Notes under the pieces: model-generated
What the model saw: the letters and a program-made list of their open reading frames with translations, nothing else
The model's database searches: none
What the model was told of the DNA's origin: nothing
Source of the DNA: Cyanidioschyzon merolae
Taxonomy: Eukaryota
DNA length: 64,000 nt
Assembly (NCBI GenBank): GCA_000091205.1
Contig: AP006502.2
Reading direction: 5' to 3' (one strand)
Made by a program: the position numbers and the translations under genes
Part shown: positions 1 to 64,000 of the stretch, in pieces
Position numbering within the stretch: position 1 is the first letter of the stretch
Layout of the letters: each line of letters starts with the position of its first letter

Positions 1-1498
1 CCCTTCGGTGGATGATTCCGTCATACTGTCGAGCGCTACTCGTCTCGCTGACGTTCCAGGAACTCTGTCCTGAACGCTGCTGCTGCTGCTGCTGCTGCTG
101 AAGCTCCTGAAATCGGAACGTTCGGCCCAAGGCTGTTGCGCTCGAAGCGGTACTCTGATGCGCCCCCGGACAGGCACGCCGCTGATGCGCTTGCAGATCC
201 AGAAGCGTTGCGAACGCCAGACCACGACAGCTTGGGGCATCGCAAACATAATGTGCAGAACGATAGTGCTCCTCGAGTGCTTCAAAATTGCGATAGTACA
301 CATACTGAATCCCATCTCTTTCACATAACGCACAGGTTTCATGCGACTGGGTCAGATGCTCGTAGAGCGCATCATCATCGTAGTAGAATCTCTTGCAAAA
401 CCGGCATTCAGCGTGTTCGGATCGCAGGTGATCCCGCAAGGTTCCATCCCGCGAACCGCCAGACATTCGCTCTTCTGGTGATGATCGAGCAGCTCGGGAA
501 TGTACTGCTTTCGTTCGTACAGGATACAACCGCAGCTCTGCCCAGTACTTACGACCAGAGCCGGCACAGACCTCACAAAGAGCATAACTGGGATGCGTCT
601 TCTGCACATGGCGTCGCAGTCCCGACGGACTCGCACTCTGGAAGCCGCAAGCAGGACAAGTGGGAATCTGCAGGGCGCGCATTTGCTCCCATGCTGTTCG
701 ATTTGAGTACTTCATGGCGGCTGTTGCGTCCCACATGTCCTGCGCGATATCGGGGTTGCTGTCTGTGGTTGCATCCTGTTTCAGCTCCGGGGACGATTGC
801 ATTTCACCCGCAGGTATGACAAGCATTTCCTCTAGGTCCTGATTGCAGACCACACAACGACGAAGACGATAGAGGCATCGTATGCGATGTGCACAGAGTA
901 AGCAGATTCGATGTGCACACGAGCCAATCGCCCAGAAGGTTGCTCGCTCCCGACACACGAGGCACACCGACTCGGACCCGGTTTCAGCACGCGAGTCGCT
1001 CAGTTCTGTGCTGGAGCAGGCGGGAGCTACCGTTTGACCAAAGCCTAGCGGTCTTTCTCTGAGCGAGCTCACTGCTGGCTCTTGAGCGTCGTCTGAGGGA
1101 CCCCTGGGCGCGGAACTCGGCTCCGTCCTGTTGTTGCTCGTTTCCAAACGGCCTCCTTTGTTAGCTGGAGCAGGACGCTGTTGTTGTCGTCGTTGCTGCT
1201 GCTCGTTCGGCGCAGTTGCGGACCGATGGCTTCGTGGAGTTGGTCCAGGAGACCGATGCGACTCGGCAGCACTCGCAAAGCCTGTAGCTTCACCTCGGGA
1301 CGCCTTGTCGCCAATCGACTTGTGCTCACACGCTGCTGCTGATGTGTGCTCTTTTTCGTGAGAATCTGCTCTAGTTGAACCGATCCTACTCCAGGTTCCT
1401 TCCAAACGGGGCTCACTTGTTGATGGTGTGTCTGTTGTTGAGTTCGAATCGTGTGTAGCCTTTGACTGTGTAGCAAAAGACTGCAGGCGTTCCCACAT
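1..1498 (-). CDS. RING-type E3 ubiquitin ligase, ZNF598/Hel2-like (partial; C-terminus runs off left window edge)
   Basis: Not in the ORF track because it is edge-truncated. My own minus-strand translation from ATG at 1496-1498 (upstream stop at 1577-1579) stays open to position 1. It contains a RING finger CLVCRERATFWAIGSCAHRICLLCAHRIRCLYRLRRCVVC. Several C2H2-like fingers follow (CPACGFQSASPSGLRRHVQKTH; CRFCKRFYYDDDALYEHLTQSHETCALCERDGIQYVYYRNFEALEEHYRSAHYVC), matching ZNF598 architecture. The 170-aa N-terminus before the RING is low complexity and Q/R-rich. Confidence 0.6.
   Translation of the reverse strand, partial: MWERLQSFATQSKATHDSNSTTDTPSTSEPRLEGTWSRIGSTRADSHEKEHTSAAACEHKSIGDKASRGEATGFASAAESHRSPGPTPRSHRSATAPNEQQQRRQQQRPAPANKGGRLETSNNRTEPSSAPRGPSDDAQEPAVSSLRERPLGFGQTVAPACSSTELSDSRAETGSESVCLVCRERATFWAIGSCAHRICLLCAHRIRCLYRLRRCVVCNQDLEEMLVIPAGEMQSSPELKQDATTDSNPDIAQDMWDATAAMKYSNRTAWEQMRALQIPTCPACGFQSASPSGLRRHVQKTHPSYALCEVCAGSGRKYWAELRLYPVRTKAVHSRAARSSPEERMSGGSRDGTLRDHLRSEHAECRFCKRFYYDDDALYEHLTQSHETCALCERDGIQYVYYRNFEALEEHYRSAHYVCDAPSCRGLAFATLLDLQAHQRRACPGAHQSTASSATALGRTFRFQELQQQQQQQQRSGQSSWNVSETSSARQYDGIIHRR
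77..100. repeat. (CTG)8 microsatellite (encodes poly-Q in ZNF598-like C-terminal region on minus strand)
   Basis: Seen directly. Confidence 0.9.
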
Positions 1499-3001
1499 AG
1501 CACAAGCCTTCAACAGAAAACTGAACCCTTGTAAGTTGTAAGAGTTGTAACAGAGCTGACAGCAGCGCCGTGGAGCTCAGACAAGAACACCTAGAGTGCT
1601 CGCAAGAAGCACAAACTTGAGTGTTTCGGGCGCCTCAAGATAGTCGGACAAAAAGCTCAACCAGCACGAAAAATCGGCATCTACTGTACCAGGTCGAATC
1701 GGGAGGCGCAGGGTCGTTGTTCACGAACTGATGCTCTGTCCTCTATAGATATATATGTCGCAAAATGATAGACCATGGACTTGTGCGCCGCATGTGTTGC
1801 CGCGGGCCCCCCGTAGAGCCCCGCTGCGCTTAGCAGGCACCCGTGTTCGTGACTGAGTATCTACGCGAAGATTGGTCCAGCAACCTTGAAGCAGAGGCGC
1901 TGTGCATCGACTTCCGAGTAAGACATCCCAAAAATAACAGCAGAGTCACGAGTGAGCGGGATACTACGCATAATCATAAACTTACATGATTTACTTGTCG
2001 ACAGGATTCTTGTATGCGCGTCTGCGTCGTGTACCCGGAAAAGCAGCGCGTTCCACTGACACAGAGATCGTCGAGTATAGTACATGAGATTACATTTTCT
2101 CAGTGCGGCATGGATGCATCGAACGTATTGCCCAGCTGTCAAAGAGCGGGACGGGACGTGGAGGCTCTATTTGAGTACTTCGACATGCACAGAACCCCGT
2201 GCCCGACATTTCTTGAGTCGTTCTCTTTAGTGCAGGACTGACACATTGCTTCCGACGCCGCCGGATATGGAATCGCTTAAAGCCATCACATGACGAACCA
2301 CAAATCGTACGATCAAGTCTAATTGGTCAGCAATTGGCGAGGCAGCAACGACAGCGGCAGCGGCGAGCTCATCGCTCGCAGCCCCGTGCTTTCCCCTGAT
2401 AAAGCGTTGACCCGTCCGAAAAGACTTTTGGATGTGCGAGCGCCTCCCAATGAACTGTGGTGCAAATACTTTGCCTTTGATGGACGCTATCAGCTTTCAT
2501 TACCTATAGATTCGCGGTTTTGCATGGCGGACGAGCATGGTACTGTGATCCCGCTATAGCGCAGAGGTGCCGCACAAAGCAGGGCGCTTCAGCGGGACGT
2601 CGCGGGTATGTGCACGAGCCCTCTGGTGCATTCTTCTTCTGGAACGCGTCGATCCCAGGAGGCGCGCAAATGCGCATCGCTGCAGATCGTTTGAACATAC
2701 AGCATCCCTTTGACCGGTTTATCCATTATTTCACCATATTTTCCATGCTTCTGTCAAGAGGCCGTAACCCGACGTGTGCGCATGCGCAACTTTGTATTGC
2801 GGGCTTGTTTCGTGAGACGCTGCCACAGACAAGCGTTTTCAGCAGTTGCATACGCGTCTCAGTATCGCTCTTTCTCTCGTTTAGGGTTATCTTGGCGGCT
2901 TGGACGTTTTGGATTTTGTTGTCCCTAATTTGATACGCGTCTAGGGACTGGTCTCGGCTCTTTGAAGTGGTGCACGTAGCCAAACCTAGCTGCTGCGCAC
3001 A

Positions 3002-4660
3002 ATGAACGGCCACGCACAGGGAAACACGCTCGGGACGCAACCGTTGGGCCCTCCGCAGTTCATCGGTTCACGAATCTCTTTGCTTTCGAAAATGAACGTC
3101 CGCTACGAGGGTGTTTTATACAGTATCAACGCGCAGGACAGCACGGTGCAACTGCAGAACGTGCGCTGTTACGGCACGGAGGATCGCGTGCGGCCGGACG
3201 GAGGCCCGCCGGTCCCGCCCTCCCTTGATATCTACAGCTTTATCGTTTTTCGGGGTGCGGACATTCAGGACTTGAAGGTGGTCGTGCCGGCGCCAGTCGC
3301 ACCGCCGCAACTGCCGCCGCAGCAGGGAGCGTCGCTGCAGTCTGTCGCGCCCCCTGCGCCGCCCCATGGATACCCCCCGGGGACGGCGCCATCGTCCATG
3401 ATGGGTCCACCGTATTTCCCTCCATACGGAGGCAACATGATGCCGACCACAAACGCTTCAGGAGGACACGCGGCCTGGTCCGCGGGCAGCTCGCTGCCGA
3501 TGCCTCAGGCCCCGCCGCAGACGTTCGCGCCTCCTCGATCGGATACGACCTCGTACGGGCAGCCGTACCCGCAGCAGCCGAGCTATCGCTATGATGTGCC
3601 TCCTGTTCAACAAGCACTCCAGGGCTATCCGGGGGCGCCCCTGCCTACATTTATGGGATCTGCGGTTGATTGGGAGGATCGCCCGTCGCCGAGTGCTGGC
3701 GCACCAGTCCCAGGCAGAAATGTGATTGAGAATCCACCATCTGGCCGAGGCAGTGATACTGAAATCAATAAGGAAAGCACCGCTGTGACCGCTACTCGGC
3801 AGTCACAGGCCGAGCCTTCCGCAACACGTGTTCCAGTCGGGAATGAGGACATGCACATGGATCCCAAAAGACATCCCGAGCAGCAAAATGAGCCAAGAAG
3901 CACGAAGCAGGAGGAGTGGAAGAGCAAGGAAACCACCGGCGAGGGCCCGGAAAGGAAGACGTATGGGCGCCCTGTGAACCCAACCAGAAGTGATCGCAGA
4001 GAGCCTGAAGCGACGACAAAGCCTCCCGCACCGAACGGGCGCTTCCGCAGGCAGATGCAGCGAAGCACTGGTGCTGCTGATCGCCACGCTGGCGACACGA
4101 ATCATAGACATGGACAGCATCTGCATGACACTACTCGGAGAGGAAGCGGGCCGAGCAATACGAGAACACATTGGACCCGTCGCCAATCGTCGACGCCCGC
4201 GGCTATCGAAGAGTTCGATTTCGAATCCATGCGTGAGAAACTGCAAAAATCTCTGCTGATTGAAGAAGAGGTTCTGAAAAAAATACGCGAACAACCGAAA
4301 AAATACGATAAGAACAAATCGTTTTTCGACTCTCTAGGCGACGAGACTGCATCTGAGGTGCTTGCACCCCCAGCGGGTAGCGAATCCGTCACCAGTGACG
4401 GTGCTCAACTCAGCGAAAGACCCAAAGCAACGCAGCGCTCTTCCGATGCAAAGAATGTTGAAACCTTCGGCGAGGCGGCGATTCGTCTCCGTCGCCAACG
4501 GAGTCGAAACAGCGGACATGCTCGCCAGTACAGAAGACCTCCCGACGGACGCCCAACGAATCGGCAACGAGTGCCCGCGTCGAGAGGCGATGCAGCCCCG
4601 AAGCGCGCTGCACCACCGGAGGCGTCCACGCGCGATGCAGAGCCTGCAGTCTCCGTGTAG
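3002..4660 (+). CDS. LSM14: LSM14/Scd6/RAP55-family protein (Lsm domain + FDF + FFD-TFG boxes)
   Basis: N-terminal Lsm14 domain FIGSRISLLSKMNVRYEGVLYSINAQDSTVQLQNVRCYGTEDR. P/Q-rich linker. FDF motif AAIEEFDFESMREKLQ and FFD box KSFFDSLGDE. C-terminal RG-rich tail. ATG confirmed at 3002. Confidence 0.9.
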   Translation: MNGHAQGNTLGTQPLGPPQFIGSRISLLSKMNVRYEGVLYSINAQDSTVQLQNVRCYGTEDRVRPDGGPPVPPSLDIYSFIVFRGADIQDLKVVVPAPVAPPQLPPQQGASLQSVAPPAPPHGYPPGTAPSSMMGPPYFPPYGGNMMPTTNASGGHAAWSAGSSLPMPQAPPQTFAPPRSDTTSYGQPYPQQPSYRYDVPPVQQALQGYPGAPLPTFMGSAVDWEDRPSPSAGAPVPGRNVIENPPSGRGSDTEINKESTAVTATRQSQAEPSATRVPVGNEDMHMDPKRHPEQQNEPRSTKQEEWKSKETTGEGPERKTYGRPVNPTRSDRREPEATTKPPAPNGRFRRQMQRSTGAADRHAGDTNHRHGQHLHDTTRRGSGPSNTRTHWTRRQSSTPAAIEEFDFESMREKLQKSLLIEEEVLKKIREQPKKYDKNKSFFDSLGDETASEVLAPPAGSESVTSDGAQLSERPKATQRSSDAKNVETFGEAAIRLRRQRSRNSGHARQYRRPPDGRPTNRQRVPASRGDAAPKRAAPPEASTRDAEPAVSV

Positions 4661-4927
4661 AGGAGCGGGCTCCAGCACGCACTGTCTCTGGGATGGTGCA
4701 CGAAGCGCGTCGCCAGGCTCGATGCATCACCGCAACAAAGCATCGTAAACTGTGCTTCCGGGTGGTACCTTGGGAATATAGGGTGCTTGGCGAGCATCCG
4801 CGAATATCGCTTCTACTAGTTGCTGGATATCGTTCGCCGTCTGGAGTCAGTTGCACTAGGGCAGCGAACGATCGCGCTGCGATTGCCCTGGTTGCAGACT
4901 GCTTCTGATCCGTGAACGCTCAAGCGA

Positions 4928-4976
4928 CAGCAGCAGCAGCAGCAGCAGCAGCAGCCGTCGTCGTCGTCGTCGTCGT
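4928..4976. repeat. Compound microsatellite (CAG)9(CGT)7
   Basis: Seen directly, 270 bp 3' of the LSM14 stop. Confidence 0.9.
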
Positions 4977-7430
4977 TTTGGAGCTGGGCATCGAAATCCT
5001 TCAATACGATCGTCAAGCGTGCACGCTTTGTCACTTGTGACGTTCATGCTGGCAACTCATGACGTGCAGCAGACAATATGCCGTGATCGCTGGACAGCGT
5101 CGATATGCTGGACTGGCTCGCGACTGGCGCAGGACGCCGAGAACGCCCTTGTCGCACGGCGGCATGCGTACCCTGCACCCTTCTCAGATGCAGGTGCAAT
5201 ACTGAACTGCTTGCTCTGTGTGTGCTTTTCGATTTTCTCGAACTTTTTTTTCGATGTATGACTTGGCAGACCAAATACAGCAATGAAGGCAAACGGGTTC
5301 ATTCATAATTTTCGGACACCTGGTTGTTTACTGCTGGTCGTGCGTTAGACGTTTTGCCGCTGGAATTCGTTACGTCACTGGAATCAGGATGATTGGCAAT
5401 GCTTACGAAAAGTGTCCGTAAAATAATCGATATCAATATCCAGTGCAGACTTAAAAGCCCCACCTCTTTTCCCTACATAGAGCTTGCTCAGAATATGTAT
5501 TTTTCAGACTTTCGATCTTTATCACAAAAAGCAACTCGTGAGGGTAGGGATTTCCACCGCTGGACTGACGACCACGAAAAACTCGACTCTGTTCCTGGTC
5601 GACTTGTTCACAAACCCATACCGAAACTTCACAGCACCTCTCAGGTCAACTGATAATCTCCGCCGTTCTGAACCCAAATCATGCTCTGCTGGTGGCCATC
5701 GGTGAAACGCCATTCGACAACCGAGTGAACCCTCGAACGGGATCTTGTCCAAGAGGCTCCCGTCTCTTCTTTTCGCATCGAAAGGGGTCATTGGCTCGGA
5801 CTTGGGTCACCGCTTTGCACGGAGAATGCATAGCGGGATCAGCAGTTGCCGAATGGATCTCGAGCCTGAATTTCCGTCCCGATTACGCAGTTCATCGTGG
5901 ACAACATCGCGTACCATATGTATCCTCTATGGAGTCGAACGGCGTGCGCAGCAGACAGAGTACTCGGCGAGGGGATGCCCCAGAAGAAGGCCTGTGATCC
6001 TAGGGTACGGCACTGGGCGCGGAAACCGAGCAGACCATCGAGTCGCGCCTGCTGTAGCCGCGAGCGGCATGTGCTGGGCGCTGAACCGAACGTTCACGCG
6101 CAACAGAGCATCGCTCGGAGCGTAAGCTATGGTGGACATGTGGGAACACTTGCCCCAGTCTAGAGTCATCACTATAAAGCGAGCACAGATGCTGTACGCA
6201 AAGAAGATGGAAATCGCAAGCGAAGCACAGAGCGCAACGACCGTTTGTGAATGAAATGCGTCGACAAGAGTTGGAATCGGCACACTCGGGGCTCGAACAT
6301 CACCATGAATATCCTTCGAGTGCTGTCGCAAGAGCTGGATGGATACCTGCGACTGACAGATTCAACGCCGGAGATAAGAGAGACGAAAGACCATTCGAAG
6401 AAAAGCTCCCATTTGCTTTTGTTGATTGAAATGGGAAGCGATTCGAAGTTGAATGTGGACGCCCTAGTTAGCCAAGTGCACCCATTCTATTTGATGCTGA
6501 CGTGGGTGTAGCGCCTCGACTATCCGCTGCAAGCGGTCTGCTCTGCACCGCGCGATCAGCAGTGCGTGAAATAGTCCATGACACGACTTCAGCAGGAAAC
6601 ATGGATTCGTAAGCTGCTCAGGGTACAGGTTCCCGCTCTTGCCCGGCAATGTCGAGCCAACCCGTGCGGTATTGAGATCAATCCAGACCTGCAGCATCTC
6701 CGCCGAATACCTAGGTTCATCGGGTGTGTGGTTCCGGTACACATACCGTCTCCAGCTTCAGTGCCGTGCTACACGAGCGCGTTGGAGATTGGGTGCAAGG
6801 AAAGCGATCCTCCTTGGAAACGAACCAAAAAATATACGGAACGCATCGGCCTCCGCGAACGACCCAGCTTGCGACCCGCTGCAAAGCTTCTAGCGCCCTT
6901 TACAGGAACAGAAACACTTTTCCCGAGCTGTTTTCTGAAAGGAAACCCTCTTCCCGGTATGCCTCACTGCGAAGCGGGCCACCGGGCAGAAACTTCCCTC
7001 CCCGGACACTCCGTCGGAATGAGCGGATGCCCACTGCAGCTTATCGCTAGGCACTCATCGTGTAGGATCGATGCGTCGGAGCGGAATCCCGGGATGCGCC
7101 ACTGATTTCGGCAGCTACGATGAATCCCGCCGCTCCGTTCCATACCCCAAAGAAAATGCGCATGCTGCAGACCGCTCTCTCCGACGGGGCCAGAAATTCC
7201 ATTCTTCGGATAACTGTCTGAGAACCGAGCCTCGCGCCCACGCTTGCGGTGAAGGTATATGATGCGCCGTCGCCGCCGCTGCAGTCGCTATCACGCAAAG
7301 ACAGAGCGGCTCCGAGGCGCAGGTACGGTCATCCGCATGCGCAGTACACTGTTCGGGCGTGGCGTACGTAGTGCTGTGCATTTCAGAGTCGAGCGCTGGG
7401 CCCGCCATAGTGCTCGCTCGCCAACGAGCT

Positions 7431-8348
7431 CTATTCGCCAAGCATCTTTTGCATGGCTTGAAGAAAACGAGGTTCGAGCATCGCAGCTGGATCAGTGACT
7501 GCACCAGCTGCGAAAACATATCGAATGCTTTCGATCGAAACATTCAGTGAGAGCATGCTCAGCACAAGCACGGCATTCCGCGCTCGACAGAGCGCCTCGG
7601 CGTCGCCCGTCGTCAGCAGCGACGTCGACGTGGGCTCCGCTTCATCTGCTACCGCACCAGCGCGGTCTGTTTCCTCAGGATTCCAATAAATCCAGATGTA
7701 ACCATTGACACCAAGTACAACCCAAAGATGCGGATAACCGAGGCTGGCAAATGCTCGACCAGTGCGGCGAATCAGTCCAGGCGGAACGGACACGAAGACG
7801 CCGAACTGGCTGAGGCGACCGAACTTATCCTCGAGGCGCGTATGCAGCATAATGGAGCCGTCTGCTTTGATTTCCTGAACCTCAGCAGCGATGAGATCGG
7901 TTTCGGCGTAAAAAGCCCGCATATTAAGTTCGTCCTCCCTGGTGCGGCGGCGTTGCACCGCTCCCGGTAAACGGATCGCGAAGAGCGTGAGCACCGCATC
8001 TTGTCGTGCTTGGATATCTACTTTCCACCGACGCGAGGCCGGCAGCACCTGAGCGATTCGACCAACGACAACGTCACCAACGTTGGGAACATAACGCCCT
8101 CGCCAGGACCGAATGGTGACCAGTTTGTTGATGCGTTCGACCGTGCCTGCCAAGGTTGCCCGCAATACTTTTGATTCGTCACTAGGTGTCCAGAATATTC
8201 CATGACCTCTGAGCGTATTTTGTTCCGGGGCGTAAATAGCATCCCCCGGAAGAGCCAGTGATGCTGCAGGTGCAACCTTTGGTAGGGGGATACGTTGTTC
8301 CAACGGGGTATGGAAGCGGCCGTTTGCGGTGGCTTTTTGCTCTTCCAT
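7431..8348 (-). CDS. RRP4: Exosome complex component Rrp4 (EXOSC2), S1/KH RNA-binding subunit
   Basis: Strong similarity to EXOSC2 throughout: GDVVVGRIAQV...RWKVDI S1 motif, EDELNMRAFYAETDLIAAEVQ, and NGYIWIYWNPEE. The track ORF starts at a TTG (8411). The first ATG (MEEQKATANG) is at 8348. Confidence 0.85.
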   Translation of the reverse strand: MEEQKATANGRFHTPLEQRIPLPKVAPAASLALPGDAIYAPEQNTLRGHGIFWTPSDESKVLRATLAGTVERINKLVTIRSWRGRYVPNVGDVVVGRIAQVLPASRRWKVDIQARQDAVLTLFAIRLPGAVQRRRTREDELNMRAFYAETDLIAAEVQEIKADGSIMLHTRLEDKFGRLSQFGVFVSVPPGLIRRTGRAFASLGYPHLWVVLGVNGYIWIYWNPEETDRAGAVADEAEPTSTSLLTTGDAEALCRARNAVLVLSMLSLNVSIESIRYVFAAGAVTDPAAMLEPRFLQAMQKMLGE

Positions 8349-9387
8349 GCCCCCTGGATCACAGCTTGTAACAAAGCTGCAGCTCGCCACCGGCAAGAAT
8401 GAAGTGAGCAAGCGCTTTCTTGCACTTGTGCAGCCCGAACGAAATCAGTAGCTCCTGACGGAGCGCAGGTCTCCGAGTGGACCTCCAGCGTGCGCTTTCC
8501 CAGGAACCGCAGCGGCACGTCAGTGTCAAAGCGACTCTACCGATTTAGAAGGCCCTTGGTAGGAGCGACGAATAGCCACGACCAGCTCCAGCAGGTCGTT
8601 CGAACTACAACGCGAAGTCGGCTGAAGCACCACGTCCCAAGAGAATGTTGCAGCAGAGATTTCCAAGTATCAACACGGGTAACACAAAGCACTGACGACG
8701 ACGAGCTCTGAACGCGATTCGCAGGTCCGTCACCCTGTGTTCCGCAAGTGCTAACAGACTTGTGACAGTTGTGGGAGGTGGCCTCAAAGCCGCGAGCACC
8801 CGGCTCCTGAAACGCTTTCTTATCGCCTTGTTTCGTTGCAGCGATACGCTGACGCTCGCTGCGCTCCAGCTATGACCATCGTTGAGCGCAGCGCTGAGCA
8901 GCGGCAGCGTATCCCGCGGGCAAGGTCCCCGATGTTTATGATATACGATTTCTCAGTCTACTCAAGATTCCCCAGGTGTGTAAGCTCTACTCGTATTCGG
9001 TGCAGAGACTGCAGTCTCATAAGAAACGCAATCACATTACACGGAACCTTGTGTGACGCTCTCCCAGGCACACCCCCTTGAACCGACGATACACCGGAGG
9101 TCGACCCTGCCGATGCATTTGATGCAACGTCGAATGCGGAGTCGCGGTCGCCCGTGAGAGACACCACCATGACTTTGTCATGCCTTTGTGAGCGGCGGTC
9201 GAGGCAGGCAACCAACGTTCTTCGCCACAGCGCGCACATATACGCTCCCAAACTCCAGCTGTTTTCCTTGAGCATCGAGCAGTTTATCCCCAGTTTTTTT
9301 GTTCGATATCGTTCAGCAAGCACTCCTGGGTCACGCTCTTTTTCCAGTTAACACCGCATACACGTTACTGACCTACGGTTCAGAACG

Positions 9388-9421
9388 GTGGTGGTGATGA
9401 TGATGATGATGATGATGATGG
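9388..9421. repeat. (GTG)3(ATG)8 microsatellite
   Basis: Seen directly. It produces the spurious His11 ORF at 9373-9591. Confidence 0.9.
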
Positions 9422-9922
9422 GCCTCGCGGCATTCCATAACCTGCTTTCGCCCAAGGGCGCAGGCTGCACAGACCCAGCACGACTTCGTTGACGAAGCGC
9501 AACACGTCTCAGGATGCGACATGCCTGGGCCGGGGCGCGCAGTGCTCGTCACCAAAGCGTCTACAGCACGCGACTGGAACGTGCCCGCCAACGCCTCTGT
9601 TCAGGAAGCGGAGCGCGTTTTGAACGCTGACTCGGTCGTCTCCGACGTTGACGTAACGAGATAAAATCAGATCCATCATTCGATGACACCTATCACGGAA
9701 CGCTGTTTCGAAGCGACATAGGTACATTGCACTGCCACTCTTATCTTATAACGTTTCCGGCTTCTCCCAAGGGCATCATATAAGCAGCAGTCCAGTTAGC
9801 AAGCTGTGCAGCATATTACCACGACGGCAAAATCGGCTTGTCGCGTCTCTGCTTTCGAGCAAGCATGCACGTCGGGTGCTTGCCAGCGCACCAAAAAAAT
9901 GCACATGACGGGCAGATACATG

Positions 9923-11569
9923 TTAGGGGGCTTCAATCATGTCGACAGAAAACTTTTCAAATCGACTGCGAACTTTTGGTTCACGTATTTCAATTTGCGG
10001 TGAGGAAATGATGTCATCTGCGTCTTCCAGTACGTCACCCACTTCAAAGCCCAGTCGCCGCAGTGAATCATACACAGTTGAGAACACTCGACTCAAGGCG
10101 ATATAGGCGTTGGAGGTCGTCTGCGCCAACGCTGCAGCCAAGCCACCAACGCGAGCAGTTGTTTCGACGAGATTCGGCGGCGACCGAAGCAGCAGTTCCT
10201 CGTCTTGCGGGCTTACCGCTAGCGCAACCTGTGTCAGCCAATGAAAATCCAGGGGAAGCTTCTCACGATATACATCTCGAGTTCGCAACTGTCGCCGAAT
10301 ATAGACAATCGCTTGCACGACGCTATGGTTGACCGTCCGAGGATCCTGCAAGCGACGAATCTCCCATGCAGCTGCAGCAGCGTACAGCACGAGCCAGATC
10401 GCCTCGAGATCTGCGGCGGAGACCTCCCCAATAATCGAATCAACAGCGTATTCTAACGTCTCCACAGAGCTTCCGAGAACCGTATCCAGAAGCATCTGCA
10501 CGGTGCGCTCAGCATGGTTGAGTGCGCGCATGAGCGGTGCGTCAATAATGCGGACGCTCTGTTGTGCGCGAAAAGCGAGCAAGGTCAAGCGGTCCCGCTC
10601 CTCGGAGTTTCCACGATGCTCTGCAAGCAGACGCGATGCACTGAGACCGTAGAAGAAGCGATTATCAAAGTAGTGACGGTTTGCAGCAACAGCGGTAAGG
10701 GCCTGCTCACTGAGGCCTTGGAGCGCAACCCGCTGGACCGCGGCATATGGGGGCTCTCCTGTCGATGCCGCGCGCGCGTTTTCCAAACGCGACAAGTCTT
10801 CATCCCGTAGAAGCAACTTCTCTGCAAATACCAGCAGCTCTCTGAACTGGTAGCTCATGGGCGCTCTATTTCTGCGCAGCTTATCAGCGGAAAGTTGCAG
10901 CGCCTGTGCCACGCGCAGCAGCTCTTGATTCGAACGCAGACTTATTCCGGATAAGAGCTTCTGGAGCGCCTCTTCAGCCTGCGGCTGCTCCAAAAGCAAC
11001 TCGTGTCGTTCATCGGTCTGGAGAGCCCCTGAACCGTTCATATCAGAACGCAAGTTCGCCAGGTGCCTACCGTTGCGGCCTTCGAACTCGCCGTCCTCGG
11101 CGTCGTTCAACGCTGGCCCGTAGTTAGGCTCGGTCTCTAGTCGGTGACTGTTTTCATCGTTCCAGTTCTCAGCATCTTGCGGTTCGAGCTCGCTGTGCGT
11201 GCGCGACGCCGCTTGCTCAGCACGCTCCTGTCGCGGTGCGCCTGCTGGCTGTTGCCGAGCGCCCGTCGTAGCGCCATCACCTCCGCCCGGTTTGCGCTTC
11301 GCTCTCGTTCTTCCCTTTTTCGCGAGAGCAACGAGCTCTCCCGCTCTTGTCGCAGTAGTCAGTCCTGTTCGCGCACGCTCCGACACGTTCCAGAACGGGT
11401 GACGCAGCCGCGGTTGTGGTAGCGTGCGCCAGCGACCGGAGTGCCGCTCTTGCTGAACCCAGCGGTGCGCTCTTAGCCCAAGTGAAGCCGTTCCGGCTTC
11501 CAAGGGGAGCAAGTTTCCTGGAAAGAAACAGAGCATACCTCCGGTATGACGCACGGTGCTCGCAGCCAA
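9923..11569 (-). CDS. Hypothetical protein (about 540 aa), no recognised domain
   Basis: Long open frame with an acidic/Q-rich N-terminal half and a helical C-terminal half. The track start at 11569 is TTG. The first ATG is about 11536. No motif recognised by eye. Confidence 0.4.
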   Translation of the reverse strand: MAASTVRHTGGMLCFFPGNLLPLEAGTASLGLRAHRWVQQERHSGRWRTLPQPRLRHPFWNVSERARTGLTTATRAGELVALAKKGRTRAKRKPGGGDGATTGARQQPAGAPRQERAEQAASRTHSELEPQDAENWNDENSHRLETEPNYGPALNDAEDGEFEGRNGRHLANLRSDMNGSGALQTDERHELLLEQPQAEEALQKLLSGISLRSNQELLRVAQALQLSADKLRRNRAPMSYQFRELLVFAEKLLLRDEDLSRLENARAASTGEPPYAAVQRVALQGLSEQALTAVAANRHYFDNRFFYGLSASRLLAEHRGNSEERDRLTLLAFRAQQSVRIIDAPLMRALNHAERTVQMLLDTVLGSSVETLEYAVDSIIGEVSAADLEAIWLVLYAAAAAWEIRRLQDPRTVNHSVVQAIVYIRRQLRTRDVYREKLPLDFHWLTQVALAVSPQDEELLLRSPPNLVETTARVGGLAAALAQTTSNAYIALSRVFSTVYDSLRRLGFEVGDVLEDADDIISSPQIEIREPKVRSRFEKFSVDMIEAP

Positions 11570-13710
11570 CTCGTGGTGTCACTCACCTGCTGCGTGGTGC
11601 GTTCGCTCCAAACAACTGGGGCATCGATGAAGAGGATCCGCCAGAAGCGCAGACGGCTGTGCGCACCCGGCGACAACGACGCGTTTTGAGGCATTGAGGC
11701 ACCTGGCTGCGTCTGCGTCATACGTCTGGCTCGAAGCGTCGGTTCGATGCCGTTCAGTAAGGGGAAGCGCAGCACTATCGTTGGAATGTGGTTATTCTGG
11801 TTCCGAGCTACGATCCTGTGCCCCACAGAAAGAGGATCAATGGCCTCGTGCTCGGAGCTGCGGCATGGCGTATCCCGAATGCGTCAGGTTACAACGCATA
11901 GCATTGAGGTTCGTCGCGGAAAACATCGAGCAACTTTGCATCCAGTGCATAACAAGCCTCACCCGATACACTGGAATGTAGACTCGCGCAGAAGAAGCGG
12001 TAGCTCTGCGCTTCCGCTTTTATGAGTGAAGTTTCGAGCGGTGCTCGCGAATCAATGATCCACGGCTGCATGGGGGTGCGTATGTCGTGCGATGTTACGT
12101 TGGGAGTGTGACAGAAAGTCCAGACTTCTTTACCTGGTCCAGAAGGATAAGCCCGAATGCCAATATTCTGTGTTTCCCCACGCTACCGCGTTTTGTTCGG
12201 AGACAGCATCACAAAGCGAACGCCGATGCAGCAGCGGAGCCGCAGCGAGCGTCACGTTGAGCGCCCGAGCGTGCCGTTCTGCATGCGCTGCAACACGAGG
12301 CTCGCCTTCCCCAACTACAGCCGCCAAGAAACAGTTGATAGAACAGAGGAATCATCGGACGCGGAAAGCGCGCGGAACACCTAGTCCTAAATTCGTCTCA
12401 CGTGGATTTGACCCCCATTTGTCCAGCTGCAACCAGCTTGAGACGCTGTAACACCCTTAGGCGCCATTTCCGGACGAACAGATGAGTGCACGCCGCGTCC
12501 TACATAACTTCTTACTCTCTACATGCAGAGAGAAACTCGCGTCGAGCGGCCTGCTGAGCGTCACCAGCTACCTGTTGCTCGCCGAGGTTACCCACGAAAA
12601 CAGCTAGACACGAGTCCATATACGCATAGCGATCCTGAATCGTTGGCAACGGCAGTAAAAGTGGTGTCTTTGACCCCGATACGCGCCAGCTTCCGTGCGA
12701 CTGCACAAACGAATTCCGATCGTTTGACGGCCCGTTTCTTGATAAAAACTGAGGCAGCGGGCGACCGGTTGTAGCGTTCAATACTCGTATGACATCGCTC
12801 ATATCACACTGGTCTGTTTGATGACATCACTCGTCCTAAGCAAAATAGACGAGCTGATTGAATATTGTCTCATGACGCTGCTTTCAGGGAGGTTTCTAGA
12901 TGGCATCGATACCCCCTGAGGCACATCGCCGAACGCAGTCCCGTCATCAACCGTTGAGGTTCCACTGGGAACGCAGACGAATGCCGGACAGCTTGATCAT
13001 GACAACGGGCCTGTTAAGCATCAACTCGAGAAGATGCTCTCGCTGGCGAGCTGGAATTTTCCGAGCGAATAATCATCTAGCAATGGTTGTCGTGGAAGAT
13101 GAACATCTTTGCCTTTTTTGCTGGCTCGCTGTGAAGTGCGACCAAGCGTGTCGTCTAAATACACTGCGCACCTTCGAATCGTTCACCCCAAAAAAGCCCG
13201 CGGGCGCCAGACGAATAAGGAGCCGCATGGAAGGCGTAAGCGGTATCGACGCCGACACGATACCTTCAGCCGCTGTTCAGCACCTCAGCAAGGTGCCGCC
13301 CTGCCTCCTCTCGATATTGCTCCATAACTAAACTAGATTCCTGCAGGTCTTTATATAGAGCAGAAATCTGTACCATGTGATTTGTTCCAATAATCGCGCA
13401 GTCACGTTGCGGGCAATGGAGCGTAGCGGTCAACGTTCACATCGTCCGGTCCATTGGGAAAGCAGTTCGTGAACACGACGAACATGACACAATTCCGCAA
13501 CCGTTCGAAACACCAAGATATTTGTTTCCATGGAGGGTGAAGTACGCCTCGCTTAGGAGCGCTGCTCCGTTTCTCTCTTGCCAGATTCGGAATTTTCCGA
13601 ATACGCAAGGTTTCCGAATGCTTGTTGGTATCCGGCCAAGCGAAGCGCCCACCGCAGCTCGCAGACTCTCCAGCCTACATCGCTCATTAGAGCAAGGTAG
13701 CAGATTCTAT

Positions 13711-14256
13711 TTACTCGCTCACGACATCTTTCCCAGGACTCGACTCTTTATTGTTCGCTGGCTGCTCTAGGACGCGATCGTCCACGATGCGCACGCCCAT
13801 ACTCCGCGCCGTGCCAATAATACTTTTGCATAGCGCCTGAAGACTCACGGTGCGCAGGTTATCGTCCTTTTGCTTTATTCGAGCCAACTCGTAAACAGCG
13901 GTAAGTGGTACAGGTTGACCAACGAAAGAGCGCCCCGGTTGTGAGCTGCCCTTTTCGACGCCCGCCAGGCGTCGGAGAAAGAAAGAGACTGGTGGCTGTC
14001 GAGTTTCAAAGCTGAAACTTCGATCCGTATAAGCCGCAATCAAAGTAGGTATTGGTACGCCGTCTTCCAGGTTTGCTGTTGCCTGGTTGAACTCTTTGCA
14101 GAACTGCGCGATGTTGACACCAGCCTGTCCGAGTCGCGGGCCGACCGGCGGACCCGGAGCAGCCTTCCCGGCGGGCAAAAGCATTCGCATACGTTGTCGT
14201 AGCACTTTCGGGGCACTTGATAGTGCTGTTTTCGACTTGCTTCTTGCGCTGCTCAT
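13711..14256 (-). CDS. MRPL11: Bacterial-type ribosomal protein L11 (uL11m), organellar, with N-terminal presequence
   Basis: [29 protein letters not shown] and [13 protein letters not shown] match bacterial L11, not cytosolic uL11/RPL12. The first 25 aa are basic and S-rich, like a presequence. ATG confirmed. Confidence 0.8.
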
Positions 14257-14471
14257 TGACTAAACGTATCAGGAACTCGTCGTGGTTATTGCAACCGATA
14301 CAAATAGGGCGCTATTCCGGTGAAATCGCTGCATGCACGTCAACGATGTCGTGTCCGATTACTGCCATATATTCCCTAAATCACCCGCTTTCGCCTCAAC
14401 GCAGCAGACCTCGTCCCAATGACGCACACTATCCACCGACGATACACGTCGTACTTCTACAGACTGCAGCC
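14257..14471. promoter_or_regulatory. Putative bidirectional promoter between divergent uL11m (-) and proteasome alpha-7 (+) start codons
   Basis: Only 215 bp separates the two divergently oriented ATGs. Confidence 0.35.
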
Positions 14472-15320
14472 ATGTCGCGCTACGACCGCGCTATAACGGT
14501 TTTTTCTCCGGATGGTCACCTTTTCCAAGTAGAGTATGCACTTGAGGCCGTAAAAAAAGGTACTGCCGCGGTCGCAGTACGCAGCCCTGAGTCCGTGGTT
14601 TTCGCCGTTGAACGCAAAGCAACTGCGAAGCTACAGGACCCGCGAACGGTTCGCAAGATCGTGAAACTCGATCAACATCTTCTGATGACGTTTGCCGGCC
14701 TTACTGCTGATGCGCGTATACTCATCAACAGAGCTAGAATAGAGTGCCAATCGTATCGCCTGACTGTAGAGGACGCGCCCTCCGTGGAGTATATTGCAAA
14801 GTACGTGGCGCAGATTCAGCAGCGGTACACCCAGTCCGGAGGTGTTCGACCTTTCGGCATCTCAACGCTTATAGCTGGTTTTGACGAAGATGGACAACCA
14901 CGCTTATTTCAAACTGAACCTGCTGGTACTTACCTTGAGTGGAAGGCGGCAGCGATCGGCCGTAACGCTAAAGTCGTGTTGGAGAAGCTGGAGAAGCTCT
15001 ATCGCGAACCAACTGATACCGCGGCAAGTAGTGCTGCCACACCGCCGGAGCTGAACCCGGCGTCTGGTGACCCAATGGACGCGATTGTTGTGGATTCCGA
15101 GGCCGCAGCTCTGCGACTTGCGCTCTTATCTCTATTGGAAGTAGTCGAAAGCAGCAGCAAGAACATTGAGGTTGCCGTCGTTCGTAGGCGCGGCGACATC
15201 CACGTATTCTCTGATGAGCTCATCGCACAACACGTAACACAGATCGAAGAGGAAATCAAAGCTGCCGAGGAGTCAAAAAGTCAACGACCTGCGGAAGCGG
15301 ATGCAGACGGAATGCTGTGA
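14472..15320 (+). CDS. PSMA7: 20S proteasome alpha subunit type-7 (alpha4/Pre6)
   Basis: [30 protein letters not shown]...[55 protein letters not shown] is near-identical in pattern to PSMA7. The track ORF begins upstream at 14217, but the conserved MS(Y/R)DRAIT start is ATG 14472. Confidence 0.9.
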
Positions 15321-15846
15321 ACTGGGTGCAAACATCTACATGGTGTGCTCTCCCGCAAAGCAGCTACCGCCACGAGCGCGAAAGGCGCCCGCATCGCCAT
15401 CCATATCTGGTTTTGCCGCAAAATTCGGCATCGTCCATGGGGTTGTTCTTCTGCGGCGGATTCTGCACAAAAAAGGAGAAGGGGGTCTGTCATCCATTCG
15501 ACGGGTATACTGTTGGAACCAGGCCCCTGCATCACTGAAGAGGCGCCGTTCCCACAACAGGCCACGAATGGTATACTCGTTACAAACGCAGCGGCAGTGC
15601 AGGTACCGAAGGAAATCTTTGCCAGACATCGACGGGTTCCCCTGCTGCGTTTGATGCTGGAAAAGGCCGCAATAGGCATTCACGCGTGCATCCTTCACGC
15701 CGTCACCGACAAGTCCTGAGTGGACCCTCTGGGGACAGTGCTGGTCAGGTATCTGTTGTTACCAGAGTAAAAGCGACTCTGCAGGTCTACGCAGCTGTCG
15801 GGCATATGCGGTCGCACTAGCATGCTGGATGTGTCCCGAATGGTGG

Positions 15847-17175
15847 CTAGCGCTCTGAACTCGCCCAAGAGCGTGCATCGGTGTTCGCTGAAAATTTGCA
15901 TGCGGGTACTGTGGAGAAAAGTTCTTTCGCCACGGTCCAGTGTGGAATCTCGGCTGCATTGCGAATCAGACGCCGCACAAAACCTCCACCTACGCACTGG
16001 TCCTCGTCGTAGATTACAACCGCTTGACCTGGAGCAGTGACGGGCGCGCTTGCACTGCGACCTGGAACCAGAACGAGCAGCCGCTGTGGCGGCATCGCAG
16101 CGACGCGCACCCGCGGTTGTGCTCGATCATTGCTAGTTGCCAAAGAATCTGCTTCGAGGCGTCGAATAAGGCAGGAAAGCGGAGTCTGACGATACCACGC
16201 TTGAAACGAGAAACTTCGATGTAGCCAGCCAGCTGATTCTTTCAGATGCTGGTGTTCCATCCACGCGTTCCATAAATCGAAGGCTTCCACTTCGTAGCCC
16301 CAACAGGATAGAGCTGGATGAGAGCGTCCGGCGCAGACCGAGATGATGCCCCGCGCTGGGTCTTTGTCGCAAACATAAAAGGCCTGCGGGAGACCACCGA
16401 TACCCGCACGCTGACCGATCGTTCGATAAGAGGATACACGGCCCAGTGTTCGGCCTGTATCGATATCGACGGCCGGCCAGAAGTCACCAGGCGGAGCAAA
16501 TTCGTCCAAAATAGATGCTATAGATTTGTGGCGACCAATGAAGCAAATACCTCGACTTGAGGCTCGCGTTGCATTCGGCAGCCGTAGGTGACGAGCAAGC
16601 GCCCGTACCTCGTGTTTCTGCCAGTCCCCGAGAGGAAAGTGCAATTTCCGAAGAGCACTCGGATCAATACTTGCGAGAAAGTACGTCTGATCCTTGGCAC
16701 GATCCAAGGCACGGTATAATTGACCTCCAGTGCAGCGGGCATAGTGTCCAGTGGCGAGTATGTCCGCCCGTTTGGCGACAACATCGAGTAGCGCTCCGAA
16801 CTTTATATACCGATTGCAGGCCAAATCGGGATTAGGAGTCAGCCCTCGACGATACGCCTCTAACAGATGCGGTACGAAGACTGAATGCCAGTACTCCGCG
16901 CGTAAATCGATCTCCTGAAATTCATCCAGTCGCAGGAAATCCGCGACTCGTCGAGCGGCGAGCCGATCATCTCGATAGGTGCAGTCCTCGGCGTCGTCTC
17001 CGGTTCCCCATGAACGCATAAACACGCCTTTCACGCGATAGCCCGCTTGCTGCAAGAGCCAAGCACTTACAGCAGAGTCAACGCCGCCAGACAGCGCGAC
17101 GATCATGGACTTGCCACGTGCGTCCGTAGACGTACCCACGCGATTCTTCAGAAGATTTCCATGAAATCGTTGCAT
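15847..17175 (-). CDS. MNMA: tRNA-specific 2-thiouridylase MnmA/TrmU (mitochondrial MTU1-like)
   Basis: PP-loop SGGVDSAV, CNRYIKFGALLD, ATGHYAR, KDQTYFL, RGICFIG. Track start 17193 is TTG. The first ATG is at 17175. Confidence 0.85.
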   Translation of the reverse strand: MQRFHGNLLKNRVGTSTDARGKSMIVALSGGVDSAVSAWLLQQAGYRVKGVFMRSWGTGDDAEDCTYRDDRLAARRVADFLRLDEFQEIDLRAEYWHSVFVPHLLEAYRRGLTPNPDLACNRYIKFGALLDVVAKRADILATGHYARCTGGQLYRALDRAKDQTYFLASIDPSALRKLHFPLGDWQKHEVRALARHLRLPNATRASSRGICFIGRHKSIASILDEFAPPGDFWPAVDIDTGRTLGRVSSYRTIGQRAGIGGLPQAFYVCDKDPARGIISVCAGRSHPALSCWGYEVEAFDLWNAWMEHQHLKESAGWLHRSFSFQAWYRQTPLSCLIRRLEADSLATSNDRAQPRVRVAAMPPQRLLVLVPGRSASAPVTAPGQAVVIYDEDQCVGGGFVRRLIRNAAEIPHWTVAKELFSTVPACKFSANTDARSWASSER

Positions 17176-18180
17176 TTGCACCAGAACGACCAAAAATGCA
17201 ATGATGTGCTTTCCATCGAAGCTCTTGATCCGGAAAGTGCCTCCTCAGCGGCGGAGAGAGACACGCTGTGAAAGACAAGCGCGCTAACAACTCAAACGTG
17301 GCCCCTGGGCGAGCAGGCGCTGTCTGCCTCACACGCAGCAGCTGAGCTCTGAACACGGATTCGGGTGCTGGCAAGCGCTGTCCTGCCGTGGTAGTCAGCT
17401 TGTCGGCGAGCGACACTGGACAAGTAGCAAGCCACGAATATCTCTGTACGAGCAATCGTCGCACCGTCTAAGAGGATTTTGGATGCCAGGACCGTCCTCA
17501 GCAAGCACGCCTAGAGCGTTTCCTAGCACTGCGTGATACTTGCCCGATCGCGAGCGTGTTTACCGACGCCCTCCGTGCTGTAGAGAAACGGCTGTCTGTA
17601 CGCTCCAATTTTCAACACTGCACCATACAATATATCCAGCTGTCTTCACGCTCCCTTCTGTGTCGGTTTCTCGGAAGGCAGCGAGCGCCCGCGCAGCTCC
17701 AGACCTGTTAATGGTTCAGATGAAACTGTTCCAGCAGCGAACCTGCTCACCTTTCGAAATCCACGCTGATCGTACTTTTTCGCTATTCACACTGTTGCTG
17801 ACAGACCAACGACGACTTTATCCGCGGTTGTTAAAACCAGAGCGCAACCGTTCTGTTGCCATACAAGGGCAGTCTTACGACGTCTATGAGCGCCCCGCTT
17901 TACCGTACACATGCTACGATCGCGATTTCAGAAACGTCGCTGATCAGAAGAAAGCAACGGGCCAGCGCGCATGATGGAACGCTTAAACTTCCCATAACTA
18001 AACTAAACGGACATCCTACTGCCAGAGACGGCGCGCTCTAGCGGCGCGGCTGCGTGGACGACACGCACCCTCCGTACAAAGGCAATCGCGCTGACCTCAG
18101 CTGGATTCCGCTAGAACCAGCGAGCTCCAATACGAGTCGCCGGGATTTATTGCGTCTGATCCATATAACGTACACCTTCA

Positions 18181-19179
18181 ATGGCCTTCGTTTCCTCTTG
18201 GAAGGGTCTGCGCTTTGATGCGTCTGCGCCGACGACTTGGCGCCCTGCAGTGGCGACTGCGCACGCTCGAAAGCATGCATCGCTGCTGTCCCCGCGTGCA
18301 TGGAGCGTCTCGCGTTCGAGACGCTCTTTCGTCGTGTGTGCGGTCTCTGATCAGGCGTCTGGCGTGGGGCAGGTCGTTCCTCTCGTAGATTTGCGGGGGA
18401 AGCGAGCGCTCATCACAGGGATAGCGAACCAGCGCTCGATCGCGTACGGCATTGCGCAGCAGCTGCGGCGAGCGGGTGCCGAACTCGGTGTGACGTACCT
18501 GCCGGTTAATGAGCGGGCCGAAAGCAAAGTATCGAAACTAGTAGAGCCATTGGGGGCGAGTTTTCTGCATCCTTGCGACGTGCAGTCACGTTCCGACCTG
18601 GAAGGCCTCTTTGAAACAGTCAAGCAAAAGTGGGGCGGCCTCGATCTTCTCGTGCATTGTTTAGCGTTTGCGAACCGTGAAGATCTCGAAGGCAACTTTA
18701 GTGAGACATCTAGAAACGGGTTCAGTGTGGCACTCAGCGTAAGCACCTATTCATTGATCGAGATGTGTGGATTGGCGAAACCGCTCTTTCGCCCTGGAGG
18801 ATCGGTCGTGACCCTCAGTTATCTCGGCGCTGAGCGCGTTGTGCCGAACTACAACATCATGGGAGTCGCCAAGGCAGGTCTCGAATGTTCTGTCCGGTAC
18901 CTCGCTGCAGAGTTAGGCCCAGCCTGCGGCGTACGAGTGAATGGGATCTCGGCGGGACCCATTAGAACCCTTGCGTCGTCAGCCATAGGCGGAATCACGA
19001 CCATGATTCGCAATGTGGAGCAGAACGCACCGCTGCGCCGCACGGTCACCCAAGAAGAGGTAGGGAAAACAGCCGCATTCCTGCTCAGTGATGCGGCCTC
19101 GGGAATAACTGGCCAGATTCTATACGTCGATTCTGGGTATGTGATCATGGGATCACCGACTTTTGAGTCACCTGCGTAG
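18181..19179 (+). CDS. FABI: Enoyl-[acyl-carrier-protein] reductase (NADH) FabI with about 65-aa S/R/A-rich transit peptide (plastid type II FAS)
   Basis: GKRALITGIANQRSIAYGIA Rossmann motif and YNIMGVAKAGLE catalytic Y-x6-K. The C-terminus GQILYVDSGY is typical of FabI. The N-terminus MAFVSSWKGLRFDASAPTTWRPAVATAHARKHASLLSPRAWSVSRSRRSF has no hydrophobic signal peptide, consistent with a primary-plastid stromal transit peptide. Confidence 0.9.
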   Translation: MAFVSSWKGLRFDASAPTTWRPAVATAHARKHASLLSPRAWSVSRSRRSFVVCAVSDQASGVGQVVPLVDLRGKRALITGIANQRSIAYGIAQQLRRAGAELGVTYLPVNERAESKVSKLVEPLGASFLHPCDVQSRSDLEGLFETVKQKWGGLDLLVHCLAFANREDLEGNFSETSRNGFSVALSVSTYSLIEMCGLAKPLFRPGGSVVTLSYLGAERVVPNYNIMGVAKAGLECSVRYLAAELGPACGVRVNGISAGPIRTLASSAIGGITTMIRNVEQNAPLRRTVTQEEVGKTAAFLLSDAASGITGQILYVDSGYVIMGSPTFESPA

Positions 19180-19417
19180 GCTCCAGCTCGCGTGAAATGC
19201 TTCGCCATGAATGCTCCGCATATACCCATGGAAGCAGCGGCGTCTCGTGCACGAAAAGGAGCCAATGGATTTCCGCACAAGAGCAGACTCTAGCGAGCGG
19301 GTGCGTTGGGGTGCCTCGATACGCAACATGCTGTGCATTGAACGCACACCGCTAGGTGCCATAGACAGGGGTTCGGCTGGTACCCATAAATCATGCGGCT
19401 CCAAAAGCCCCAATCCT

Positions 19418-20416
19418 TCAGTGCTCTTTGACTTGATGCGGTGAGTGCTGTTCAAGCTGCCTGCCGACCCGAAGGAGGTCTTCAGCATCGATAAGCATTG
19501 CGATGGGAACGAGCTCCTCATGCACATGGAAACCAGAGTCGAGTGAGAGGCAAACCGCATCCGATGCATTTTCGTAAAGCATTTGATCAGCAACTGAGGG
19601 AAATGACCACTCCATCGCCGCTTCTCTATTGGAGCGACGTTGCTTGATTCGCAGCTGCCTCGGAGCATGAGTGGTCATCCGAGAGGCGCCTTGCCGCGAC
19701 TGTGCCGCGGAGGAAACGTCGGAAGCGCGTCTCTCTGCGAAACCGATATGCACGAATCGAGAGGCCGCTCGTTTGAAAAGCGGGTCCCCAGCCTGTGAAC
19801 CCGCCATCGCGCAGGCGTTTGCCTGGTCGTCGTGCACCACCCGCCACAACTGTGGCAAGAGCGCGATCGGAAAGTTTAAGCAGAGTGTCCCCCATACCAA
19901 CCAAGCCGTTTCTGTTTGAGGAAACCTGGTTCTCGGCAAAATGTCCGCATAGGTTGCATAGGGGATGCAGGCGATAACGGCCAGTGGAAAACCCTCTATC
20001 ATTACGACAGTGCTCACCTCCGGGTGCTGGATGAGCACTTGCGCCAACGCCTGAGCACTCCGACCGTACCACCGAAGCATTCTAGACACCTCTTCTTGGT
20101 ACGTGCCGGTGAGGGACTCGAAACTGACCGCGACGGTCAAGTGATCAACGAGTTCGTCTTCGGCGTCGTCGATGCTCGCCTTTGACTGACGACGACGTAC
20201 GTTTCGAGTTTTGGTAAGAGCGTCCTCTCGGTGCCATCGATAGCGACGAGCACGCTGCTCCAGAGTCGAGGCGCTGTGGTATACACGCCTCCGGCGACGG
20301 AGCCGACGCTGTAAGCTCCTCGAACGCATGAGCTCGACGCTGAACTCCTGGGGAACTGTGTACGGGGCAAGAACGCGAACCTGCTCCCTGCGCCACACGC
20401 CAGCAGTTCGCAGCAA
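19418..20416 (-). CDS. Hypothetical protein with central hydrophobic segments
   Basis: Complete ORF. Hydrophobic stretches VVMIEGFPLAVIACIPYATY and AWLVWGTLCLNFPIALLPQLW. Track start is TTG. No recognised domain. Confidence 0.35.
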   Translation of the reverse strand: MLRTAGVWRREQVRVLAPYTVPQEFSVELMRSRSLQRRLRRRRRVYHSASTLEQRARRYRWHREDALTKTRNVRRRQSKASIDDAEDELVDHLTVAVSFESLTGTYQEEVSRMLRWYGRSAQALAQVLIQHPEVSTVVMIEGFPLAVIACIPYATYADILPRTRFPQTETAWLVWGTLCLNFPIALLPQLWRVVHDDQANACAMAGSQAGDPLFKRAASRFVHIGFAERRASDVSSAAQSRQGASRMTTHAPRQLRIKQRRSNREAAMEWSFPSVADQMLYENASDAVCLSLDSGFHVHEELVPIAMLIDAEDLLRVGRQLEQHSPHQVKEH

Positions 20417-23400
20417 CAGGTGGCATGGTGTCTAGGTCATGGGGACTGGACTCTACCGCGGCTCGATCTAGACATTCCGCAACAGACTTGGAACTATGAA
20501 CGTGATGGGGTATAAGTTGAGCGATATGATCCATACAGAGAGCGGAGGAGTACGCGAAGCGCAGCCATTGCGTAACGGACGACTTGAATCGATCGATATG
20601 AGCGGGTAACTAATCAGAAATGCGATCGGAATACTGAGCGAGTGATGATTCGGGTGCGAGTATTCCCCCAATAGACTCCAACATGTTCATGTGATTGGGT
20701 AACTCGTCGGGGGTATGGTGCGAATAGAGAGCCAAAGAGTGCGAAAGTGTTTCTGGTGATGATTCCCCAATAGAAGCAGGAGCGTGGTAAACTTTGTGTC
20801 CTCGTAGCCAGACTCTTATGCCGAATGCTTGACATTTTTCGAGAAAGCTTCAGAGCAGCTACTGCTCATGCTCGCAACGCGATAATTTTCCTGCTCTGGA
20901 GCGAAGAGGAAACACTCGAGAGCTAATGCGATCACAAGGGAACTTGAGCATGCACCGCATACACTCGGATTGGATGGTGTTATAGACACAGCGTGCCGGC
21001 ATTGTACGCAGAGCAGCAAAATCCCGAATACCTGCACCAGCACGCACTTTTCGTTTCCGTTCGTTTCTCCGCGCAGGTATTCAAGAAAACGACTGTCTCC
21101 TGTAGAGTGGAGAACGTTTGCCAAAGTGCTTCATGCTTTCAGTGGTAGCGTGCAAGCATACTGGGCTCACTTCCACGAATTCGTCATGCTGCAGTAACCA
21201 GGTAGATGAATCGCGCTTCTCGTTGTCCTTGTTCTGAACGTGGCGTACTGAAAACAGATCCCGTTGAATTCTATCTACAGAAATGTCTCCTCGTGAGCAA
21301 AGCCCATTCCATTTTTTTCTGAGAAATTCTATAAAACAGGCCGGAGCATATGACGCTTCCATGTCGTTGATGCGAACGGTGATGACGAGAAGCGGACAGA
21401 CAGAGAAAAACAAACCTCTATGCGGGACCATCGCGTATTGAACAAGACGCATTCGATTACGCCATGAAAGAGGAACGCATGCTGTACCAGAGACAGGTTT
21501 TCGTGTTCCTCACTGAGACCTGTTTCGTGAGAAATCTTAGACCCGTGTATGGGTGAACAAAGAGCAGCAATCCGTTGTTCTTGAACGAGATACAAGCGAG
21601 CATGGTGGCAAAAAAAACTGCCCTGGTGGCGATTCAGTCGATTGGTCACGTACCAGTCGCCAGTCGGACAGAATCGTTGAACACTTCCTCCTTTGTCAAA
21701 TCATGCCGTGTCGTCCACTTCGAATATTCTCCTGTCCCGCTCTTAGACAGCGTCAGTTTCCTTCACTCAGAAACTATCACAGATCATGCAGTTGAGACTG
21801 CGGTTGAGCTCCTCTTCGATTTGGATTATTCTCCCTGGCTAGATCCATTCAAAGGCGTCTTTTCCGTTTGCAAACGCCATTTCTGCGCACGCCGATCACT
21901 AGAGGAGTCCTTTGCATCCGCAAAACCGAAAGATTCAGTAAGGCATGAAGAATCGCGTAACTTGTGAATCGAGAACATCGCTCCTAGTCACACTTGCCTT
22001 CACGCTCCTTGTCAAGCGACCCATCGGACGCGTTCCGTACGCAGGGCTGCTAATTATCCACGTTCTTCGGAATTTTTTCAATGAAATCTTCGCAGAGCAG
22101 CATATATGATGCTCGGGGCTGTGGACGCAAATCGGTTTGGTCGAAGGTTCATAGATTCACATACACGAACACGCTTCCAAGCATCCCTTGAAGCGCTGCC
22201 GCGCCGCCTCGGCGACGGAAACAAATGTAACCGTTCAGGTGCCAGAAAGCATCGAACCGAGCTCAATAGTCATACGCTGTTCAATGTCGTGCAATTCAGT
22301 CTGCACACCCTATAGGCGTTGCACACTTAGCTTACTAGATCAGATAAGTTGAGAATAGTGTGCGGAATTCCTGGGCTGTAACCGGAGGCAAATAATCAGC
22401 TATGGGCCGGAGAGTTCCCAGTGGTTGCCAGTTCGGATGCGACGTCACGATAAAGACGCGAGTTGTTTCAGATCGTCCAAGCTCACTAGCTGCCCTTGGC
22501 CTCGGACGGACGGGTGTCGTATCCAAACGATACGTGAAACTTGATGGCTCCTTGCGCTGCATCTTGCAGTACAAGGTTCTTATGAAAAGAGTCCTCCCGA
22601 TCAGAGCAGACTTCCTCCCAGAATCCGAGCGCCCTCACCCCCTCAAGCATCTGTTCTGTGTGTGGTCCCGGTATCTCAGCTCAAGGCCGATGATATCAGC
22701 GCAGAGAGTTGCGAACTCTATGAACTGATCATTGAGTTGCACCTGATCACTGCGATTGAAAATGTAGCACTGGGACAACTTTAGAAAAGATCATTGGTGG
22801 AGCTCGTTCCCGACTTCTCGTGTACAGGATGGCAATGAAAAGAAGTTTGCATGAACGATTGAGACCAACAGAATATCCATATGTATGCCTCTCGTGAGAA
22901 CTACGCCTCAGTCGAACAACGAGACTCATTTTCAATCCTTCACCATCGATGAAGGGCAAGACACTCCGGTGGCCGTGGATCCCACGTTGCGTGGCGTTAT
23001 AGCCATCGCCATGCCTTTCAATCAAGGGTGACGCAGCACAAATTTGAACGGAGTGCAGCTGAAGCTGAAAAACTTCCACAGAGCTCGTTGTCGTCCGGGG
23101 TCGGACATGTTGGACAGCAGGAGCCGACGAGCAAATGGAATCGCGGCGTCAGGATCCATCTCGATGCTCTGAGCATCGTGTCCTGCAGAGGAGCATGCTT
23201 AGTGCGCTTCATTCTGAGAGTCTATGCGCGTCGAAGTTGCTCACATGATCGAAACCTGGCAGGAATGCATGGTATTGCGCTGGAGTCGCCCAAAGCTTTG
23301 GGTTTACGAACACAGGAAATGAGTATTCTCAAAATTCTTCTATGATTTCGAAAGGGAAATTACAGAAAGTTCACTTCGGTTGGTGGCAGCCGCTGACGCG

Positions 23401-24908
23401 CTACATGCTGTAGCGCGTCAGGATCGCTCGCCTGCTCCTTCAACAAGTGCGTACCATGAGTCATGCATCGATTCTATATGATTCCTTTCGATGCGTCCGG
23501 GACGACGTACAAGCATCACGAGCACGCAGGTATTGGTAGGAAAGAAAGCGGTGGTTCAGCCCCGGATGCACAAGATGGCGTGCGGCAAGCTTACCGAACG
23601 TCAGATGACGAGACGTTCCTATGTATGAGGCTTGATTCGATGCGATACGAATAGCAACCATGCACACAAGAACGTTCTACATCGAGGCTTGAACACCTCA
23701 ATCAACATCTGGGAACGAGTTGTACTTCCGGAGCGTACTGCGGCTTCGTGTCGAGCGATCATGAAACGTACTCGTTTCGTGCTCAGTATGAGCATTGTGC
23801 TGAATTGCTGCAGACTTTCGATGAAAATCTCGCCGGTCAAGAGAGATGGCGCAGGATTCTCGTCCAGAGCAAGGCACTGGTACGAAAAGGTCAGCAATCC
23901 AGAAACGCTGGTGCGCCATCCACAGCGATACCGGGAACGATATTCCTCGGTTAATGATGTACGATAATAGTATTCTCTTATTCGATGTTGCTGGGGTTTG
24001 TTGATGATCACGCTTTCGTGCAAACAGCGCATCCTTCGAGGACTCCATGCAGATCCCGGACTCCGCTCGTGTGAAAATCGGCGCTGCAACGTCCCATGTA
24101 GTGAGAAACTGCCCAGATAGAGCGTCCGATTTCGCTCAACTTGGTGTACACGAGTAGTTTCAACGGCAGGCATGGTGCACCAGGCAGCCTCGTCCAGCCT
24201 CTAGCCATACTATTGCGAAACCATTTATACAGGACAGAACAGCGCTCGCCCGGAGCCTAGTCTTGCGGCTGTAGACCGCTGAGCAGGACGATCGTGTGCA
24301 ACGACTTGAACGAGCGCGCCGGGTAGAGCTGTAGCATTCCAAGTGCGTTTGACGTTAAAATCCCATTAGTTCCTGGATATTCATCGGTTCAGTGCAATCC
24401 GGTGGTGCATATACGATCGTTGCGGGGCGATACTACACAGGACGCGTCTTGCGAGGACAAGCCATCTGGTCTCGTATGGTGCTATTTTGAACCTGCTTAA
24501 TGGTCTCGATGAAATTCGTGGCGCTCGCGGGTACGATATCCCACAGCAGTCATTCGCTGCATCAGGCTAAAGGTTTACAGTTTCGTGCGAAGCTACGTGC
24601 GCCTTGGATGAAGAGCGCACTCCGCGTCAATCACCACGGGTTTCACCCTCTAGAATACGATACATCCTATGCATTCGTTTAATATCGACAGTTCAGAACG
24701 AAGCTCGATCCCCGTGTTGCACACTCGATAGAGTAAGAAGCGCACAGTTGCGTCAATAGCGATATGCGTGATGCTACCCCTAACGACGCGAGGTGCACAG
24801 CGCATGGACATTGTCGTCCACTGATAGCGCTCTGGTTGTTTCAGCGCCGGGCGCTTCTGCCATAATGCGCGCCCTCGGGCATTGAGCAACGAAACGCTCT
24901 GGCACGAG

Positions 24909-26138
24909 TCACTGCCTCTTGGAAGCAGGCTTTGATGATTTGATTTTGAGTTTCTCTGAAACCGCGTCAGCACCGATCGCATCAGCGTTTGAAAGGCCCA
25001 TGAGTTTCTCAGTCTCTTCGTCAACTTTGCGCAACTGCGCGTTATCCTCCTGTAGTTTTTGTATCAGCGCCATTAACTGTGCCTTTTCTCGCTCCTGGCG
25101 CTCCAGCTGTGCCTTAAAATGTCGGATGAGTTCAGACATTTCGCGTTTCAACGTAAGGACCTCGATTTGGGCCTGGGCATTCTGCTCGCTTAGAACGCGA
25201 TTGCGCGCTTCCAGATCGTTCACCATGGCTCGGCGACGTTCACGGGAAGCGGCTGCAGCCTGGCGGTTTCGTTCCGCGCGTAGGCCATCGGGTACTCGGT
25301 CATTTGACGTAGCTTGCAACTGCTCGGCCGGCTCGCTTTCAAATCTCTTCCTGCTATCCAGGGCGTCAGCAGCGGTAACAGCTTCCGGGGCGCCACACGT
25401 TCGTGCCGAGTCTGACGCTGACCATGGACTTGGCTCTATTCGCTTCAGAGGGCTGGGCGATAAAAAGCTGGAGGCTGCCTCGTTCGCCACTGGTGCCTCC
25501 GTTTTAGTCTCTGACATCAATGGTCTTGTGGGGAGACGACCCATCGCGGGTCCAGCTGGATCATGTTCGGATCCGACATCCGAAACCACTCTCGCATCAA
25601 TCGCATTGTCCAGTGGAGTGTGAGGGCGTGGTCGTTTTGTGGCGCTGGCGGGTCGCTCGGCAACTTGGTTGCCTCCGAAGGAGCCCTCCTGACGGAGTAA
25701 CCTCACCAGTGGATCTTCGTCATCAACGAGTCCAGCAGAACTATTCTGCATCAGGAGTGTTGGCGATCCCAGTAGTTCCGTGGTCGTTGGCAAGCTGCGC
25801 AAATCTGTAAAAGGGAACTGAAAACTGAAATCGGACCCATTCAAGTTAAACGAAGTTGGCGGTGATAGGTTTTGCATGAAGTTCGGGAACGGATACCGTT
25901 GGCGCTGCGCTGCCGCCGCAGCCGCCACTGTGGCAACCGATGCAAGCTGCGCAAGCGCCGAGCTTGAACTTCCAAAGCTATCCGCGCTGCCGGGCGGGAC
26001 GTCTTCCCCGCTCCCTCGCTCAGGGAGCGAGCTCCCTTTCCTCGGAGTCTGTGTTGAGTTGCCCGGAAACGCCTGTGTTGCCAAGGACGCTCCGTCGTCA
26101 TCTTCAAAAACCGGGCCCCGCTGCCCACGAACGTTCAT
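24909..26138 (-). CDS. bZIP transcription factor
   Basis: C-terminal basic region RNRQAAAASRERRR (N-x3-AA-x2-SR-x2-R signature) followed by heptad leucines LEARNRVLSEQNAQAQIEVLTLKREMSEL. The N-terminus is long and low-complexity. ATG at 26136-26138 confirmed. Confidence 0.65.
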   Translation of the reverse strand: MNVRGQRGPVFEDDDGASLATQAFPGNSTQTPRKGSSLPERGSGEDVPPGSADSFGSSSSALAQLASVATVAAAAAAQRQRYPFPNFMQNLSPPTSFNLNGSDFSFQFPFTDLRSLPTTTELLGSPTLLMQNSSAGLVDDEDPLVRLLRQEGSFGGNQVAERPASATKRPRPHTPLDNAIDARVVSDVGSEHDPAGPAMGRLPTRPLMSETKTEAPVANEAASSFLSPSPLKRIEPSPWSASDSARTCGAPEAVTAADALDSRKRFESEPAEQLQATSNDRVPDGLRAERNRQAAAASRERRRAMVNDLEARNRVLSEQNAQAQIEVLTLKREMSELIRHFKAQLERQEREKAQLMALIQKLQEDNAQLRKVDEETEKLMGLSNADAIGADAVSEKLKIKSSKPASKRQ

Positions 26139-27186
26139 CAGCAGCGGCCGAGCTTAGCCCGAAGCGCAGGCCCCGAGGTTGCGCTGTGTGCTCAATGCTT
26201 ATGCCGCCTCCCAGGTGCGTCTGTTGTGCAAGCGTGTTACGGGACGCCCAGAACCCTGGAAGCGCGCACGTCGAAGCGGCCAGCCCTTTTGGTCAAGTCC
26301 CGCTTTTCAAGTACACACTCTTCCGTGCGACGTGTTCGCCTATGCGGTACTGGCCAATACGAGATACGCCCTGGTCGAAGGCAACCGCTGCTGTCTGGCA
26401 AGCTACGCAGCCGTGATGGCGCTTTCGGTACGGCACGGCACGGCATGGCACGGATACCATCGTGTCGACGGTGCGTGTCTCGGTGGCTGCTGTCTCATCT
26501 GCATGTCACGTGACATTTCGTGCTGCGCAGGAGATTGCCGGCATTGCCTTCGGTGCCGGTACCTCGATCGTTGCCTGCATTCGTCCGGCATCTTTTCGGG
26601 CCGAACTTACGTGAATCTACCCAGGGAACTCTGAGATACACGTTAAAGCTGGCGCTCCTTGCTACTGTCACCAAATGGAGCATTTGTGAGCTTTGTTTCC
26701 GCGACTGCTTCGTTTTCATCTGCCTTTTCTCTGGATTTAAATGCGATGGGCTCTTCTGTCTCTCCAGCTCCGTTGTCAGCAGTTGAAGGATGTTAATGAC
26801 AGCGTTCGAGTCCCGACATAAGTGCCTCCAGCTGTTGTTGGTGCATATCATGCACAGGCGGCAGTTGTTATCCATGCCGAGCATTTCATTTTCAACTTGT
26901 TTTGCATAGCATCGGTGTGCATTTTACAGCGGTGACACCCGGTTGTGGTCGGGAGTTCACCTGGGTCCATCACAGCTCCTCCTCCGAGCATCGCCTTTTG
27001 GAACATAAAGGCTCAAGGCATCGCGCGGTATATGCGCCTGAACTATGCAGAAGGCCGCCATGGATGACTTTCTTCGTTTCTGGACGTGGTACCGTCCCTT
27101 ACGATCAGTGGCTCCCTCTGGGCGATACGTTCGTCGCGTACGCCGCCGGATGCTCGCTCATGGGGCCGCTGTTCGAAACGACGGAA

Positions 27187-27964
27187 GATTTGTGGAACGC
27201 GATGTCGTTCATGATGATGAGAAAGGCACCGGAAGGATTATCCATGCCGGAGACAACGAAAAAGTCAGATCCGTTGATGCGCCCTTCGCGCTACGCGGTA
27301 GCAAGCGTTCCACGCGAAGCGACCGATGGAATGACGAAGATGCGAGTCCCAGGCCCTTTTCCGTACAAACAGAAGAGACGATTGCCCCTGGAGGCATGTC
27401 TGGGGCGGTGTATCTTGCGGGCACGGAATACGGGGCTCCGACGGCCACAAAGAGAAGCGGAGCACCCTGTCAAACGGAGCCCCGTGTTTGACGTCACAAG
27501 TTCAGTGAACTTTTAGCATGGGCGTGTCAACAGGTCATCAAAGGACAAAGTCGATTGATTCTTGCTCGCCAATTCAGGGGCGCGATATGCTACGGCCTCG
27601 AGTTGCGTCCAAGCAGAACTATCGAATAGTTGAAGAATGCGTGATTTGCGCGTGCTTGACGTAAAGAAACGAAAGGTTTCGTTGCTTGTCCATATCCACT
27701 GAAGACTGGTATCGGTTGCTTCACGGACGCTAGTTCGTTGGCGTCACGAACCATCTCGATTCCACTTGCAGTAACGTATTCCAGCGGGAACGCGTCGAGG
27801 GGGCCTCTCCTATACGAGAATCGAGGATCCTAAAACTAAGTATGTATCCTAAAACCGCAACTGTTGCACTTCTAATGTCGATGTCGTACATCTGCAAGCA
27901 AGTTCCGGAACATCGAATGCCAGGAACAAAGCGAGCAATTCAACATTCCATATCTATCTGACAC
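27187..27964. repeat. Direct repeat copy 1 (778 bp, about 98.5% identical to 33649-34426)
   Basis: Read directly: gatttgtggaacgcgatgtcgttcatgatgatga...catatctatctgacac occurs twice at a constant offset of 6462 bp with about 12 mismatches. The repeat contains TGACGTCA and aacgaaaggtttcgtt palindromes. Confidence 0.9.
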
Positions 27965-28883
27965 GGGATAGCATCTAAGGCACGACGCTACCACGCGTGC
28001 AACACGTTCCAGTACGCACAGCGCTATCCAGTACCATGCCAGATGGCGACCGACGGTCTGCATTTCGTGTGCGTTCAGGTGCAGCGTGCCGACGCCGATC
28101 GCACGGTCCGACCAAGATGCACAGGAACGTTCGGGTGCAATACGTCATCGGAAACATCGCATCGGTACACAAACGAGATCACCATGTGCTTCCCTAGGGT
28201 CGAAACTTTTCCCAAACGCCCCGTTTTCTTCCGTGTTCAATCAGGTCGCAAAGTGTCACGCAAGCAAGCTAGGCGGCGTCCTCGCGCCGCAGACACATGC
28301 AAAGGTGCTCAAGCGCGTCACTCTGAGCCTCTTCGAGAAGCTCTGCACGCCTGCGTCTACACCCTCAACTGATGCTGTGAATCATTTGCCACTGTCGCGA
28401 TTCCAAACGCACAAGCCACGCGTTTTCACAGGTTGAAATCATTGAATCTAACCGAATGCCAAGGTGTGCAGGTACTGCCTCTAGTGTCCGCGCAAGTCGC
28501 AGCTCCGCTACGGTCGCTTCTCGGTATGCTCAGCGTCAAACCCCTGTTGCCTGCTCGGAAAAATCCGTGTTTCGGGACCATGAGATCGTTCTCGCGAACG
28601 CTAAGATCGCTGATCACCCGAAAGTTTCAACATTCGGGACGGGATGCAAGCGTTAGACCCGAAGAACTACAGCATGGAAAAAGTTATCCATCAGTGCCTG
28701 GCACATGATCCACCGTGCCGGCTGATCGGTCGCGCCGATCCGCTCAACGGCAGGACGTTCGTGCCGCCCGGTGGCGTTTCCAGAATCCGGTGTATAAAGC
28801 GCCGTTGCCCAGACAAACTCGACCTGGCACTCAGGTGACCGGACAATTGTCGATTTTAGGGCAACTATAATTTTGCTTGACTT

Positions 28884-31130
28884 ATGGGAGGTGTCAGTGC
28901 GCACGAGCCGCCCGCAGCGTTTGTTATCGGTGCTTCTAGGAACAGGGTTCCGCAAGCGGACGGGACGCGTGCTTGCGTTTGGAAATCGAATTCAAGCTTC
29001 AGAGCGAGTAGGGTGCCTCGATTCAGGACTAGAATAACGTTATGGTGCGAATCAGATCGAGAAATCTTGAAGTACACTGGGAGCGAGGCGCCCCCAACCG
29101 CCAATGGCCACAACGCGCACACCGACTTGGGAGTTCAGCGTACCGGACAGGGTTTGATGTCGCACTTTCACGGGTCCAAGAACCCAGCACACTCCAACGG
29201 GCATCAACCCGTAGAACAAGGCATGAAGCACAGCGCTTCTGGGTTAAGCACGGGTCGAAGGGACGCTGGAACCGATGCGCAGCCCCGGCCGCCGGATGGT
29301 GCACCACCGCAGCAACGCGGCGCGCTGGAACCGGAACCGAACTCTCGTACAGGCGACTCGTCTGCGGTATCTGAGCGAGAGTCGATTTCGGTAACTCCCG
29401 ACGACTATTTGTCTGATTTACCAAGGAGCGTGGTCCTGGAGTCCTTGAGAGACGAATCGCTCAAGACGCTACTGTCTCCGTTGCCGAGGCCGGCACGCCT
29501 GCGGATAATTTTGATGGGGAAGCCCGCCTCTGGCAAAGGCACCCAGGCACCGCTTATCGCGCGTCGGTTTGGTATGGTCCACATATCATTGGGAACACTG
29601 TTGCGAAACGAGATACGCTCGAATACTGAACTCGGCCGCCTGACCAGCGAATATGTGCATCGTGGCGAGCTTGTTCCTGATGATCTTGCACTGGCTATCC
29701 TGAAAAAGCGACTCTCTCAAGAGGATTGCCGGAATAAGGGATTCATCTTGGATGGATTCCCCCGTACAGAGCGTCAGGCAGTTTTGCTTAATCGCGCCGG
29801 CATCGAGATCGACTACGTCATCGTACTCGAAAGACCTGACGAGGATTTGCTCGATTGGGCACGTGAGCGTCTCCTTGACCCGATTACGGGCATCATGTAT
29901 CACCCGCGGCTGGCGCCTCCGCCGCCGCACGTTGTTCACCGGCTCGAGCGCCGCTGCGACGATAAGCTGGAAATCGTGCACATGCGCTTGAGGCAGTATG
30001 CACAAGAGGCCCCAAAAATCATGGCCCAATATAGCGATCGACTTTCTATTGTGCGAACGGATAACACACGTCCGTACTTGGACACTTTTCGCGAGATCTC
30101 AGAGATTCTGGAACGCTTGATCCTCCCTCGAGACGATGAAGAGAAATGTGAAGTTCGTTTGGAAAGGACCGGCCTTTGGCGGCCGCGAGGCATACACCGC
30201 GTGGCACTTCCACGTGGCGCATTGTTCAAGGCCTTAGATTCGTTTGCACACCGCATAAGAGAGAGGGATTACGTACCGCTCTATGCGAGCACAGCTCAAG
30301 ATGCACCGCGGATCGGCCTTGTTGGACGCAACTGGGCCGCAGAGCTCCTATCCGCTGACACCGACCATGAAGTGTTTGACATTCAGCTGGAGACATGTTC
30401 AGTATTCGATGCCAGTGAGACCACAGACAGCGGATTTGTCCGTTTCCATGACGACGCTACGACGGAGAGACTGCAGCAAGTTATGCAGCGGATGCGAGAC
30501 CGCGGCCTCATCGAAGGTTGGCGAAACGAAAGGGTGCCGCTGCGGCTCGGTAATGGCCGGTACCTGGAAATTGAACGCGCCTGTATGCCGTACCTGGGCA
30601 TCGAGACGAGTGGTGTCCACATTAACGGCTACTTTTACAAAGCCGGACAAGACGGAAGACCGGAACTATTCGTGTGGCTGGCGCGTCGGTCTTGGAAAAA
30701 ACCGACATATCCGGGGCGCCTAGATCAGCTGACTGCTGGTGGTGTACCGGCCGCAGCGACCTCTGTGCTGCAGCAGGTCATGCTGGAGTTGTACGAGGAG
30801 GCGGCATATGTCGGTCCAGCGCCTGTCCCTGTCGGCTGTGTCCGCTACCGCTATGAGACGCGCAAAGGAATCTCAGCAAAAGTCCTGTATCTCTACGATT
30901 TAGAGCTTGAAGAGAACTGGAAACCCTACAACCATGATGGCGAAGTGGACGCGTTCTACGCTGTGAGCGCTGAGGAGGCGCTCGCGAGTCTAGTTGAGGC
31001 CCAGCATGAATGGAAGCCAAACTCGGCGCTGGTTCTCGTTGACTTTTTGGTTCGCCACGGTGTCTTGCATGCGGACAACGAACCGGACTATGCGGATATC
31101 ATAACTCGCTTGCACTGTTGCGGTATCTGA
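28884..31130 (+). CDS. Adenylate kinase domain fused to a C-terminal Nudix-like (DUF4743/YJR142W-type) domain
   Basis: AK domain at residues about 210-390: P-loop LMGKPASGKGTQ, ILDGFPRT, and LID-type RRCDDKLE. The C-terminus has GVHINGYFYK...KPTYPGRLDQLTAGGV plus a degenerate Nudix box LELYEEAAYVG (R-to-L, G-to-A). About 200 aa of N-terminal low complexity. ATG confirmed. Confidence 0.7.
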   Translation: MGGVSAHEPPAAFVIGASRNRVPQADGTRACVWKSNSSFRASRVPRFRTRITLWCESDREILKYTGSEAPPTANGHNAHTDLGVQRTGQGLMSHFHGSKNPAHSNGHQPVEQGMKHSASGLSTGRRDAGTDAQPRPPDGAPPQQRGALEPEPNSRTGDSSAVSERESISVTPDDYLSDLPRSVVLESLRDESLKTLLSPLPRPARLRIILMGKPASGKGTQAPLIARRFGMVHISLGTLLRNEIRSNTELGRLTSEYVHRGELVPDDLALAILKKRLSQEDCRNKGFILDGFPRTERQAVLLNRAGIEIDYVIVLERPDEDLLDWARERLLDPITGIMYHPRLAPPPPHVVHRLERRCDDKLEIVHMRLRQYAQEAPKIMAQYSDRLSIVRTDNTRPYLDTFREISEILERLILPRDDEEKCEVRLERTGLWRPRGIHRVALPRGALFKALDSFAHRIRERDYVPLYASTAQDAPRIGLVGRNWAAELLSADTDHEVFDIQLETCSVFDASETTDSGFVRFHDDATTERLQQVMQRMRDRGLIEGWRNERVPLRLGNGRYLEIERACMPYLGIETSGVHINGYFYKAGQDGRPELFVWLARRSWKKPTYPGRLDQLTAGGVPAAATSVLQQVMLELYEEAAYVGPAPVPVGCVRYRYETRKGISAKVLYLYDLELEENWKPYNHDGEVDAFYAVSAEEALASLVEAQHEWKPNSALVLVDFLVRHGVLHADNEPDYADIITRLHCCGI

Positions 31131-31415
31131 GGAGATCCGTATTCTATGCGTGCTGCCGCTGAAACCAGAGGAGAACGATGTACGCTGTGCTTGCCCCTGC
31201 GCTGGTTGGCTTCGGCATATGAACCGAGGTCGCCTACAACTGTTTGGACTGACGTTTTCCCCCCGAAGTTTCCGCGTACTTGGTTCGTTTTGGCGGCAGC
31301 ACGAGCATCATGTTGAAGCAGTAGATCCTTCGTTGCTTCGCTTCTTACTGAGCGGTTTGGATCCACAAGTTTCCGAGTAAATGCTCAAGCGAGCGAGTTA
31401 TTTTAACGTGGTTAC

Positions 31416-31420
31416 AAAAA
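31416..31420 (-). terminator. Pol III T5 terminator just 3' of tRNA-Lys
   Basis: A5 on the plus strand equals TTTTT on the tRNA strand, 7-11 nt after the discriminator base. Confidence 0.5.
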
Positions 31421-31426
31421 GGTATA

Positions 31427-31499
31427 CACCGCCAAAGGGGCTCGAACCCTTGACCCGTGGATTAAGAGTCCACTGCTCTACCGACTGAGCTATGGCGGT
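31427..31499 (-). tRNA. tRNA-Lys (anticodon CUU), 73 nt, no intron
   Basis: The reverse complement gives ACCGCCATAGCTCAGTCGGTAGAGCAGTGGACTCTTAATCCACGGGTCAAGGGTTCGAGCCCCTTTGGCGGTG. D arm GCTC/GAGC. Anticodon stem GTGGA/TCCAC with loop CTCTTAA. T arm AAGGG-TTCGAGC-CCCTT. Acceptor ACCGCCA/TGGCGGT (A1:U72). Confidence 0.9.
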
Positions 31500-33648
31500 A
31501 GTAGGAGATCTGGCGAGAATTTGATATATAAATAGGTTGGGGGTTTTGCGCGCAATTTGCGTGGCAAACGCACTGCTGCCAGCCATGATGTTGTCTCTTT
31601 TGTCTAGTATTCCATAGATGCGCGCCGTTGACGTCCGTGCGTTTGCGTTTTCCGGCTTTTGAACTCGATTATGTTCCAGCCCCGCTGCATGTAAAAGAGT
31701 GCTTTTTCGCAGTTCGTAGTGGGGGATCTGAATCGCTATGCAATTTTTTGTGTAGATCGTAGACGAATTGCCAGTAAGATATATTCCTCACTGAAACGTT
31801 CAAAGAGTACTGCATTCCTCCTTCAGTTCAATCATATCATAGTACACAGATAATTGAGGAATCTTGAAAGATGACAGATGCACTCCGCGCCAAAAACCGA
31901 TATTCCCACAGCGTCCATGCGGTCAACGGTAGACAACGACGCGTCGATCGCCTTACGAAAAGCGAAACCGACGATCATCGTCACCACGTGCGCATCAGAT
32001 ACGCACCAGCTTGCTCGTGTGGTCTTGAAAATACCAGGATGCAGTTCCAAAATATGTCCGATGACGCGACCTGCCATCTTCCACCGAAATTGCAACGATA
32101 GCGTTCCGGGGACTCCGCAATCGGTATAAAGCACAGGGACGTCGGTTTGGTTTCTCAGTCGATGGGAACTTCTTCGGACGAAACGATTGAAGCGTTTGGG
32201 GGGTTTCGCGGAGCAGGCAGCCTATTCAATGTAGGATCGAATTGGAAGAGAACGAGAACATCAGCATCTGTTCGAGCTGCAGTAGATACATTTGGCGGCT
32301 TCTGCTACGCTCGTAGAGAGGGCCCATGCAAGAGCACAAACCACTCTGTCGAACCATAGAAGACTTTTCGCCTGACGTCTAGCAGCGTCCTTCGATTCGA
32401 TCGCGCGTCATTTCACCGTTTTCCTTGCGTTCGAGCTTTTTCGGATTCCTTTGGGGTTGAGCTGCATTTCATTCCTTCGTACGCTCCGTGTTTTAACCCA
32501 TTCGAATGGGTTTTTCTATTGTGAAACGTAATGATTGCTCCACTGGGAGAATCGCGAAGCGTTCGGCATACGGTGACACACCAGAGACACATTTCATCTT
32601 TTTTGTGCAAGTACTTCTTCCTCCAAGAATATCCTCATCTAAGGACACACAGACCTGTGTTCATTTTAGAAAACTTAAAGGATGAGCTGGGGCCTGCACT
32701 TCAGAATGTCGTGATGGAGAGGCGGTAGCGGGGCGCATCGTCGATAGAATACCACGGTGAGCTGGGAGAGCACCAATTGACACACAGGATACGAGTTCGA
32801 GGACTTGTCGCATTGGTGAGTACCGCCAGCGGCAAGAAACGCTTCGAGTTCGTGCACCAAGACTCTAACGCCGCCATCCATATCAGAAGGTATACAGTGC
32901 TGAAGACGATACCAACAGAGCGGACGGAATGCAACCTTGAGGGGCAGCCTCCCAGGCTCGAAAAGTGCAATCAGAAGCTGAAACTGATAGCAGGGGGCCG
33001 GTCGAAGAAGGCTGAAAAGTGTCTCCACGTCGGTATTGCTTTACTGTATGGTCGCGGAATGTTCTCGCTCCTCTGAACGAGTGAAGTCCACCGACTCGAG
33101 CAACCATAGTTCAGCTGCAGTGTCTTTCCATCCGAATCAACAATAGCCATTACATGCTTTTTCTGCGACTGTTGCCTTTTCCTCTCGCTTGTCTCCGTTA
33201 TCTAATACGTGCGTTCCTGTCCCTCCAGCGTTGTTTTCAGTAGTCGAAAAGTGTTCGTGACAGTGTTCAAGTTCCGATTTCGCCGCTTCGGGCCGTTTTC
33301 CATGCATTTCATCCACAGGGAGTAGTTGCAGACTACGCTTCGCTTGCCATTCGCATCTTGTTTGTTTACAGATTCGACGCGCCCTTCGCAGCGGTGACAC
33401 ATAGTAACGATCATGAATGGGCACATGTGCCCATCAGCTCCCCTTACGTGTGCCGTCCTGTGGCGCATGAAGGCTTGTTTTCGCGTCCGGCTCATGCCTG
33501 TGACGTGTAAAGAGGGGTCCCAGGAATACCCTCCGCCGTTTTTGCGCCCGCTCTAGTACCGAAGGACGACGGGCTTCACCTGCGCGATATCCTCGGAGTG
33601 CATAATCCCCGCCACACGAGCGAGCACACGCTACTCCACTCGATAGAG

Positions 33649-34426
33649 GATTTGTGGAACGCGATGTCGTTCATGATGATGAAAAAGGCACCGGAAGGAT
33701 AATCCATGCCGGAGACAACGAAAAAGTCAGATCCGTTGATGCGCCCTTCGCGCTACGCGGTAGCAAGCGTTCCACGCGAAGCGACCGATGGAATGACGAA
33801 GATGCGAGTCCCAGGCCCTTTTCCGCACAAACAGAAGAGACGATTGCCCCTGGGGGCATGTCTGGGACGGCGTATCTTGCGGGCACGGAATACGGGGCTC
33901 CGACGGCCACAAAGAGAAGCGGAGCACCCTGTCAAACGGAGCCCCGTGTTTGACGTCACAAGTTCAGTGAACTTTTAGCATGGGCGTGTCAACAGGTCAT
34001 CAAAGGACAAAGTCGATTGATTCTTGCTCGCCAATTCAGGGGCGCGATATGCTACGGCCTCGAGTTGCGTCCAAGCAGAACTATCGAATAGTTGAAGAAT
34101 GCGTGATTTGCGCGTACTCGACGTAAAGAAACGAAAGGTTTCGTTGCTTGTCCATATCCACTGAAGACTGGTATCGGTTGCTTCACGGACGCTTGTTCGT
34201 TGGCGTCACGAACCATCTCGATTCCACTTGCAGTAACGTATTCCAGCGGGAACGCGTCGAGGGGGCCTCTCCTATACGAGAATCGAGGATCCTAAAACTA
34301 AGTATGTATCCTAAAACCGCAACTGTTGCACTTCTAATGTCGATGTCGTACATCTGCAAGCAAGTTCCGGAACATCGAATGACAGGAACAAAGCGAGCAA
34401 TTCAGCATTCCATATCTATCTGACAC
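33649..34426. repeat. Direct repeat copy 2 (778 bp)
   Basis: See copy 1. The older, more diverged homology (about 65%) continues upstream: 26780-27186 matches 33215-33648. Confidence 0.9.
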
Positions 34427-35343
34427 CAGCATTGCGGACATATGCGCGGCGGCAGGCCGCCCCAGCGTCTCGTGGCCAATCTCTCATGCTTTGGGGTAAC
34501 TGCAAGGTTACCGCCATTTCGAAAAAACCTATGATCAAGGCGGACGCTGTTACCATCAAGCTACCGAGCGCCCCGGATTGCTCTCGATGGGTCCTCTGTT
34601 GAGAATCTGGACTTGGCGGCACCAGCACGATACTATCCAGCTTCTTTGGTGGCGTTCAGAAATGACGCTTCAGAGACCCAGCGCCCTTTCGATAACGGTA
34701 GCCTGCCAAAGCCCGCACGCCTCGGTTCGCGAAACCATACTGCGTCCGTTCAGGCATCGCCGGCGCTCATTCTATCAGTCTAGCTCGTGCGACAACGGCG
34801 AGATAACCTCTAATGAGGGCCGTTTCTCCACCGCCCGTAAAGCATCAGCGTGTCGTTGTATTCGTAGACGGCACGGCGGGCGATCGTGGTGCGCTCTCTG
34901 AGTGACGCTCCGCGATAGCAGCAGGGGCGACGCTGGTCAAGCTTAGGTCGCAATTTGACTTGCGTTTCGATGATCGCCTTGGTCGTTGTTCAGTGCCGAG
35001 TGAGTGCTATTTGTATGTGCGAAGTAGCGAATGTGCGCTATCCCGCAGATGCTCATGACCTAGATTGATAGAGGAATATGGCATGTGCGCGCAAGCGCAG
35101 CGCTACGGCATCTCGCTGGCGGCGGCAAAGACGACTCACTCGCTCATCGCATGCCCAGCATACACCCTACTAGATACGCTCCGGTTCCGTACACATTTTG
35201 ACCACAAATCTGCGCGGTGTCACGGCTCCGTTCACGGCCTTTGTATGCCACGTCGACTAACTGAAAGCACAGCGGATCCTAGGTCGGAACAATAGATCCT
35301 TCATCTGCGAGCCATTGCCGTATCGATCACGTCATCAGATCGC

Positions 35344-36468
35344 TCAGGTTCGTGGTGATGCATGCCCCGTAGAGGCCGCGCTTTTGCCTACCGTGCGAAG
35401 CAGTCGAGTGTTGCTGTCGACATCGGCGGGCATCTCGACGTCACTGGGCTCACTTTCAGATCCGCTAAGACGCGACCCTGACCACGGGACCGATGTCGTT
35501 CCCTTGCTCTGAGACTGACTCTCCGATACGGCTTCCCGTGTCCACCAGAAAGACGCGAGTCTTCTTCTCAACCACGGATACACGCCGAAACACCACTCAG
35601 GATCATGCAGACGTTTCCAGTGCTCGGTCTGCAATTTTGAGAGATGCGCTGCAACCCAGCCCAACTGTTTCGTGCCGTGCCTAATAATTTTTCGGGACGC
35701 CCAGTTTATGAGCGATGCTGGAATAAACTTGATACGCGGATCGAATACACCCACCAGACGGACCCGAGTGCGACCCCGGGATACCGGATGCAGCTCGAAA
35801 CACGCTCGCGCTTCGACGGTGACGGAGCGTTGGTCTGCCACACGCTCGCGCATCCGTTCCGCTGCACGCCATGCCGCACCGTCAGCGGGGCGCACAGAGC
35901 GAATCACAATGTAAACGGACTGGCTGGGTTCATCGAGCGCATCAATGCCTCGCCCTACCAGGTAGATGGTGCGGTCCGCGAAGGGCCACGGCGCATAGAA
36001 GCGTGCGTAAACCGCACGTTGCACCCGTCCACTCGGAACCAGAAGTTTTATATCCCTCACATACCAAAAAAGCTGCCCGAAGAGATCCGGTTCAGCCAGT
36101 ACACAACAGAGGTTCTCGAGCGGTGCACTCAACTCCGCTGTGACGTGGTACTTGTGTAGGACACTGCCGGGAATCCTACGATATCGTACTATCATTCGTT
36201 TTGTTTGCACTGCTATTGAATAGGCGGGATCGCTTTCGTCATTTAAATCTTGGAGAAAAAGCGATAAGTCATCGGTTTCCCGGAAAATCTCCTCAATGAG
36301 GGGTCCGAAGCTCGCAGCACGCGCCGCAGTGATACCCTGCTGCACTAGAACTCGACGCGCAGCAAAGAGCTGCTCCTCCTCGTACAGCGCTCTGGCATCG
36401 GCTATCGCTGGGTTATCCCAGGCATCAAAATATATGCTATCTTCCGGGCCCTCCTCGAGTCTTTGCAT
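35344..36468 (-). CDS. START/Bet v1-like lipid-binding domain protein (StAR-related lipid transfer)
   Basis: IVRYRRIPGSVLHKYHVTAELSAPLENLCCV...WYVRDIKLL...RTIYLVGRGID...YIVIRSV...RACFELHP...RVRLVGVFDPRIKFIPASLINWASRKI follows the START-domain pattern by eye. ATG confirmed. Confidence 0.55.
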   Translation of the reverse strand: MQRLEEGPEDSIYFDAWDNPAIADARALYEEEQLFAARRVLVQQGITAARAASFGPLIEEIFRETDDLSLFLQDLNDESDPAYSIAVQTKRMIVRYRRIPGSVLHKYHVTAELSAPLENLCCVLAEPDLFGQLFWYVRDIKLLVPSGRVQRAVYARFYAPWPFADRTIYLVGRGIDALDEPSQSVYIVIRSVRPADGAAWRAAERMRERVADQRSVTVEARACFELHPVSRGRTRVRLVGVFDPRIKFIPASLINWASRKIIRHGTKQLGWVAAHLSKLQTEHWKRLHDPEWCFGVYPWLRRRLASFWWTREAVSESQSQSKGTTSVPWSGSRLSGSESEPSDVEMPADVDSNTRLLRTVGKSAASTGHASPRT

Positions 36469-38594
36469 GGACGAAGCACGTTAGCAGAGCCATACGGGCG
36501 GTATTCGCCATACGCAAACCCAGACGCTCTGAGGCCCACGCGCCTGCTGCGCTTCGTCGGCAATCGCGTCGATGATTTTTTTTCCGATGACAAAACATGT
36601 ACATTAATTCATGGATTCCGGATTGTGAGAGGGATATTGGCTTTCGGGAAAGCGTCCATCATGCTGCTGCACCCTACCACCGAGTTCCGTCAACTGTTCT
36701 CAGATGTACTGGTCGTTTTCTATGTTCCTCTGTTCGCAGAGTATCTGCTTTGAGCACCTGCCTTGGCGCCGACACCGGTGGAGCAGATGTATCACGGAGA
36801 GAGAACGGCTTTGCGATGCCACGGAGGGCGTCGGCTCGAGACATGATTCATTCAACACGGGGTCGGAGTACATAATTATTCCGGGAGCCTGCCAGCTGCG
36901 CAGACAGAAGTACTGCCTGCGGCAGTGCGAAGCGATTGACTTGGAGTCCACTGCGACCAGGGCGACGCCCAAACGCAGCATATCGGCTCCTGGTCACTGA
37001 ATAAACTGCGTTTCGAACGAGCTTCTCAGATCCCTTCACGGCACTAGGCACTGGGAAGAGCATGGAGCACTGGTCTGACAGACTCGTCCGGCTCGCTGGA
37101 CCTCTCGCCTAGATGATAAACTTTCGACAATGCGGAAAGCTTTCCCGCATTTCAACGCTTACCCTAGACAGGGAACGGGATAGTTATCTCGTTGCTAGTT
37201 AGAGGCTCGTTTTTGTTCCTATAAATGAATACAGGATAAACTAGTACCGACTCACGGGCACCGCGCAACCTTTTTTGGCCAACCCTATGCTTTAGATTTC
37301 AGTTTATGCGCACATGCTTCGAGACTGAGAGGGTGCCCCGCGAAGTGCGATCGCTTTAGCTCCTCGGATCTCGTCTTCAGCACCGCACATCGACTTATAT
37401 TGGTAGCAACGTTGAAGTCTCGATTCAGGAACTCCATGCATTAACTGATGCGGGTTGAACTCATCCATACAGGGTTTGCTAGAATTTGTGCCTTCTATGC
37501 AATTTGGTGCTCTGTCAGCTCGCCGTACTCTTATTTAGCCGAGGCGCTCCGCTGTCTTCTCCCTATCTCGACATTATGAAGTGAACACCTCAGCCCGTAC
37601 CGTAGAATATTAAAATGAACGCACTCCTTCATGCCCTTAGGTAGCGACAGTCCCCGAGCGAGAAGGACTTGCGGAAAGAGAAAGCAGGGGAATGGTGATT
37701 TACCATGTTGTCCAATCAAGGCCGTCGCCAGACCTGCAATGAAAACGTCTTCAATGATTCAACGGAATGGTTGGCGCTGTAGTTTGAGCCTTCTCTACGA
37801 GCCAAACTGAGGCTGCCAGATGAATCCACTGTAGCTAGAATAGATGAAGATGTCGTCATTCTCTACGTGCTCGATCGTACATACAACGGGCACTCTGCTC
37901 CCCGAATACCCATATACACTCCGATCCTTTCATCCGAAGCAAGTCTCATCGACTGAGAGAAAACAAACCGACTTCTCCGTCTTCACATCGACTGCAACGT
38001 TCCAGGAACGCTGTCGTTGCGATTCCGGTGCTAGTTGGCCGTGTGTGCATTAGGACGCTTTGTTTGTGTCTGTACATTAGTGTTTTCGGGACCAAACGAA
38101 CGACCCGTTGTGAAACATTGACACCCATGTCGGCTACGATCGTCGCATTTGCTTTTTATTACGTGCTCTATAAATCGTGTTCAACCGCCGACCGCAAGCA
38201 CGCCTAGGGGGTGGCAGTTTCTGATGCAGAGCGCATCTGTTTTCTTTCTATGATCCTGAAGCACCTGCGTTCTATTGTATGACCGACTTGAATGAGGAAT
38301 GCAGTCCTCCTTGCACTGTTCAGTATAGAATATATATCCTATAGGCAATTCGTCTACAGTCTATGCTGGGAATGGTGCTATGATTTCAATCCCCTGCTGT
38401 AAACTGCAGCCGGAGCAGTGCAAAACTGAGTAGAAAGCATACAGGAAATCAGCGCGCTTGGCGCGAACACGAGCGTGCACATCCGTGGCATGCACCCGCG
38501 GATCAGCAGCCAAGGGCACGCAGGCGTCTGATGAGGTTTCCCCCATTTCCCGACGGGATACACCAGAGCGTCTTCCGCGCAAACAGGCCCCTAC

Positions 38595-38655
38595 GTGTGC
38601 TTTCTTGTGCGTGTGCTTTCTTGTGCGTGTACGTGCGTGTGCTTTCTTGTGTGTG
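38595..38655. repeat. Tandem repeat of a 16-bp unit GTGTGCTTTCTTGTGC, about 3.5 copies
   Basis: Seen directly, 45 bp upstream of the ATG at 38700. Confidence 0.8.
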
Positions 38656-38699
38656 CTGCTCAGCCAGCGACCTTTCACACACGCAGTCTCGTTTACTGC

Positions 38700-39806
38700 A
38701 TGGTGGAACCGTGTGCCCCAACGCCTCTGGTACCTGAACCCGGGCTATCTGTGCCTACAAGTTCAGAGCAAGGTCCAGGAACTCCTGGAACGGAGCCGCC
38801 GCCGCTTGCAGCCGAGGATTCGAGTGACCTGTTGGAGCTTGAGCAGCTCGAGGCTACAGACCTGAACAGGTGGCAGGAGTTTGTCACCGATCCCAAGAGG
38901 AAAGCGTGTGTTCTGGCGGCGCGCTCGCTACGCACACTCAACAAGTCAAAGCTGCTGAGATACTACCTCAACGCAATCGTTCAGCGCTTCACGTGCGCGA
39001 ACTCGAAACCGAGCATTGTCGACGTACACTGGCTTATTCATTTGACCAATACCTTGGTGGAGAGATGTGCGAGTCAGCTTTACTCTGAGGAGCCTGAGAA
39101 CCAGGATCAGCATATGCTCAACGCAATGCGGCTGGCGATACGGACGGTCTCAGGGGCAGGCGCTGCGGTCATCCAGGCATGGATCCCAGCAATGCGCTCA
39201 GGAACGATGGCATGTTTGTTGGCTTTGGGCGCTGCCCCTGACCGCCTCGCTGGGGCTCTGCTGGATCGCGTTGTCCGCGAACCGTACCAGGAATCCGAAT
39301 ACGCTCTCGCTATTGGGGCTCTGGCGAGAAACGCCCCGCGGGCGTTGCTCTTGCACGAAGCTCTGGTGCAGCGTAACCCCGCGGCAATAGATGCGATTGT
39401 GTGCATGCGGGAGCGACTGGCTAGTGCTGGAAACAGTACCGCTACGATACAAGCGAATGCTACAGCAGAGACAGGATCTGACGAGCAGCTTTCGCATTGT
39501 ACATGGCTGGATGCGTTGACAAGGCTGGCGCGAAATGAGTTTGCCCTGTACGCTCTGGGTCTGGACACACGCATGACAGCAGAAGACGAAGAGCGCTTAC
39601 GTCTCGACACTGTTGAGCGCATCCGTGCAGCCTTTGATTCCCCTGATGTGTCGCTCCGAGCGAGTGCTGCTCTCGCGGCCGTGGAGGCGCTGCGCTCTGG
39701 CCAAGCACGTCATCCTTCGGAACTCTCGATTCCAACGTCTCTGAAACCGTTGCTGATCGAGATCATCCGACGGACGAAACGCAAGCGGGACGATGAGGTC
39801 TCCTGA
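38700..39806 (+). CDS. Hypothetical alpha-helical protein (368 aa)
   Basis: Track ORF starts at GTG 38595 inside the tandem repeat. The first ATG (MVEPCAPTP) is at 38700. Ala/Leu-rich helical repeats. No motif recognised. Confidence 0.4.
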   Translation: MVEPCAPTPLVPEPGLSVPTSSEQGPGTPGTEPPPLAAEDSSDLLELEQLEATDLNRWQEFVTDPKRKACVLAARSLRTLNKSKLLRYYLNAIVQRFTCANSKPSIVDVHWLIHLTNTLVERCASQLYSEEPENQDQHMLNAMRLAIRTVSGAGAAVIQAWIPAMRSGTMACLLALGAAPDRLAGALLDRVVREPYQESEYALAIGALARNAPRALLLHEALVQRNPAAIDAIVCMRERLASAGNSTATIQANATAETGSDEQLSHCTWLDALTRLARNEFALYALGLDTRMTAEDEERLRLDTVERIRAAFDSPDVSLRASAALAAVEALRSGQARHPSELSIPTSLKPLLIEIIRRTKRKRDDEVS

Positions 39807-41155
39807 CGAACTCAATCTAAGGCGCAGCAACTGCCGCAGTTGTCGACAGGCGCTAGGCAAGAACCTGGAACCTGTCATGCATCCGATATCATGAGGGATT
39901 TTCCGCGACACTTCTTATGTCCTGCTATCCGATCCAGAGGTGTGCTGCTGTCCGACCGAAAAGGAGCCTATCGCTCTTCGTTTGGGTGGTCAGTTTGGAC
40001 GGATGCAGCGAGCAACGATGGTCCGTGATCGCGGCAGAGCTCGAGTTGTGCTCTGAGTCGTCGCTTCGGCGTGCTACCACCAGTTTCGCGGCCATTTCTG
40101 CCGAACAGAATACCTGTCGGCTCCGTTCGTGCTGCATGGCAACTTCGAATGTTATGCTTCGCTTGGATCATGCTCGGATACCTGCGTTCTGCTTTTTTGG
40201 TCACATGGGATTGAATCGACCCTACCGAACCCATTCGAGGGCGGATCGATGCCAGCGAAGCGCAGATCGATCGCCGGCGTGTGCTCGGCAGAGAGCAGCA
40301 CCGCTCTCGCGAAAAGTCTCACGCTATGTCGCTACGTTCGCATGCGGAATGCCGACGCCCTCATTTCGTGCACATATGGATGAAATATTGGCCTGGGGGA
40401 TCATGGAGAGCGGTACTGGCTCTGGGGGCCGCTTTTGCAAGCGTGCGCAGAAACCGCTGCGCCACCCATGGGTGTACAACAGTCGATAACCGAGACCATT
40501 CGACCTCGGGTGGAGTTTTCTGCTGATTCGGGCTAAGAGTCGAGAGCCGTTCTCGTGGACGAGCTGGTCGCCAAGAGCTATGTGTTCCGTCTGCGTTTGC
40601 GCATATTGTAGACGGCAGCGAGCTTGCTCCATGATGCTCGATTTCAAAGCCAGCTGTGCCGAACGGCTGACGCTTTAAAACCAGAGTGTACGATGGCTTC
40701 GCGCGCGTCATTGAAACTTAACGAAGTAGATGCTGATCTACGGCGGCGAACGCTGTCGCGCACAGCGGCGTTTTTATGGATCATGGAACAAAACAAGCAT
40801 ACTGCAGTCGCTGTCCAGCCAGGAATCGGTTTTCATCGCTCGCAAATTCCCGCACAAATCGACAGCGGTTGCATATCGACTGGTTCAATGTTAGCTGGCG
40901 GATTCGGCATCAGGCGAGCATCGTGCTGTCTCAAGAGGATACCATCCAATACCGAGCAGTAAACAGCGCTTTATGGCAACAAGTACATACGCTTAGTGGC
41001 AGATGTCGACAGCCTGTTTGACACCTCCCTGTCTGGATTACTTTCGCCCTCACGCACGCACCGTCAAGTACCGAGCAGCAAACAGCGCTTTGCGGCGACG
41101 AGAAAGTACCTCTAGAAACGGGCTCTAGCATGCGCGTCGTTGCCGCTCCGGCAAG

Positions 41156-42130
41156 TTACTCCTGCGACGCGGAAGCAGGTGCTGACGCATCCGCATCATC
41201 CGTGATGACGATATCATCCAACATGATATACTGTGGAGCAGGACGCACAATGTCCGCACCAGCATCCCAGAGCAACTGTGCACTTACGGAGGTCGCGACA
41301 GCAACACAGCGCATTCTGGCGCGTTTTGCGGCCAAAACACCAGCTGGTGCATCTTCAATGACGACACAGGATTCAGGTGGAACCCCAAGCCCCTCAGCCG
41401 CAGCAAGAAATATATCCGGTGCGGGCTTTTTGTTCGCAATTTCATCCGAACGAGTCACAAAGTCGAACATATCACGCTCGAATCCGATCGCCGACAAGTT
41501 TGCGTGGACTTTGATAGCGTCCGCTGACGACGCTAGTGCGGTTTTCAAACCCATCGTCTTGATCTGCTGAATGAACTCACGTACCCCTTCAAAGGGCTCC
41601 AACGCTGAAACGTATTCATTGACGTAGATGTTGAAGAAACCCTCCTTTGCCTTATTGACGTCAAAGTCTTTGACGCTGTAGCGGCGGGCAACGCCACTGA
41701 GGAAAGCTGCCTCGCCGGTACCCGCGAAATCCGCGAAATCCTTCTCTGTAGGCCATACCCCGTGGTATCTTCGAAAATATTCTACACCAGCGGCACGACT
41801 GAGCCTCTCCGAGTCGCACAAGACACCGTCCATATCGAAGATGACGGCCCGCAAGTCCCGGTTCGTGGCAGCGGTCAGGTAGCTCTCGAGGATCGCGCCA
41901 GCGACCGCCGAAAAATTCCCTTCAGTCCTTTTAGCCATACTTACAAGGCGTTTATAGATCTCGGGTGTGATGTCCACGCGAGAAAGCCGGGCACCGCTGT
42001 TGGCACGGAGAAGACCAAGCCGCGGCCAAGCGCGCGCTTCTGGCGCCGTTGTTACACACCGGTGTCGAAACAACTCGCGTCGATATACCGCAGGTGCAAA
42101 ACCACTGACAAAACTTAGCGTTCCCTCCAT
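41156..42130 (-). CDS. HAD-superfamily hydrolase (subfamily IA, beta-phosphoglucomutase/phosphatase-like), with an N-terminal extension containing an RHH-like segment
   Basis: Motif I VIFDMDGVLCDSE, motif II region, and KPAPDIF...VIEDAPAGVLAAKRA motif IV. The N-terminal 95 aa are R-rich and include SRVDITPEIYKRLVSMAKRTEGNFSAVAGAILESYL. Confidence 0.8.
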   Translation of the reverse strand: MEGTLSFVSGFAPAVYRRELFRHRCVTTAPEARAWPRLGLLRANSGARLSRVDITPEIYKRLVSMAKRTEGNFSAVAGAILESYLTAATNRDLRAVIFDMDGVLCDSERLSRAAGVEYFRRYHGVWPTEKDFADFAGTGEAAFLSGVARRYSVKDFDVNKAKEGFFNIYVNEYVSALEPFEGVREFIQQIKTMGLKTALASSADAIKVHANLSAIGFERDMFDFVTRSDEIANKKPAPDIFLAAAEGLGVPPESCVVIEDAPAGVLAAKRARMRCVAVATSVSAQLLWDAGADIVRPAPQYIMLDDIVITDDADASAPASASQE

Positions 42131-42210
42131 ATCACCTTAATCAGAAGGTGAATTAAGCTGAATTGAACTGCTCGCTGCGAATAGAGACCTGCTCCACACC
42201 CGGAAATCGA

Positions 42211-43377
42211 CTAACTGGCGTTCGAAGCGTCCAGTGCATCCTGCAGATCGCGCAGCAGATCGCCGACTGCTTCAATGCCGACACTCCAGCGCACGAGTCG
42301 CTCGTCGATCCCGAGTCGTTCGCGCTCTGCCGCAGGTACGCTCTGGTGCGTCATTAACGCAGGTACCTCGATCAGAGACTCGACACCTCCAAGCGATTCC
42401 GCCAGCGTACTCAAACGCATCCTAGACAGGCACTCCGCCGCGTTATCCATGGAAAAGGCAATCATGCCGCCAAAGGCACCCGGGCGTGCTGCGTTTCGTT
42501 TCGCAACCTCGTGCTGCGGATGGCTCGCCAAACCGGGATAGATCACCCGGTGGATGCGTTTCGGCTCCATTCGGGAACGCTGCTCGAGCCATTCGGCAAT
42601 CTTCATCGCATTGTCGCAGTGACGTTCCATGCGCACGGCAAGCGTCTTCAAGCCGCGATGCACCAGGTAGCAATCGAAGGCGCTCGGCACGGCCCCGAGC
42701 GCATTCTGGAGGTAGCGCAGGCGATCAGCGAGCGCACGATCGCGCAGCGCAACCGCCCCCATGATGACATCGGAGTGGCCGTTCAAGTACTTGCTCATGG
42801 AATGCATAACGATATGAGCGCCCAATTTGAGGGGCTGTTGGCAATACGGTGTCATAAAGGTGTTGTCTACAACCAGCAGCACACGAGGGGGCGTTTGTTT
42901 TGCAACCATCGCGATATCTGTGACTCGTAGAGTCGGATTCGTTGGGCTCTCCAGCCATACCATGCGCGTATTGGGATGCTCTGCGAGTGCTTTTGGATAA
43001 GCGTCGCCTTCAAAGTCGATAAAGGAGAACGTTACACCAAAGCGGGCCGCCACGTTGCGGAAGTAACGCTGAGTGCCTCCATAAACGTCGTCAATACAGA
43101 TGACGTGGTCACCACTGCTCAGCAGGTGTAAAAGCGTCGTCGTCGCTCCGAGTCCGCTGCTGAATACGAACGCGAATTCTGCCTCTTCCAGGGCCGCGAT
43201 GCAGCGCTCTAGGTTCTCCCGTGTCGGGTTGTTTGAACGTGCGTAGTCGTAGTGCGAGCGCGGAGTGCCCGGTGCAAGTTGCGCGAAAGTCGTCGATAGA
43301 GATATAGGAGGAATGACAGCCCCGGTGGCTTCGTCAGGCTCTTGTCCTACGTGTATAGCTTTCGTTCCAAGATCCAT
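42211..43377 (-). CDS. Cystathionine gamma-lyase/gamma-synthase family PLP enzyme (trans-sulfuration)
   Basis: AIHVGQEPDEATGAVIPPISLSTTF, YARSNNPTR, PLP-lysine motif HSMSKYLNGHSDVIMG. Track start 43530 is TTG. The conserved start MDLGTKAIHVGQ (ATG) is at 43377. Confidence 0.85.
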   Translation of the reverse strand: MDLGTKAIHVGQEPDEATGAVIPPISLSTTFAQLAPGTPRSHYDYARSNNPTRENLERCIAALEEAEFAFVFSSGLGATTTLLHLLSSGDHVICIDDVYGGTQRYFRNVAARFGVTFSFIDFEGDAYPKALAEHPNTRMVWLESPTNPTLRVTDIAMVAKQTPPRVLLVVDNTFMTPYCQQPLKLGAHIVMHSMSKYLNGHSDVIMGAVALRDRALADRLRYLQNALGAVPSAFDCYLVHRGLKTLAVRMERHCDNAMKIAEWLEQRSRMEPKRIHRVIYPGLASHPQHEVAKRNAARPGAFGGMIAFSMDNAAECLSRMRLSTLAESLGGVESLIEVPALMTHQSVPAAERERLGIDERLVRWSVGIEAVGDLLRDLQDALDASNAS

Positions 43378-43592
43378 TGCAAAAGCGTATACGAAAATAC
43401 GAAACGCCGCTTCGATACGACGTGGCGCTAGCGTGACTTGCGTCTGGTCAGCGGGAGGCGTTGCGCGGTGGGCAGCTCGCTGGTGCCCCTCGTCCACTGC
43501 ATCACTGACGATGGTCTGCTCCTTGTACAAACTCTAGGTGATGTGTCTCTTCTCGAACGGATGAGGGCTTCTTAGCTGCTTGACATCTGAAA

Positions 43593-44822
43593 ATGGCCGG
43601 CGGAAGACCATGTTTGTTGTTTGGTGTCGCTTGTCCAGCTCTTTGCATCCCGTCGACACCTCCGGTGGTGGTCACGAACTGGAGAAGTCTCCGCTACGTC
43701 GCGCCGTACCTCTTTACGTACCGTGTCAACGTGAAAGAGCGCTGGCTCGGAACGACTCTGACCGATGTCTTCACGAAAGAGTTCTATGGAACGAGAGAGT
43801 TCTGGGCGAACCAAATGAAGCACGGGAGGCTCCTGGTCAACGGAGCGTCAATTGCGGCAGACTACGTGCTGCAGCCGGCTGACACAATCCTGAATACGGT
43901 ACACTTTCACGAGGCGCCGGTTTCAGCCACTGATGTACCACGAGTCATCGACGAGCAACCGGACTGGGTTGCGGTTTACAAACCTGCTGGCATACCCACA
44001 CACGTCAGTGGTCAATTCCGGTACCATTCCTTGACAGCATGGCTGAGCCGTCTCCTGAGCGAGCACCACCAACGCACAGCGCCGGCCCTGTACACCCTCT
44101 ACCGCCTCGATCGAGTGACATCCGGAGTCGTGGTATTTGCCAAGAACGTCGAGCTCGCGCGACGATGGCATCAGCATGCCTCGGGAGGCAACCGGTCTGT
44201 GCCACGCCATCGTAAGGTCTATCTGGCGCGCCTTCAGGGCCGCTTTCGCGAAGCACTTACCTGCAGAGTGCCGCTGCGCCTCGATCGAGGCGAACAAGGA
44301 TATGCTCGTTCGTTCCCCGATTTCCAATCAGGGAAGGCTTCCATCACACTGTTCAAGCCTCTGGGCTATGATACGCGAACGGACACGAGCCTCGTGGAGT
44401 GTGTACCTGTCACCGGACGTACACATCAGATCCGGGCGCACGCTGCGTTCCTCGGTCATCCGGTGGCGAACGATGCGCTCTATGGAGGCACGCTCGCTGC
44501 AGATGAATACACCACGGTCGTTGCCGATGCTATCGCCGGCATGTTGGGCACTGGGGAGTCGAGATCATCGGCAGAGCCGACGCTGATGCAGCTCTTTCCC
44601 GATTTGCAGGTCGCAGATCCACTCTGTCATCACTGTCCGTACGCTGCGCCTGTTCGGTGGCGCGAGGACCCGCTCTATCGGCAGCTGGGCATCTGGTTGC
44701 ACGCGCTCTCCTACCGCTATGATGATGATGATAACGCGCCGACAGCTCGCTTTAGTTGGCATGCCCAGACCGAGTGGCCATCTTGGGCTCAGAACTGCGC
44801 TTTAGAAACCGATCTCGCCTGA
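43593..44822 (+). CDS. RluA-family pseudouridine synthase
   Basis: HRLDRVTSGVVVFAK catalytic-Asp motif, TGRTHQIRAH, and an S4-like N-terminal region. ATG confirmed. The 3' end overlaps the convergent gene 44802-45764 by 21 bp. Confidence 0.8.
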   Translation: MAGGRPCLLFGVACPALCIPSTPPVVVTNWRSLRYVAPYLFTYRVNVKERWLGTTLTDVFTKEFYGTREFWANQMKHGRLLVNGASIAADYVLQPADTILNTVHFHEAPVSATDVPRVIDEQPDWVAVYKPAGIPTHVSGQFRYHSLTAWLSRLLSEHHQRTAPALYTLYRLDRVTSGVVVFAKNVELARRWHQHASGGNRSVPRHRKVYLARLQGRFREALTCRVPLRLDRGEQGYARSFPDFQSGKASITLFKPLGYDTRTDTSLVECVPVTGRTHQIRAHAAFLGHPVANDALYGGTLAADEYTTVVADAIAGMLGTGESRSSAEPTLMQLFPDLQVADPLCHHCPYAAPVRWREDPLYRQLGIWLHALSYRYDDDDNAPTARFSWHAQTEWPSWAQNCALETDLA

Positions 44823-45764
44823 ATCGACTATGTTCGTTGTGCGCACCTCGGGCAAGCATAGGTACGGCTCCTTACTGAGCGTATTCTGGGCATCAAGCGC
44901 GAGTGTCCCGCAACCGACCGCATCCAAAATATGGAAACGGGCGGAAAAACACGTGCGCGAAAGGCGCAGCAACTCGGCTCGATGAAGCGGCAAGCGTCCG
45001 TAGCGACCCATGCGCTTGACTTGTTGCACGAGGGCCTTTTGACCTTGGGTGAGGGCTCGAATCACCGAAGGTGGGCACGGAAGGGTGCGTAACCAACAGG
45101 AACCATCCGCTGCACGAATGTGGGTGTCGCGTTCGACCTGCTCACGAGTGGTTCCCCAGAGCGCTGCTTTGCGAGCTGGGTCCTCCAGCTCGGAGAGGCG
45201 CCTCGCGACTTGTTCCTCAATGAGGCGTTGATAGTCGGCCCGCCAGAGGATCGCGGGTCCACCCGGCACCGGTACCCAGCAAAGAATAAACTCAGCCTGA
45301 ACGTCACCGACGTCCGTGGGCTGCTGCGCAGCCTCCAAAAAGTCTGTCACACTGGAGTCATCGTGAACCAGCGCGAGTAGCTGCGAGCGCAGCACGAAAC
45401 CTAACAGGCGGCTATCGTTACGCAGCGCCCAGAACGCAGCCTCGGCGTCGCTCACTTCACGCACAAGCGTCCACAGGGTGTGGTCGACCTCATCGTCTGG
45501 AGTCTGAGAGTTGACGGACTCCGCAGTACCGGACGCGTCTTGCGATCGAAGCACTTTCGAGTGTCGTTTCAGTGACGTTGTTTCGACGACGTGCGTCCCG
45601 CGCGACGTACAGGCGGGTGCCGGCGCCCTGGAAAGCGAGTTTTCGTCGCTGGGATCCCTGTCCGCGCTGTTGACGAGCCTTCGACTCAATTGTCCACGTC
45701 GCTGCATGTCTCTGTCTCCATAGCGGACGTGCTCGAACAGTACCGGAAGATGTCGTGACCGCAA
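44802..45764 (-). CDS. Hypothetical protein (about 300-320 aa)
   Basis: Complete ORF. Track start 45764 is TTG, only 10 bp from the RimP stop. The first ATG is about 45707. No recognised motif. Confidence 0.35.
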   Translation of the reverse strand: MRSRHLPVLFEHVRYGDRDMQRRGQLSRRLVNSADRDPSDENSLSRAPAPACTSRGTHVVETTSLKRHSKVLRSQDASGTAESVNSQTPDDEVDHTLWTLVREVSDAEAAFWALRNDSRLLGFVLRSQLLALVHDDSSVTDFLEAAQQPTDVGDVQAEFILCWVPVPGGPAILWRADYQRLIEEQVARRLSELEDPARKAALWGTTREQVERDTHIRAADGSCWLRTLPCPPSVIRALTQGQKALVQQVKRMGRYGRLPLHRAELLRLSRTCFSARFHILDAVGCGTLALDAQNTLSKEPYLCLPEVRTTNIVDSGEIGF

Positions 45765-45773
45765 CGGAAATCT

Positions 45774-46616
45774 TTAAAGATTGTCACCCTCTTCGGCGGG
45801 TACGAGACGAACCTCCCGCACTGCGGCGCGTTCGAGCCTGAGAACCTTGCCCCCTTGACTGATGCGGACAGAAGTTTCATCTCGATCGACCAGGTTTCCC
45901 TGTACCATCATTCCGTATTTGGGGTGTTCTTCGGTAAACGTTACGATGACGGGAAACGAGCGAAACGCCTGGAATGCTCGGTCATGTTGCAAGACGTCGC
46001 CGACGCCAGGACTCGATACTTCCAAGCTTTGGATATCCATACCGTGCTCCCAGGAGTTGTCCGCGACAAGCGCTTTTGTCAAGGTTTCGCAATCACCTAT
46101 CGTGGCGTCCGTGCATAGAAACACTCGATATAACCGTCGATCAGGACTGAAGGACGCCGACTCGACGCGGATGGACTCGCCGAACAACCCTGCTGCAACC
46201 TGACGAATGTCGCTGAGCGCAAGCTCCTCAGCACGACACTGTTCGCTTGCTTGAAGTGCAGGAACTGTCTCTGATGGTATCGTAGCAGTACTGTCGGGAG
46301 CGATTTCGGTCTGAGTTGCGGGAGTGGAAGGAGGTTCATGGCGCGCTGCTGCAGGCTTATGCTCGGTTACGGGTTCGCGTTTCGTTGGCCTTTGCGTTCT
46401 ATTGTGAGCGCGTTTCGGTCCCATGACCACCACGGTGCCTCCATAAAGGCGGATCCAGCGCCATGTCGACCGTGCTACTGCAGGTGCTCGGCCCTCTCGG
46501 CAGCGATACGGTAACCGGCAAGCAACCGACTGGTGCCCTCTCGCGGCGTCTGCCGCCCACAAACGGGGCTGCACACACCAAGCAACCAGCGGCCCTGCGC
46601 TTCTACGCGAAAGCAT
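45774..46616 (-). CDS. RIMP: Ribosome maturation factor RimP homologue with long N-terminal targeting-like extension
   Basis: The C-terminal half carries the RimP signature LEVSSPGVGDVL (compare bacterial LEVSSPGLDRPL) and the downstream FRSFPVIVTF. About 120 aa of R/P/T-rich N-terminus. ATG confirmed. Confidence 0.6.
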   Translation of the reverse strand: MLSRRSAGPLVAWCVQPRLWAADAARGHQSVACRLPYRCREGRAPAVARSTWRWIRLYGGTVVVMGPKRAHNRTQRPTKREPVTEHKPAAARHEPPSTPATQTEIAPDSTATIPSETVPALQASEQCRAEELALSDIRQVAAGLFGESIRVESASFSPDRRLYRVFLCTDATIGDCETLTKALVADNSWEHGMDIQSLEVSSPGVGDVLQHDRAFQAFRSFPVIVTFTEEHPKYGMMVQGNLVDRDETSVRISQGGKVLRLERAAVREVRLVPAEEGDNL

Positions 46617-47041
46617 GCGATTATTGCACGAGGAAAGCGGTTCTCACACCACAATTGCGCACCTCCAGCAGCTTTCCTGAGCCGGATTTACGCTCGAGGT
46701 ACCCCAGAAGCGTTCCAGGACGCCCGCGGGCGGATGAACTCAGTGCGTCTTCAGGCTTTGCCTCTGCGGCTTCCTAGTCCACACCCAACGGAAATCAGGC
46801 ACTCGAGATCTATTCCGTTTTCGAAACGCTCCCAAGTACCCCGTGAGAGACGGAAATACGTACACCTTACAACGCTGTCACTGGACGGCACGTCCGGGTA
46901 GAGGATTAGCGCTGCTGGTGTGCGGCTCGCATTCGTGACGACGCTTCGCTGCGTCAACAGCCGTCAGCAGAGGACTTGTGCACGTGCGTTGGCACTCAGT
47001 TCCGATTCTGTTGGCGGTCGGATGGGACCTTCAACTACGGC

Positions 47042-47449
47042 ATGCAACGGAGTCGGGTGCTGAGTTTGTACCGCACAATTTTAAGGACTGCGAAGAGGCG
47101 ATTTCAGGACCAACCGGAGACTGTTGATAGCGTTTGCGCGGAAGCGAGACAGCTTTTTCGGAGGAACGCCTCGTTGCGAGACCCCCAAGACATCGAACGA
47201 AAACTCTTCGAAGCCGAGTCGCGACTGGAACTTGCGCTGCACTATGGCATACCGTTTCCACGGGCTTACCATCTGAGTCCGGGGGCGACGCCACGCTCAC
47301 CGCGGCGTGTCGCATACCCCCTCTACATGGACTCGTACGTTGAAACACTCCAACCGACGTCGCAGCGTCGCAACACACCACCTATTGACAGACCACCTAT
47401 ATACCACGGTGAGGACCAGGCAAGTCTCCATACGGGGAGGAAGGCTTGA
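47042..47449 (+). CDS. LYR-motif (Complex1_LYR) family small protein, mitochondrial assembly-factor type
   Basis: MQRSRVLSLYRTILRTAKRRF...ARQLFRRNASLRDPQDIERKLFEAESRLELALHY shows L-Y-R plus a downstream F spacing. The track ORF begins at TTG 46976. The in-frame ATG is at 47042. Confidence 0.5.
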   Translation: MQRSRVLSLYRTILRTAKRRFQDQPETVDSVCAEARQLFRRNASLRDPQDIERKLFEAESRLELALHYGIPFPRAYHLSPGATPRSPRRVAYPLYMDSYVETLQPTSQRRNTPPIDRPPIYHGEDQASLHTGRKA

Positions 47450-48444
47450 CGCAGCGTTGCGCGTGTTGACGTCGACACGAGCAGCGCTGCAGTCGGTATG
47501 CGCGTTACAGAACACTTTCGAAGACAAAGCGTCTTATCAAAGGTGCCTGCTGTGATCCTCGACGAACGCCGCGACACGCTGCTGTAGAGCAGACACGCAG
47601 TGCCAGCAGCGTTGCAAGTGGTGTGGGTTGTATGCAAGCGCACGCTTCTCGAAAATGAGGACGCTTTCAAGGGCGCTTTTTCGCGGGGATGACGACGCGA
47701 ACGAGCACCGCCTTCGGAGCAACGGACGTGTTGTTGGGTACGCTTGAACGGATTGAATCATTTGGGTAGAATATGTAATTTCGAGTGGATACGGTTGGAG
47801 GCAAATGCGTCCACTGACATCTGGACGGAGACGCACGCGATGTCTACTCGGTGCTGTAAACTGTACAGGAACGCTTGGTACAACGACGCTCTGCATGGAT
47901 CCACGTTATTCCAGAGAAATCCGCGCCTTGTCCTGCGTTGCACGGGGAGCCTCCGCTTGTGTGCATCCGGCGCACTCGCCTCATCGGCGAGCGCGCGCGT
48001 AGAGTCAATGGATAGTGACTCTGAGCTCGGGCGCTAGAACATGGTTGCTTCGATTGTGACGTGGGGTTTCGTAGCTTTTCCTGCTTCTCGAACGCGTTGC
48101 ACAGGAACCAGAGCATTCCAGAGGAATATACGGCAACTCGCAGGTTTTCCCGTTGCGCGGGCGAAGCGCAACTGACAAGCATCCACACGTGCATCAACAC
48201 GGCTTTGCGGTTGGTACAGAGTGAAATCGGTTGTAGAAGATGTGCTGTTTACGCTGCCGTAATGGACACTGCTCAAACGTCCGAGCAAACCTGGCCAGAC
48301 GCATCCACTATGCACCAAAAATTCCTAGCCGGTGGAAACGCCTGTGTGATTCCTGCGGCCTGCAGTGGTCCAGAATGACTCGTTGGTACGCGATGCAGGT
48401 ACCAACGTCTGTACCGTTCACGTTCGACAGCGCTCCGAGAAGGC

Positions 48445-48819
48445 TCAGAGGGCACCATCGTCGAAGGCAGGCCATTCAAGCCGCTCCCTGCGCCGGAGTG
48501 CCGCGTGATCTTCCGCTACCGCCTGTTCCATGCGCCGGATTTCCTCCTCTGTGACGCGGCGGAGTTTTCTCAGAAACTCTAACTCTCTCTGCTCGGAATC
48601 GACCGCTCCAAAAAGCACCACATTTTCACCGCGGAACACTTGCAGTCCTCGTGGAATATCTGCGAACGCCTCATCATTGACGACCACCCGCTCAGTGGCA
48701 TCTTCAAGAGTCAAGTTTCCGTACTGATCAAACGACCGCAAATATCCGAGAAAAAAACGACCGTCGCGGAGGTATACAAGCACCCTCTTATCGAGGTCGT
48801 CGACCAGCGCGTCGCTCAT
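48445..48819 (-). CDS. LSM1: Sm-like protein LSm1
   Basis: VYLRDGRFFLGYLRSFDQYGNLTLEDATERV...DIPRGLQVFRGENVVLFGAVD closely parallels human LSM1, including the LSm1-specific C-terminal extension. ATG confirmed. Confidence 0.8.
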   Translation of the reverse strand: MSDALVDDLDKRVLVYLRDGRFFLGYLRSFDQYGNLTLEDATERVVVNDEAFADIPRGLQVFRGENVVLFGAVDSEQRELEFLRKLRRVTEEEIRRMEQAVAEDHAALRRRERLEWPAFDDGAL

Positions 48820-49188
48820 GGTGCCACCACCAGCGCGTGCCCTATGGACGCTGGGTCACTGAACGCGTACCGTATACTACCGAAGCACTGTTCCTATAGG
48901 TAAGCGTCCAGTCACCCCTGATGAACACACAGCTCTCCTCAAGCTTGGAACGAACAGCGGGTTCTGCCCTGTCCTCGCGGCGCTTTCGTTCTAGTAGCAG
49001 CCCTTGAAGCCTCCAAGGGCACACCTCTGTATTCCGATGCTGCTCTACTGCACCTTCTCCCCTGGACGCCCTATCGCGCAGCACAGGCGGCAAGTGCAAG
49101 TCTAGAAGTCTATAAGTGTTTGCGTGAATGAGCGTGTGAGTGGGTGTCTGAGGATCCACTGCACAGGTAAAGGCGCGCTGCTAGGCGC

Positions 49189-50523
49189 ATGGCTGCGTCG
49201 GATTGTCAGATGGGCGACGGATTATACCCGGCGAGCTGGAGTACAGGCCCGAAACTTCCATACACAAACACGCAGCTTATGCGAGGCGGATATAACTCGG
49301 TTCAGCCGAGTTTTGTCGCAAGTGAGACACTTGGATTGCGTCCTGTGCTGCGAGGGGCGTTTCGAACCGCGCCTCGTAAACCACGGAGTGCAGCGTCACC
49401 GGTCTATCAACTCGCTGCGGCTGCCGGTGGTGGCCAGCGTCGTCAGGAGCGCCCGTCACCAAGCTCGTACGGCAAAGGTGCAGGAGCCTCTTCCAAGAAA
49501 GGTAAGGACGAGAAGAAAACAGTGCAACAGTTCACCAGGGGCCAGGGATTTGCGAAAACCGCAAGTACCAAGTCGACTCGGACGTTGCTGCGCCCTGGGG
49601 TGCAGTCGCCGCCACGAACAGTGCCGTCGCACATTCCGCGACCCAAGTACGCTGCCGGAGATATTCCGGCTCGCTCACAGCGCCTGTTACCCCGAATGCC
49701 GTGGGATATTGAAGTCAAAACCCCCGAGCAGATTGAACGTATGCGAAAGGCGGGCCGCATCGCGCGTGAGGTGCTCGATGCCGCGTGCAAAGCCGTGCAC
49801 GTAGGAATGACCACCGACGAGATTGATGCCATTGTTCACGAGGAGACCATTCGGCGCAATGCATACCCATCGCCTCTTCATTACAATGGCTTTCCCAAGT
49901 CGTGTTGTACGTCGATTAATGAGGTCATCTGTCACGGTATCCCGGATTCGACTCGGCTGCGCGACGGAGACATCATCAATATCGATGTCACTTGCTATGT
50001 GGAGGGTGTTCACGGCGACTGCTCCGAGATGGTGCTCGTGGGAAACGTGGACAAACGCGGCCGCGAACTTGTTAGAGTTACTTTTGAATGCCTGGAAAAG
50101 GCGATAAGCATCTGTAGCCCGGGTGCTGAGTACAGTATGATCGGCGCTGTCATTGAAGATCACGCGACGCAGCATGGATTCGGGGTTGCGCGGGACTTTT
50201 TCGGCCACGGTATTGGCGAGGAGTTCCACGACAATCCGAACATTTTGCATTTTCGCAATCGGGAGCCGTACGGTCGGATGAAAGTCGGACACACGTTCAC
50301 GATTGAGCCGATGTTGCATGAGACGATGAACACGCGATATCGCGTCTGGTCTGATGGATGGACGGCAGTCACGGAAGATGGTGGTCGCTCGGCTCAGTAC
50401 GAGCACACCCTGTTGATTGTGGAAGACGGGGTGGAAATCTTGACGAGGAAAACCTCTGACTCGTTTCCGTACTTTTGGGAAACGGAGGCCGCGGCCGACG
50501 CGCCCCGCGAGAGCGACAGCTGA
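49189..50523 (+). CDS. Methionine aminopeptidase type 1, organellar MAP1D-like (no N-terminal zinc finger, long presequence)
   Basis: Pita-bread fold motifs: DIINIDVT, FFGHGIG, HTFTIEPM, TVTEDGGRSAQYEHTLLI. There is about 180 aa of basic low complexity before the catalytic domain. Confidence 0.85.
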   Translation: MAASDCQMGDGLYPASWSTGPKLPYTNTQLMRGGYNSVQPSFVASETLGLRPVLRGAFRTAPRKPRSAASPVYQLAAAAGGGQRRQERPSPSSYGKGAGASSKKGKDEKKTVQQFTRGQGFAKTASTKSTRTLLRPGVQSPPRTVPSHIPRPKYAAGDIPARSQRLLPRMPWDIEVKTPEQIERMRKAGRIAREVLDAACKAVHVGMTTDEIDAIVHEETIRRNAYPSPLHYNGFPKSCCTSINEVICHGIPDSTRLRDGDIINIDVTCYVEGVHGDCSEMVLVGNVDKRGRELVRVTFECLEKAISICSPGAEYSMIGAVIEDHATQHGFGVARDFFGHGIGEEFHDNPNILHFRNREPYGRMKVGHTFTIEPMLHETMNTRYRVWSDGWTAVTEDGGRSAQYEHTLLIVEDGVEILTRKTSDSFPYFWETEAAADAPRESDS

Positions 50524-51753
50524 CCTAAGACGATTGGTACGGAAGCTGGACGAATCGAGTCTCTCCTATGCATAAAGTACCCGAAAGGCGCTGGATTTGG
50601 TGACAGGAGAGCGCGGTACGAGGCCAGCGCATGCATCTATGTAGTGGCAGTCTGTATCGAGCTGACTCGTTTCTGCGGTACGCGGGGGTCCAGCAGCACG
50701 CCAAACACGGTGAACCCGCCGATTGCGGCTGCTGGGACGCTTGAAGCCCTTTGCGCTACGTCCGGAACATGCTCGCGAGGTGTGCATGCTATTTTAAAAC
50801 AGGTAGGGTGTGTGAGAAGCAGGTGGCCTTGAAAAGATCTACTTGCGAGCAGGTGCTTTGGGGCACACGGAACGCAGCGACGCGCTCGAATACGAGCTGA
50901 GTTCTGGAGCATGCAACAGCTGCCGTTTCCGAAAGTGTCGATGGACGCAGCCCAGAAGCTCTGAATTCGTATGCACGAAACGGGAAGCGATACTGTTTCC
51001 AGAATAGGCTGTGATCGCAGAAAGCGCAACGTGAGTATTTTCTATGTATCCCGCTGGCAGGCTGTCGAGTTTCTCGTGTACCATTGCCAGTTTTCCCAGT
51101 GTTAGCCTTGTATGTCCTACCATGGCTGCGCAAGCAGCTTTGTCGAAAGGTTGTGTCAAAACTAAACGTTCATTTCATCGACTGCAGCATTCGAATGGCT
51201 GCTGTTGAACAGCTTCCAGTGCGATGAGGGTCCGGGACTCGCGCGATGCGCCCACACACCGGGAAACCCACTGCAAAGCACTCTGGTAAGCGCGAACGTC
51301 GCATGGCGCTTTGCGTAACCGAAAGGCGTGCGCATTGCATCCATATCATATCTATGGACGACACTCTAGAAGCGCAGTTTCCGACAAGTGCCAGTCTCGG
51401 TGCCGGTGAGGCGCAAGGCATCTGCAGCGTGGTTGAACCGACCATGCCCAAACTTGTCCAATACTAACAACACAGAGAAGACGATCACGAGCGGTTTCAA
51501 TGTGTCGCTTGCGCGGCTTGTCGTCGAAAAGCTGCAGACGGGACAAGTTGCAGCGGCTTGTACTCGCTTCTGGGGCTTTCTGGAAACGTGTTCGCAAGCG
51601 GAACTTGGGGCTGGGCTGTGCTCACTCACAGTACCGAGCTGTAGCCGTCAAGTTTTCCTTCCTAGTTACGTCGGCTTCAGCTTCGAAAATTCTGCGTTGG
51701 TAAGGTGCAGCGGCTGCCGGTCGCTTTTGGCAGCGCCCTTCAACCTGCGTAAC

Positions 51754-52419
51754 ATGCCAGGAGCAGTCGGTACGCACGGGTCGCGTTTTACGGCCGGCAG
51801 AGTGAAACGCCTCCTCCAGACGAACGATGAAGTCGGACACATGGCAGCGAGCGTGCCAGTTCTTGTAGGCCACGCCACTGAGCACTTTTTGCGGGACCTG
51901 AGCTTGCAGGCTCTCGCCTATGCGAAGGAATCAGGAGCAACTACGATAACATCAAGTTTGCTACGATACACGGTGGAGAAAGAGCCTCGATTCCAGTTTC
52001 TCCGCCCACTGTTTGCGAAAGTACCTCCACTGACTGAAAAGGAGCTGCAGGAAATGAGCCGGAATCGCGACAGCCGCTCACGTGTAAAGCACAGCGAAAG
52101 GAGGCCTCGAGCGAAACGGAAGACAACGGCCGGCACTGGCACTGGGAAAAGAGGCGGCGCTGCGCCTCGTCGAACAAAGCCCGCGGGCGCGACGACAGCA
52201 GACGCAAGCCATGAAACCGGAGAAGACACACCCGAAACTGGTTCAGCTTTGGCGACCGAAGCACCTGCGCCAGAAGTTGCTCTCCAGGTGGCCGCAGAAG
52301 AAGAGTCCCGGATGCCACTGGCCAGCTCGTCGTCGGGGGCTGGTGCGACGACTGCGGATGCCTCTGCAAAGGCCGGAGCCTGGCACATACTGGAAGAAGA
52401 TTATGATGTAGAGGAATGA
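51754..52419 (+). CDS. Histone-fold protein of the NC2-alpha/DPB3/POLE4/NF-YC type with basic/acidic tail
   Basis: RVKRLLQTNDEVGHMAASVPVLVGHATEHFLRDLSLQALAYAKESGATTITSSLLRYTVEKEPRFQFLRPLF matches the CBFD_NFYB_HMF pattern (ARIKKIM..DEDV..IS.EAPVL..KA.ELFI..L). The track ORF begins earlier. In-frame ATG at 51754. Confidence 0.5.
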   Translation: MPGAVGTHGSRFTAGRVKRLLQTNDEVGHMAASVPVLVGHATEHFLRDLSLQALAYAKESGATTITSSLLRYTVEKEPRFQFLRPLFAKVPPLTEKELQEMSRNRDSRSRVKHSERRPRAKRKTTAGTGTGKRGGAAPRRTKPAGATTADASHETGEDTPETGSALATEAPAPEVALQVAAEEESRMPLASSSSGAGATTADASAKAGAWHILEEDYDVEE

Positions 52420-53416
52420 TCAGAGGGTATAGCCGGTTTCGTTTTGCACTTGTGGGGAAGGCATGAGCGTACGTTTGCAGTGTTTTCAGCACGGATGGTG
52501 CTCGACGTGCCACAACGAGCGCGCCTGCGCGTTGCGTTGGGCTGCTTGTGCATCCCTTGTCTCGATTGGTGATGAGCGCTTAGATATAGCTACGCCTTTC
52601 AGAACCGTTTTGAACGGGTGCCATTCAAGTCAAGCGAAACAGGAGGACCCTTGATGTCTTCGAGGTGTCGGCAGCTGAGACGCGACATTTCGGCGAAAGC
52701 GCCTTCCATGTTCTTGACCCTCCTGCCTCGCGGGGCGGCACATTTCGTCTGCATAACTGCTGCTCATACTGGAGGCAGTCGTGTCGCTAGCAGCGCCCAA
52801 TATGCCCACATGCTTTCTGAAGGTGTGACATGTCCCAAAAACATCACTGCACGCTTGAATGAGCTGCTTTACAGCTCTCTAGTGTTCGTAAACGTTTCCT
52901 CCCAAACAGAGACGCCTAGTCGATGTCGAGAGTCCACCTGTATCCGTGTTCGATGAACATGAAAACTGAAATGCAAGCTCTGTTCCTGTTTTGCAATTAT
53001 TATCGAACGTTCTCGTTCATAGACAGCATCGAGACGACAAGTGCTGCAATACGGAATAACGGATTCACGCGTCGTTCCAGGATTTTCGGTCGTCTGTTTG
53101 ACTTGACTCCTTCGCCGCTTCGCCGCTGGATATCGTAACGTCACCGGATTTAAAACGATTCGCGACGCCTTCGAATGCGGTTTTATAAAATAACCAATAC
53201 GATTGTCAAATTCGTACGTGGAATCAACCAGTCCGCTCCTTTCGTTACGCGCAGCACGCGTGACTTCAGCGTGCCTCAAGTCTTCGTTTTTCCTATTTCA
53301 AGGCAATTCGTGGGCCCAGCAATGTGTATCTCTGGAATGGGGAGACAAGAAACGTGATTTCAAATCTTGACGACTTGTTCGCAAGCTCGCACCAAATCTT
53401 CGTTGAGCTTGTCATG

Positions 53417-53983
53417 TCAAAGAATAAATATATTCCGATCGAGAGACAAACTACTGCTCTCTATACATCCATCGATGGGACGGCATTCGACAGCATCAAA
53501 TACACCTCTCCGGGGATGCGCTTCCTGCGTCTCTCGTCTCTTCGGTTTGGATGGGAAAGGCTTTTGGACTCGGAATTCAGTCAGTCCAGCGATCGTTTCA
53601 CACGGAGTCGTTGTCACCGTTTTGCACGAGGAGAGCGTAGACAAATGCAAGTTTCTCATCTTATTTTCCAGGCAAATTTTCTCTTTCTGTATTTCTCTCA
53701 TCATGGACAACATTATTTTCCACGAATCATTTTTTGAATGCAATAGCGTACGCTTCCGTGTGCAGCGGACAGAGGACTCGCCCAGTATATCGTCCATGAG
53801 ATGTCTGGAATCATACGGTACAGGATCGGGCCCGAAAACGGAGAAAGACATCGAGAAGAGCCCTCTCTGCCCAGCATGGATGTGCCCCGAGCGATGAAGC
53901 ATGCGTTCACGCGCCACAGGGCTTGGCTTAGAAGTGTATATTTGACGGACGTATGCGCACACTTGAACAGAGCCGAAAGTCAC
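53417..53983 (-). CDS. Unknown-function protein, paralogue A of a two-member family (possibly a pseudogene, or begins further upstream without an AUG)
   Basis: Shares conserved blocks with the ORF at 61814-62455: LFSM, CTR(K/E)RTL(L/F)HSxxDSW, KxKRRE, and SSL(S)LDR. Confidence 0.35.
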   Translation of the reverse strand: MTFGSVQVCAYVRQIYTSKPSPVARERMLHRSGHIHAGQRGLFSMSFSVFGPDPVPYDSRHLMDDILGESSVRCTRKRTLLHSKNDSWKIMLSMMREIQKEKICLENKMRNLHLSTLSSCKTVTTTPCETIAGLTEFRVQKPFPSKPKRRETQEAHPRRGVFDAVECRPIDGCIESSSLSLDRNIFIL

Positions 53984-54542
53984 CGCTGCGAGGCGCGTAC
54001 CGATACTGGGTACAAAGACTATGATGATAGCGAGCCAAGCGTAGATGGCAACTCCCGTCTGTGCTTGGTAGGTGTCGCAAACAGCCAGACGCTGCCAAAT
54101 CGGGAATTCAATGCTGCCATCGCTACACGTCTACTGCTGCCATCGTAGCTCGGCGGAAGGGAGAGACCCCGCGTATTTAAAGCGTGGAATAAGACAGTGG
54201 AAATGAAAGCAATCGTGGAAGAAGTCGGCAAAGGCTGGTGTTGCTGATACAGGAAAAGACCCAGAGTTCAGAGCATACGGTGGAGCTAGGGGACCTGTCC
54301 CATTTTCATCTGACATGGTGTGTCTATCGGTGCGCGTGCACATTCCGCTCTAACGAAGCCGTGCATTCGTCTGGTAAAATAGGTCGGGCGTAATCCGTCA
54401 GACTTACGTCCCGTCTATAAGAGAGCAACGTTTCACTCTCGCGACTGTAATGAAGTGTTAAGAGTGGCTTTCGGCTGTCTCCGGGGCTTCTGGAGGTTTT
54501 ATTTCCGGACTCGTTGCAGCGTTTTTTCCCCTGGCCGCTTTC

Positions 54543-55193
54543 ATGACTTTGGAGCCGAACGCCAATAAACGTCAGCGAGCACAAGAGCAGGTTCGGAGAG
54601 CCAGGCTTCGCGATTTTCTTGAGTCTCTAGAACGCGACAACTGGGAGGACACCAGTAGTGACGATGGCTATGACAGTGAGCTGCAGGAGGGAGAACTTGT
54701 CGCAGAGACGTCGCTATCGTTTCCAACCGCTGCGTTACCTGTCAATGCTTTAACAGGAACAACGCACAGAGTTCCGGACTCACAGCAGGTACGTCAGCGA
54801 CGTAAACGGAGAGATTCGCGCGCTGAAATCGATTCGGAGAGAGCGAGTAACTCCGGAGGCGCTGTGGCTGATCAACGGACTATGGAGTCAACGCCGACCA
54901 GCGACCTCGATTCACAGTTAGGAAACGGGCCGAGACGCCCGCCTTGGAAGCTATCTCATTTGGTGCGTCTCAACTATCGGTATGCATGGTTAGCACAACG
55001 CGGATCGCTGGAAGGGTGGCTCTACTTCACCAGTGCACCGGCGACGGCAAGCGCTAGGCCAGCACGACACCTGTGTGATGTGTGCGGCTTCGGGGCGTGT
55101 TACACATGCCCTCGATGCGGCGGCTTTACGTGCAGTCTAGCATGCACGAGGACGCACAGAGAGACCCGGTGTTTACGTACATGGCAAACATGA
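54543..55193 (+). CDS. zf-HIT zinc-finger protein
   Basis: The C-terminus CDVCGFGACYTCPRCGGFTCSLACTRTHRETRC fits the HIT-type finger pattern C-x2-C...C-x2-C...C...H...C. The N-terminus is acidic. ATG confirmed. Confidence 0.55.
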   Translation: MTLEPNANKRQRAQEQVRRARLRDFLESLERDNWEDTSSDDGYDSELQEGELVAETSLSFPTAALPVNALTGTTHRVPDSQQVRQRRKRRDSRAEIDSERASNSGGAVADQRTMESTPTSDLDSQLGNGPRRPPWKLSHLVRLNYRYAWLAQRGSLEGWLYFTSAPATASARPARHLCDVCGFGACYTCPRCGGFTCSLACTRTHRETRCLRTWQT

Positions 55194-58100
55194 CACGTGC
55201 ATCTGATGTCGCAGCTCCGAAGCGGACCGCATGACCGCTGCGGAACGAAGTCTCGAAGCAGCGTTCTTCGTGGATCATGTTCGGCGGGCAAGCGGATTGC
55301 CCAACATGAATCCTGTCCACAATCAATATAAATAACAGGTTCGGAAAGATGACATGCTCCAGGTATCATCCCAAGTAACCGGCTTTGTAGCCCGTTAGTG
55401 CAGTGTGCTCGCGGATGATTGTGCGCTGGCGTATGGAATGCTGGAACACCATGATCGTCCACTCTTCCGCCGAGAAAGGCGTTATCGCTGTAAATATACG
55501 GAGCTCTGGCTTTGCTGGATTGCTGAAATATACCACACCAGTGCTTTAACCCAGGGAAGCATGAAATTCCATAACTGACATTGTCTGGATGTTTCATCGA
55601 AAGTCTGCAGCGTTTCAGCAAAATGCCCGCACAGAGTGCTCGACAACTTGCTCGACAGAAAGCCGCCAGACGCTCCGAAATTAGTCCTCATTTGCTGGAT
55701 GTTGATCCAGGCTTTCGGGTCTCGGCGACGAACGCTTTTAAGCGCGCATTGCTCCACGTGGAATCGCACAAGAGCAAGCCGCTCACTGTCCATGGCCTCG
55801 CCTGATGACGTTCGTTCAGCATACAATACTTAATCTCATGCGACTGCATCTGTTGCACGCTCTTGCTCTCTCCCTGTTTCAGCGTGCAGTGATGCGCGCA
55901 ATGCATGAATGTCATCCCGAATGCATCGATAGGAATCGTGTAACATCTATTCCTGCACTCGTCGAGCACGCTCTTCCGCGTAGCCGGACTGCAGAGCATG
56001 CGCGTTACGGCTTGTGTACAGCAATAGACTACCATCAAAGGACGCTACTTGCGGGCCCTTTCCTTCTCCAACCCATTGAACATGTTTGCGAACACCAGCA
56101 TCCTGCCTCTGTCCAACCGAAACCGGCGGCAGCGCCAGGGCAGTCTCAGGTACCGCCGATGACCGTCTGCGTAAGCCATTTGGACGCTCATGTAGTATCT
56201 GCTTGAATCTTATGACTGGGCGCTTTCTGCTCAATGCAGTACTCAAAGCGTCAAAACGGGTCAAATTGCCGCCATTCCGCTTGATAGTATGCCTCGCTGC
56301 GTACGTCACGCCAGGCTCTCGATCATACGGATCCCTGGGAAATTTGAGCAGCAGAACCTGCTTTCCGTCCGTGTCTCTGGCTCCATCCCTTTGATAACGA
56401 GGTACAGCGACGGCCATGACGTTCGTAGACCAGGGATCCGAAGCCATCACGAAGTCTGTCTCATCATCTGTGGTGAACGGATGACAGTGGGTCTTTTTGC
56501 ACGAACTGGGCGAAGGATTTCACAAAGTGCATGTAGATCGATATTCCGCCGATCTCCACCGTCCATGCAAACCGCTTTCGATTCCTTCGAAGTACATGAG
56601 AAACCTTGAACGAGCGCCGCCAATGCGCTTCGCGAGGTGTTTCAAACGCTTCATTCTTGCGTGCAGAGACCAGCCGTTTTTCGATGAGAAGGCTACCTAG
56701 TACACTCGAGAAATGTCTGCGGTAAATCATGGACAAAGACAGAACACAGCTGGACCACATCAAATACTAGCTTGACGAGGCGACGGCACTCGCATCCGCG
56801 GACGACATCTGCTATGTCCTGGAGGGTTCTGTTGTGGATAGCGCCGTAGCGCATGCTCCAAAACAGACAGGGATCAGTTTTCAAGCATCCTTTGGATTCC
56901 AATTCCGCCATTCCGAGACCTGTACCAATACAATCAGCCCTGACGAGCAGAGGCGACGGTTGCGCTTGATGCTCAAGCTCGTCAACCCCACGAGCTCAGC
57001 ATTCGCATGCATTGACTCCTCAGGAATCCCCACGATCAGCACCCACTTTTCTGAGCCAGAACGATGAGGGTATCGGTGGGAAAACGTCCACTGGGTTCAT
57101 CTCACCAAGCGCTCGAGACTGACCGGCATGCACTTTCTGAGTTTGGTTCAATACCTTTTTGGCATATGTGCTGTGGATCCCCCGATCGCCCAGATGGCAC
57201 TGCGACGCATCAGGGTATTCTTGCACACGTCTGTGCAAATGCCGGATGCCACGATGCGGCCGTACTGCATCTTCTGTACCGAATATCAGTTCTTTTGTCG
57301 CATCGGGTTATGATCGAAAAGCTCTAGAGGAAAGTAGACAGCTGGCAGCCGTGCGTACGGAACTCCTTAGGCAGCTGGTTGACGAGGTGTATCAACTGGA
57401 AGGAAGCTTGGCGAAAATCCATCGTATTAGAAGCTACTCGATCTTGAACGGCGTCCTGCAACTTACAGTTTCATGGATGCGAATGACTCGCCTACTGGGC
57501 CAAGAACGTAGAAATGGCTTTTGAAAACAGAGACGACGCTTTCAGCTGGACTGGACCCGGCAGAATCGGCTGGCACAATGAGCAGATCAGCGAGAATCTC
57601 AGTTGCTTATTTCCTGACCGCTATTGATTGATGCAAAGCGATGTTGTCTAAGTACGGGATAGAGCAATATGAGAAGAAGAAGCCACGAAGAGAGCGGTGA
57701 CACGACGCATAAGGGGTTTTGAGCGATCCTCTCTGATTGTAGGACTGGAGGCGACCATGCGATAGCGTCGTCGCTGGGGCTAATGTTCTCGGCCTTGTCA
57801 CTACTCTCGTCTGTACGGATGGTGGTTCGCCCCTTTTCCAGTACCCATATACAGGTCTAATGCTTCACTCGAATAAATTCACGTCGAGTGCGATGTGCAC
57901 CAGCCCCCTTCTGATGTAAGCGTTCGCTCTTCCGTAGGGAATCGATATGGTGTTTTTCGACGCGCTACGGGTTCACATATAAACGTGCTTTTCTTGTCCA
58001 TCCGTGTCTTTTCGTCGCTGTTCAAATCAGCGATGCGAGAACTTCACATCCCGAACTGGAATTTATTCGTATTTCGTAGAGAACGCATGGGATGAAATGG

Positions 58101-58783
58101 ATTCACGAGGAGATGGTAGTGTGAATGGAGTACGACAAACTTTGCTTTGGGCGCAAGACGTTCAAAAAAAGGACCTTAAAAGGGCGAATCATCCATCTTC
58201 GGACCGAACAATGACTGGCTTTTGGAGGCTAGTACGTTTTTTCGCAAGCTAGCGGCAACAACAGCAAACAGGTATTCCGCCACGGTTCTCGCATATCCAG
58301 GATGCATTCCAGTAGTCGAAACCGTGCGAGAAAAACAAACAAAAACAAAAAGGGCAACTGACACCAGCATCCGAATTGTCTCTGCTCTGGATGTAACGAA
58401 ACAATCGGTGATAGCGAACTGTTCTGGGTATCTGGATTCAGAGACGTGCATTCCGCCCTGAAAAGCAGAGCGACGCTCGTCGGAGAACTTTGCACTGAGG
58501 AGTTGTCCTTCGAAGGCACGTTGGAGTGACGCGCTCACCAGTCAAGGCATTTAAGGGTCAGATCGGAAACTCCAACACTATTCAAGCGTCTGGGCGCCCG
58601 ATGGCCAAGCAGAGGCTTCCACCACTAGCCATTCGTGCAAGAAGGCCCTCGTTTTCGAGTTCAGTCCAGAGCATCCCGAGCCGGGCGACGACGCCGTAGG
58701 AAAATCTCGCGCTGAGCAAGCAATGTAGCGTTGCTGCGCATTCGTGACAGTAAAGGTGTCCCCACACCCAAATGCAGACTCGA

Positions 58784-58846
58784 ACACACACACACATACA
58801 CGCGCGCACGCACGCGCATATACATGTATAGGCACGCACGCGCATG
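58784..58846. repeat. Alternating purine-pyrimidine (CA/CG)n tract, potential Z-DNA-forming
   Basis: acacacacacacatacacgcgcgcacgcacgcgcatatacatgtataggcacgcacgcgcatg lies just 3' of the 58944-60839 gene. Confidence 0.7.
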
Positions 58847-58943
58847 TTTCCCGAAGAAGCGAAGGAGTCACACTCCTTTCGCGAGCGCTGGTGCCTTTCG
58901 CCTGAAACTTGAAACCGCATACCCGGGGCACCACCGCAGCTTT

Positions 58944-60839
58944 CTAGGGGCTGCCAGAGGAAGTGTCCATCCGGACGGCCTGTGTGTCAGTGGTCTCTGA
59001 ATCCGACAATTCACCTCTGTTCGAGCGCTCCGAGCCGCCGTCTTCATCGTTATCATCGCCAAAAATCTGTTGAAAGAGACGCGCGTAGCGTTCTCCCTCC
59101 GCTCCAAGTACTTCCTTCAACTGCGCCGTGCTCTCCAAGAAGTCCTGCACGTTGAAACCCAGTTGTGTGCAGAGCGTACGCAAGGCGCGCTTATCCTCGC
59201 GCGTGATGTTTCCCTCTTTCACCATTTTCTCAATATCGTAGAGGATGCGCATCATACCAACCTCCGAACGTATACGTTCCGCGATCTCTGGGGTAAGCAA
59301 ACCCTCCAGCAATTTCATCAGATCCTGGAGATAGGTCTCGTCTACAGAGGCATTGGGATTCGAAAAGGTTGCTGATACCGCCATTTGAAACACAAATCGA
59401 GCCGCTTCGTCCTTGATGCTAGTCGCAGAGGCTTCGTCAATGCGTAGGATACGTTCTAAAATAGCGAGCGAGCTCATGGTTTTCTCCAGGCGGCTCAGAT
59501 CGACTGGACCTGCCTCTCGTTCATCGGTGGGCTGTTCTTGCATCAAGGCCCGTATGACATACCGCCGATAGAGATCCTGGACGTCTTGGCGATTGCGTTG
59601 ACGTCCAGCGTAACGGAGTCGCTGCGCAAACGGCATCGACTTCGATGTCCAAGTAGGAGATGCCGCTTCCGCTTCTGCCGGGGGCAATGCTGTCGCAAGC
59701 ATGTCGCAGCGATAAACGACTTGCAAAAGCTTCTGCATGCCAAAATCCGATGCAGCGAATGTCTGCGACTGTCTGCGCATCTCTTCAATGGCATTCGATA
59801 TAATCCGTGTGATGGAGCCATTCGAGACCGCCAACAATCTGTCCTGTGTCCACTGTTCGTCCTGGAGCGCCTTCCGGAGCGATTCAGTCAAGTCCACCTC
59901 GGATGACTCCGACTCTGTGGCATCCTCGGAGAGAAAGCGATGGATGCGATACTCGAGCGAGTCTGATGGAAACGTGCTGCCGTCGAGCATAACCACATCA
60001 GGTTTTGTGGATAGGTCAACACGTAGACGCCCTGCGAGATCGGCCCTGTCGTGAATGCGCTTCGCAACGGCACTAGGGTCTGCAGTCGATGGTCTATTCT
60101 GTTCTACGGTATCTGAACTCAGTTCAAAACTAGAATCCGTGTCTTCGAGTTCGACATCATCGGGGTCTGGTCCGCCACCGAGGTCCTGAAGCGTCGTTTT
60201 GAGAAATTCCTCGAATTCTGCGGCACGTCGCCGCTGCCGGTGCCGCAAGTACCATGCCACGCCGCCACCGGTTCCACCAATCAGTAACGCGCCCGGAACA
60301 ACTACACGTGTAGTACGATGTACTAATGCTTGTCGCTGCTTCCGACGGGCCAAAGACTCTTGGTATGCTCGTTCTGAAGGTAAAACCAAACGCCTTCGCC
60401 CGGTTTGCTCTCGACTTTTCTCTCTCGTGCCACTTCGAGCAAGCGTCTGCCTGTCTCCGGAACGAGCGTGCACGGTTTGTGCGAGCGCTTGCACGCTCGG
60501 TGCACTGCTGATGGACCAGCACGCAGTGAGGACGACAAGCAGCGCGACGCGTTTCCACTGCGCCTGACGGGCTTCCAGTGCTGCTGGTTCCTTCTGGTCT
60601 GGAACAATCCACTCATTGTTGCCGTTCTTAGGGTACTCGTTACAGTCAGCAGCAGAAGAGGTCCCGCTGTGACGCTCGTAACCGCCTGACCCCGTAACAG
60701 CCACGAGAGCGACCGCCTGCGCTGGTGGGTGTGCCGCTCGCCGCATCCACCGTGACCTCCAGCAACATTTTCGTGAAAAATGTGTGAAGCATGCGTTGCG
60801 TCTGAAAGAAGAAGAAGCCGACACGAAGTAAAGCAACAT
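58944..60839 (-). CDS. Hypothetical protein with N-terminal hydrophobic segments and a large helical soluble domain
   Basis: Hydrophobic stretches VALLVVLTACWSISSAP and VVVPGALLIGGTGGGVAWYL, then an acidic helical region. No recognised motif. The topology (two N-terminal TMs plus a large soluble domain) is reminiscent of inner-envelope translocon scaffolds, but that is speculative. Confidence 0.4.
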   Translation of the reverse strand: MLLYFVSASSSFRRNACFTHFSRKCCWRSRWMRRAAHPPAQAVALVAVTGSGGYERHSGTSSAADCNEYPKNGNNEWIVPDQKEPAALEARQAQWKRVALLVVLTACWSISSAPSVQALAQTVHARSGDRQTLARSGTREKSREQTGRRRLVLPSERAYQESLARRKQRQALVHRTTRVVVPGALLIGGTGGGVAWYLRHRQRRRAAEFEEFLKTTLQDLGGGPDPDDVELEDTDSSFELSSDTVEQNRPSTADPSAVAKRIHDRADLAGRLRVDLSTKPDVVMLDGSTFPSDSLEYRIHRFLSEDATESESSEVDLTESLRKALQDEQWTQDRLLAVSNGSITRIISNAIEEMRRQSQTFAASDFGMQKLLQVVYRCDMLATALPPAEAEAASPTWTSKSMPFAQRLRYAGRQRNRQDVQDLYRRYVIRALMQEQPTDEREAGPVDLSRLEKTMSSLAILERILRIDEASATSIKDEAARFVFQMAVSATFSNPNASVDETYLQDLMKLLEGLLTPEIAERIRSEVGMMRILYDIEKMVKEGNITREDKRALRTLCTQLGFNVQDFLESTAQLKEVLGAEGERYARLFQQIFGDDNDEDGGSERSNRGELSDSETTDTQAVRMDTSSGSP

Positions 60840-61813
60840 ACTTTACGTTTGTGGCGGAAGTTTCCCTGATCACGGCCCTTTTCGGGATGCAGGACGTCGC
60901 AGGTGTCGCGCAAGTTCGAACGTCGATTCGCGCACGAGTTGAACCGCCACGGGCGCCGGGTTACGGGCAGCCGACCTCCGCCTGCGTCAAGCCGGCGCCC
61001 GCAAGTCCATGGCGCAATCGTTCTCTTCTAGATTGCCGCACGGGGGGGGTCGTTGAACAGATTAGGCCTGAGCACTGAGGGCATACGCTAGACTAGATTG
61101 GGAGATGCCGAAAATCTGCGCAGGGAGTGGTGATCGGGCCCAGGATATCCAGCAGCGCCAGTGCGTTCGAGGGAGTGCATCGCTAGCGGAGCTATGCAGC
61201 GGCTTCGATGCTATTCGCTTTCGATCGTATGCACCCCGCAAGACGCGGAGAATTCGTCAGAGACACGTTCAGCGTGCGCGCCGCTGGTGAGCCGCTTCAG
61301 AGGCGGGTCCACGAGCGCACTACCTGTGTCTACTGGCTTGGGCTGTACCACAGGTCAGATAAAAGCGCAACATTGAACTGCTCAATCTGCTCCTGGCTGT
61401 CGAATTTTCCCGAAATTTTCTAAAAGCACACCCTCCACATTCCAAGTGCAGCAAGGTCTTACGGGTTCATGTATAGTTCCAGCATGCTCTGTCGTCATTT
61501 CAAAGGAACTCCTTCGCTGCTTGCCGCTGGAGTCCGTTTCCTCGCCGAAATCAAGATGATTTGGAACGTCCCTGAACAAGGGTATGTAACATCAGCGATA
61601 TCATCACAAGTTCACACGTTGAAGCTTCGACTCCTCTTTCCGTACTTCCAGCATGCCCATATCACGCATTCTTCATGCGTTTGCTCTTTCTGTTTTAAGG
61701 TAACTTGCGTGCGCAGCAATGCGCGAGGCTTGCTTGATGCGGCGAAAAGCTCGACGGCATTCGTTGACGACTTGTTCACGAGCTCTTGCCTAGGGTTCGC
61801 TGAACTTTTCAAC

Positions 61814-62455
61814 TCAAATAATCGGTTTCGTTCCAGAGTCAAATCCTCCCTGCTTTCTGTCCAGAGATGAAAGCGGATTCGACAGCAGCGGCATGGTACC
61901 TCTCACGTGATATGCTCCTGGTAGCTCCCGTCTCTTCAGTTTGCATGGAATGAGATCTTTGACTCCGACTTGAGTCATAGCAGTGATCGCTTTCTGTGAA
62001 GCATCCGTCATCGCGTTGTACGAAGAAAATCTAGAAGAATCGAAATTTCTCGACTTGTTCTGCAGTTGGGATTTCCCTCCGGATGCTCGGTTCATCGCGG
62101 GCAACATTGCGTTCCACGAATCCCTGATTGAATGGAACAGCGTGCGCTCGCGCGTGCACCAGATAGAGTACTCGTCGAGGGAATCCTCCAGAAGAAACCC
62201 GTGATCATGTAGAGCGGCATCGTGTGCGGAAACGGAGGAGAGCATCGAAAAGAGCCTTCTGTTCTCATGAAGGTCATGTACTGAGCTTTGCAGCGAGCAT
62301 TCATGCGCCACAGGCGAGTGTTCAGAGCTGGAGGTGGTGTCGCGGGCATATGAGAACACCTGACCACAGCCATGTGCCACCGTTGTGAGGCGCGTACCGA
62401 GGCTGTACACAAACAATATGAAACTGGAGAGCGACGCTTCGATCGCAGCTCCCAT
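61814..62455 (-). CDS. Unknown-function protein, paralogue B
   Basis: ATG at 62453-62455. Aligns with paralogue A at about 40% amino-acid identity across about 190 aa. Confidence 0.4.
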   Translation of the reverse strand: MGAAIEASLSSFILFVYSLGTRLTTVAHGCGQVFSYARDTTSSSEHSPVAHECSLQSSVHDLHENRRLFSMLSSVSAHDAALHDHGFLLEDSLDEYSIWCTRERTLFHSIRDSWNAMLPAMNRASGGKSQLQNKSRNFDSSRFSSYNAMTDASQKAITAMTQVGVKDLIPCKLKRRELPGAYHVRGTMPLLSNPLSSLDRKQGGFDSGTKPII

Positions 62456-63117
62456 CTCTGAATGAAATGCGCCAACAAGTACCTGACGCTGCGAAATCGG
62501 GACATGAATGCCGCTATCAACATCGCTCGAATGCCGGCAACGGAACTATAGGTCCTGGGGAGACCGGCGTATTTCAAACTGGAGATAAGACACGGAAAAG
62601 TAACCAGTCTCAGAAGAAGCTCCCACGGTCTAATGTTGATTACAATTGTAAGAGTCCTAAACTTTACAGTGCAAGCGCGAGATAGCTGAGTGAACCCCTT
62701 TATTTTAGTCTGACATGCGTCTAGAGCCCGCACCAGAAATCGCTGTCCATACTCAGCGATTCAGTTCGGCAGCGGGTAAGCATCGCGAGTGTATCGAGGC
62801 GGTAAGTATTCTGTTTATCGAAAGGGCATGTACTTTGAACACTTGCTGTCTCGAATACAGTACGTCAGCATCATAGACAGCTTTCTCGTCTGCACCGTGC
62901 CGGCAACGTTTCCGAGCATCCCATTCAGATAGCACGGATCACCATATGAGCGGATGTCTTAGCACGACGTATAGCATCGGTTCATACACTATTATCGATT
63001 AGTACGAGAAACCATGCCACAGCGTCGCCGATTTTCCCGCCAGCGATGCTGCACGCACGGCGGAATGCGCACTGGTCGCATCCGATCTGGCTTCGAGAGT
63101 TTTTCAGCAGGTGCGAT

Positions 63118-63140
63118 CAGCAGCAGCAACAGCAGCAGCC
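63118..63140. repeat. (CAG)n imperfect microsatellite
   Basis: cagcagcagcaacagcagcagcc. Confidence 0.8.
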
Positions 63141-63506
63141 GATACTGTGCCCAGAGGCCTTTGACAGCTATTACAGACCCTTCTCTTGCGCTCGGGAAGG
63201 ATCGAGAACTTAATTCCGGAGATCAAGAGAAACGCTGGCGTCCATGGTCGCCCATTCGCCCGGAGCGGTGACAGCTAGCTGTCCCTCGAGATCGAGTAAG
63301 AGGCAGCATTCCTCAGCGAGGTGCTTGCTCGACCAGCATATCCGGGCATTGGACTTCAGTTCCCAGCGGATTCAAAGTCTTGTGCACTGCATGTCATTCT
63401 CCCGCACAGAGCCGAATTGGCGCGGCGTCAAGGCACCGGATTATGTCCTACGCATGCCCTGAAGCATGTATACGTGGACACGGCGCTGAAAAGAGCACCA
63501 AAGTAC

Positions 63507-63941
63507 TCAGTTGCCGCCCGACACGCTCGAGGGCATCCATCTCCAGGGCGCTTGCACCGAGCCGTCCAAGCGATGCAACCCAGTTGCAGAGCTGAACCAG
63601 GCCCAAAGCCATCCTCGTCCAAATGGCAGGAACGTTAATAGATACCATGCCAGCGCGCTGAGCTGAATCAGCACGAAGCACAGCGCGAGCAGCGCCAGAT
63701 GTCGCAAGCTCGTAACCAGTGCTAGTACGAGTGCTATCCCATACATAGCTGCAGCGGTCGCTCTTTCTGTAACGCTCAGTGCGCGTAGCTGAACCTGAAG
63801 AGGAACCACAAGCCACGTCGAGGTGATGAGCAGAACTTGTCCGAGACTGAATGCAAACGCAAACTTCTGAGGTCGCAGAATCAGCATCGGTAGCATCCCA
63901 ACCGAAAGAAACGAAACCACCACGCCGGTTCCAAATAGCAT
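63507..63941 (-). CDS. Small multi-pass membrane protein, possibly SFT2/Got1-like vesicle-transport family; start uncertain (frame stays open to right window edge)
   Basis: Three to four hydrophobic helices. FAFAFSLGQVLLITSTWLVVPLQVQLRAL resembles the SFT2 core (F..Y.LGN...ST.FL.GP..Q). Track start 63956 is TTG. The first ATG is at 63941. Confidence 0.3.
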   Translation of the reverse strand: MLFGTGVVVSFLSVGMLPMLILRPQKFAFAFSLGQVLLITSTWLVVPLQVQLRALSVTERATAAAMYGIALVLALVTSLRHLALLALCFVLIQLSALAWYLLTFLPFGRGWLWAWFSSATGLHRLDGSVQAPWRWMPSSVSGGN

Positions 63942-64000
63942 AGCGAAAAGTAGCAATCTCTGGCTCCGCGAACACTGACAAAGTTCCCTGAAGCCCCAGG

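What the first reader, a model, noticed from the sequence alone, without database searches (positions are those of the whole stretch)
27187..34426. Two 778-bp near-identical direct repeats bracket a 5.7-kb segment carrying the AK-Nudix fusion gene and tRNA-Lys, with a mosaic divergence pattern
Copies at 27187-27964 and 33649-34426 differ at only about 12 positions. The homology continues for about 430 bp to the left of both copies (26780-27186 versus 33215-33648) at only about 65% identity, for example gttaatgacagcgttcgagtcccga versus gttcgtgacagtgttcaagttccga, and both contain cagcggtgacac. Identity stops abruptly at the right ends. A sharp step from about 65% to about 98.5% within one homologous unit is what gene conversion or recent re-copying of part of an older duplication produces. 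Direct repeats of this length can also mediate deletion or circularisation of the intervening gene plus tRNA. The repeat carries CRE-like TGACGTCA palindromes and a short-ORF-rich but unrecognisable interior. There is no gag/pol, so it is not a canonical LTR element.
Basis: seen in the sequence. Interest (0 to 1): 0.7.

Follow-up and report, generated by a model that had tools for sequence, protein, structure and literature searches.

The report
Gene-converted pair of Fanzor transposon relics

Summary
27184-27964 and 33646-34426 are 781 bp, with 12 mismatches and no gaps. Homology continues leftward for about 500 bp at only 58-61%, and identity stops abruptly on the right.

The window is C. 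merolae 10D, near gene CMT383C. The repeats are not LTRs. They are two of five copies in this window of a roughly 1.35-kb dispersed family ("family A"). All pairs are 57-64% identical, and all copies have stops in every frame. The 3' third of the family is a decayed Fanzor1/TnpB C-terminus: the consensus scores 30.3 bits on PF07282 against a cut-off of 26.3, and it links through metagenomic relatives to the published C. merolae Fanzor1 protein CMe-1p. The family is not the published CMe-1A element.

Only copies c2 and c3 share the near-identical 5' module. The best explanation is ectopic gene conversion between two old copies in the same orientation, 6.46 kb apart. Three strains show swapped and strain-specific shared alleles, which suggests continuing exchange.

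The tract evolves at the neutral rate between strains, has no Rfam hit, and was found only at these two loci. TGACGTCA is not enriched.

Verdict: an ordinary feature, and a new member of a known kind.

The parts
26639..27967 (-). Family A relic c2: a decayed, Fanzor1-derived, internally truncated element lying between the bZIP gene CMT383C and the AK-Nudix gene.
   Evidence: Sensitive self-BLAST aligns it to c1, c4 and c5 at 59-61% over about 1.3 kb (alignment A2). It has stops in all frames.
27187..27964 (-). c2 copy of the homogenised tract. It comprises the 5' module of the element plus the first 30-40 bp of the Fanzor remnant.
   Evidence: 98.5% identical to 33649-34426 with no gaps. It is only 57-58% identical to the same module of c1, c4 and c5. 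No protein, Rfam or other DNA match was found.
26690..27216 (-). c2 remnant of the Fanzor1 C-terminal half (GxGxxG-like block, E-x-TT, CxxC...CxxC, RDxNAxxNI).
   Evidence: tblastn hits with P0135 and P0136 at 27216-26926 and 26872-26690.
33075..34426 (-). Family A relic c3, in the same orientation as c2 and 6462 bp downstream of it.
   Evidence: Aligns to c1, c4 and c5 at 59-60% (A2).
33649..34426 (-). c3 copy of the homogenised tract.
33127..33687 (-). c3 remnant of the Fanzor1 C-terminal half.
   Evidence: tblastn: P0135 at 33678-33211 (E=1e-12), P0137 at 33687-33478 (E=2e-10), P0136 at 33390-33127.
28884..31130 (+). Adenylate kinase-Nudix fusion gene, a host gene lying between the two repeats.
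   Evidence: PF00406 and DUF4743. 100% identical to BAM83334.1. Syntenic in the sister species L004.
31426..31500 (-). tRNA-Lys(CUU), a host gene lying between the two repeats.
   Evidence: ARAGORN. Rfam RF00005, 71 bits. 100% conserved in L004-L007.
31709..33049 (+). CMe-1-like Fanzor1 relic (3' half). Its 3' end lies about 25 bp from the 3' end of c3.
   Evidence: CMe-1A consensus 2737-3092 matches 32682-33034 at 68.5%. CMe-1p residues 612-729 are 52.5% identical at the protein level. It is an inverted paralogue of 37229-38407.
5172..6515 (+). Family A relic c1.
52937..54317 (+). Family A relic c4.
61354..62728 (+). Family A relic c5, the best-preserved Fanzor remnant of the five.
   Evidence: Pfam PF07282 E=7.8e-5. 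tblastn with P0135 E=1.3e-22.

Best explanation
The two repeats are copies c2 and c3 of an old, dead, dispersed repeat family ('family A', about 1.35 kb) of C. merolae. Each unit has two modules: a 5' module of about 780 bp of unknown nature, and a 3' module of about 560 bp that is the decayed C-terminal (RuvC/zinc-ribbon) half of a Fanzor1/TnpB-type protein. The unit looks like an internally truncated, non-autonomous derivative of a Fanzor1 element.

c2 and c3 are independent ancient copies. Outside the tract they are as divergent from each other (58%) as any two family members. They lie in the same orientation, 6.46 kb apart, on either side of the AK-Nudix and tRNA-Lys genes.

At about the time the sampled strains diverged (1.5% paralogue divergence against roughly 0.9-1% between strains), a double-strand-break repair event copied 781 bp from one copy into the other. 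This was non-allelic (ectopic) gene conversion without crossover. The tract runs from an internal conserved block to within about 10-14 nt of the element's 5' end. Allele patterns in three strains suggest that short conversion events have continued since. A crossover would delete the interior, which probably explains why only non-crossover products are seen.

Shown: the anatomy, the family membership, the two-copy status of the tract, and its neutral rate of change. Inferred: the conversion mechanism, its direction and its timing.
For: 1. Family. There are five copies in the window, 57-64% identical pairwise in both modules. The only exception is c2/c3 in the 5' module, at 98.5% with 0 gaps.
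2. Decay. There are stops in all frames, and tblastx scores are alike in all six frames.
3. Fanzor identity. The consensus C-terminal peptide hits PF07282 at 30.3 bits (cut-off 26.3), E=4.7e-7. It carries the Bao & Jurka motif [TS][TS]-x-x-C4-x(5,50)-RD. All five copies hit the metagenomic Fanzor-like proteins P0135/P0136/P0137 (best E=1.3e-22). The relative repaired from L012 aligns colinearly with the published C. merolae Fanzor1 protein CMe-1p, residues 426-688, E=9e-11, and scores 27.3 bits on PF07282. The consensus compared directly with CMe-1p gives E=1e-4.
4. Only the tract is homogenised, and the flanking DNA is not duplicated.
5. A 30-mer from the tract occurs only in c2 and c3 contexts in the metagenome collection.
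6. Exchange. Alleles at 27221/27239 sit in c3 in strain 10D but in c2 in L001 and L008, and these sites are phased by their nearness to unique sequence. Alleles at 27412, 27459 and 27653 are strain-specific yet present in both paralogues. Paralogue differences are 12, 3 and 1 in the three strains, against 4-10 between orthologues.
7. No constraint. Between-strain divergence of the tracts is 0.5-1.3%, like other non-coding DNA (0.9-1.6%) and unlike coding sequence (0.2-0.5%).
8. The organism repairs by homologous recombination and recombines direct repeats (PMC13353863).
Against: 1. At the time of the event the two copies were only about 60% identical. That is poor substrate for canonical homologous recombination, so the event must have been anchored on short conserved blocks or microhomology. 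The boundaries lie next to blocks at about the 86th-88th percentile of family conservation, which is only weak support.
2. The right boundary is so close to the element terminus (about 10-14 nt, poorly resolved) that a transposition-type copying process cannot be excluded.
3. The within-strain homogeneity in L001 and L011 could partly reflect collapse of the repeat by short-read metagenome assemblers.
4. The whole 10D genome could not be searched. The metagenome collection scanned is incomplete: it did not return L002 or L003, which also carry the tract.
5. The nature of the 5' module is unknown.
Confidence: 0.75

Rival explanations
1. The 781-bp tract is a young, short, non-autonomous element. 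It would be the 5' module of family A moving on its own, as TE-N2_CMe equals the 5' 635 bp of CMe-1A. It was recently copied to both loci by a transposition-linked or template-switching process rather than by gene conversion.
For: Bao & Jurka 2013 describe exactly such a relation in this genome: the 5' 635 bp of CMe-1A is 95% identical to TE-N2_CMe, which has about 70 copies. One end of the tract is within about 10-14 nt of the element terminus. The other end is only 30-40 bp from where Fanzor homology starts, which is the module junction.
Against: The tract joins the old 3' modules exactly in register in both copies (A2). That requires homology-guided replacement, not insertion. No third copy was found in the metagenome scan or elsewhere in the window. 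In c1, c4 and c5 the same module is as old as the rest of the unit.
Confidence: 0.13
2. The 781-bp module is a functional sequence, such as a regulatory module or an unannotated RNA or protein gene. Selection keeps it nearly identical in two copies while the neighbouring sequence decays.
For: c2 lies in the divergent promoter region between the bZIP and AK genes. Each copy holds one TGACGTCA. Metagenome gene callers predict a 148-aa ORF at 27045-27491.
Against: Between-strain divergence of the tract is as high as in other non-coding DNA. There is no Rfam or Pfam match. TGACGTCA is at chance level. The ORF is truncated to 90-99 aa in c3, and the 10D annotation has no gene there: BAM83333, BAM83334 and BAM83335 are consecutive. 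Nothing alignable exists in the syntenic region of the sister species. c1, c4 and c5 are only about 58% identical in this module.
Confidence: 0.04
3. Assembly artefact: a single repeat copy was wrongly placed twice, or a collapsed or expanded tandem unit.
For: One metagenome contig (L003) is a circular permutation of the 6462-bp period.
Against: The 10D genome is a finished reference, and the two copies differ at 12 sites. L001 and L011 (contigs longer than 120 kb) carry both copies at the same spacing. L008 and L002 each span one copy with both unique flanks.
Confidence: 0.02
4. The pair are LTRs of a retroelement or another composite mobile unit that carries the AK and tRNA genes.
For: They are direct repeats of LTR-like size bracketing 5.7 kb.
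Against: There is no gag or pol. The interior genes are in conserved synteny (bZIP - AK - tRNA-Lys - START gene) in a sister species that lacks the repeats. The repeats are parts of longer 1.35-kb units that also occur singly elsewhere.
Confidence: 0.01

Closest known systems
Fanzor1 elements of C. merolae (CMe-1A, protein CMe-1p; Bao & Jurka 2013, PMC3627910)
   Same: Same genome. Family A has the same C-terminal protein layout: LY..(K/E)QRA(F/L)A, YG.G, E..T(T/S), and RDxNAAINI. It has no terminal inverted repeats, its copies are old and diverged, and it has a long non-coding 5' module. CMe-1-type relics lie next to c3 and elsewhere in the window.
   Different: Family A has no DNA similarity to the 3169-bp CMe-1A consensus. 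Its units are only about 1.35 kb. They lack the N-terminal two-thirds of the protein, including the RuvC-I Asp. Unlike CMe-1p, family A keeps a canonical CxxC...CxxC ribbon: 30.3 bits on PF07282 against 11 bits for CMe-1p. The paper lists only one Fanzor family for this species.
Non-allelic (ectopic) gene conversion and concerted evolution between dispersed or duplicated repeats. Known from memory for yeast Ty/delta elements, human segmental duplications and other paralogues.
   Same: A sharp-edged block of near-identity inside otherwise diverged paralogues. Flanks are not duplicated. Alleles are shared by paralogues within a strain. The repeats lie on one chromosome a few kb apart.
   Different: The partners were only about 60% identical, far below the identity usually thought necessary. 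One tract end almost reaches the end of homology.
TE-N2_CMe / CMe-1A relation (5' 635 bp shared at 95%; Bao & Jurka 2013)
   Same: A 5' non-coding module of a Fanzor element that behaves as a unit distinct from the coding part.
   Different: TE-N2_CMe is a stand-alone element with about 70 copies. The 781-bp tract here was found only attached, in register, to two old 3' modules.
TnpB/IS200-IS605 'homing', in which nuclease-induced breaks are repaired from a copy that still carries the element (recalled from memory; not tested here)
   Same: It involves a TnpB-family nuclease gene and copying of element sequence by homology-directed repair.
   Different: All Fanzor remnants in the window are dead. 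No guide RNA or target relation was examined. Homing restores whole elements using flanking homology, not a partial internal tract.

Membership tests
Fanzor1 / TnpB-like element | C-terminal motif [TS][TS]-x-x-[C4 zinc finger]-x(5,50)-RD (Bao & Jurka 2013) | tested here: met
   The consensus reads ...EHLTT-AE-CHRC...(24 aa)...C(M)KC-9 aa-NRDLNAAMNI. Individual copies keep parts of the motif, with stops or substitutions.
Fanzor1 / TnpB-like element | Match to the TnpB/Cas12f zinc-ribbon (TNB) domain PF07282 above Pfam's gathering score | tested here: met
   The consensus peptide scores 30.3 bits against a cut-off of 26.3, E=4.7e-7. The single copy c5 scores 23.2 bits, below the cut-off. The relative from L012 scores 27.3 bits.
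Fanzor1 / TnpB-like element | Sequence similarity to an established Fanzor1 protein | tested here: met
   Consensus vs CMe-1p residues 534-721 gives E=1e-4 and is colinear. Transitive link: window copies vs P0135/P0137 reach E=1e-22, and the L012 relative vs CMe-1p residues 426-688 gives E=9e-11.
Fanzor1 / TnpB-like element | RuvC-I aspartate (DPG block) 125-275 aa upstream of the TS motif, and the N-terminal WED/REC part | tested here: not met
   P0137 residues 1-156 (which include GLDPGRVNLY) and CMe-1p residues 1-530 have no match in any family A copy. Homology starts at about 27216/33687.
Fanzor1 / TnpB-like element | Intact ORF, i.e. a potentially active nuclease | tested here: not met
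   There are stops and frameshifts in every copy and even in the consensus. tblastx scores are equal in all six frames.
CMe-1A family (Repbase/Bao & Jurka) | DNA similarity to the 3169-bp CMe-1A consensus | tested here: not met
   CMe-1A matches 36585-37218, 32682-33034 and 37247-37594, but none of the five family A copies.
Ectopic gene-conversion tract | Abrupt block of near-identity inside paralogues that are otherwise as divergent as unrelated family members | tested here: met
   98.5% identity in the tract against 57.7% in the rest of the same pair. All other pairs are 57-64% in both modules.
Ectopic gene-conversion tract | Both tract ends lie inside homologous sequence, and no flanking unique DNA is co-duplicated | tested here: inconclusive
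   The left end is clearly internal. The right end is about 10-14 nt from the apparent family terminus, and that stretch is weakly alignable. No flank is duplicated.
Ectopic gene-conversion tract | Paralogues share derived alleles within a lineage, or alleles swap between paralogues across lineages | tested here: met
   Sites 27221/27239 are swapped between c2 and c3 in 10D compared with L001/L008. Sites 27412, 27459 and 27653 are strain-specific in both copies. Caveat: the metagenome assemblies may have collapsed internal sites.
Young multicopy dispersed repeat | Many near-identical copies at unrelated loci | tested here: not met
   A 30-mer from the tract was found only in c2 and c3 contexts, and there is no other copy in the window. 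The whole genome was not searchable.
LTR retrotransposon | gag/pol (or a remnant) between the repeats, and insertion relative to an empty orthologous site | tested here: not met
   The interior holds AK-Nudix, tRNA-Lys and a Fanzor relic. The host genes are syntenic in a sister species.

The most novel reading that the evidence does not exclude
The tract may be a footprint of something more active than passive repair. One version: breaks made by a still-active Fanzor-type RNA-guided nuclease elsewhere in the genome, at or near the conserved 5' end of family A relics, drive repeated homology-directed copying between relics. That would explain why the tract runs almost exactly to the element terminus and why exchange seems to be ongoing. 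A second version: the 781-bp direct repeats support reversible pop-out of a 6.46-kb circle carrying AK-Nudix and tRNA-Lys, as hinted by the circularly permuted contig L003.
Probability: 0.06. Interest if true: 0.55.

Novelty: new member of a known kind. Interest (0 to 1): 0.25.

Why it matters
Mainly as annotation and housekeeping. It explains an odd-looking pair of repeats in a finished model genome as transposon relics plus gene conversion.

It also shows that C. merolae holds at least one more Fanzor1-derived repeat family than the single one reported in 2013. About a quarter of this 64-kb window is Fanzor debris.

Two smaller points follow. Conversion between partners only about 60% identical is a useful data point on how permissive recombination is in an organism valued for gene targeting. 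And a 781-bp direct repeat around what is probably an essential tRNA/kinase pair is a natural substrate for measuring pop-out and conversion rates, now that sexual crosses and phased genomes exist for this species.

Tried and rejected
1. LTR or composite element: rejected on synteny and family structure.
2. Coding gene in the tract: Pfam found nothing on the ORFs of both strands. An exact look-up shows the 148-aa ORF is called only by metagenome pipelines, not in the 10D annotation.
3. ncRNA: Rfam at E<=1 finds only the tRNA.
4. CRE enrichment: not significant.
5. Tandem repeats: none relevant.
6. Identity with the published CMe-1A: rejected.
7. PDB sequence search with the consensus peptide: no hit.
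8. Search for the 5' module elsewhere (masked window, CMe-1A, L012, L004): nothing.
9. Orthologous relics in the sister species: none detectable. Only the tRNA aligns in the intergenic DNA.
10. 'Tract bounded by the family's best-conserved blocks': only weakly true, at about the 86th-88th percentile, with several equally conserved blocks elsewhere.
11. Exact look-up of the AK protein's contig in the assembly index failed, both for the window ORF and for the 10D protein P0128. The chromosome context therefore rests on protein identity and on consecutive accessions.
Full report
**Observation.** A self-comparison of the window reproduces the finding. 27184-27964 and 33646-34426 align over 781 bp with 12 mismatches and no gaps, 98.46% identical (alignment A1). 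With relaxed scoring the homology continues to the left: 26696-27198 vs 33160-33660 is 61% identical over 508 columns with 7 gaps, E=1.7e-37. To the right, identity ends within a few bases of 27964/34426. Between the copies lie an adenylate kinase-Nudix ORF at 28884-31130 (PF00406 plus DUF4743; homologues with PF00293) and tRNA-Lys(CUU) at 31426-31500 on the minus strand. TGACGTCA occurs once per copy. The window total is 3 against 1.45 expected, and 16 of 100 shuffles reach that, so it is not notable.

**Source and reliability.** The AK-Nudix ORF is 100% identical to BAM83334.1 of Cyanidioschyzon merolae 10D, which lies on a 1.62-Mb record. The flanking ORFs are BAM83333.1 (CMT383C, bZIP) and BAM83335.1 (START domain). 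These accessions are consecutive, so the reference annotation has no gene in either repeat. Metagenome contigs from relatives about 0.9% divergent carry the same structure. L001 (142 kb) and L011 (122 kb) hold both copies 6462 bp apart, and L008 and L002 each span one copy with both unique flanks. The arrangement is therefore real.

**What the repeats are.** A more sensitive self-BLAST shows that the two repeats belong to a family of about 1.35 kb with five copies in this window:
- c1 at 5172-6515 (+)
- c2 at 26639-27967 (-)
- c3 at 33075-34426 (-)
- c4 at 52937-54317 (+)
- c5 at 61354-62728 (+)

(alignment A2). Measured separately for the 5' 780 bp and the 3' 540 bp of the unit, all pairs are 57-64% identical in both parts. 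The only exception is c2/c3 in the 5' part, at 98.5% with no gaps. In the 3' part c2/c3 are 57.7% identical, no closer than any other pair. Every copy, and even the majority consensus, has stops in all frames. tblastx between copies scores alike in all six frames. These are neutrally decayed relics.

**Fanzor identity of the 3' module.** In element orientation, the consensus of the 3' module reads ...LY.VEQRALARAADR...PVILRYGTGRGNGEGH...VVDICEHLTTAECHRCEART...C.KC...NRDLNAAMNILRLL. This is the motif [TS][TS]-x-x-C4-x(5,50)-RD that Bao & Jurka (PMC3627910) used to define Fanzor/TnpB proteins.
- The peptide hits Pfam PF07282 (Cas12f1-like TNB, formerly OrfB_Zn_ribbon) at 30.3 bits, above the 26.3 cut-off, E=4.7e-7. 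The single copy c5 reaches 23.2 bits.
- A search of 5.8 billion proteins with the peptide found three metagenomic fragments, P0135-P0137. By tblastn they match all five copies: c5 at E=1.3e-22, c3 at 33678-33211 with E=1e-12, and c2 at 27216-26926 and 26872-26690.
- The element behind P0137 (locus L012, another cyanidialean genome) was repaired at one frameshift. It then aligns colinearly with the published C. merolae Fanzor1 protein CMe-1p from the RuvC-I DPG block to NRDFNAAINI (residues 426-688, E=9e-11), and it passes PF07282.

Family A is thus Fanzor1-derived, but it is not the published CMe-1A. I copied that 3169-bp consensus from the paper's supplement. It matches other places in the window and none of the family A copies.

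**The 5' module.** Fanzor homology in family A starts only at about 27216/33687. That is 30-40 bp inside the high-identity tract. The remaining roughly 750 bp of the 5' module match nothing: no protein, no Rfam family, no other DNA in the window, not CMe-1A, and not L012. A 1.35-kb unit cannot encode a Fanzor1 of about 700 aa, and the RuvC-I aspartate is absent. I infer that family A is an internally truncated, non-autonomous derivative: a 5' leader plus the last roughly 185 codons and the 3' end. This echoes the long non-coding 5' region of CMe-1A and its stand-alone TE-N2_CMe module.

**How the mosaic arose.** c2 and c3 are old, independent family members, so the 781-bp block must have been homogenised later. 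Ectopic gene conversion without crossover fits the evidence:
- The block joins the divergent 3' modules exactly in register.
- No flanking unique DNA is co-duplicated.
- A 30-mer from the tract occurs only in c2 and c3 contexts in the scanned metagenome collection. That collection is incomplete, since it did not return L002 or L003.
- The left boundary lies in one of the better-conserved blocks of the family. The right boundary lies about 10-14 nt inside the apparent 5' terminus. The boundary evidence is weak.

**Evidence from three strains.** c2 and c3 differ at 12 sites in 10D, 3 in L001 and 1 in L011, while orthologues differ at 4-10 sites. The allele pair at 27221/27239 sits in c3 in 10D but in c2 in L001 and L008. 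These sites are within 35-53 bp of unique sequence, so their phase is trustworthy. Alleles at 27412, 27459 and 27653 are strain-specific yet present in both paralogues. This points to continuing exchange, although collapse of internal sites by short-read assemblers could inflate it.

**No sign of constraint.** The tract diverges between strains as fast as other non-coding DNA: 0.5-1.3% against 0.9-1.6%, with coding sequence at 0.2-0.5%. Nothing alignable exists in the syntenic region of a sister species, where the AK protein is 69% identical.

**Comparison with the sister species.** There the tRNA-to-START spacer is 1198 bp, against 3843 bp in 10D. The difference of 2645 bp is close to the sum of the CMe-1-like relic (1341 bp) and c3 (1352 bp). 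This is consistent with both being insertions in the C. merolae lineage (inference).

**Consequences.** C. merolae integrates DNA by homologous recombination, and intrachromosomal recombination between direct repeats excises the intervening DNA in strain 10D (PMC13353863). A crossover between c2 and c3 would remove AK-Nudix and tRNA-Lys. All sampled strains keep the interior, which suggests such deletions are selected against, leaving only non-crossover products visible (inference).

**Weak points.**
- The partners were only about 60% identical when the event occurred, which is unusually low for recombination.
- The near-terminal right boundary leaves room for a transposition-linked or template-switch copying of the 5' module (rival, about 0.13).
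- The whole genome could not be searched.

**Verdict.** It is not a local duplication and not a regulatory palindrome-bearing unit. It is ordinary biology. The only modest novelty is a Fanzor-derived family not matching the one published for this species.

Noticed in passing
window 21009-23986 (+) and 55433-58389 (-): A 3-kb inverted pair, 59% identical. These are relics of another Fanzor1 family: CMe-1p residues 353-688 match 22783-23736 at 26% (E=3e-14), and residues 403-663 match 56519-55742 (E=5e-24).
   Followed up: partly
window 36585-37218 (+): An 80.7% match to the first 633 bp of the CMe-1A consensus, which is the TE-N2_CMe module of Bao & Jurka. It lies between the START-domain gene and a CMe-1-like relic.
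   Followed up: partly
window 31709-33049 (+) and 37229-38407 (-): Two CMe-1-like 3' halves, 64-67% identical to each other. Both stop at about consensus position 3095 of CMe-1A. Each has the 3' end of a different element facing it tail-to-tail within 10-25 bp: c3 at 33075 and the TE-N2-like piece at 37218. This may reflect a target preference for Fanzor-element 3' ends. It is unexplained.
   Followed up: no
L003 (JGI 3300025503, 6355 bp): The contig reads window 28775-34426 and then continues into 27965-28667. It is a near-complete circular permutation of the 6462-bp repeat period. The most likely cause is a loop in the assembly graph through the collapsed repeat, but it is also what a pop-out circle or a tandem duplication would give. 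L008 also ends at 28669, so assemblies tend to break there.
   Followed up: partly
whole window: Fanzor-derived relics cover roughly 16 of the 64 kb: five family A copies, two 3-kb family B copies, two CMe-1-like halves and one TE-N2-like piece. That is dense for a genome usually described as repeat-poor.
   Followed up: no
L004-L007 vs window 24900-36500: A sister species (AK protein 69% identical; includes NCBI GCA_041825655.1) keeps the order bZIP - AK-Nudix - tRNA-Lys - START gene. Its tRNA-Lys is 100% identical, and there is no detectable repeat relic within 10 kb.
   Followed up: yes
L012 about 6001-7130 (JGI 3300031217): A relative of family A in another cyanidialean genome encodes a Fanzor1-like reading frame of about 376 aa, broken by a single frameshift. 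It runs from the DPG block to NRDFNAAINI, next to a Peptidase_M16 gene. This could be a recently active short Fanzor.
   Followed up: partly
window 27045-27491 (+): A 148-aa ORF antisense to the Fanzor remnant, spanning the tract boundary. Metagenome pipelines call it as 'hypothetical protein' (13 cluster members, 99 aa in the c3 version). It is absent from the 10D annotation and has no Pfam match. It is probably a spurious call in GC-rich DNA.
   Followed up: yes
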